Below the pieces are notes generated by a model. The model saw nothing but the letters and a program-made list of their open reading frames with translations, was not told the origin of the DNA and ran no database searches. A stretch of 32,000 nucleotides of DNA from Fibrobacter succinogenes subsp. succinogenes S85 (GTDB taxonomy: Bacteria; Fibrobacterota; Fibrobacteria; Fibrobacterales; Fibrobacteraceae): NCBI RefSeq assembly GCF_000146505.1, contig NC_017448.1:1710001-1742000 (forward strand), read 5' to 3'. Below are positions 1 to 32,000 of this stretch, one piece after another (the stretch's first letter is position 1; each line of letters starts with the position of its first letter). A program made the translations under genes and the position numbers.

Positions 1-255
1 CGCATGGTCGAACCTGACCATTTCGCAAAAGTAATCCTGTTCGTAATTTGCAAGGCCCATCGCAGATGCCACTTGACCTGCAGTTTCTTCGCTCAAGTTA
101 GAGCGGCCTTCACTCACGTATTTTAGGAACACCGGCGACGAAAACCCTGCCGCCCGCGTAAAAGTTTGCCAAGTAAACGCGGATTTTGCCTTTTTCTCGG
201 CGTAATAATCCGCGATGTACTGGTGATAGTTCGTGTACTCTAGTACATCCTTCAT
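1..255 (-). CDS. TIGR02147/DUF4423-like putative HTH regulator, N-terminal 85 codons only (gene runs off the left edge)
   Basis: Absent from the ORF track because no stop lies in the window. Reverse translation from the ATG at 253-255 gives MKDVLEYTNYHQYIADYYAEKKAKSAFTWQTFTRAAGFSSPVFLKYVSEGRSNLS..., colinear with the three full-length paralogs. TTAGGAGG Shine-Dalgarno lies just upstream. Confidence 0.8.
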   Translation of the reverse strand, partial: MKDVLEYTNYHQYIADYYAEKKAKSAFTWQTFTRAAGFSSPVFLKYVSEGRSNLSEETAGQVASAMGLANYEQDYFCEMVRFDHA

Positions 256-272
256 CGTATCCTCCTAACACA

Positions 273-306
273 AAACAGTGTCTTGACTTGTAAGCCCGCA
301 CCGTTT
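273..306 (-). promoter_or_regulatory. Conserved 34-nt 5' leader stem-loop (copy A) just upstream of the SD of the regulator gene
   Basis: The minus-strand RNA AAACGGUG-CGGGCUUACAAGUCAAGA-CACUGUUU forms an 8-bp outer stem. The paralogous copy at 4791-4824 keeps the stem through compensatory changes. Confidence 0.45.
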
Positions 307-315
307 ACAATTTGA

Positions 316-343
316 AATATATACTAAAATTTCAAAAAGTCAA
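316..343 (-). promoter_or_regulatory. Sigma70-like promoter of the cassette (TTGACT-16 nt-TATATT on the minus strand)
   Basis: The hexamers, read on the minus strand, lie at 338-343 (-35) and 316-321 (-10). The same architecture occurs upstream of all four regulator genes whose upstream region is in the window. Confidence 0.4.
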
Positions 344-485
344 TAGTTTTTGTGATATATAATTAGCGTTTTTAGAGAAATTTAGGCAGTTTTAAAATAT
401 TTAACAAAAAAATTTAGAAATTTTAAGGATATAGACAAAATAATAAAACCAAGAAAATAATGGATTTTTCCGCCTTCGGCGTCAG

Positions 486-515
486 AAAAAAGAAGGCGGG
501 GCGAACCCCGTCTTC
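486..515 (-). terminator. Rho-independent terminator after the lipoprotein gene
   Basis: The minus strand reads GAAGACGGGG-UUCG-CCCCGCCUUC followed by UUUUUU. It lies ~40 nt after the stop at 555-557. Confidence 0.65.
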
Positions 516-554
516 CCTTTCCTCCTAACAAATAATTGTATTACGTTTTAAGAT

Positions 555-2222
555 TTAGTCCTTGATGCAGCGGACATACGATTCAGCCATACTCGGAAAT
601 TCATCTCCATAGCAACTGTATCTATCTACCGCAGAGCATGCCCTATTGTATTCATCAACCACGTAAAAATCATACTCGTCCGAAGTCAGCCCAAATCCAG
701 TCGGATTACCCAAGAAAGTACGATGCAAATAATCCCCGACCAACCCTTTTCTGTCAATATTTTCGTGCTTCTTCGGAACAGTCGGATTATACGATTCCAC
801 CATATAATCCAGCAAAGAATCCATTTCCCCACGCGTGGGAATATGCCAGCCATTGGGGCAAACGCCTTGATACACGCCCTTTTCAACCATAACGGAATCC
901 ATATGTTGACGATACTTCAATGTATCAAGACTCCGTTCAAGGCCTTCTTCACACTCATTCCAGAAATCAGACTCTTCACACTCCGGGCAATCTTTCAAAT
1001 GGCGCTGAAAGCACATTTTTCTTGTTTCAATTATCGAAGCGTCCAAGCTAAAAGCGCCACCGACATCGTACATGCCACAACAGCTCGCTCGATGTTCGCA
1101 AGGCACCTGCAATTCAGAAGCGTTATAGTCCAAGCGTTCTGCGAGCCAAGTCTGCGTTTTTCCATTTATATCATAGGTCACGGTCTTATACGTTTTTCCA
1201 TCACGTTCATCCGTCATCGTTCCCATGGAATGTTTCATTTCTTTATACGAAAATTCCCATCCCTCTGAACGACATGTCAACATAATGTTTTTGTCGAGAA
1301 TTTCAAAAGCTTTTCCCTCATTTTCTGCAGTGCACAAGCCCGCATCAAGCAAATGAGCTACGAAGGATTTCAAGAAGAGAAGATTTCTACGAGATTTTTC
1401 AATGTCCAACATGGCATACTGATCTAGATCGTCATCATTCTCCGCACGAGTCATGTTCCAACTAAGGTCATTCAGCATATTCAGCGATTCCGTCAAGAAT
1501 CGCGTCTTCAAAAATTCCGTACCGCAAGTAAGATTGCCGCACTTTTCAATTTTTGCAACAACCGTATCCTCTGTCGTATATTTCATAAAATCTTCGATAA
1601 ACGCCATGTAGATTCTATAGTTAGGATCTTGCACATTTTCAGCTTCGGGTTTATCAAACAAATTAGCATAAAAACCAAACGATTCAAGAACTTCCTTGCT
1701 TGCCTGTTTTTTGGCTTCAGCAAAACTCATTCCAAATTTCATCAGATAACGAGCTCGAATACTTTCAAAGTACGTCTTCTTGTCAACGGCAAAGGCATTC
1801 GCATCCCGAACATCAACAATATTATAGCGTCGATTGGAATAATCCGTCGAAAGCATAACATAAGGACTTTTCAAAGATAAACTATCAATAACAATGCTAT
1901 CGATATCAGGAGTTACCAAATACAAAGGTTTACTACTAAAATTCCAACTATAAGGAACTCTTCTCGTGGTATCAAAAGTTACAGAATCAAGTTCATATAT
2001 CTGAACAGACCCATATGGAGCAGTATAAACGTTCATTCCCCTATAAACTACATTCGAGCCGTCAAACACAACACTCGAACTTGAAGCAGGAGCTTCATCG
2101 CTACTCGATGACAAACCATACGGCTCGCCCGAAGGAGCATTCGGCACCAAGCTATCGACTTCAGAACAAGCGATTAACGCAAGCGGCGTCAAAAACGCCA
2201 TGAGCCACTTTTTAATATTCAT
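555..2222 (-). CDS. Lipoprotein with C-terminal FISUMP (TIGR02145-like) domain; second lipoprotein of cassette 1
   Basis: Lipobox LALIAC|SE. FISUMP hallmarks: DERDGKTYKTVTYDINGKTQTWLAERL, GVCPNGWHIPTRGEMDSL, C-terminal YVRCIKD. The N-terminal region (YELDSVTFD ... SLKSPYVML) and a GMSFAEAKK ... VLESFGFY helix block are shared with the paralogs. Confidence 0.85.
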   Translation of the reverse strand: MNIKKWLMAFLTPLALIACSEVDSLVPNAPSGEPYGLSSSSDEAPASSSSVVFDGSNVVYRGMNVYTAPYGSVQIYELDSVTFDTTRRVPYSWNFSSKPLYLVTPDIDSIVIDSLSLKSPYVMLSTDYSNRRYNIVDVRDANAFAVDKKTYFESIRARYLMKFGMSFAEAKKQASKEVLESFGFYANLFDKPEAENVQDPNYRIYMAFIEDFMKYTTEDTVVAKIEKCGNLTCGTEFLKTRFLTESLNMLNDLSWNMTRAENDDDLDQYAMLDIEKSRRNLLFLKSFVAHLLDAGLCTAENEGKAFEILDKNIMLTCRSEGWEFSYKEMKHSMGTMTDERDGKTYKTVTYDINGKTQTWLAERLDYNASELQVPCEHRASCCGMYDVGGAFSLDASIIETRKMCFQRHLKDCPECEESDFWNECEEGLERSLDTLKYRQHMDSVMVEKGVYQGVCPNGWHIPTRGEMDSLLDYMVESYNPTVPKKHENIDRKGLVGDYLHRTFLGNPTGFGLTSDEYDFYVVDEYNRACSAVDRYSCYGDEFPSMAESYVRCIKD

Positions 2223-2240
2223 AAAACATTCCTCCTTTAT

Positions 2241-3932
2241 TTAATCCTTAACACAACGAACAGAAACTTCATTTTTACCTAGATATTCTGATTGCGTAGC
2301 ATTAAATTTCGCTTTTCGACTTATATATGCCCATTTAGATCCAATGCTATAAATCGAGATTACCGTAGAATTCACAAGATCAGTATTATTTAAAGCTTTA
2401 AACGTGCTATCGATTTTTACAGCATACTTAGCTCCAATTTTTTTATCAGATTCTCCAAATCCGGCAATCGCCATCATATCCATTCTATAATCCAACATGC
2501 GAACATTTACTTTTCCTTCCACATAAGCACGCAACTTTTTCCATTCATTTGCATCTGGAAGATGCCATCCATCAGGACATATACCTTGATAGTTTTTCCC
2601 AGTCGCCTTGACGGAATCCGTTATAGCCCAAAGTCTCTCGTAATCAAGATTGCTTTTTTCCGCCTGCAGGCGATCGCAATTCGTATAAGAATCTTCTTCA
2701 ATACAATCCTCATAAGGAATCAACGCAATGGAATCCGGCAAAGCCATTGCATCATTCCAGAAATAAATACCATCTGCAGATTTATACTTCAAATTTTCTG
2801 CAAGCCATGTTTGCGCACCGCCGTCAACATTATATGTAACAGTCTTATATTTCGATCCATCACGGGAATCCGTCATTTCGCCCAAAATAGCACCGACACT
2901 ATCAGGAACCACATAATGGACTAAATAGGACCAAGCTCCATTTTTACAAACAAAATCAATATCTCTGTGTACATCATAGGTGAACGCAGTGCTATAGCCC
3001 TCATTTCCAGCAGAACACGGATCCAATTTCCACAAGCTCGCCATGAAGTTATGCATAAGGTCATGCAGACGAACCTTCACATCGTCGCCAATCCATTCGG
3101 CATCAAACCAGCTAACAATTCCTTCAACAAAGTCGTTCTTCACATTAGGTATTGCTTTAAAAGAGCCAACTTTAGCAAACGCATTTGCCAAACCAGCCTC
3201 AGTTTTAGGTGTAAAGCCGACCACGTAACTCGCGAATAAGATTTCATCTTGATTTTCTTGAGACTCAGCCTTATCAAAACGATAAGGAACACCATAGATC
3301 CCCAAAGCACTGAGTATTTCACTTTCGGATTTTCGTTTAGCATCCTCAAAACTCATTCCTTGGCCAACCAAGCCCAGCAGTCGTTTAGTCTCTATAGTCG
3401 TCGCCACATTGATACCGACATTCTTAACCTTTCGCAAATCAACTATCAAACTATACACCATATAATGAGTAGTTCCATTAACGACACAGCCGTCTACCCA
3501 TTTACGCTCTTGATCCGTCAAGTCATACCATTCCCCGCATTCGTAAGGAGACAATTCAAGCATAACATAAGGACTCTTCAGCGAGACACTGTCAAAACTG
3601 AACACGCCCGAAGTATCTTTAGATTGGCTATAGTAAACCAAACCCGTTGCGCTAAAATTGACAGAATCCAGTTCTGACATTCTTACAACAGAGCCCTCAG
3701 GAACTGAACTAACAAATTTGACCTTAGTAGTGTCATTTTCATCAATTTTTGTTTCAAACAGCCTTGCTTGCGCCACTACTTTAATATTTTCAAGAGACGC
3801 CTGTTCTTCCGTGTAGCCGCCTTCATGCGCAAGCGGGGAATTACCAACATCCTCGGAACACGCCGCAAACATAAAAGCGAGCAACGTCACCATTTTGCAG
3901 GCAAATTGCCCGCCCATTTTTGAGTAATTCAT
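2241..3932 (-). CDS. Lipoprotein with C-terminal FISUMP domain; first lipoprotein of cassette 1
   Basis: Lipobox MFAAC|SE. Also DSRDGSKYKTVTYNVDGGAQTWLAENL, GICPDGWHLPDANEWKKL and the ending VRCVKD. GGAGG lies before the ATG at 3932, 8 nt after the regulator stop. Confidence 0.85.
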   Translation of the reverse strand: MNYSKMGGQFACKMVTLLAFMFAACSEDVGNSPLAHEGGYTEEQASLENIKVVAQARLFETKIDENDTTKVKFVSSVPEGSVVRMSELDSVNFSATGLVYYSQSKDTSGVFSFDSVSLKSPYVMLELSPYECGEWYDLTDQERKWVDGCVVNGTTHYMVYSLIVDLRKVKNVGINVATTIETKRLLGLVGQGMSFEDAKRKSESEILSALGIYGVPYRFDKAESQENQDEILFASYVVGFTPKTEAGLANAFAKVGSFKAIPNVKNDFVEGIVSWFDAEWIGDDVKVRLHDLMHNFMASLWKLDPCSAGNEGYSTAFTYDVHRDIDFVCKNGAWSYLVHYVVPDSVGAILGEMTDSRDGSKYKTVTYNVDGGAQTWLAENLKYKSADGIYFWNDAMALPDSIALIPYEDCIEEDSYTNCDRLQAEKSNLDYERLWAITDSVKATGKNYQGICPDGWHLPDANEWKKLRAYVEGKVNVRMLDYRMDMMAIAGFGESDKKIGAKYAVKIDSTFKALNNTDLVNSTVISIYSIGSKWAYISRKAKFNATQSEYLGKNEVSVRCVKD

Positions 3933-3940
3933 GATTCCTC

Positions 3941-4774
3941 CTAACCTTTTTTATTAAAACTTTTATTCGTCATCGGAAAGAACTGCACATTCAAACGGTA
4001 GACTTCGTCCATACCGCTATCTTGCGTGGCAATCGTAATAATCCTCTTGCGAAATTCAGCTATTTCCTGAACAATTTTTTCGTAGGCATCGCGCGTGATA
4101 CCGAGCGTAAGACCCGAAAAATGGCGTTCATCTTGAGCAACGCCTTCAATGGCTTCCAAAGCAAACTCGCCCATCTGGCGATGCATTTCGCGAACCGCAA
4201 TCGGAGTCACCTCCATCGGCCCTGTCGTCACGCCTCTTTCGGTCTGCTTGTAATTTCCGTCTTTATCTTTTTTGAGTAAATCCGCCTTGACGAGAAAATT
4301 CAGCGACTCGGTCACTTCGGCGGCTGTAATTTCTGGGCGGCAGGCACGGGCAAGCGCAAGCGGCTTTGCACCGGGCATCGCTGGGGCAAGTTCACGGAGT
4401 ACCGGATTTTTCCAGCTTTCAAAATAGCGGAATGAATCGCCTTCAATGATTTTCGCCTTGACAGAATCTGCAATTGAAAGCATTTTGCCAAAAGCATCTT
4501 TTTTCTCGGCATCCGTTTTTGCGTTGTCAAACTTGACCATTTCGCAAAAGTAATCTTGTTCGTAGCCAACAAGATGCATGGCCTGCGCCACGCGCAGTGC
4601 AGCCGCATCGCTCAAGTTGAGTTTACCTTCGCTAGCATACTTCAGATGAACTGGCGAAGAGAATCCCGCCGCACGCGTGAACTCCTGCCAAGTGAATGCG
4701 GATTTGGCCTTTTTGTCGGCGTAGTAATCCGCAATATACTGACGATAACTAGTGTATTCTAGTATATCTTTCAT
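3941..4774 (-). CDS. TIGR02147/DUF4423-like putative HTH transcriptional regulator (cassette 1)
   Basis: 277 aa with no signal peptide. The N-terminus has an XRE-like HTH pattern (FTWQEFTRAAGFSSPVHLKYASEGKLNLS). A central winged-helix-like segment follows (ITAAEVTESLNFLVKADLLKKDKDGNYKQT). By eye it is about three-quarters identical to the paralogs at 6849 and 11024. Confidence 0.85.
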   Translation of the reverse strand: MKDILEYTSYRQYIADYYADKKAKSAFTWQEFTRAAGFSSPVHLKYASEGKLNLSDAAALRVAQAMHLVGYEQDYFCEMVKFDNAKTDAEKKDAFGKMLSIADSVKAKIIEGDSFRYFESWKNPVLRELAPAMPGAKPLALARACRPEITAAEVTESLNFLVKADLLKKDKDGNYKQTERGVTTGPMEVTPIAVREMHRQMGEFALEAIEGVAQDERHFSGLTLGITRDAYEKIVQEIAEFRKRIITIATQDSGMDEVYRLNVQFFPMTNKSFNKKG

Positions 4775-4790
4775 TGTTTCCTCCTAACGT

Positions 4791-4824
4791 AAACAACATC
4801 TTGACTCATAAGTCCGTGCCGTTT
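4791..4824 (-). promoter_or_regulatory. Conserved 34-nt 5' leader stem-loop (copy B)
   Basis: Minus-strand RNA is AAACGGCA-CGGACUUAUGAGUCAAGA-UGUUGUUU. The outer 8-bp stem is kept relative to copy A by two double substitutions (U-A to C-G, G-C to A-U). Confidence 0.45.
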
Positions 4825-4833
4825 ACAGAATCA

Positions 4834-4862
4834 AATATAAATCACAAATTTTAAAAAGTCAA
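4834..4862 (-). promoter_or_regulatory. Sigma70-like promoter (TTGACT-17 nt-TATATT on the minus strand)
   Basis: -35 at 4857-4862 and -10 at 4834-4839, read on the minus strand. Paralogous to the copies at 316-343, 7730-7758 and 11947-11975. Confidence 0.45.
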
Positions 4863-5016
4863 TAGTTTCATCATAAATTTTTAGCGTTTTTAGTAAAATT
4901 TAAGCAATTTTTATTATTCATTAAAAATTTTAGTCATTTTTCACAATATAAACAAAATAATCATCATTTCTACAAAACGAGATACCGATCCCGGCACAAG
5001 GCTGGGATTACAACGC

Positions 5017-5048
5017 AAAAAAAAGAAGGCGGGCCGAAGCCCGCCTTC
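5017..5048 (-). terminator. Rho-independent terminator after the lipoprotein gene
   Basis: Minus strand reads GAAGGCGGGC-UUCG-GCCCGCCUUC, a perfect 10-bp stem, followed by eight U. Confidence 0.75.
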
Positions 5049-5090
5049 CCTTTCCTCCTAACAAATAATTTTTATGCGGTTTTAAATGGT

Positions 5091-6839
5091 TTAGTTTTTG
5101 ATGCAGCGAACATTCACTTCATTAAAAGGAGGTATATCATACGCGCCTTCACTATATTGATATTCAGTCGGCATTCTAAATCCAAAGCCAGATCCGCTAC
5201 TAAACCCACCAAAGAAAGCAACTTTAGATAAATGCAGATCCGTCACCGCAAAATGATTATAAAAATCTCCCATCCTTCCAGTCACATATATACGGCCATT
5301 ATCATCCATAGCAAGCCCACTTGAACTTTTCAAACCAAAACCTGTTGCAGTTTCATCGTAAAGGACAGGCACCGCTTTAACATAATCGACCCCATACAGA
5401 CTTCCCAAATTCTGCAACAAGGTTTTCCAGTCATTCGTAGTCGGTATACGCCAACCATCTGGACAAATTCCTTGATGCATATTCAAAGTTGACTGAAGCT
5501 CAGCATTGGCATAATCATAATCCCAGCTTGTTCTTCCCGCATAACAGGCATCATAATCAAACTCATTTGTCGAATCCAAGAGGCCCGCAAATGCTTTTCG
5601 ACATTCCAAGTTCAAATAAACCGTATCCCCTCGCAAACTAACCCAATATATATTCAAATCTTCCATCGAAACATCCATTGCATTCCACCACAAATATCGA
5701 CCGTATATTCTGCAAAGGCTTGCATTACTACGTGTTTGACATAAAGCGTGAGCGGAATCTGAATAAATAAGGTCTTCCGCCATCCAAGTCTGCGTGACAC
5801 CGCCCCAATTATACGTCACCGTCTTATAAGATTTACCATCTCGATTATCCACCAACGAACCTTTTGTATATTCCACCGTTTTAAAGCCCATAGTCCACCT
5901 TCCAGAGCGACACACAACACTAACCGAATTCTCGCTATTAAGAATTCCAATTTCACCTACATCATTTTCACGAGCTTCGGTACACCGTCCTAATCCATCA
6001 ATCTTAGCCAAGAAGCCAATTCTATAATCTATCATTTTCTTTAAATTCAGAAGATAACGCTCCAATTGAACATTCCCCATGAATTCTTCAGGCGAAGCAT
6101 AATGGTAAGCAGCATCAAACCAATCAAGTCCCTTGCGAGCATCTTTTTCCGTGTATTGAATTAGCTTATTTACATAAGACAATTCAGAATTTTCATCAAA
6201 CATTTTTTCAAACGAGCCTAAGTTTTTGTATATTCCAAAGTTTTCAAGAATTTTGCGTTCAGCCATTTGATTCGCTTCAGCAAAGGTTTTTCCTTCGGCT
6301 ATATATTCTCGCAAAAGTGGAACTTTGGCGGTCGTCAACGAATTCACCCTTATTTTTTCTTTTTTTCGCAAATCCACAATAGCACGAAGCTCTTTAGACG
6401 GGATCGTGTACGCAAGGCATTCAACACCCAAAGTTATCTGCGGAAGCAACAATCCACTTACATACTTGCACGTATCAAGGGAAGGCACAATTTCTTCAAT
6501 CAACACATAAGGGCTATTCAAATCAAGGCTATCAAACGCAAAATGTCCTTCATCGTCAATAACCGAATCTACAACAGAACGACCCGTTGTATCAAAAGTC
6601 AAGGAATCAAGTTCATAAACAGTGATAGAACTCCCCTTAGGTGCAAGCATCGAATTTCCACGCGACGAAGAATCGACCATACTCAATTTCGGGAATACAT
6701 CACCCATTTGCCCCATTAAGGCATAGACACCTGTTTCCTCTTCGGCACCGCCCATTATACCAAGCGGTTTATTTTCGTCGGAACAGGCCACCAAAAGGAG
6801 CGCCATCAGCGCAGCCAAAGTAATTTTTGAGTAGTTCAT
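5091..6839 (-). CDS. Lipoprotein with C-terminal FISUMP domain (cassette 2)
   Basis: Lipobox LLVAC|SD. Also DNRDGKSYKTVTYNWGGVTQTWMAEDL, GICPDGWRIPTTNDWKTL and the ending VRCIKN. Confidence 0.85.
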   Translation of the reverse strand: MNYSKITLAALMALLLVACSDENKPLGIMGGAEEETGVYALMGQMGDVFPKLSMVDSSSRGNSMLAPKGSSITVYELDSLTFDTTGRSVVDSVIDDEGHFAFDSLDLNSPYVLIEEIVPSLDTCKYVSGLLLPQITLGVECLAYTIPSKELRAIVDLRKKEKIRVNSLTTAKVPLLREYIAEGKTFAEANQMAERKILENFGIYKNLGSFEKMFDENSELSYVNKLIQYTEKDARKGLDWFDAAYHYASPEEFMGNVQLERYLLNLKKMIDYRIGFLAKIDGLGRCTEARENDVGEIGILNSENSVSVVCRSGRWTMGFKTVEYTKGSLVDNRDGKSYKTVTYNWGGVTQTWMAEDLIYSDSAHALCQTRSNASLCRIYGRYLWWNAMDVSMEDLNIYWVSLRGDTVYLNLECRKAFAGLLDSTNEFDYDACYAGRTSWDYDYANAELQSTLNMHQGICPDGWRIPTTNDWKTLLQNLGSLYGVDYVKAVPVLYDETATGFGLKSSSGLAMDDNGRIYVTGRMGDFYNHFAVTDLHLSKVAFFGGFSSGSGFGFRMPTEYQYSEGAYDIPPFNEVNVRCIKN

Positions 6840-6848
6840 AGTTTCCTC

Positions 6849-7679
6849 CTAGCCTTTATTAACACTCTTTTTTGTCATCGGAAAGAACTGCACGTTCAGA
6901 CGGTAGACTTCTTCCGTTGCAGTTTCACTTGTCGCAATCGCAATAATGTCCTTGCGGAATTCGGCAATCCTCTGCACAATTTTTTCGTACGCTTCGCGAG
7001 TGATTCCAAGCGTAAGGCCCGAGAAATGACGTTCGTCTTGCGGGACGTTTTCAATGGCGTCAAGAGCAAACTCGCCCATTTGACGGTGCAGTCCGCGAAC
7101 TGCGAGCGGCGTGAATTCCATCGGGCCGGTGGTCACGACTTTATCGGTTTGGGCGTAGTTCCCGTCCTTGTCTTTTTTCAGCAAATCCGCTTTGACCAAG
7201 AAACTCAGCGCATCAGAGACTTCAGCAGCAGAAACTTCGGGGCGGCAAGCATGCGCCATCGCCAAAGGCTTTGCGCCAGGCATGGCAGGAGCAAGTTCAC
7301 GGAGCACCGGATTTTTCCAGTCCTCAAAAAAGCGGAAGGATTCGCCATCGACAATTTTTGCCTTGCGGGATTCCGCGATCGAGACCATTTTGCTGAACGC
7401 CGCGCGTTTTTCGTCATCGTTCTTTGCGTGGTCAAACTTGACCATTTCTACAAAGAACTCGCGTTCGTAATCGGCGAGATGCATCGCCTGCGCGGTGCGA
7501 ACCGCAGCTTCGGCGCTCAAGTTAAAGCGACCTTCGCTCACGTATTTAAGGTAGACCGGCGAAGAGAAACCCGCCGTTTTAGCAAACTCCTGCCAAGAAA
7601 ACGCAGTCTTCGCCTTTCGATCGGCGTAGTAATCTGCGATATACTGGCGGTAGTCCGTATATTCAAGTATATCTTTCAT
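6849..7679 (-). CDS. TIGR02147/DUF4423-like putative HTH regulator (cassette 2)
   Basis: The ORF track starts at 7715. The paralog alignment and a GGAGG-N5-ATG context place the start at MKDILEYTDY (ATG at 7677-7679). Confidence 0.85.
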   Translation of the reverse strand: MKDILEYTDYRQYIADYYADRKAKTAFSWQEFAKTAGFSSPVYLKYVSEGRFNLSAEAAVRTAQAMHLADYEREFFVEMVKFDHAKNDDEKRAAFSKMVSIAESRKAKIVDGESFRFFEDWKNPVLRELAPAMPGAKPLAMAHACRPEVSAAEVSDALSFLVKADLLKKDKDGNYAQTDKVVTTGPMEFTPLAVRGLHRQMGEFALDAIENVPQDERHFSGLTLGITREAYEKIVQRIAEFRKDIIAIATSETATEEVYRLNVQFFPMTKKSVNKG

Positions 7680-7729
7680 TTTTCCTCCTAACAAACAATC
7701 TCTTTGTCGGATCATTTGTTGTTAATCTA

Positions 7730-7758
7730 AATATAGCTCATAAATTTCAAAAAATCAA
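7730..7758 (-). promoter_or_regulatory. Sigma70-like promoter (TTGATT-17 nt-TATATT on the minus strand)
   Basis: -35 at 7753-7758 and -10 at 7730-7735, read on the minus strand. The position is equivalent to that in the other cassettes. Confidence 0.4.
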
Positions 7759-7762
7759 TAGT

Positions 7763-7858
7763 TTTACAATATATTTTATTGATTTTTACAATAATTTTAA
7801 AGATTTTAAAAGTAATTAGAAAAATTATAGAATTTCACAATATGAAGAATATTGTAGA
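7763..7858 (-). promoter_or_regulatory. Upstream ACAATA-type box pair (possible operator or activator sites) of cassette 2
   Basis: Proximal box ACAATA-N5-TATTGA at 7766-7782, 7 nt beyond the -35. Distal palindrome ACAATAT-gaaga-ATATTGT at 7837-7855. Confidence 0.35.
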
Positions 7859-7880
7859 AATAACCTACTATATTTACTTC

Positions 7881-8906
7881 ATGGACTTTTTCACGAAAAT
7901 CAATATTCCGGCTGCCAATTGGCAGATTGACTACAATTCTAGGCTCGCATTTTTCGGATCGTGCTTTGCAGACAATATTTCGGCACAGTTTGCATCGCGG
8001 AAATTCAACGTTTTGGCAAATCCGTTCGGAACGGTTTACAACCCGCTCTCAGCGGCAATGCAGATTAAAGCCATTGCAAACGGGAAAATTTTTGGAGAAG
8101 CGGACGTTTTTCAGGATACGCGATTAGGCGTTTCGGAAAACGGCAATGAGATTCGCGGCCCCTGGCACTGCTGGGACGCGCACAGCTCACTTTCCGCCGC
8201 AACTCGTGAAGAGTGTATCGCAAAATTGAACGAAACGACCGCTAATGCACGGGAGTTTTTGCAGAAAGCCGATACCGTATTTATCACGCTCGGGACTGCG
8301 TTCGTGTACTTTTTGAGAGAAAACGGGGTTGCCGTTTCGAATTGCCACAGGCAAAATCCAAACCTGTTTATTCGCAAGATGATTTCCGTGGACCATGCGG
8401 CAGAAGCGCTGAAAAGCATCGTGCATGATTTGCTGAAGATTAAACGCGACGGGATCGGCGAGAATCGCGAACTCCACATCGTCTTTACAGTTTCACCGTT
8501 ACGGCATTTGAGCGACGGCGCTCACGAAAACACACTTTCAAAAGCGACATTGCAACTCGCAATAGAAAAGGTCACAAGAGAAATCGTCACAGAGCCTGCA
8601 ACGACCATCAGTTATTTTCCGAGTTACGAGATCGTGATGGATGAACTGCGCGACTACCGTTTTTACGATGACGATATGATTCATTTGTCAAAGACGGCAG
8701 AAGGCTACATCTTTGAGCGCATGACAGAAACGTATTGCAGCGAAAAAACGCGCGAAGATATCCGCAAAGTGGAAAAGTTCATGAAAATGGCAAACCACAG
8801 AATTCAAGACGAGAGTTCGACAGCCACCGCGACATTCCAGCAAAAATTACAAGCAGAAGCACAAAAGCTCGAAAGCCAAATCGCGGGACTTGAGTTAAAC
8901 GTGTAG
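7881..8906 (+). CDS. GSCFA-domain protein
   Basis: Contains the literal family motif (LAFFGSCFADNISAQF). The ORF-track start at 7779 lies in AT-rich promoter DNA, so I place the start at the ATG at 7881 (MDFFTKINIP). Confidence 0.7.
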   Translation: MDFFTKINIPAANWQIDYNSRLAFFGSCFADNISAQFASRKFNVLANPFGTVYNPLSAAMQIKAIANGKIFGEADVFQDTRLGVSENGNEIRGPWHCWDAHSSLSAATREECIAKLNETTANAREFLQKADTVFITLGTAFVYFLRENGVAVSNCHRQNPNLFIRKMISVDHAAEALKSIVHDLLKIKRDGIGENRELHIVFTVSPLRHLSDGAHENTLSKATLQLAIEKVTREIVTEPATTISYFPSYEIVMDELRDYRFYDDDMIHLSKTAEGYIFERMTETYCSEKTREDIRKVEKFMKMANHRIQDESSTATATFQQKLQAEAQKLESQIAGLELNV

Positions 8907-8912
8907 ATGGAG

Positions 8913-8945
8913 ATTCCCCGTCGGAGCGGGGAATGACAATGTAAG
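8913..8945 (+). repeat. Extragenic hairpin plus TGACAATGTA tail (copy 1 of 3)
   Basis: ATTCCCCG-tcggag-CGGGGAAT stem-loop at 8913-8934. It runs directly into TGACAATGTAAG at 8934-8945. Confidence 0.5.
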
Positions 8946-8991
8946 ATTCTACTGAATCCTTCGGCGTTTCACGCCTCAGGATGACGAGATG

Positions 8992-9019
8992 AAAAGAAGG
9001 CGGGGCGAGCCCCGTCTTC
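8992..9019 (-). terminator. Terminator hairpin after the lipoprotein gene (weaker U tract)
   Basis: Minus strand reads GAAGACGGGG-CUCG-CCCCGCCUUC followed by UUUUC. Same module as at 486-515 and 5017-5048. Confidence 0.5.
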
Positions 9020-9059
9020 CCTTTCCTCCTAACAGTATTTCCGTTAAGTTTTCATTGGT

Positions 9060-11009
9060 TTAGTTTTTGATGCAGCGGACAGCGAACAAGTCAGAGTTAA
9101 AAAAGTTGAATCGGACTTTCTTATGGGATGTAGCAGCCAAAAGAGGAGTTTGCTCGCTCTTGCCAACTCGGACAAAACTACCATCTTGATCCAGAACCGA
9201 GGCAAATTCATAGTAACCATATGTTATCACGTTCGGCCTAGGAACTCCCGAACCATAGGATTCCACAACTTTTCCTTCAATATTCCCAAAGCCACTCGCA
9301 TCAGCGTCCTTTAACAAGACTCCTTGACTTGCCATGTTTTCAATCAAGAGATCCCAATCAGCTTTATTGGGGATTCGCCATCCATCTGGGCACACGCCCT
9401 GATAAGTTGCAAGTTCCGATTCAGGGATAACACTCGAACTATCAAAATAGATTCCATATCCATATTTATGGTTGCAATAATCCCACAACGTTTCAGCAGT
9501 ATCTAATTCATAACATTCACCCGCTTCAGTTCTAATAAAGCAATATTCAATCCTATTACTTTCATCTTCATACGCACGCAAATCAAACTCAACCGTCAAG
9601 CACCGATCTTCAACAGACTCCGTTTTTAGTACCATGTCCTTACCCAACACACGGTCGTAAACATCGGCATTCAACTTAAGAAAAGATTCATCAATATTCA
9701 TAAACGCAGTCCACTTGTAAAAACGGCCCAGTTTTTCACATGACGGATCGTATTCCCAGCAACTCGTTTTTCCAAGCAAATTCTTTTTCAAGGTACTATC
9801 AACACTTGAAGACACCGTATCCGCAAAATTCAGATTTTCGGCCATCCACGTTTGCGTGACATCACCCCAGTTATACGTAACGATCTTATATGTTTTTCCA
9901 TCGCGATTGTCCACCATCGTTCCACTTGTGTATGAAGCCTTTTTGGAATCAACCACCCATTTTTTTGACCGGCAGGTGACTGCGAACTTGGGCAATTCAT
10001 AAAATTCACGAATCGCAATAGTATCTACATCGTTTTCACGCAATTCCGTACATTGTCCCAATCCAACCATATGAGCCAAATAGCCAACCTCATATTCGAA
10101 CAACTTTATTGTATTCAAATAATATTGCTGCATTTCTTCTGACGCAGAGAATCGCGACAAAGGCGCAAAGTAAACTTCTTTATAGATCCAGATAAAATCA
10201 TAACCCAATAATTCATTTTTTATTTCATCTCCACCTCCACGTCCCAAATCGTCAAGTTCAGAAATTTTCAAGTACAATGCCATAACATAATTCAATTCTT
10301 CATTTTCCAGGTCTTCAAAGCTTCCAAGATCTTCGTAAATGCCTATGTTTTCAAGAATGTCCTGTTCAGCCTTTTTGCTGGCCTCCGCAAACGACATTCC
10401 TTCGGCAAAGTACGCCCGCACTAGCGGGACCTTTTTATTGGACAACGTATTGACGCTTATCTTCTTATACTTTTTCAAGTCAACAATAGCGCTCCTCAAA
10501 ACCGGATATTTTTGCGATCCATATACACTCATTGCTCCTGTTGAATCAAATTTCGTAGGAAGATCGGTCGTAAAGCCCCACGCACCAGCACGCTCAAGAC
10601 AATTATTGGTGATGCAGGAATCAAGCGTTTCAATCAATACATACGGGCTATTCAAGGTAAGGTTTTCGAACGAAAAACGACCATCATCATTATCAATCGT
10701 ATCGACAAACGTACGACCTGTGGCCGCAAGAGATGACGAATCCAGTTCGTAAACAGTCACAACGGTTCCTTTCGCAGCATACAGGGAACCTTCATCATTT
10801 TGGATATTTGCCGAGCTATAGCCTTCCTTCGCAAGCAACTTGGGATATACATCGCCCACGCGGCCCGACAAGGCGTAAACGCCAGTTTCTTCAACAGTGC
10901 CACCGGCAACACCGTTTCCTGAATTCGTTTCCGAGCATGCCGCGAACATAAAGGCGAGCAGCATCGCCATTTTGCAGACAAACTGTCCGCTAATTTTTGA
11001 ATAATTCAT
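9060..11009 (-). CDS. Lipoprotein with C-terminal FISUMP domain carrying a large insertion (cassette 3)
   Basis: Lipobox MFAAC|SE. Also DNRDGKTYKIVTYNWGDVTQTWMAENL, GVCPDGWRIPNKADWDLL and the ending VRCIKN. About 285 aa lie between the start of the domain and the C-terminus, longer than in the paralogs. Confidence 0.85.
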   Translation of the reverse strand: MNYSKISGQFVCKMAMLLAFMFAACSETNSGNGVAGGTVEETGVYALSGRVGDVYPKLLAKEGYSSANIQNDEGSLYAAKGTVVTVYELDSSSLAATGRTFVDTIDNDDGRFSFENLTLNSPYVLIETLDSCITNNCLERAGAWGFTTDLPTKFDSTGAMSVYGSQKYPVLRSAIVDLKKYKKISVNTLSNKKVPLVRAYFAEGMSFAEASKKAEQDILENIGIYEDLGSFEDLENEELNYVMALYLKISELDDLGRGGGDEIKNELLGYDFIWIYKEVYFAPLSRFSASEEMQQYYLNTIKLFEYEVGYLAHMVGLGQCTELRENDVDTIAIREFYELPKFAVTCRSKKWVVDSKKASYTSGTMVDNRDGKTYKIVTYNWGDVTQTWMAENLNFADTVSSSVDSTLKKNLLGKTSCWEYDPSCEKLGRFYKWTAFMNIDESFLKLNADVYDRVLGKDMVLKTESVEDRCLTVEFDLRAYEDESNRIEYCFIRTEAGECYELDTAETLWDYCNHKYGYGIYFDSSSVIPESELATYQGVCPDGWRIPNKADWDLLIENMASQGVLLKDADASGFGNIEGKVVESYGSGVPRPNVITYGYYEFASVLDQDGSFVRVGKSEQTPLLAATSHKKVRFNFFNSDLFAVRCIKN

Positions 11010-11023
11010 GGTTTCCTCCTCGT

Positions 11024-11854
11024 TTATTTTTTCAAATCTTGTTTCTGTGTCAGCGGGAAAAGTTGCATATTCAGACGATAGACTTCGTCTGTGGCCGCAT
11101 TCTTCCGAGCAATGGCAATGACTCTTTTACGGCAATCAGCAATTTCTTGCACGATTTCGTCGTAGCCATCTTTGGTGATGCCGAATGTGACACCGGAGAA
11201 ATTTCGTTTATCCTGAGCCACACCCTCGATTGCTTCAAGCGCAAGCTCTCCCATTTGGCGGTGCATTGTACGGACGGCCAACGGAGTCACTTCCATGCGG
11301 CCCGTTGTCAAGGATTTATCAGTTTGTACGTAATTGCCTTCGTCATTTTTTTCAAGGAATCCGCCCTTGACGAGGAAGTTCAGCACATCGCTGACTTCGG
11401 CGGCGGTAATTTCTGGGCGGCAGGCATGGGCAAGCGCAAGCGGCTTTGCACCAGGCATCGATGGAGCGAGTTCACGAATGACCGGATTTTTCCAACTTTC
11501 AAAAAAGCGGAACGAATCGCCTTCCAAGATTTTCGCCTTGTGCGCTTCTGCAATGGCTAGCATTTTGTTAAAGGCCGCCTTCTTTTCATCATCCGTTTTC
11601 GCATGGTCGAACTTGACCATTTCGGTGAAATATTCGCGTTCGTAATCGACCAAGCGCATGGCATCTGCCACGCGAGCGGTCGCCGAATCACTCAAGTTAA
11701 AGCGGCCTTCGCTCACATATTTCAGATAAACACGTGAAGAGAATCCAGCTTCGTTTGCGAACTCTTGCCAAGTAAACGCGGATTTCGCCTTTTTATCGGC
11801 GTAATAATCCGCAATATACTGGCGATAGCTCGTATATTCTAGTATTTCTTTCAT
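11024..11854 (-). CDS. TIGR02147/DUF4423-like putative HTH regulator (cassette 3)
   Basis: Starts MKEILEYTSYRQYIADYYADKKAKSAFTWQEF and is colinear with the paralogs over its full length. AAGGAGG lies before the ATG. Confidence 0.85.
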   Translation of the reverse strand: MKEILEYTSYRQYIADYYADKKAKSAFTWQEFANEAGFSSRVYLKYVSEGRFNLSDSATARVADAMRLVDYEREYFTEMVKFDHAKTDDEKKAAFNKMLAIAEAHKAKILEGDSFRFFESWKNPVIRELAPSMPGAKPLALAHACRPEITAAEVSDVLNFLVKGGFLEKNDEGNYVQTDKSLTTGRMEVTPLAVRTMHRQMGELALEAIEGVAQDKRNFSGVTFGITKDGYDEIVQEIADCRKRVIAIARKNAATDEVYRLNMQLFPLTQKQDLKK

Positions 11855-11896
11855 TTTTCCTCCTTACGACAATCCCTAAATTTTTTCAGGGTCCGT

Positions 11897-11935
11897 AAAA
11901 AAACAAACGAATTGCGGTTCTTTTGTCCGTTTCGT
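11897..11935 (-). terminator. Terminator-like hairpin plus U-run inside the 5' leader of cassette 3 (possible attenuator)
   Basis: The minus strand reads AACGAAACGG-acaaaagaa-CCGcaaUUCGUU, then UGUUUUUUU. It sits between the predicted -10 (11947-11952) and the SD. Confidence 0.3.
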
Positions 11936-11946
11936 TCCTGAAATCA

Positions 11947-11975
11947 AATATACAACATAAATTTTAAAATTGCAA
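11947..11975 (-). promoter_or_regulatory. Sigma70-like promoter (TTGCAA-17 nt-TATATT on the minus strand)
   Basis: -35 at 11970-11975 and -10 at 11947-11952, read on the minus strand. Confidence 0.4.
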
Positions 11976-11979
11976 TAGA

Positions 11980-12076
11980 TTTACAATACAAAATATTGAT
12001 TTTTATAAAATTTTTGGAGATTTTAGAGAATATTATAAAATCTTGAGTATATTTCACAATACAAATGTATTGTAGA
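11980..12076 (-). promoter_or_regulatory. Upstream ACAATA-type box pair of cassette 3
   Basis: Proximal box ACAATA-N5-TATTGA at 11983-11999, 7 nt beyond the -35. Distal palindrome ACAATAC-aaat-GTATTGT at 12056-12073. Confidence 0.35.
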
Positions 12077-12102
12077 TTTTTTATTTCAATAGGGAATGGC
12101 GA

Positions 12103-12131
12103 CCCCGCAACGCGTGAGGGGTGACAATGTA
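12103..12131 (+). repeat. Extragenic hairpin plus TGACAATGTA tail (copy 2 of 3)
   Basis: CCCC ... GGGG stem (12103-12121) around an ACGCGT core, followed by TGACAATGTA at 12122-12131. It lies ~40 nt beyond the helicase stop. Confidence 0.4.
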
Positions 12132-12167
12132 AAGGAAATGCGCGGGTATTGCGCCCGCAGCAAGATT

Positions 12168-13628
12168 TTACTGCTGTTGGGATTGCGATTCGCGCATGCG
12201 GCGGCGAGCACGGGAACCCGGGCGGTTGCGGCGATGACGGCGACCGCCGTTCTGCGGATTCGGAGTATTATCAGCCGGAGCATTTTGTACGGTCACATTC
12301 TGGGCAGGATTGCGAGAAATCTGCTCGGAATTGTGCGGTGCATTGTTAGAATTCTGCTTTCCGTGATTTCCTTTGCGATTGCCGCGATTATTGCGGGTTT
12401 CTGCAGCGCGGGCCTGAGCTTCTTCGCGCGACATGCGACCGCGAGAATTGCGCATCATGCTTTCGGCAGTTTCTTTTTGCGGAGGTGGGAGATTCTCGTA
12501 AATGCTCTGATCGCCTTCCGGGATTTTCACACGAGTAAGCTTTTCAATCCCGCGCAAATCGGATTCTTCGTCCGGAGAGCAGAACGAAATGGCAACGCCT
12601 TCCTTCCCTGCACGGGCCGTACGGCCAATGCGATGCACAAACGTTTCATGTTCATTCGGCAAATCGTAATTGAACACATGGCTCACATCATCCACATCAA
12701 TGCCACGTGCTGCAATGTCCGTTGCCACAAGCACTCGAATTTGTTCACACTTGAAATTTCCGAGAGCTTCTTGACGACGGTTCTGGCTCTTGTTCCCGTG
12801 AATAGCTGCACACTTGATGCCAGCCTTTTCAAGCACGCGCACAATTTTATCTGCACCATGCTTTGTACGACAGAAGACAAGCACCTTTTTCATTTCAGGG
12901 TGTTCTGCCAAAAGCTCCTTGAGGAGAGCCCCCTTGCGGCGCTTGTCAATGCGATAAAGCTCTTGACGGATGCGTTCAATCGGAGTGCTCTGCGGAGCAA
13001 CTTCAACACGCACCGGATTCGGGCGCAAAATCGTCGCGGCAAGTTTCGAAATTTCTTCCGGCATCGTAGCGCTAAAGAACAAATTCTGTCGGTCTTGCGG
13101 GAGCATCGCTACAACCTTGCGGATATCATGGATAAAACCCATGTCCAGCATGCGGTCCGCTTCGTCGAGCACAAAGAATTCAAGTTTCTTGAGCGATATT
13201 GCCTTCTGCCCAATCAAATCCAACAAACGTCCTGGGGTAGCGACAAGCACATCGACACCGCGAATAAGCTTTTGCTTTTGCGGATTGTCATTCACGCCAC
13301 CAAAAATGCACGCCGTCGAAATTGCCGTGAACTGTGCATATTCCCTGAAGCAGTCTTCCACCTGGATGGCAAGCTCACGCGTCGGCAACAAAATCAAAGC
13401 ACGGCAAGTTTTGGGAGAACGGAACTTCCCGGAATCCAAAAGTCGCTGCAAAATCGGGAGCGCAAAAGCAGCCGTCTTGCCGGTTCCCGTCTGAGCAATT
13501 CCCAAGAGATCCTTGCCTTCAAGAAGACTCGGGATGGAACGTTCTTGAATCGGGGTCGGGGTTTCGTATCCAACAGCGCGGACAGCCCGCTGCAATGGAT
13601 TTGCCAAAGGAAGTTCTTCAAATTTCAT
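12168..13628 (-). CDS. DEAD-box ATP-dependent RNA helicase (RhlE-like) with a long basic C-terminal tail
   Basis: Motifs AQTGTGKT, PTRELA, VLDEADRMLDMGF, SAT and HRIGRTARAG. The R/N/Q-rich tail ends RRHRRNRPGSRARRRMRESQSQQQ. The ORF-track start at 13637 is a TTG, and the ATG at 13626-13628 (MKFEEL) is preferred. Confidence 0.9.
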   Translation of the reverse strand: MKFEELPLANPLQRAVRAVGYETPTPIQERSIPSLLEGKDLLGIAQTGTGKTAAFALPILQRLLDSGKFRSPKTCRALILLPTRELAIQVEDCFREYAQFTAISTACIFGGVNDNPQKQKLIRGVDVLVATPGRLLDLIGQKAISLKKLEFFVLDEADRMLDMGFIHDIRKVVAMLPQDRQNLFFSATMPEEISKLAATILRPNPVRVEVAPQSTPIERIRQELYRIDKRRKGALLKELLAEHPEMKKVLVFCRTKHGADKIVRVLEKAGIKCAAIHGNKSQNRRQEALGNFKCEQIRVLVATDIAARGIDVDDVSHVFNYDLPNEHETFVHRIGRTARAGKEGVAISFCSPDEESDLRGIEKLTRVKIPEGDQSIYENLPPPQKETAESMMRNSRGRMSREEAQARAAETRNNRGNRKGNHGKQNSNNAPHNSEQISRNPAQNVTVQNAPADNTPNPQNGGRRHRRNRPGSRARRRMRESQSQQQ

Positions 13629-13643
13629 ACTGCACAAAGATAG

Positions 13644-13666
13644 AAAAAGAGAGGCTCACGCCTCTC
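13644..13666 (-). terminator. Rho-independent terminator of the GGDEF gene
   Basis: Minus strand reads GAGAGGC-guga-GCCUCUC followed by UUUUUC. It lies 7 nt after the stop at 13673-13675 and only ~15 nt before the helicase ATG. Confidence 0.6.
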
Positions 13667-13672
13667 GAAAAG

Positions 13673-14830
13673 TTAACGCTTACGGCGATTCATTTCGGCA
13701 TGAGCGGCATAGAACGCTTCTTTATCCTCGTACATGCGCTCATCAACAGCGTTAATAAAGGCATCCGCACTTTCGTTCTTCATGTCGAACTTGTGGAAGC
13801 CAACAGAAATAAAAAGTTTGTAGGGTTTGTCAGTTTCTTTATTGAATTTATCAAAAGAGTGGCGGATTCGAGCAAGGCAATTTTCTATCGCAACGTCATC
13901 TTGAGTATTCAACAAAATAATAAATTCATCGCCCGCATAGCGAACTACGCTACCTGCGTTACCCACCGCCGATTTCAGGATTCGGGCCGTTATCACCAAC
14001 GCATCGTCACCCACCGCATGGCCTAATTCATCGTTGATACGCTTGAACCCATTCAAGTCAATCATGATACCCGTAATGTTCAACTTCGTCCGGTCCGTAA
14101 GTTTGTCCAACAGGTAATTCAAATAGGAACGGTTAAAAAGACCTGTCAGTTGGTCATGGTAAATCATCTCGTTCTGGAGGCTCGCAAGCACGCCCGCAAT
14201 CGAGATGGCGATACTCGTCGGAATCACAGAAATGCCGTAGTAAAGTGACTGCACCATACCACCGATAAGGATCGGCGCAATATAAACCCAAATCGGGAAA
14301 AACTTGAGAATGCCGCCTTTCGCTCGCGCCTTAAGATACACCACAATGCTATAGACAACAAACAGGTAATCCACCACCAAAAAGAAGGCGTACAGATTAG
14401 TTCTCGAATAAAGGTTGTCCTCGTCGATAGAAAATACAATCGGCGTAAAGAGATTTATCAAGAGCAAAGTAATGCCAACGGCAACAATTGAGTCGAGCAC
14501 AATTCTAGAACGGCGCGGGATTCCACCATTCAAATGGAACGACAAAAAGCGCACCCAGAAAAAGCTTGCAAGCATATTCGCCGCAAAAAGCCACGTACTC
14601 GTCGCATAAACGGCAATCTTTGGAACAAGGCCGGGCACGCCCTTCATCGAATAAGAAATCGGATCGGCTATGCAGCTCGTGAGAGCAAGGAACATCATCA
14701 ATAGCAAATTCTGGTCCGCACGGCTGCGCGTCTGGAAACGCCATAAATTACAAACAATCATGACAGCAATCAGAACTATCCCGATTACGTTTGTAACATA
14801 AATGCTTTCTAGATTAAATAACGGCTCCAT
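13673..14830 (-). CDS. Membrane-anchored GGDEF-domain protein (putative diguanylate cyclase) with an AGDEF active-site variant
   Basis: The N-terminal ~220 aa are hydrophobic with multiple TM segments. The C-terminal GGDEF domain includes DQLTGLFNRSYL, DLNGFKRINDELGH and RYAGDEFIILL. Confidence 0.85.
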   Translation of the reverse strand: MEPLFNLESIYVTNVIGIVLIAVMIVCNLWRFQTRSRADQNLLLMMFLALTSCIADPISYSMKGVPGLVPKIAVYATSTWLFAANMLASFFWVRFLSFHLNGGIPRRSRIVLDSIVAVGITLLLINLFTPIVFSIDEDNLYSRTNLYAFFLVVDYLFVVYSIVVYLKARAKGGILKFFPIWVYIAPILIGGMVQSLYYGISVIPTSIAISIAGVLASLQNEMIYHDQLTGLFNRSYLNYLLDKLTDRTKLNITGIMIDLNGFKRINDELGHAVGDDALVITARILKSAVGNAGSVVRYAGDEFIILLNTQDDVAIENCLARIRHSFDKFNKETDKPYKLFISVGFHKFDMKNESADAFINAVDERMYEDKEAFYAAHAEMNRRKR

Positions 14831-14845
14831 ATTTCCAACCTGCTC

Positions 14846-14868
14846 CCTAATTATACATTATAATTAGG
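14846..14868 (-). promoter_or_regulatory. Perfect AT-rich 10-bp inverted repeat 15 nt upstream of the GGDEF start codon
   Basis: CCTAATTATA-cat-TATAATTAGG. The minus-strand 3' arm runs into AGGGAGCAGG, the likely SD. The repeat also contains TATAAT hexamers. Confidence 0.4.
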
Positions 14869-14935
14869 CAATCTTGGCAATAAGGGTTCCGCAGAAAAAC
14901 GCTTTTTGCAACAAAAAAAAAGAAGTTTCAAGAAA

Positions 14936-15622
14936 TTATTTAGGACTTTTCTGGCGTCCAAAACTCCCGATAGGGTATTTCACCACCAAAGTTGCCGCCT
15001 TGTTGCCGAGGAACTGGATAACCTCCACCATCGCAACGATGATAACGACCGATTCGATCATCACGTCAGTACGGAAACGCTGGTAGCCATAACGGATGGC
15101 TAGATCACCAAGACCTCCCCCGCCGATTGCCCCCGCCATCGCCGAATAGCCAATCAGCGTGATTATAGTCAAAGTAACACCAGAAATAATCGATGGAAGC
15201 GCTTCGGGAATCAACACTTTTCGCACCACCTGACGTTTGGATGCGCCCATGGCAACAGCCGCCTGGATTACGCCCTTGTCCACCTCGTTCAACGCCGTTT
15301 CGGTCAAGCGCGCAATAAAAGGAGCCGCCGCAATGGATAGCGGAATAATCGTTGCCTCAGTTCCAATCGCCGTACCCAACACCACACGGGAAAGCGGGAA
15401 CAGCACAATCATCAAAATCACGAACGGGAACGAGCGCAGCACATTCACGATACGGCTAATTAATTGATACGGAATAATTTTGGGAGCGATACCGCGCGGG
15501 GATGTGACAAATAAGAAAATTCCAAGAGGAAATCCGAGAAGAATCGCGAACAACGTCGAAAAGAAAACCATGACGACAGTTTCCCAAGTCGATTGCAAAA
15601 CCAGTTCTGTTATAGGACTCAT
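14936..15622 (-). CDS. metI: Methionine ABC transporter permease
   Basis: MetI-type permease sequence (FSTLFAILLGFPLGI ... RSFPFVILMIVLFPLSR ... EALPSIISGVTL). A 4-nt ATGA overlap joins it to the upstream ATPase gene. Confidence 0.85.
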   Translation of the reverse strand: MSPITELVLQSTWETVVMVFFSTLFAILLGFPLGIFLFVTSPRGIAPKIIPYQLISRIVNVLRSFPFVILMIVLFPLSRVVLGTAIGTEATIIPLSIAAAPFIARLTETALNEVDKGVIQAAVAMGASKRQVVRKVLIPEALPSIISGVTLTIITLIGYSAMAGAIGGGGLGDLAIRYGYQRFRTDVMIESVVIIVAMVEVIQFLGNKAATLVVKYPIGSFGRQKSPK

Positions 15623-16428
15623 CTTTTGTTCACCTCGTAACCTTGAGCCTGCAAATAAGCGATAGCGGAATCCACTGTGATTTCTTCGCGACGGATGTTC
15701 GACAAAAATTCACGAGTGATTTCGTGCCTGGGCGAACGGAAAACATCCGACACCGCACCCGTCTCGATAACGTAACCTTTGTCTACAACAGCGACATATT
15801 GGCAAGCATCGCGCACCACTTCCATCTGGTGCGTAATCATCACCACTGTGAGATTCATTCCTGCGTGGATTTTCTTAATCAAGTCCAGAATTTCGTGAGT
15901 CGTCTGCGGGTCAAGCGCACTCGTCGCTTCGTCGCAAAAAAGAATGTTCGGCCGCGGCGCCAAGGCACGTGCAATCGCCACGCGCTGTTTTTGACCGCCC
16001 GAAAGTGTTGTAATCGGCGACTTCTCGCGGTCTTCAAGGCCCACAAGCGCAAGCATCTCTTTGACGCGAGCGTCGATATCGCGGCGGTTCCAACCTGCAA
16101 GTTCCAGCGGGAACGCCACATTCTTGCCTGCCGTGCGAGAACTGAACAAATTAAAATTCTGGAAAATCATTCCGATTTCGAGCCTACGGCGGTTCAGCTC
16201 TTTTTTGGGCAAATGGTCCACACGAACGCCATCGTAATAGACCTCGCCCCTATCGGGAGTTTCTAACAAACTCGCAAGTCGCAACAGCGAAGATTTGCCA
16301 GCCCCGCTCTTGCCGATAATGCCGATGATGGAATTATCAGGAAAATCAAGGGAAACATCCTTGACTGCCGTGACGCTTGCGCGTTTTGTCGTGTATGTTT
16401 TATTGAGATGTTCGAGCCTAAGCTGCAT
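15619..16428 (-). CDS. metN: Methionine ABC transporter ATP-binding protein, short form without an evident C-terminal NIL/C2 domain
   Basis: Walker A GKSGAGKSS, signature LSGGQKQRVAIARAL, Walker B ILFCDEATSALD. Only ~25 aa follow the REFL end of the ABC fold. Confidence 0.85.
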   Translation of the reverse strand: MQLRLEHLNKTYTTKRASVTAVKDVSLDFPDNSIIGIIGKSGAGKSSLLRLASLLETPDRGEVYYDGVRVDHLPKKELNRRRLEIGMIFQNFNLFSSRTAGKNVAFPLELAGWNRRDIDARVKEMLALVGLEDREKSPITTLSGGQKQRVAIARALAPRPNILFCDEATSALDPQTTHEILDLIKKIHAGMNLTVVMITHQMEVVRDACQYVAVVDKGYVIETGAVSDVFRSPRHEITREFLSNIRREEITVDSAIAYLQAQGYEVNKR

Positions 16429-16437
16429 TGACGCAAT

Positions 16438-17232
16438 CTAAAAAACGGGAACCACTTCGCCCTTGGTGTACTTGCCCTTAATCCAATTCTTGACCTTTTC
16501 GCTCTTGAGGGCATTCACCAAGGCCTGAATCTTTGCAGACTTCTCGTTACCCGCCTTGACCGCAATAACATTCACGTAAGGCGAACTCGCATTTTCAACA
16601 AACAAACCATGAGACGATGCATTAAGACCTGCCGGAATCGCATAGTTGCCGTTGATGGCTGCCGCATCCACATCCTGCAAAATGCGCGGGAGCGAAGCAG
16701 CCTCCAGTTCCTTGAACTTCAGCTTTTTCGGATTCTCGGTAATATCAATGGGAGTTGCAGTGATGCCAGACTTTGGATCAAGCTTAATAAGGCCAGCAGC
16801 CTGCAACAAAAGCAAGGCGCGCCCTTCGTTGGTCGGGTCGTTCGGAATCGCAATCGTTGCACCTTTCTTCAAATTTGCAAGCGATTTGACCTTTTTCTTG
16901 GAATTCTTCGACGGATAAAGTGCGAAAGGTTCCACATGAATGCCGCCCGCATTCACAAGATGCGTTCCCTTTTCTTTATTGAAACTTTCGAGGTAAGGCA
17001 AATGCTGGAAGTAATTGGCATCTAATTCGCCAGATTCCAGCGCCTCGTTCGGAGTCACGTAATCCGTGAACTCAACAACCTTGAGTTCATAACCCGCCTT
17101 GGCAAGGTCACCCTTAACCAAGTTCAAGATGGAAGCATGCGGCTCCGGAGTCGCACCAACCTTGATGACTTCGGCAGAAAACGCAGCAATAGCGGCAAAA
17201 GCAATAGACAAAATAATCTTACTGATATTCAT
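16438..17232 (-). CDS. metQ: MetQ/NlpA-family methionine-binding protein
   Basis: IKVGATPEPHASIL ... DANYFQH.PYL ... GATIAIPNDPTNEGRALLLL is typical of NlpA/MetQ. I place the start at the ATG at 17232 (MNISKIIL). The signal peptide ends AFSA|EV and has no lipobox Cys. Confidence 0.85.
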   Translation of the reverse strand: MNISKIILSIAFAAIAAFSAEVIKVGATPEPHASILNLVKGDLAKAGYELKVVEFTDYVTPNEALESGELDANYFQHLPYLESFNKEKGTHLVNAGGIHVEPFALYPSKNSKKKVKSLANLKKGATIAIPNDPTNEGRALLLLQAAGLIKLDPKSGITATPIDITENPKKLKFKELEAASLPRILQDVDAAAINGNYAIPAGLNASSHGLFVENASSPYVNVIAVKAGNEKSAKIQALVNALKSEKVKNWIKGKYTKGEVVPVF

Positions 17233-17347
17233 TTTTACTCTCCTATTTTTTTCGCACAAAAGATAGGATTAGCAAGAGTTATCAGCAAGATATATTTAAC
17301 TATAGCGTTTTATAGAATTTTTTTATACGTATTTTGTGCAAAACGCT

Positions 17348-17797
17348 TTACGCTTGTTTCCAATGCTTTAGTTGCGAGAGGTGTTTGTCGAAAAAGGCGC
17401 GGCGTTCTGCGTCGGGAGTATTGTCGGGATTGGGCATGTGCGAAAGCAGAAAATCGAGGAGGACCGACTTGTCGTTGTAAACAAACTTACCGTCGGTATA
17501 GCACCACTTGCAATAATCTTCGTTGAATTCGCCGCTGGGTTCACGGCTGATCATGGAATCTTCGCTGAGAGGCATTCCGCAGCATTGGCAGAAGAGTTGG
17601 CGCGGAGCGCCGAGCAACGTGTTTATGGACACGTTGAATTCACGGGAGATGACTTTGAGCATTTCGGTATTCGGCTGGGTTTCGCCAGTTTCCCAGCGGC
17701 TCACAGCTTGGCGCGTTACATGCAAGCGTTCGGCCATCTGGTCCTGGGTCAGGTTTTGATTCGAGCGCAACTTAAGCAAAACTTCTCGTACTTCCAT
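17348..17797 (-). CDS. XRE-family HTH protein fused to a putative zinc-ribbon domain
   Basis: HTH_3 pattern LTQDQMAERLHVTRQAVSRWETGETQP, followed by CQCCGMPL ... YCKWCY. I place the start at the ATG at 17797 (MEVREV) with an AAGGAGA SD. The longer ORF-track start lies in AT-rich DNA. Confidence 0.8.
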   Translation of the reverse strand: MEVREVLLKLRSNQNLTQDQMAERLHVTRQAVSRWETGETQPNTEMLKVISREFNVSINTLLGAPRQLFCQCCGMPLSEDSMISREPSGEFNEDYCKWCYTDGKFVYNDKSVLLDFLLSHMPNPDNTPDAERRAFFDKHLSQLKHWKQA

Positions 17798-17953
17798 AAT
17801 ATTCTCCTTTTGCAAATAAAATATTTTTAATTGTTTATCATTTCTTTTGACGAGTATAATATAGAACCAAGCTATAGCAAAAGCAAGCAACAGGCTGTTG
17901 CTTTTTTACGAGAGACGCGCAACCGAGAAGCGCGCGGCCCCCGGTCCACAAAC

Positions 17954-17979
17954 AAAAAAAGGCGACCCTAAGGCCGCCT
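17954..17979 (-). terminator. Rho-independent terminator downstream of alaS
   Basis: Minus strand reads AGGCGGCC-uuag-GGUCGCCU followed by UUUUUUU, ~60 nt after the alaS stop. Confidence 0.65.
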
Positions 17980-18040
17980 GAAAATTTTGAGATTCTTTCG
18001 CCTCTCGTCTGTAGCCGCAACGCGGCGTTCTTTCGTCTAA

Positions 18041-20689
18041 CTAAGCACCGAGCTTTGCTCTAATCCAGTTGTTAGCGTTAGCGATAGCTTCGGCAATCTT
18101 TTCCGGTTCGCGGGTACCAGCCTGAGCGCGGTCCGGACGGCCACCGCCCTTACCGTTGCAAGCCTTAGCGAGATCCCTGACAATGTCGCCAGCCTTGATG
18201 CCCTTGGCCTGAACGTTCTTGCCAACCATCACGGCGATGCTACCAGAACCGTTGTCCTTGTTTGCAATCACAGCAACGCTATCGACGTCAAGCTTGTTCT
18301 GAACGCCGTCGAGCAAGTTCTTGTACTTTTCATCCGGCAAGGAGAGTTCGCGAACGAAGAGGTTCACGCCCATCACGTTGATGCCACCGTTCAAGAGTTC
18401 GGCAGCAGCGAGCGTTGCGAGTTCAAGTTTCACGAACTGGAGGCTCTTTTCGAGGTTCTGCGTCTTGGCAAACGTCTGCTGGATGCGGTCGAGAACTTCG
18501 GCATCCTTGCAGCGGAGCTGTTCACGGAGAGCGTTGAGAATCTGCGTACCTGCGCGGAGGAGGCTCAAGGCGCCACGGCCAGAAACGGCTTCGATACGGC
18601 GCACGCCAGCGGACACGCTAGATTCAGAAACGATCTTCACCATGCCGATGTTACCGGTGTTCTGCACATGCAAGCCACCGCAAAGTTCGCGGGAGAATTC
18701 GACGCCAGCGTCACCCATCTTCACAACGCGGACCTTGTCGCCATACTTTTCGCCGAACAGAGCCATAGCACCGCTAGCCTTAGCTTCATCGACGTCCATC
18801 ACGTCGGTGTGGACCGGCAAGCATTCCATGATCTTGGCGTTCACGATGTCTTCGACCTTCTGAATTTCTTCTGCGGTCATGGCGTTGAAGTGGCTGAAGT
18901 CGAAGCGGAGGAGTTCGTTCGAAACGAAGCTACCCTGCTGCTGCACGTGAGTGCCAAGCACTTCACGGAGAGCGGCCTGGAGCAAGTGCGTTGCGGAGTG
19001 GTTCTTGCGGATGTCAGCGCGACGATCGTTATCGACGGTTGCCATGAACACGGCGCCCATCGTCTTTTCATTGGCTTCGCCCTTCACGACCTTACCACGG
19101 CAGAGAGCGGTATCGTTCACCTTCACGGTGTCAAACACCTGGATTTCGAGGTCGGCAGAAACGAGCGTTCCCTTGTCACCAACCTGGCCACCCATTTCGG
19201 CGTAGAACGGAGAGGTTTCGAGAACGATGCTCAAAACGCCCTTGTCTTCGCGCCAGCGGACAACCTTCGTTTCGCAAGCGGAGAGTTCATAACCGACAAA
19301 GTTTGTGCTAGCTTCGCTGTACTGCGTCCAGCCTTCGGTACCCATCGTGTTGATGCCCTGCTTCATGTTAGCGCGGGCGCGTTCCTTCTGTTCATTCATG
19401 CACTTTTCGTAGCCTTCTTCATCGATGAGGAGGCCCTTTTCTTCGGCGAGAATGCCAGTGAGGTCCGGCGGGAATCCATAGGTATCATACAGGAGGAACA
19501 CCTTGTCGCCCGGAATCTTGTCGCCCTTCTTGAGTTCGGCAGAGATAGCGGCAAAGCGTTCGAGACCAGCGTCGAGCGTACGGATAAAGCTTTCTTCTTC
19601 GCTCTTGATCACAGAGGCAACGAATTCCTTGCGTTCGCGGATTTCCGGGAAGGCATCGCCCATCGTGTCGGCGAGCACCTGAACGAGCTGGCAAATGAAC
19701 GGCTTCTTCTGACCGAGAAGGCGGGCAAAGCGGCTTGCGCGGCGCAAGATGCGGCGGAGCACGTAGCCACGGCCTTCGTTAGACGGAAGAGCACCGTCAG
19801 CAATAGCGAACGAAATAGCGCGGATGTGGTCGGCAATCACGCGGTGCGGGGTGCCGGCTTCGCCATCGTTGTACGGAACGCCAGAGAGTTCAGCGATCTT
19901 TGCGATAATCGGGGTGAACACGTCGGTGTCATAATTACTGGTCTTGCCCTGAAGAATAGCGCAGATACGTTCGAAGCCCATACCGGTATCAACGTTCTTG
20001 GCCTTGAGCGGAATGAGGGAGCCGTCGCTCACGCGTTCATACTGCATGAACACGTTATTCCAAATTTCAATGTAGCGGTCGTTTTCGCCGTTCACGCCCT
20101 TGATCGGGTCCTTGAACGTTTCGGCCTGCGTAGCGAGGTCGCCACGGTCGTAATGGATTTCGGAGCAAGGACCGCACGGACCGGTGTCGCCCATTTCCCA
20201 GAAGTTGGAGTGAGCGTCAAAGCGCATGATGCGGTCATCCGGAAGACCGGACACGTCCTTCCAAATCTGCCAGGCTTCGTCATCATCCTGATAGACGGTT
20301 GCAAAGAGGCGTTCCTTCGGGAGCTTCCAAACTTCAGTGAGGAGTTCCCAAGCCCAGGAAATAGCTTCCTTCTTATAATAGTCACCGAAGCTCCAGTTAC
20401 CGAGCATTTCGAAGAAAGTGTGATGGTAGTTGTCGCGGCCCACGACGTCGAGGTCGTTGTGCTTACCGGACACGCGGAGGCACTTCTGGCTGTTGCATGC
20501 GCGCTTCCAACCCTTCGGATTGTCGCCAAGGAAGATGGCCTTGAACTGGTTCATGCCCGCGTTCGTGAACATGAGCGTCGGGTCGTCATGCGGAACCACC
20601 GGCGAAGAACGCACGAAGAGGTGGCCCTTGGATTCGAAGAACTTGATAAAGGATTCGCGCACCTGCGCAGAAGTCATTTTTTCGGACAT
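18041..20689 (-). CDS. alaS: Alanine--tRNA ligase
   Basis: 882 aa. Class II AlaRS N-terminus (FIKFFESKGHLFVRSSPVVPHDDPTLMFTNAGMNQFK). Editing-domain HSATHLL and CGGLHV motifs. C-terminal DHHA1-like GGGRPD. Confidence 0.95.
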   Translation of the reverse strand: MSEKMTSAQVRESFIKFFESKGHLFVRSSPVVPHDDPTLMFTNAGMNQFKAIFLGDNPKGWKRACNSQKCLRVSGKHNDLDVVGRDNYHHTFFEMLGNWSFGDYYKKEAISWAWELLTEVWKLPKERLFATVYQDDDEAWQIWKDVSGLPDDRIMRFDAHSNFWEMGDTGPCGPCSEIHYDRGDLATQAETFKDPIKGVNGENDRYIEIWNNVFMQYERVSDGSLIPLKAKNVDTGMGFERICAILQGKTSNYDTDVFTPIIAKIAELSGVPYNDGEAGTPHRVIADHIRAISFAIADGALPSNEGRGYVLRRILRRASRFARLLGQKKPFICQLVQVLADTMGDAFPEIRERKEFVASVIKSEEESFIRTLDAGLERFAAISAELKKGDKIPGDKVFLLYDTYGFPPDLTGILAEEKGLLIDEEGYEKCMNEQKERARANMKQGINTMGTEGWTQYSEASTNFVGYELSACETKVVRWREDKGVLSIVLETSPFYAEMGGQVGDKGTLVSADLEIQVFDTVKVNDTALCRGKVVKGEANEKTMGAVFMATVDNDRRADIRKNHSATHLLQAALREVLGTHVQQQGSFVSNELLRFDFSHFNAMTAEEIQKVEDIVNAKIMECLPVHTDVMDVDEAKASGAMALFGEKYGDKVRVVKMGDAGVEFSRELCGGLHVQNTGNIGMVKIVSESSVSAGVRRIEAVSGRGALSLLRAGTQILNALREQLRCKDAEVLDRIQQTFAKTQNLEKSLQFVKLELATLAAAELLNGGINVMGVNLFVRELSLPDEKYKNLLDGVQNKLDVDSVAVIANKDNGSGSIAVMVGKNVQAKGIKAGDIVRDLAKACNGKGGGRPDRAQAGTREPEKIAEAIANANNWIRAKLGA

Positions 20690-20744
20690 AGCTATTCCTT
20701 TGATTTTTTACGAGCCCAAATTTAGCAAAAGGCGAACGCAGCGG

Positions 20745-20764
20745 CAAAACAATTTATTGTTTTG
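20745..20764. promoter_or_regulatory. Perfect 9-2-9 palindrome overlapping a possible alaS -35 element
   Basis: The plus strand reads CAAAACAAT-tt-ATTGTTTTG. On the minus strand its last TTG begins a possible TTGCCG-17 nt-TAAATT promoter, ~55 nt upstream of the alaS ATG. Confidence 0.35.
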
Positions 20765-20810
20765 ACATTGCTGAGCCGAGCTAAATGAGCTCCGAAGGAG
20801 CTCAAAGTAG

Positions 20811-20851
20811 AAAAAAAGAAACGCCCGCTCAATGGCGGGCATGACAATGTA
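20811..20851 (-). terminator. Rho-independent terminator carrying the TGACAATGTA-associated hairpin (copy 3 of 3)
   Basis: Minus strand reads UACAUUGUCA-u-GCCCGC-cauuga-GCGGGC-GUUUCUUUUUUU. It follows the lipoprotein gene that ends at 20894. Confidence 0.6.
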
Positions 20852-20893
20852 CCAATAACTAATAGCTAATGACCAATGACTACTGACCAACAA

Positions 20894-21379
20894 CTAATAA
20901 ATCTTTTTCATGTCGGTGAGGTGGCCTTCTTTTTCGTGGAAGAGCGTAAGCGAGCCACCCTGGATTTTCTGGAAAATCTTGGTGAGCTTTTCAACGGCGA
21001 TAGCCTCTTCAAAGCCAACTTCGTTATAAGCGGTTTCGCCAATCACGATGCCCACGTTCATCATGTCCGGAGCCTTGCGGCGCAGATAGCTCAAGAATTC
21101 TTCATCGCTGTTAATGACATCCGTCGGCGTGAGCTTTTCAAATTCCGACGGGTCGCGCGTACTCGCGTGCAGCGGGTACATGTCATCGGCCACAATTTGC
21201 CTAGAGTTCAAATAGAAAACGTTACCGACATACAAACTAATTGAATCATTCAGTACCTGACGCACTTCAATCAGCACATCGCTCGTAATCGAAGCTTCCT
21301 GAATGTCAAGCTTAGAAGGGGCGCAAGCCATAAAAGCGAGCGAAATTGCGGCAATAGCCGTAAGGAAAAATTTTTTCAT
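20894..21379 (-). CDS. Small lipoprotein, unknown function
   Basis: Starts MKKFFLTAIAAISLAFMAC|APS (lipobox). I place the start at the ATG at 21379 rather than the ORF-track start at 21424. Confidence 0.6.
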   Translation of the reverse strand: MKKFFLTAIAAISLAFMACAPSKLDIQEASITSDVLIEVRQVLNDSISLYVGNVFYLNSRQIVADDMYPLHASTRDPSEFEKLTPTDVINSDEEFLSYLRRKAPDMMNVGIVIGETAYNEVGFEEAIAVEKLTKIFQKIQGGSLTLFHEKEGHLTDMKKIY

Positions 21380-21462
21380 GATTACCTCTATATTTAAAAT
21401 CAATATATAAAAAGGGGCCAGCATATAGCCAGCCCAGACTTATTTTTTACAAAAATTAGAAT

Positions 21463-21981
21463 TTACATTCCGCCCAGAACAAATCCGTCCTTCTGAAGCA
21501 ATTCCATCGTCTTGTTGACGGATCCTGTTGCAGCATGGCCCTTGCCGATACGGTTGTAAGCTTCATACTTAATCGTTGCCTTCCAGACAACCTTACGTTC
21601 TGCGAGGGAAAGCAGCGCAAGTTCTTCATCAAACGTATCGATGGCGTTTCCATAAAGGCCGATCTTCGTGAACGTCTTTACCAAGATGTACTTTGCATGA
21701 TTCTGCTTGGCAAAGTCCGCCAGCGGGGATTCAGAAAGCGTCACTTCGTCGGTTTCGTGGAATGCAATGGCGTTTACACCATACGTTCCGCCAAGCGAAC
21801 TCGCCATCATATCTGCAACTTTATTTGCAAAGTCCCTAAGCGTACTGTTAGCAGAAGCCGTGACGACAACCGTTTCGCCCTTTAGCGCATAGACCTTTTC
21901 GAAATTGGACTGTCCGATATTCGTGATAGAACAGCCTGCCAAAAGAAAGACGACGAAAAGAACGGATATAAGTTTCTTCAT
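21463..21981 (-). CDS. Small lipoprotein, unknown function (paralog of the upstream gene)
   Basis: Starts MKKLISVLFVVFLLAGC|S. It shares a C-terminal RKVVWKATIK block with the upstream gene (RKVVWKMSIK). Its start codon overlaps that gene's stop (TAATG). Confidence 0.65.
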   Translation of the reverse strand: MKKLISVLFVVFLLAGCSITNIGQSNFEKVYALKGETVVVTASANSTLRDFANKVADMMASSLGGTYGVNAIAFHETDEVTLSESPLADFAKQNHAKYILVKTFTKIGLYGNAIDTFDEELALLSLAERKVVWKATIKYEAYNRIGKGHAATGSVNKTMELLQKDGFVLGGM

Positions 21982-22469
21982 TATTTGCTCCTTACAATTT
22001 TATTGGTTTTAAAGTCATTGACGATTTCCTTGACCAAGTAATACTTGCCAAAGCTACCGCCCGTCTTGATAGACATTTTCCAGACGACCTTACGGGTGTC
22101 GCAACTGAACATCGTCGGCAAATATTCAACTGTAACTGACGAATTCGTTGTTTCAAGACCCATGCCAATCACCATGGCATAATTACCGCTACAATTATCA
22201 AGAACCTGGGAGATAGGTACCGGATTGATAGAAAGTTTTTCGTTATAAATAAATTCCGTCTCCAAGTCCAAGTCGGATGCATTTGCATTCCACACGGAAT
22301 CAATCTTTTGCGTCAAATCTTCGTGCATGGCTCGTTCATTTACGAGCACGTACAACTTCTTCCCTGAAATTTCAAGCCCCGGTTCAGAGACTCGGTGGAC
22401 TTCGTTTGCAGCGCAACCAAATAAAGTAGCGGCAAGGAGGGCAATAACGGCAAAATATTTTGTTTTCAT
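21981..22469 (-). CDS. Small lipoprotein, unknown function
   Basis: Starts MKTKYFAVIALLAATLFGC|AAN. The ORF-track start at 22481 is a TTG, and the ATG at 22469 is preferred. Confidence 0.65.
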   Translation of the reverse strand: MKTKYFAVIALLAATLFGCAANEVHRVSEPGLEISGKKLYVLVNERAMHEDLTQKIDSVWNANASDLDLETEFIYNEKLSINPVPISQVLDNCSGNYAMVIGMGLETTNSSVTVEYLPTMFSCDTRKVVWKMSIKTGGSFGKYYLVKEIVNDFKTNKIVRSK

Positions 22470-22575
22470 GCGTTTTTCCAACAGGTAAAATGGTTTATTA
22501 GAAATATTTCGTCCAAAATATAGAAAAAAGCCTCCCAGATTTCTCCGGGAGGCTTGCTTCTATACACCAAACTTG

Positions 22576-23622
22576 TTAGTTAGCTTCGTAATCCAAGATG
22601 AGGCGGCAAACACCGTTTTCGACGATGACGTTATCCGGGCGGAGGTTCACGCGTTCCATTTCCCAGTTGCCACGGTCCCAATGATCGTAGTCAATATCTT
22701 CGCCATTGAAATCATCCTGCCAGAGCATCGTGAAGCCCTTGGTAGCCTCATCGTAAGAGTAAACGCGGACGTAGTCGATCTGCTGTTCAACCGGAAGACC
22801 GATACCGCCATCCCACTTGCCAGTCCATGCGGCACTCTTGGAGGCCCAGAGGTTAAAGCGGAGGGACTGTTCTTCGGTCAAGAATGCAACCTGGTCGGCA
22901 TCGGCATGGCTACCACGGCTGAGACCAATGGGATCGCGGCGGACTTCGACGCTGTCGATTTCCCAGGACACGTATTCCGGAGTCCAGACGATAGCGTAAA
23001 GGTGGAAATCCTGCGTGGCATCAAAGCCAAAGTCATGAAGCGGCTTGCTTTCGGAGGAGGTGTTGGCCTTGATAGAGGGGTCACCTTCGCGAGTGATGAT
23101 GTTGGACTGCCACTTGTCTGCGGCCTTACCCAAGACTTCGATATCGATTTCGTTCCACGGCTTTTCACCCTTTTCCCAGGAGTCATCGTAGTAAACGAAC
23201 ATGGAGCTCACGGAACCAGAGATGGCAGCCATCTTCATGCGTGCTTCAAAACGGCCATACTTGAACTGATCCCTACCGGTAAGTTCAGCACCGTAGAAGG
23301 AGTATTCCTTCGTCGGGTCAAGAGCGGTAAGCTTCGGCACTGCATAGGTGAACTGAGCAGCGCCATTCGAGCTAGAAGAAGCAGCCGGAAGAGCTTCCAC
23401 AGAGCTGGAGGACACGCCCGGAAGAACTTCGACAGAACTAGAAGAAAGGTCCGTCGGCAAAACCGAAGCGTCAGAGCTGGAGAGTTCTGCAACCGGAGTT
23501 GCATCGGAGCTGGAAGACGCACCAGCGGCCTGGCCCGGAGCTGCCGGGATAATGTTTTCGTTCATGTCTGAGCAAGCGGCGAAGAATGCCATTGCAGCCA
23601 TAGGGATAAGAATCTTTTTCAT
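22576..23622 (-). CDS. GH16 beta-1,3-1,4-glucanase (lichenase), circularly permuted Fibrobacter type, lipoprotein with an N-terminal Ser-rich linker
   Basis: GRFEARMKMAAISGSVSSMFVYY ... PWNEIDIEVLG ... SNIITREGD ... LRFNLWASKSAAWTG ... closely parallels, as I recall it, the F. succinogenes mixed-linkage glucanase. The catalytic block is EIDIE. Lipobox FFAAC|SD. I place the start at the ATG at 23622. Confidence 0.85.
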   Translation of the reverse strand: MKKILIPMAAMAFFAACSDMNENIIPAAPGQAAGASSSSDATPVAELSSSDASVLPTDLSSSSVEVLPGVSSSSVEALPAASSSSNGAAQFTYAVPKLTALDPTKEYSFYGAELTGRDQFKYGRFEARMKMAAISGSVSSMFVYYDDSWEKGEKPWNEIDIEVLGKAADKWQSNIITREGDPSIKANTSSESKPLHDFGFDATQDFHLYAIVWTPEYVSWEIDSVEVRRDPIGLSRGSHADADQVAFLTEEQSLRFNLWASKSAAWTGKWDGGIGLPVEQQIDYVRVYSYDEATKGFTMLWQDDFNGEDIDYDHWDRGNWEMERVNLRPDNVIVENGVCRLILDYEAN

Positions 23623-23835
23623 AATAACCTCGTTCTTTCTGTCTATAAGATAGCTTCTGTTCAAGCGTGAAGCACGCACACCGAGAGGAATTTTAAAACC
23701 AACTGTATCAGCCGTATTTTACATATTTTAGACGGAATTTTACATTCAAAAGCATATTTTCCAAAAATTGAACAGATAATATTTCCGTAAGCTTTTTGAA
23801 AGGTCGTTTTCGATTGAAAAGCCTCATTTTATACC

Positions 23836-23864
23836 TTGCCTGCCCCTTTTTTAATATGTATATT
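23836..23864 (+). promoter_or_regulatory. Possible pflB promoter (TTGCCT-17 nt-TATATT)
   Basis: Hexamers at 23836-23841 and 23859-23864, ~125 nt upstream of the pflB ATG. Based on sequence pattern only. Confidence 0.3.
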
Positions 23865-23988
23865 GCGTTTTACAAAAAAAATCGATAGAAAAAAGCACAA
23901 TTTCGGGCCCACCTTTTTCTACAAGGCTTAAAAGTTAAACAACTTTTTAATTGTATTGACAGCCGGGTTCGAGACAAAAGAGGTTACT

Positions 23989-26244
23989 ATGCAGGAAGCA
24001 TGGACAGGCTTTAAAGGCGGTCGCTGGCAGGAAGAAATTAACGTCCGCGACTTTATCCAGAAAAACTATACTCCCTACGATGGCGACAAGTCGTTCTTGC
24101 AGGGACCGACTGAAGCTACGAACAAGCTCTGGGCAGAACTCCAGGAACTACAGAAGAGAGAAATTGCAAAGGGCGGCGTCCTCGACATGGACACAGACGT
24201 CGTCTCCACTCTTACAAGCCACAATGCTGGCTACATTTCCGAAGAAACTAAGGATCTCGAAAAGATCGTAGGTCTCCAGACCGACAAGCCGCTCAAGCGC
24301 GCATTCATGCCGTTCGGTGGCATCAAGATGGCTGAAGAATCTTGCAAGAACTACGGTTACACGCCGAGCGAAGAACTTCACCGCATCTTTACTGAATTCC
24401 ACAAGACTCACAACCAGGGCGTTTTCGACGCCTACACGCCTGCAATGCGTATGGCCCGCAAGGCCCACATCATTACGGGTCTTCCGGATACTTACGGCCG
24501 TGGCCGTATCGTCGGTGACTACCGCCGCGTTGCCCTTTACGGTATCGATTACCTCATCGCCCAGAAGAAGGCCGACAAGGCTCTGACCGATGAAACGGAT
24601 ATGCGCGAACACGTGATCCGCGAACGCGAAGAACTCGCCGAACAGATCAAGGCTCTCGAAGGCATGAAGGTCATGGCCAAGATTTACGGCTACGACATTT
24701 CCAAGCCGGCAACGAACGCACGCGAAGCCGTGCAGTGGCTCTACTTCGGTTACCTCGCTGCCATCAAGACGCAGAACGGTGCCGCCATGAGCGTTGGCCG
24801 CGTTTCGACATTCATCGATATTTACATGACCCGTGACTTGCAGAACGGCGTCATCAACGAAACCGAAGCTCAGGAAATCATCGACCATTTCGTGATGAAG
24901 CTTCGCATGGTCAAGTTCGCCCGTATCACAAGCTACAACGAACTCTTCAGCGGTGACCCGGTGTGGGCTACGCTCGAAGTCGCTGGCCTCGGCCAGGACG
25001 GTCGCCATCAGGTGACCAAGAACGACTACCGCTTCTTGCACACGCTCGTGAACATGGGACCGGCTCCGGAACCGAACCTCACAATCCTCTACAGTCCCCG
25101 CCTCCCGGCAAGCTTCAAGAAGTTCGCTGCAGAAATCTCCGTGAAGACCAGCGCCATCCAGTACGAAAACGATGACACGATGCGCCCGATCTGGGGCGAC
25201 GACTACAGCATCTGCTGCTGCGTTTCTGCAACTCAGACCGGTAAGGAAATGCAGTTCTTCGGCGCTCGTGCAAACCTCGCCAAGACGCTCCTCTACGCCA
25301 TCAACGGCGGTAAGGATGAATGCCTCGTGAAGGGTACGCAGGTTGGCCCGGAATATCCGCCTATCACTAGCGAATACCTCAACTACGATGAAGTCGTCCA
25401 CAAGTTTGAACTCTACATGGATTGGCTCGCTCACTTGTACGTGAACACGCTCAACTTGATCCACTACATGCACGACAAGTACTACTACGAAGCTGCCGAA
25501 ATGGCTCTCATCGATACCAACGTTCGCCGTACGTTTGCAACGGGTATCGCAGGCTTCAGCCACGTTGTCGACTCCCTTTCTGCAATCAAGTACGCCAAGG
25601 TCAAGGTCATCCGCGATCCGGCTACCGGCCTCGCTCAGGACTTCCAGATCGAAGGCGACTTCCCGCGTTATGGAAACGACGACGACCGCGCAGACGATAT
25701 CGCCGTTTGGCTCCTCAAGACGTTCATGTCCAAGATCAAGCAGACGCCGACTTACCGTGACTCTGAACCGACCACTTCCATCCTTACCATCACGAGTAAC
25801 GTTGTTTACGGTAAGGCCACGGGCGCACTCCCGGATGGTCGTAAGCAGGGTGAACCGTTCTCTCCGGGTGCAAGCCCGAGCTACGGTGCCGAAAAGAACG
25901 GCCTCTTGGCATCCCTCAACTCTGTCGCCAAGATTCCGTACGAATACGCTCTCGACGGTATCAGCAACACGCAGACCATCAACCCGGATGCACTCGGCCA
26001 TGACGACGAAGAACGTGCCAACAAGCTCGTGCAGGTTCTCGACGGTTACTTCGGCCAGAGCAGCCACCACTTGAACGTGAACGTATTCGGTGTCGAAAAG
26101 CTCAAGGACGCTATGGAACATCCGGAGAAGGAAGAATACCAGAACTTCACGATCCGCGTTTCTGGCTACGCCGTGCGCTTCATCAAGCTCACTCGCGAAC
26201 AGCAGCTCGACGTGATTGCCCGCCAGGCACACGGCGTTCTCTAA
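23989..26244 (+). CDS. pflB: Formate C-acetyltransferase (pyruvate formate-lyase)
   Basis: Near-colinear with enterobacterial PflB: [29 protein letters not shown], active-site CC in YSICCCVS, glycyl-radical motif RVSGYAVRF. The ORF-track start at 23956 is a TTG, and the ATG at 23989 with an AAGAGG SD is preferred. Confidence 0.95.
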
Positions 26245-26264
26245 TCGCTTGGAAAAAGCTTAAA

Positions 26265-26291
26265 AAGGTTCCCGAAAGGGGACCTTTTTTT
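26265..26291 (+). terminator. Rho-independent terminator after pflB (A-run upstream, so possibly bidirectional)
   Basis: AAGGTTCCC-gaaa-GGGGACCTT followed by TTTTT. It lies between the convergent pflB and the MBL gene. Confidence 0.7.
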
Positions 26292-26336
26292 GTTATTGGG
26301 GGAATGCCGCAAAGATGCGGCGAAAAGCCGCGAAAA

Positions 26337-27044
26337 CTATGCCACGATGTAATTTTCGTTCTTCTGACGGCGAGCGTAAACGGATTCCAGGAACTGAATC
26401 ACAGAAGTCTTATCGCGCACAAGCCCACGCTTATGGCTCAAGCAAAAACGCGATGCGGAGAGTGTCTTCAACAGCTTAATTTGCTCGCCCAAAATCTGCA
26501 CGTTATAAACGTCAGGAGAGCCATGACCTACCATCGGGTACGTTGCACCACCCAAAAAAACATAATCATCCACAATGAGCGCAAGCGAGCCTTTAGCATG
26601 GCTATTGGGAACCGGCAAAATTTCGATATGCACGACATCGTCAAACAAAAGCGGTGAAGACACTGTAATCTTTTCGTGACCAGCAATTTCGCCAACGACT
26701 TTTGAGGCATGCGAACCAACATAAAGCGTATCAAAATCTAGCGAAATCTCGCCACCGCACATGCGCTGGACATTCAGCAAATGGTCACGATGGAAATGTG
26801 AAATTACGATGTTCTTTTTGAGCGGAACAGTGGCATTTTTGATGCACTCGCTAGTATCAAGATGCGTCGAGCTCTCGGAACTGCACGGCAACGCGTTTAT
26901 AAAATCAACAGCCTCGTCGCAGGCACCCACATCAAAAATCCACCACGCAGAATCGCCACGCACAGCAACAACATCCGCGCTCAGCGGCTCATACGACATT
27001 TGCAAATACCGGATTCTATCTGTCAGTTTCACGATTTTCGTCAT
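26337..27044 (-). CDS. Metallo-beta-lactamase-fold hydrolase
   Basis: HxHxDH motif (ISHFHRDHLL), with further His/Asp positions (VPNSHAKGS, CLSHKRG). Confidence 0.7.
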   Translation of the reverse strand: MTKIVKLTDRIRYLQMSYEPLSADVVAVRGDSAWWIFDVGACDEAVDFINALPCSSESSTHLDTSECIKNATVPLKKNIVISHFHRDHLLNVQRMCGGEISLDFDTLYVGSHASKVVGEIAGHEKITVSSPLLFDDVVHIEILPVPNSHAKGSLALIVDDYVFLGGATYPMVGHGSPDVYNVQILGEQIKLLKTLSASRFCLSHKRGLVRDKTSVIQFLESVYARRQKNENYIVA

Positions 27045-27132
27045 CGAAAGCCAAAGATAGAATTTTCCTCCGATTCTCTGTTCTCATAAACAATAGCGTA
27101 AACACAATTCTCAAAAAAAAATAATTACGACC

Positions 27133-28002
27133 TTATTCCGCACTGACCGCACGCGAATACGGAGCGTCAATAACACGAGCTATTGTATCGCCATCGGCCA
27201 AACTTTCTTTGGTCGTATAAGAAATACACGGCCACAACTTTAAATCCGAATTTTGTGAACTTTTGCAATACGCATCGGCTACACCCGTAATAATTACTTT
27301 ATTTATTTGAACTTTCTTCTCCCCTCTTTTGCACATACTGCAAACGACAACCGTATATGAATTCTCTCTATAAATTGAATCCAGCACGGCCACATTTTCT
27401 TTAACATCATCATTTACCGCAACCATTTCTGTTGTCGTTTTCAGGTCTTGTACAGTGATTAGGCCATCTTTAAAGAGCCCATTTCCGTCAGTTGAAATAT
27501 ATAAGTTGTTTCTATTATTTCGTACAACACGGCCTTCAAAAAGACGCTTGAAATTAAATGTGTATCCAGATATTTTTGAGTCTTCGTGCTCAGAAAACTG
27601 CCATTCTTCATCAACAGAAACAAGCATATACTTATCCGCATACTTGCTAGGCATAATGGTTTTCAATATCCCATTGGCGCACTGTTTTCGATTTGATTCC
27701 AATTCAGAAAGATCAACTTGCACACCTTCCTTTTCAAACAAAATTTCATCGGTACTTAGAACGCGTACATCATACTTTTCACTCAAGAGTGTTTTCATTT
27801 CATTAAAAGTTTCATTACCAGATTCAATGACCGCAACGTTCGATGAAGCAACCCGCGCTGAATTCAAATAATTTTGAGCATCATCACTAAGCACAATCGA
27901 AGACTTATCAGCAGCACCTGCCGAAGACGCAAGTGCATCAGGACCGCTTGAACACGCAGCAAACAAGCCTGCTGCAACCAAAATTTGCAAATAATGTTTC
28001 AT
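27133..28002 (-). CDS. Lipoprotein, unknown function
   Basis: Starts MKHYLQILVAAGLFAAC|SS (lipobox). I use the ATG at 28002 because the ORF-track start is a TTG. I recognise no family. Confidence 0.6.
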   Translation of the reverse strand: MKHYLQILVAAGLFAACSSGPDALASSAGAADKSSIVLSDDAQNYLNSARVASSNVAVIESGNETFNEMKTLLSEKYDVRVLSTDEILFEKEGVQVDLSELESNRKQCANGILKTIMPSKYADKYMLVSVDEEWQFSEHEDSKISGYTFNFKRLFEGRVVRNNRNNLYISTDGNGLFKDGLITVQDLKTTTEMVAVNDDVKENVAVLDSIYRENSYTVVVCSMCKRGEKKVQINKVIITGVADAYCKSSQNSDLKLWPCISYTTKESLADGDTIARVIDAPYSRAVSAE

Positions 28003-28213
28003 TATGTTTTCTTCCAAAATATTTTATACACCATAAAATCTAAAAAAAATCGCAAAATAAAAAAAGATATTTTCTCCGGAAAAAATTACGGATTTACCAA
28101 CCATACGCAACGCATTTTCATCGTTTTGTATCATATAGAACATCTTTCGCTTTTTACAGAACACCGCAAAAAATTCCACGCAAAACGAAAACGCAATTTT
28201 TTATTTTTACAGC

Positions 28214-28990
28214 ATGACTCTCGGAAGAATCAACAAGCTTGAAACGTTCGGATCGGTCGACGGACCGGGAATCCGCTTTGTCGTATTTACGCAGGGTTGC
28301 CCGATGCGCTGCAAGTTCTGCCACAACCCGGAAACGTGGGATTTCGGGACTAAAAGCGCAAACGGAACCGCGAACGGATCGTTCGAAATTTCAGCAGAAG
28401 ACCTGCTGAAAAAAGCCTTGCGCTACAAGCCCTACTGGGGAACTGACGGCGGCATTACAGTAAGCGGCGGCGAACCGCTGGCGCAAATCGACTTCATGAT
28501 TGAATTCTTCGAGGCCGCAAAATCGGCAGGAGTCCACACGTGTGTCGACACGTGCGGCGTCACATTCAGACCCACAGGCGAACCGTTTGCTAAAATCGAA
28601 CGACTGATGAAATCCACCGACCTCTTGCTCGTGGACATTAAGCACATCGACGCTGACGCACACAAGGAACTCACAGGACACGGCAACGAAAACATCATCG
28701 AATTTTTCCGTTACCTCGACCGCATCCAAAAACCCATCTGGATCCGCCACGTGCTCGTGCCTGGCATTAGCGATAACGACGAAGCCCTCACGCGCACCCG
28801 CGACTTCATCCGCACGCTCCACAACGTCAAACGAGTCGAAGTCCTCCCCTACCATGCATTCGCACTAAGCAAGTACAAGGAACTCAAAATCGACTATGCG
28901 CTAAAGGACACGCAATCGCCCACCGCCGAACGTGTCGCCAACGCCAACGAGATTCTCGAAACCGCAAAATACACCGGGTGGAAAGAGTAA
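28214..28990 (+). CDS. pflA: Pyruvate formate-lyase activating enzyme (radical SAM)
   Basis: Contains ETFGSVDGPGIRFVVFTQGCPMRCKFCHNPETW (CxxxCxxC cluster) and the GGITVSGGEPL SAM-binding motif. Confidence 0.9.
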   Translation: MTLGRINKLETFGSVDGPGIRFVVFTQGCPMRCKFCHNPETWDFGTKSANGTANGSFEISAEDLLKKALRYKPYWGTDGGITVSGGEPLAQIDFMIEFFEAAKSAGVHTCVDTCGVTFRPTGEPFAKIERLMKSTDLLLVDIKHIDADAHKELTGHGNENIIEFFRYLDRIQKPIWIRHVLVPGISDNDEALTRTRDFIRTLHNVKRVEVLPYHAFALSKYKELKIDYALKDTQSPTAERVANANEILETAKYTGWKE

Positions 28991-29009
28991 GGAAGGGCAA
29001 ATTCTTTAA

Positions 29010-29327
29010 TCAAGCACAACTAGCTCCACAAAGAATCCCTTCTAGACGCATATTCGGTGATGTCATATTCAAAGACACTTTCTTTTGTTCTGCAAGTTCC
29101 TGCACTATTTCAGGAACATTCTTTAGATATCCGGCATTCGTATCTTGAGAAGACTTAACATTTTCAAGAAATTGGTAGAAACCATCTATCGACATTTCCT
29201 TTACCGCTTGACTATTTGCGTCATAGTTTACAACAAACAGTTGAGGATTACCTGATTCATTCCCTCTAGACGAAGACTCCATTACAGAATAGACAAAATA
29301 GGAATTCGTTCCAGAAATATGAACCAC
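29010..29327 (-). CDS. Hypothetical protein (uncertain gene; GTG start in the track, no clear SD)
   Basis: An open frame of more than 100 codons in AT-rich DNA, where random ORFs of that length are uncommon. The frame stays open up to ~29412. I recognise no family and the start is ambiguous. Confidence 0.3.
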   Translation of the reverse strand: MVHISGTNSYFVYSVMESSSRGNESGNPQLFVVNYDANSQAVKEMSIDGFYQFLENVKSSQDTNAGYLKNVPEIVQELAEQKKVSLNMTSPNMRLEGILCGASCA

Positions 29328-29389
29328 GGAGTTTTCGAAGCGAGATGCATCTTCAAGAGCGTTATTGACAACTTTTGAACCAACGCCGA

Positions 29390-31639
29390 TTATATCCGAC
29401 TGTTTTCCCCATCATTCAATTGTCGTCTAAAAACAGCCTTATTCACAACAGCCCTAACACCAAATGTCCGCCATTCATTCGGAATGTTGAATCTATAGGT
29501 ATCATCAGCCTCTTCATACATAAGGCGCTTACCCCTAACTTCCAAAGCTCGCTTCATAAAAGAAACAAGATTTGGCAAATCCAACTTGGGAATATCATCA
29601 AGGCCACTCAAGTTAAATTTACTAGCGTTAAGTCCCAATTTCGTTGCAGTATCGACAGCCGACTCTCCACCAAATTTTCCAGTAGTCTTATCAAACCACT
29701 TATCTACACTTTGCTTGGCTTCCGCAAAATCCGTTTTTTCCATAACATCCGTAAAAAATTGGCTAGATTGCATGCCAAGCACAATTTGCATCATGTCATC
29801 GGGATCATCCATGCTCTCAGATAACATCTTTTGAATCTGATCAATTTTTTCTTCGAGATATCCCCAAATCTTGGATTCAATATTATCGGGATTGCGCACC
29901 GAAACGACTTCGACATCGTGAGTTTGTCCAAGTCGATGAACACGGCCAACTCGCTGATGAAGTCGCATAGGATTCCAAGGCAAGTCGATATGGATGAGTA
30001 CATGACAATTCTTTTGAAGGTCGATACCTTCACCAGCCGCCTCTGTGGAAATCAAAAAGCGAACTTCACCATTGTTGAATTTTTCGCAAGCATCATTTCT
30101 GGAAATAGAAATGTCACGAGAACATCCATCAGGATAAACTACATCTTTTAAGGATTCATCGCCATTGATTATGGTGACACTATTGTCCCCCCATACCTTC
30201 ATCAATTCTGTCATCATCAGAGATTGCGTTCTTTTATATTCCGTAAATAAAAGAACCTGATCATTCGGATATTTCTCTTTGATAATTTCAACAATGCGGT
30301 TGATCCTTGTTTCTGAGGTAACCTTTGTCGCTTTTTCTAATAATAAATTGATATGGTCTATTTCATTTTCCATCAGTTTCAAAGGTTCAGCAAGAGTCTG
30401 AACACTGATTGTAGCCTCATCATCAAAGCCCTCCCGTTCATCTTCACCATAATTTGATAGGAAATTTTTATACGCAGTAGCTTTCCCTTCCAAAGCTTCC
30501 TTACGATTTTTCAAAGCAGACGATATCGCAGCAATAGAGCTAGATGCAATTTTCTGCAAGCAGCTCAACAACAGACCTACCGCACTTCCAGCATTCCCTA
30601 AGGTTTTAGCATACATATAACCAGCAGATATGAAAGCGGTCATCGCATCATAAAATTCTTTTTCTTCAGGAGAATAAGTAAAAGTATAAGGATGCTGAGT
30701 CATCTTCGTGAAAAGAATTTTTCCCTTCATATCGACAACGTTCTTCTTGTTATTTCTAATAAAATAATCCTTAAGATGAGAATATTGCGATGCTTCGTCT
30801 TTACCGGGTCCAAACACACCAGGAGCCACCAGTGACATTAATGACCAAAAGCCATAATTTTTTCCTCGATGAGGCGTACCTGTAAATAGTAAGCTCGAAA
30901 CAATTTTCCCATTTTCCTGCAACATTTCAAACAGTTTGAACTGAAGAGTCTTGTTCCCCTGTTCTTCTGCATTCATATGATGAGCTTCATCGACAACAAC
31001 CAAATCCCATGCTGGAGCATCACATAAATGGTCAAACCTACCATGACTATCGGCCTGCATAGTCGATGCCGAAGCAACAACAAAAGTCGCACTTGTCCAA
31101 AAATCTGGATTCGTTTTTTCAACTTCCGTTGAATAGGCAAAGAATCCTAGATTGAACATACTTTTCATACGCTCTTGCCATTGTCCGACAAGTTTTGCAG
31201 GAGCAAGAATCAAAATGCGGCGTACCTTCCCAGTACTAAAGAGACTAGTCATAATAAGACCCGCTTCAATAGTCTTTCCCAAGCCAACATCATCCGCAAT
31301 AACATATCCTATAGGCCAACGGCTCAAAACCTGTTTACATACCCACAGTTGATGTGGCAAAAGTTCTATAGACGAACTAGAAAATAGTCCCCAACTGTTA
31401 TTTATAAATTTGACCACTTCACCTTGTATATGGACAAGAGCTTTTTTTTCTATTTCATTATCAACAGAGGCTGACAATTGATCAGAGAATGATGCGACCG
31501 GAGCCAATTCCGAAATGGAGATAAACTTGCCATTTTGACGATCCGAATCAAAACGGACTACAACCTGCGAATCAGTCAATACCGCTTCAATCTTTCCTCT
31601 ACCAAACTCTTTATGAATTACAATATCGCCCTGTTGCAT
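29390..31639 (-). CDS. SNF2-family DEAH ATPase with an N-terminal Tudor-like (PcrA/UvrD/CarD-type) domain
   Basis: ADDVGLGKTIEAG (motif I), VVVDEAHHM (DEAH), LLFTGTPHRG (III), GEGIDLQ (V) and HQRVGRVHRLGQ (VI). The N-terminus GDIVIHKEFGRGKIEAV ... VVVRFDSDRQNGKFISISELAPV resembles the RNAP-binding Tudor fold of PcrA/UvrD. Confidence 0.85.
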   Translation of the reverse strand: MQQGDIVIHKEFGRGKIEAVLTDSQVVVRFDSDRQNGKFISISELAPVASFSDQLSASVDNEIEKKALVHIQGEVVKFINNSWGLFSSSSIELLPHQLWVCKQVLSRWPIGYVIADDVGLGKTIEAGLIMTSLFSTGKVRRILILAPAKLVGQWQERMKSMFNLGFFAYSTEVEKTNPDFWTSATFVVASASTMQADSHGRFDHLCDAPAWDLVVVDEAHHMNAEEQGNKTLQFKLFEMLQENGKIVSSLLFTGTPHRGKNYGFWSLMSLVAPGVFGPGKDEASQYSHLKDYFIRNNKKNVVDMKGKILFTKMTQHPYTFTYSPEEKEFYDAMTAFISAGYMYAKTLGNAGSAVGLLLSCLQKIASSSIAAISSALKNRKEALEGKATAYKNFLSNYGEDEREGFDDEATISVQTLAEPLKLMENEIDHINLLLEKATKVTSETRINRIVEIIKEKYPNDQVLLFTEYKRTQSLMMTELMKVWGDNSVTIINGDESLKDVVYPDGCSRDISISRNDACEKFNNGEVRFLISTEAAGEGIDLQKNCHVLIHIDLPWNPMRLHQRVGRVHRLGQTHDVEVVSVRNPDNIESKIWGYLEEKIDQIQKMLSESMDDPDDMMQIVLGMQSSQFFTDVMEKTDFAEAKQSVDKWFDKTTGKFGGESAVDTATKLGLNASKFNLSGLDDIPKLDLPNLVSFMKRALEVRGKRLMYEEADDTYRFNIPNEWRTFGVRAVVNKAVFRRQLNDGENSRI

Positions 31640-31641
31640 TA

Positions 31642-32000
31642 TTAAAACTCCTTTTCTATAAAAAGTATATCAAATGTATCATCCATAGTATTATGATCAG
31701 GCAACATTTCGCCTATTTTTCTGAATATCCGCACAGAACTTGCATTTTTGCAATCTAAGCCAAGCATTTTGCAGATTTTTTGTCGAGGCATAAAAGTTTG
31801 TAGTTTAATCTGTTCAAGTTTTTCTGGTTCCACGGCATCTTCGCCATCCACCCAGAAACCACTCCTGAGCAATTCTCGAAGTACGAAATGGATGCCCAAT
31901 TTGAACGATCTGTTCATAGTCGCATAATCAATATCCGTACCGGATAATTCTGAATCCATGGAAGGATAAAGAAGTACTGCAATATTTTCAAAATGCTCTC
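31642..32000 (-). CDS. Hypothetical protein, probably 5'-truncated by the window edge
   Basis: Its stop lies 2 nt before the SNF2 ATG, which suggests an operon. The frame remains open upstream of the tracked Met at 31959 to the window end (... EHFENIAVLLYPSMDSELSG ...). I recognise no family. Confidence 0.5.
   Translation of the reverse strand, partial: EHFENIAVLLYPSMDSELSGTDIDYATMNRSFKLGIHFVLRELLRSGFWVDGEDAVEPEKLEQIKLQTFMPRQKICKMLGLDCKNASSVRIFRKIGEMLPDHNTMDDTFDILFIEKEF

Follow-up and report, generated by a model that had tools for sequence, protein, structure and literature searches.

The DNA analysed, a stretch of 32,000 nt from Fibrobacter succinogenes S85 (the window), maps to CP001792.1 at about 1263282-1295281. 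By ORF calls, window positions 1-12080 together with the left flank hold a tandem array of four regulator-lipoprotein cassettes on the minus strand (Table 1). The original prediction had counted five regulator copies; there are four, the partial copy at 1-255 being itself the fourth. The predicted ORF coordinates and strand of the regulators and lipoproteins were reproduced. Left of the window lie the remainder of REG0, its lipoprotein of 582 aa (LIPO0) and then a PcrB gene. The array is head-to-tail as described, but it is broken by a plus-strand GSCFA gene. The true start of REG2 is the ATG at 7679, and a longer ORF reaching 7715 was set aside. ORFs of at least 250 aa in the first 12.1 kb comprise the eight module genes, the GSCFA gene and, at the right edge, a spurious antisense ORF (12096-13643).

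Table 1. Genes and sequence features of the cassette array, in window positions
Feature	Locus tag	Position	Strand	Remarks
REG0	Fisuc_1024	1..255	-	N-terminal 85 codons; fourth TIGR02147/DUF4423 gene; TIGR02147 E 5e-27
Cassette 0 5'-UTR hairpin		274..305	-	ends just 5' of SD
Cassette 0 promoter		316..343	-	sigma-70-like; TTGACT-16-TATATT
Terminator after LIPO1b		488..519	-	intrinsic hairpin and U tract; purine-rich TTAGGAGGAAAGGG ahead
LIPO1b	Fisuc_1025	555..2222	-	555 aa; second lipoprotein of cassette 1; lipobox LIAC, then S; C-terminal FISUMP domain
LIPO1a	Fisuc_1026	2241..3932	-	563 aa; lipoprotein, FISUMP domain at C-terminus
Post-Cys motif of LIPO1a		3792..3821	-	GGYTEEQASL, aa 38-47
REG1	Fisuc_1027	3941..4774	-	277 aa; TIGR02147/DUF4423; TAG stop within LIPO1a SD
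Cassette 1 5'-UTR hairpin		4789..4826	-	78.9% of cells paired; 10/12 pairs compensatory
Cassette 1 promoter		4834..4862	-	TTGACT-17-TATATT
Terminator after LIPO2		5018..5055	-	-27.4 kcal/mol, z -4.2
LIPO2	Fisuc_1028	5091..6839	-	582 aa; FISUMP lipoprotein
Post-Cys motif of LIPO2		6717..6752	-	GGAEEETGVYAL, aa 30-41
REG2	Fisuc_1029	6849..7679	-	276 aa; TIGR02147/DUF4423
Cassette 2 5'-UTR hairpin		7690..7720	-	fold
Cassette 2 promoter		7730..7758	-	TTGATT-17-TATATT
GSCFA-family gene	Fisuc_1030	7842..8906	+	between cassettes 2 and 3; outside module
Terminator after LIPO3		8991..9025	-	hairpin
LIPO3	Fisuc_1031	9060..11009	-	649 aa; FISUMP lipoprotein
Post-Cys motif of LIPO3		10869..10904	-	GGTVEETGVYAL, aa 36-47
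REG3	Fisuc_1032	11024..11854	-	276 aa; TIGR02147/DUF4423
Cassette 3 5'-UTR		11855..11945	-	longer; two hairpins
Cassette 3 promoter		11947..11975	-	TTGCAA-17-TATATT

The tight coupling claimed for the cassettes was found at each junction. Regulator stop and lipoprotein start are 8, 9 and 14 nt apart in the cassettes of the window, and 18 nt separate LIPO1a from LIPO1b. A TAGGAGG-type SD is present at every junction, including that between LIPO1a and LIPO1b, and in two cassettes the TAG stop of the regulator lies inside the SD of the lipoprotein. The cassettes also have their promoter, leader and terminator in common, as predicted. The promoter is of the form CTATTGAC-N17-TATATT, and 102 of 113 upstream regions contain its motif. 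The 5'-UTR hairpin shows covariation (10 of 12 pairs compensatory), and the terminator reads GAAGRCGGG..CCCGCCTTC, then a T run. Candidate operators are ATTGTRRA repeats, placed at -10 and -80 when counted from the -35 element.

Assignment of the regulators to TIGR02147/DUF4423 was confirmed by HMM search. TIGR02147, with a curated NCBIfam cutoff of 50 bits, gives the three full copies 305-316 bits (E 6e-91 to 2e-94), and the 85-aa fragment reaches 95 bits (E 5e-27); PF14394 (Pfam cutoff 30 bits) gives the full copies 107-108 bits (E about 1e-30). Length and domain order also agree with the family. For the lipoproteins, the FISUMP assignment held with TIGR02145 in all four of the window (58.5-84.5 bits, cutoff 41.65; LIPO1b 58.5) and with PF09603 in three of the four, LIPO1b falling below the gathering score of 33.9 with 22.1. 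Their lipidation is predicted from a lipobox of the pattern [LVI][ASTVI][GAS]C, seen in the window as FAAC, LVAC and LIAC, each followed by S. Such a sequence was found in 105 of 129 lipoproteins by the strict pattern and in further ones by eye. In the literature searched, DUF4423 was mentioned only as one line of a Bdellovibrio proteome table.

What the regulator may do was approached through its fold. An AF2 model (pLDDT 82.9) gave Foldseek top matches which are nearly all MarR-family winged helices; the best (E 9e-3) has a probability of 1.0, and all are weak, with E no lower than 9e-3 and TM of 0.2-0.4. The fold thus predicted is of a DNA-binding type, in line with the HTH originally proposed, while its description as XRE-like finds little backing in sequence. 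The N-terminal profile matches the XRE-type protein 3kxa weakly (E 0.012), and hhalign against the window's own HTH_3 protein was negative. Pfam, which finds DUF4423, gave no HTH match to the window proteins at E<=0.01, only CYNS_N on the REG0 fragment (E 0.005); for four distant relatives a precomputed PF13560 HTH_31 match exists. The predicted protein has a weak XRE-like HTH, which a linker helix connects to a MarR-like winged helix. Its putative HTH helices are nearly invariant between paralogs, and the putative recognition helix is almost invariant family-wide (>13,000 clusters at 50% identity), something that families of operator-specific transcription factors do not usually show.

These features bear on the model first put forward for the array, a locus-specific auto- or cross-regulatory network that chooses which lipoproteins are displayed. 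Taken as a cross-inhibitory network, of the UpxY/UpxZ kind or by phase variation, it would have each cell display one or a few lipoproteins. Several paralogous cassettes, each with its regulator first and with highly divergent surface lipoproteins, fit such a selector, as does the clustering of variable regulator positions in the linker, the wing and helices 4-5. Public bulk RNA-seq of S85 points the other way. All four cassettes are expressed together in 10 of 10 samples, at levels less than 4-fold apart per kb, so that mutually exclusive expression was not borne out in these bulk data, which leave room for single-cell heterogeneity. Near-invariant putative HTH helices and promoters with the same motifs offer no visible basis for locus specificity. 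In the capsule loci of Bacteroides, UpxY is a NusG-like antiterminator and UpxZ a trans-inhibitor of UpxY. There, as here, regulator genes lead paralogous surface-structure operons, but Pfam finds only DUF4423 in the window regulators and neither a NusG N-terminal/KOW nor an UpxZ-like domain, and nothing points to invertible promoters or to expression of one cassette at the expense of the others. The four upstream regions contain only short AT-rich inverted repeats, none bracketing the promoter consistently, and no recombinase ORF was found in 1-12 kb, which argues against phase variation by promoter inversion. Outside Fibrobacter a locus usually holds just one copy of the module, which cannot be a selector there. 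We therefore regard a network that chooses the displayed lipoprotein as highly improbable. The HTH and promoter motifs common to the cassettes make co-regulation or cross-regulation within a single regulon more likely than individual switching.

Within the cassettes, LIPO1a and LIPO1b transcripts track each other (ratio 0.93) and the REG1:LIPO1a ratio is roughly constant. Reads are 2.5-3.5 times denser over the lipoprotein than over the regulator, and the REG:LIPO ratio drops 2-5 fold at low pH in three cassettes. This means that a cassette is not a simple single-promoter unit of uniform stability, and that the transcript levels of its two kinds of gene, regulator and lipoprotein, follow each other only loosely.

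The fixed pairing of regulator and lipoprotein, inferred at first from this locus, proved to be general. A FISUMP lipoprotein starts <60 nt downstream of 118 of 126 evaluable Fibrobacter regulator genes, with a gap of 9 nt in 88 pairs, and in a divergent subfamily DUF4423 is likewise followed by Fib_succ_major by independent Pfam annotation. Median pairwise identity is 0.72 for the regulators and 0.28 for the lipoproteins. Promoter, leader, terminator and regulator are alike between cassettes, as would be expected of segmental duplicates, and the adjacency might then be functionally meaningless, left behind by a single ancestral segment that was repeatedly duplicated in tandem in Fibrobacter. 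Nevertheless, near-identical regulators adjoin lipoproteins <40% identical in 39% of such pairs, and other phyla keep the pairing with regulators 35-45% identical and passenger domains that are unrelated. Conservation across phyla already contradicts this reading, to which we give almost no credence.

Comparison of the lipoproteins located their conserved part a short way behind the lipidated Cys. The mature proteins start with CS[ED] (CSE[TDV] and CSDE were seen), followed by a motif, GGxxEETGxYAL in Fibrobacter, an unassigned N-terminal region of ~300 aa and the C-terminal FISUMP domain; cysteines are conserved. The motif is present in LIPO3, LIPO2, LIPO1a and, left of the window, LIPO0 (L059). 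LIPO1b is without GGxxEE, and second-position lipoproteins of cassettes mostly lack the motif. About 107 of 109 Fibrobacter pairs carry it (regex misses inspected); its background frequency is about 1 in 2700 ORFs. Third codon positions within it are free, indicating that selection acts on the protein. Outside Fibrobacterota the equivalent is G-T-[ED]-x-G-N-P (GTE[TV]GNP), again just past the lipidated Cys. We defined the module as a DUF4423 gene abutted by a second gene whose lipobox-bearing product shows either G-T-[ED]-x-G-N-P or G-G-x-x-E-E at most about 13 aa from the Cys. The window cassettes have this composition, and in metagenomes of other phyla a DUF4423 gene abuts a motif-bearing lipoprotein at 67 of 71 evaluable loci, with an ATGA overlap of the two genes at 33 loci. 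In one Bdellovibrionota member the DUF4423 gene stands alone, with its helix intact. The pairing thus follows the post-Cys motif and not FISUMP, and is a cross-phylum module, which the original prediction had missed. The pair is ancient and spread across phyla, and the S85 array is a local expansion of this widespread gene pair, of which no description was found in the literature searched.

Strict 1:1 pairing and a conserved motif are not accounted for by plain autoregulation. The DUF4423 protein may instead work through the N-terminal motif of the lipoprotein, and not only or mainly on DNA. As a cognate cytoplasmic factor it could escort the nascent prelipoprotein or control its quality, comparable to Tat REMP chaperones, which are encoded beside their substrates. 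Alternatively, it could sense a peptide from the lipoprotein N-terminus and feed back on expression, comparable to RRNPP regulators, which have an XRE HTH and respond to peptides released from the precursors of lipoproteins. Either version would suit the 1:1 pairing seen across phyla, in which ATGA overlaps are frequent, and the family-wide near-invariance of helix-3. It would also suit the motif, which is the only conserved part of the lipoprotein, is selected as protein and is mostly dispensed with in second-position lipoproteins. Moreover, from lineage to lineage a change in the helix comes with one in the motif: SPNFLKLV is paired with GTExGNP, SSPV[YF] with GGxxEET in Fibrobacter and Chitinivibrionales, and the deviant SSPSHLLMII with the deviant GGVDVGNL. 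This covariation amounts to very few independent events. Likewise, 86 of 87 motif-bearing ORFs in Fibrobacter loci lie directly after a regulator, a reciprocity that is biased, regulator genes having served as the anchors for sampling these loci. Against action through the motif, nucleic acid is the normal ligand of HTH and winged-helix folds, the motif leaves the cytoplasm with the exported mature protein, and the solitary Bdellovibrionota gene retains its helix. As in the RRNPP and REMP systems, a cytoplasmic protein is encoded next to an exported one whose N-terminal peptide those systems recognise, but the regulator has no TPR, other known peptide-binding domain or REMP fold, and the likeness is one of analogy only. 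Taken together, action through the motif seems to us unlikely, though by no means negligible.

The reading that we prefer, and hold with about even confidence, is a self-contained bicistronic (or tricistronic) operon with a DUF4423 DNA-binding autoregulator and a lipoprotein as its output, amplified and diversifying in Fibrobacter. A sigma-70-type promoter is followed by a 5'-UTR stem-loop ending at the SD, the 277-aa DUF4423 protein, the lipoprotein and a strong intrinsic terminator, with the lipoprotein probably coupled translationally to the upstream gene. The DUF4423 protein would act in the cytoplasm on the DNA of its own operon, and the lipoprotein, presumably surface-exposed, would present FISUMP as a C-type-lectin-like, ligand-binding domain. 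Fibrobacter has amplified the pair into tandem arrays in which regulator, promoter, leader and terminator stay alike, whereas the lipoprotein has its passenger part diverging or replaced by another.

Among known systems, MarR and XRE one-component regulators resemble the DUF4423 protein in its predicted winged helix, nearest to MarR, and in its N-terminal five-helix segment with an XRE-like sequence pattern. They differ in that here two DNA-binding-type domains per chain would be joined by a long helix, with neither Pfam family matching significantly in sequence and with a putative recognition helix that hardly varies. The window lipoproteins share the C-terminal domain, lipoprotein signal and conserved cysteines of FISUMP/Fib_succ_major lipoproteins, to which they add the ~300-aa N-terminal region and the GGxxEETGxYAL motif. 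Cellulose-binding or cohesin-like roles have been proposed for FISUMP (PMC4704652), and it has been grouped with DUF1566-type C-type-lectin-like target domains of DGR (PMC5758913). Reverse transcriptase is absent among the ORFs of at least 250 aa in 1-12.1 kb and no RT domain was seen among the ORFs scanned in the rest of the window, which makes window FISUMP an unlikely DGR-diversified target. The closest parallel to the motif is the Bacteroidota LES (C-X-K-(D/E)2, SDDDD, SDDFE; PMC5080379), also a short motif right after the lipidated Cys and, with a polar residue and then acidic ones at +2 to +5, similar in sequence pattern to the CS[ED] start of the window lipoproteins; that paper mentions no cytoplasmic partner gene of this kind. 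Unlike the LES, GGxxEETG/GTExGNP sits 1-13 residues past the Cys, has a signature of Gly, Thr, Asn and Pro, is found in lineages of Bdellovibrionota, Myxococcota and delta type and is tied to an adjoining cytoplasmic gene.

The family assignments proposed for the array, TIGR02147/DUF4423 for the regulator-like genes (REG) and FISUMP for the neighbouring lipoprotein genes (LIPO), were borne out by HMM scores. TIGR02147 (NCBIfam, cutoff 50) gave 305-316 bits on the three full REGs and 95 bits on the 85-aa fragment, the Pfam DUF4423 score on the REGs was about 107 bits, TIGR02145 (FISUMP) was above cutoff in all four LIPOs and PF09603 exceeded its gathering score in three of the four. The ORF list also reproduces the eight predicted minus-strand genes. 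Five regulator copies had been counted; the S85 array has four cassettes, each a REG with its downstream LIPO or LIPOs and its own promoter, leader hairpin and terminator. They lie on one strand, and an opposite-strand GSCFA-family gene, whose upstream region overlaps the REG2 promoter region, sits between cassettes 3 and 2. A PcrB gene comes after cassette 0. The window corresponds to CP001792.1 at about 1263282-1295281, and over 12.2 kb the two differ by one SNP at ~6348 inside LIPO2 (Arg to Ser). The Fisuc_1029 tag was confirmed directly from coordinates in a published table and the remaining locus tags were inferred from gene order. Public genomes already carry annotations for both families, and any annotation of S85 shows the array.

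Genes of the regulator-lipoprotein array in S85 (positions of the whole stretch)
Gene	Locus tag	Position	Strand	Remarks
LIPO0	Fisuc_1023	left of window		cassette 0; 582 aa
REG0	Fisuc_1024	1-255, partial (85 aa)	-	cassette 0
LIPO1b	Fisuc_1025	555-2222	-	cassette 1, second lipoprotein
LIPO1a	Fisuc_1026	2241-3932	-	cassette 1, first lipoprotein
REG1	Fisuc_1027	3941-4774	-	cassette 1
LIPO2	Fisuc_1028	5091-6839	-	cassette 2
REG2	Fisuc_1029	6849-7679	-	cassette 2
GSCFA-family gene	Fisuc_1030	7842-8906	+	PF08885, E 6e-76; between cassettes 3 and 2
LIPO3	Fisuc_1031	9060-11009	-	cassette 3
REG3	Fisuc_1032	11024-11854	-	cassette 3

Three observations concern the rest of the window. The 515-aa ORF at 12096-13643 (+) is a spurious antisense shadow of an RhlE-like DEAD-box helicase gene (12168-13637, -). 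The gene at 17348-17890 (-) encodes a protein in which a classical XRE HTH_3 is joined to a Zn_ribbon_2 domain; hhalign shows no relationship to the REG family. The stretch 27000-32000 is of low GC (0.38-0.40), carries an SNF2/DrmD-like helicase gene (29390-31639, -) and unannotated ORFs at 27133-28017 and 31642-31959, and may be a small defence islet.

Motif comparison and folding confirmed that the cassettes share promoter, leader and terminator. The sequence CTATTGA[CT]-N17-TATATT with an AT-rich upstream stretch is common to all four upstream regions and the element was found in 102 of 113 REG upstream regions of related loci, where ATTGTRRA recurs ~10 and ~80 nt upstream of the -35. Despite differing sequences, nearly every leader forms a stem-loop in the interval from the -10 to the Shine-Dalgarno sequence (SD), and it ends at the SD. 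When an explicit 12-pair structure, which came from one of the tested leader sequences, was imposed on 30 leaders, 78.9% of cells were paired versus 20-44% with the partner columns slid. Compensatory changes were observed in 10 of the 12 pairs, and no shuffle reached the observed covariation score; RNAalifold returned no structure on the leader alignment, probably owing to gap placement. The tight coupling also held: REG and LIPO are 8, 9 and 14 nt apart, a TAGGAGG-type SD lies in each gap, and the REG stop codon TAG forms part of the LIPO SD in two cassettes. Downstream of the last LIPO of each cassette, the terminator consists of a conserved, purine-rich TTAGGAGGAAAGGG followed by GAAGRCGGG-loop-CCCGCCTTC and a T run. 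It folds into a long hairpin, as stable as -27.4 kcal/mol (z -4.2), with the purine arm and the U tract paired to each other. The TTAGGAGGAAAGGG before the cassette terminators (488-545, 5018-5075 and 8990-9045) matches the SD context of the genes exactly. A lost gene start was considered for it and set aside; on folding, this stretch is mostly the purine-rich 5' arm paired with the U tract.

The adjacency of regulator and lipoprotein proved general in Fibrobacter. Scanning species-representative genomes gave 54 loci, all from Fibrobacter or Fibrobacteraceae, and HMMs built on the window proteins were used to score them. A LIPO starts less than 60 nt downstream of 118 of the 126 evaluable REG genes, with an identical 9-nt spacing in 88 of these. 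On independently called, Pfam-annotated contigs, a subfamily ~45-55% identical to the window REGs has the same order, DUF4423 then Fib_succ_major. Median pairwise identity was 0.72 for REGs versus 0.28 for LIPOs, and where REGs are more than 95% identical, 39% of the pairs adjoin LIPOs less than 40% identical, so either the lipoprotein genes have been exchanged or the regulators homogenised. Several Fibrobacter genomes also keep a 278-aa TIGR02147 paralog (L033:1147-1980; also L039, L040, L042 and L044) with 29% identity to the window REGs, a divergent helix 3 and no downstream lipoprotein. In two MAG loci (L001:3846-5671 and L009:1868-2685), a LIPO or REG is seemingly split into two overlapping ORFs, which may reflect a frameshift, a pseudogene or an assembly error.

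Expression was followed by re-analysing an S85 chemostat RNA-seq count table (PMC5442110 supplement) in which all these genes are listed, for 10 samples comprising wild type at pH 6.7 (n=3) and pH 6.1 (n=3) and an acid-adapted strain at pH 5.65 (n=4). All four cassettes were expressed at low to moderate level in every sample, and LIPO1a and LIPO1b track together (density ratio 0.93). Reads are 2.5-3.5 times denser on a LIPO than on its REG, and the REG:LIPO ratio drops from 0.4-0.85 at pH 6.7 to 0.16-0.33 at pH 5.65. Multi-mapping was ruled out as the cause of low REG counts, since the paralogs have 71-77% nucleotide identity and no common 36-mers. In the part of the differential-expression table that was analysed, REG2 is called down (log2 -1.74) and LIPO2 is not among the entries listed. 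Fisuc_0658 and Fisuc_0657, another S85 pair, fall together. REG and LIPO transcript levels are thus only loosely coupled, through either an internal start site or faster 5' mRNA decay with the 3' hairpin protecting the remainder. The supplement (PMC5442110) lists several TIGR02147 genes (Fisuc_0598, 0658, 1029 and 1760) as down and two TIGR02145 genes (Fisuc_0128 and Fisuc_1759) as up in low-pH comparisons.

At the population level, the RNA-seq data argue against mutually exclusive cassette expression. This bears on the original prediction that the regulators choose which lipoprotein is displayed, in the manner of UpxY/UpxZ. The cassettes are co-expressed in the 10 bulk samples, Pfam found no NusG-like domain in the REGs, no invertible promoter was found in the upstream regions, and loci outside Fibrobacter usually have a single copy of the module; such a selector is therefore highly improbable. 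Between locus-specific choice and cross-regulation among the cassettes, the latter is the more likely.

Looking beyond Fibrobacter, 1.84 billion representative proteins were searched with a profile, which gave 13,245 DUF4423-family clusters (50% identity) at E<=1e-3; the named members came from Deltaproteobacteria-like, Rhodothermales-labelled, Chitinivibrionales, Bradymonadia and Bdellovibrionota bins. In seven of eight sampled non-Fibrobacter contexts a gene for a protein with signal peptide and lipobox abuts or overlaps the DUF4423 gene. Six of these lipoproteins have the mature N-terminus C-x(2-8)-G-T-E-V-G-N-P or a close variant (the post-Cys motif), and the seventh, from a Chitinivibrionales bin, has the Fibrobacter-type variant GGSSEET. 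A metagenome scan with subset A10 of the non-Fibrobacter alignment (the broad alignment A9 being too diverse) returned 80 loci; a motif lipoprotein gene lies at the DUF4423 stop in 67 of the 71 evaluable ones, with ATGA overlap in 33, and slightly downstream in one further locus. The commonest forms were GTETGNP (20), GTDVGNP (11) and GTEVGNP (8), mostly 2-4 residues past the Cys. Among ~2,700 further ORFs in these loci the pattern turned up once, by chance. In Fibrobacter the motif reads C-S-x(5-12)-G-G-x-x-E-E-[TQP]-G-x-Y-A-L and is present in ~107 of 109 REG-adjacent LIPOs (regex misses inspected). Most second-position lipoproteins, such as that at 555-2222, are devoid of it. With a strict pattern 86 of 87 motif ORFs directly follow a REG, a count biased by the sampling of Fibrobacter loci around REGs.

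A DNA operator inside the lipoprotein gene was considered as the origin of the motif and rejected. In the motif, codon positions 1 and 2 carry ~0.9-2.0 bits, with a minimum of 1.2 in six of the seven codons. Values for third positions are 0.02-1.0 bits and do not exceed 0.8 except at the two-fold-degenerate Asn codon. The third positions being free, selection acts on the peptide and not on a DNA site. Motif lipoproteins are otherwise heterogeneous (49-678 aa), the passengers including small Cys-rich proteins, Ig-like/choice-of-anchor-D, Beta_propel (PF09826) and, in one Chitinivibrionales example, LRR. What Fibrobacterota, Bdellovibrionota, Myxococcota-like and other lineages have in common is the module; the FISUMP domain is not the conserved part. 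A Beta_propel lipoprotein was seen in 22 of the 80 loci, as the motif-bearing partner or as a second lipoprotein beside the pair. For the N-terminal beta-rich segment of the LIPOs, Pfam gave nothing significant (best, a SpaA prealbumin-like fold, E 0.21), CarboxypepD_reg gave only faint or weak matches, in relatives, and the lipoprotein profile had no match among PDB sequences.

Read directly, the REG sequence has no signal peptide or hydrophobic segment. AF2 on a 43-sequence alignment gave a REG1 model with pLDDT 82.9 (the single-sequence model, pLDDT 41, was discarded), in which five N-terminal helices (residues 10-84) and a long linker helix precede a helical bundle with a beta-hairpin wing (residues 151-177) and two long helices. 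Foldseek of this model found no PDB match below E 1e-3; the best was 2qww (E 9e-3, probability 1.0, TM scores low), and 18 of the top 19 are MarR-family or unnamed transcriptional regulators, the other being a COP9 signalosome chain. The N-terminal profile matches XRE-type 3kxa over the helix-turn-helix segment (E 0.012), and a precomputed HTH_31 match exists in four distant relatives; hhalign of the REG N-terminus with the window's own HTH_3 protein was negative. The XRE-like HTH and winged helix of the original prediction are thus each reasonable but weakly supported, and we infer that REG binds DNA. Helix 3, SSPVYLKYVSEGRFNLS in Fibrobacter and SPNFLKLVIxGxRNL elsewhere, is almost invariant family-wide, and variation is concentrated in helices 4-5, the linker and the wing.

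The most likely mechanism, to which we give an even chance, is that a DNA-binding DUF4423 protein autoregulates its own operon. The anatomy suits an operon that is regulator-first and translationally coupled, with the lipoprotein as output. Plain autoregulation leaves unexplained the strict 1:1 pairing across phyla, the conserved peptide motif that is the partner's only constant, and the near-invariant REG helix that changes with the motif between lineages. These three features keep alive a direct regulator-motif relationship, in which the DUF4423/TIGR02147 protein and the post-Cys motif (GTExGNP or GGxxEETG) would form a specific cross-phylum recognition pair; we consider it unlikely. The cytoplasmic dual-winged-helix protein would then escort, license or sense its cognate lipoprotein via the motif, and arbitrary passengers (FISUMP, LRR, beta-propeller, Ig-like or small Cys-rich) could be plugged into one delivery and control module. 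If true, the pair would be a previously unrecognised cross-phylum system.

FISUMP proteins have long been suspected of a part in plant-fibre adhesion. No paralogous family of F. succinogenes is larger: S85 has 54 copies and relatives have up to 119 (PMC4704652). Many of them belong to a stereotyped module in which they are paired with an uncharacterised regulator-like protein. The searchable literature yielded no account of the module, of its cis elements, of the post-Cys motif or of how the module is conserved across phyla; the motif strings do not occur there, and DUF4423 is mentioned in one paper only, in a proteome table. Two orphan families, of which DUF4423 forms over 13,000 clusters (50% identity), thereby gain a concrete, testable context, and the promoter, candidate ATTGTRAAA sites, 5'-UTR hairpin and motif are now defined for experiments. 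The LIPOs are plausibly exposed at the surface. They start with CS[ED], much as the surface-export signal of Bacteroidota does (PMC5080379), and the FISUMP domain has been grouped with C-type-lectin-like ligand-binding domains (PMC5758913). Something categorically new has a minority chance; the module as a whole resembles a regulator-headed surface-protein operon.
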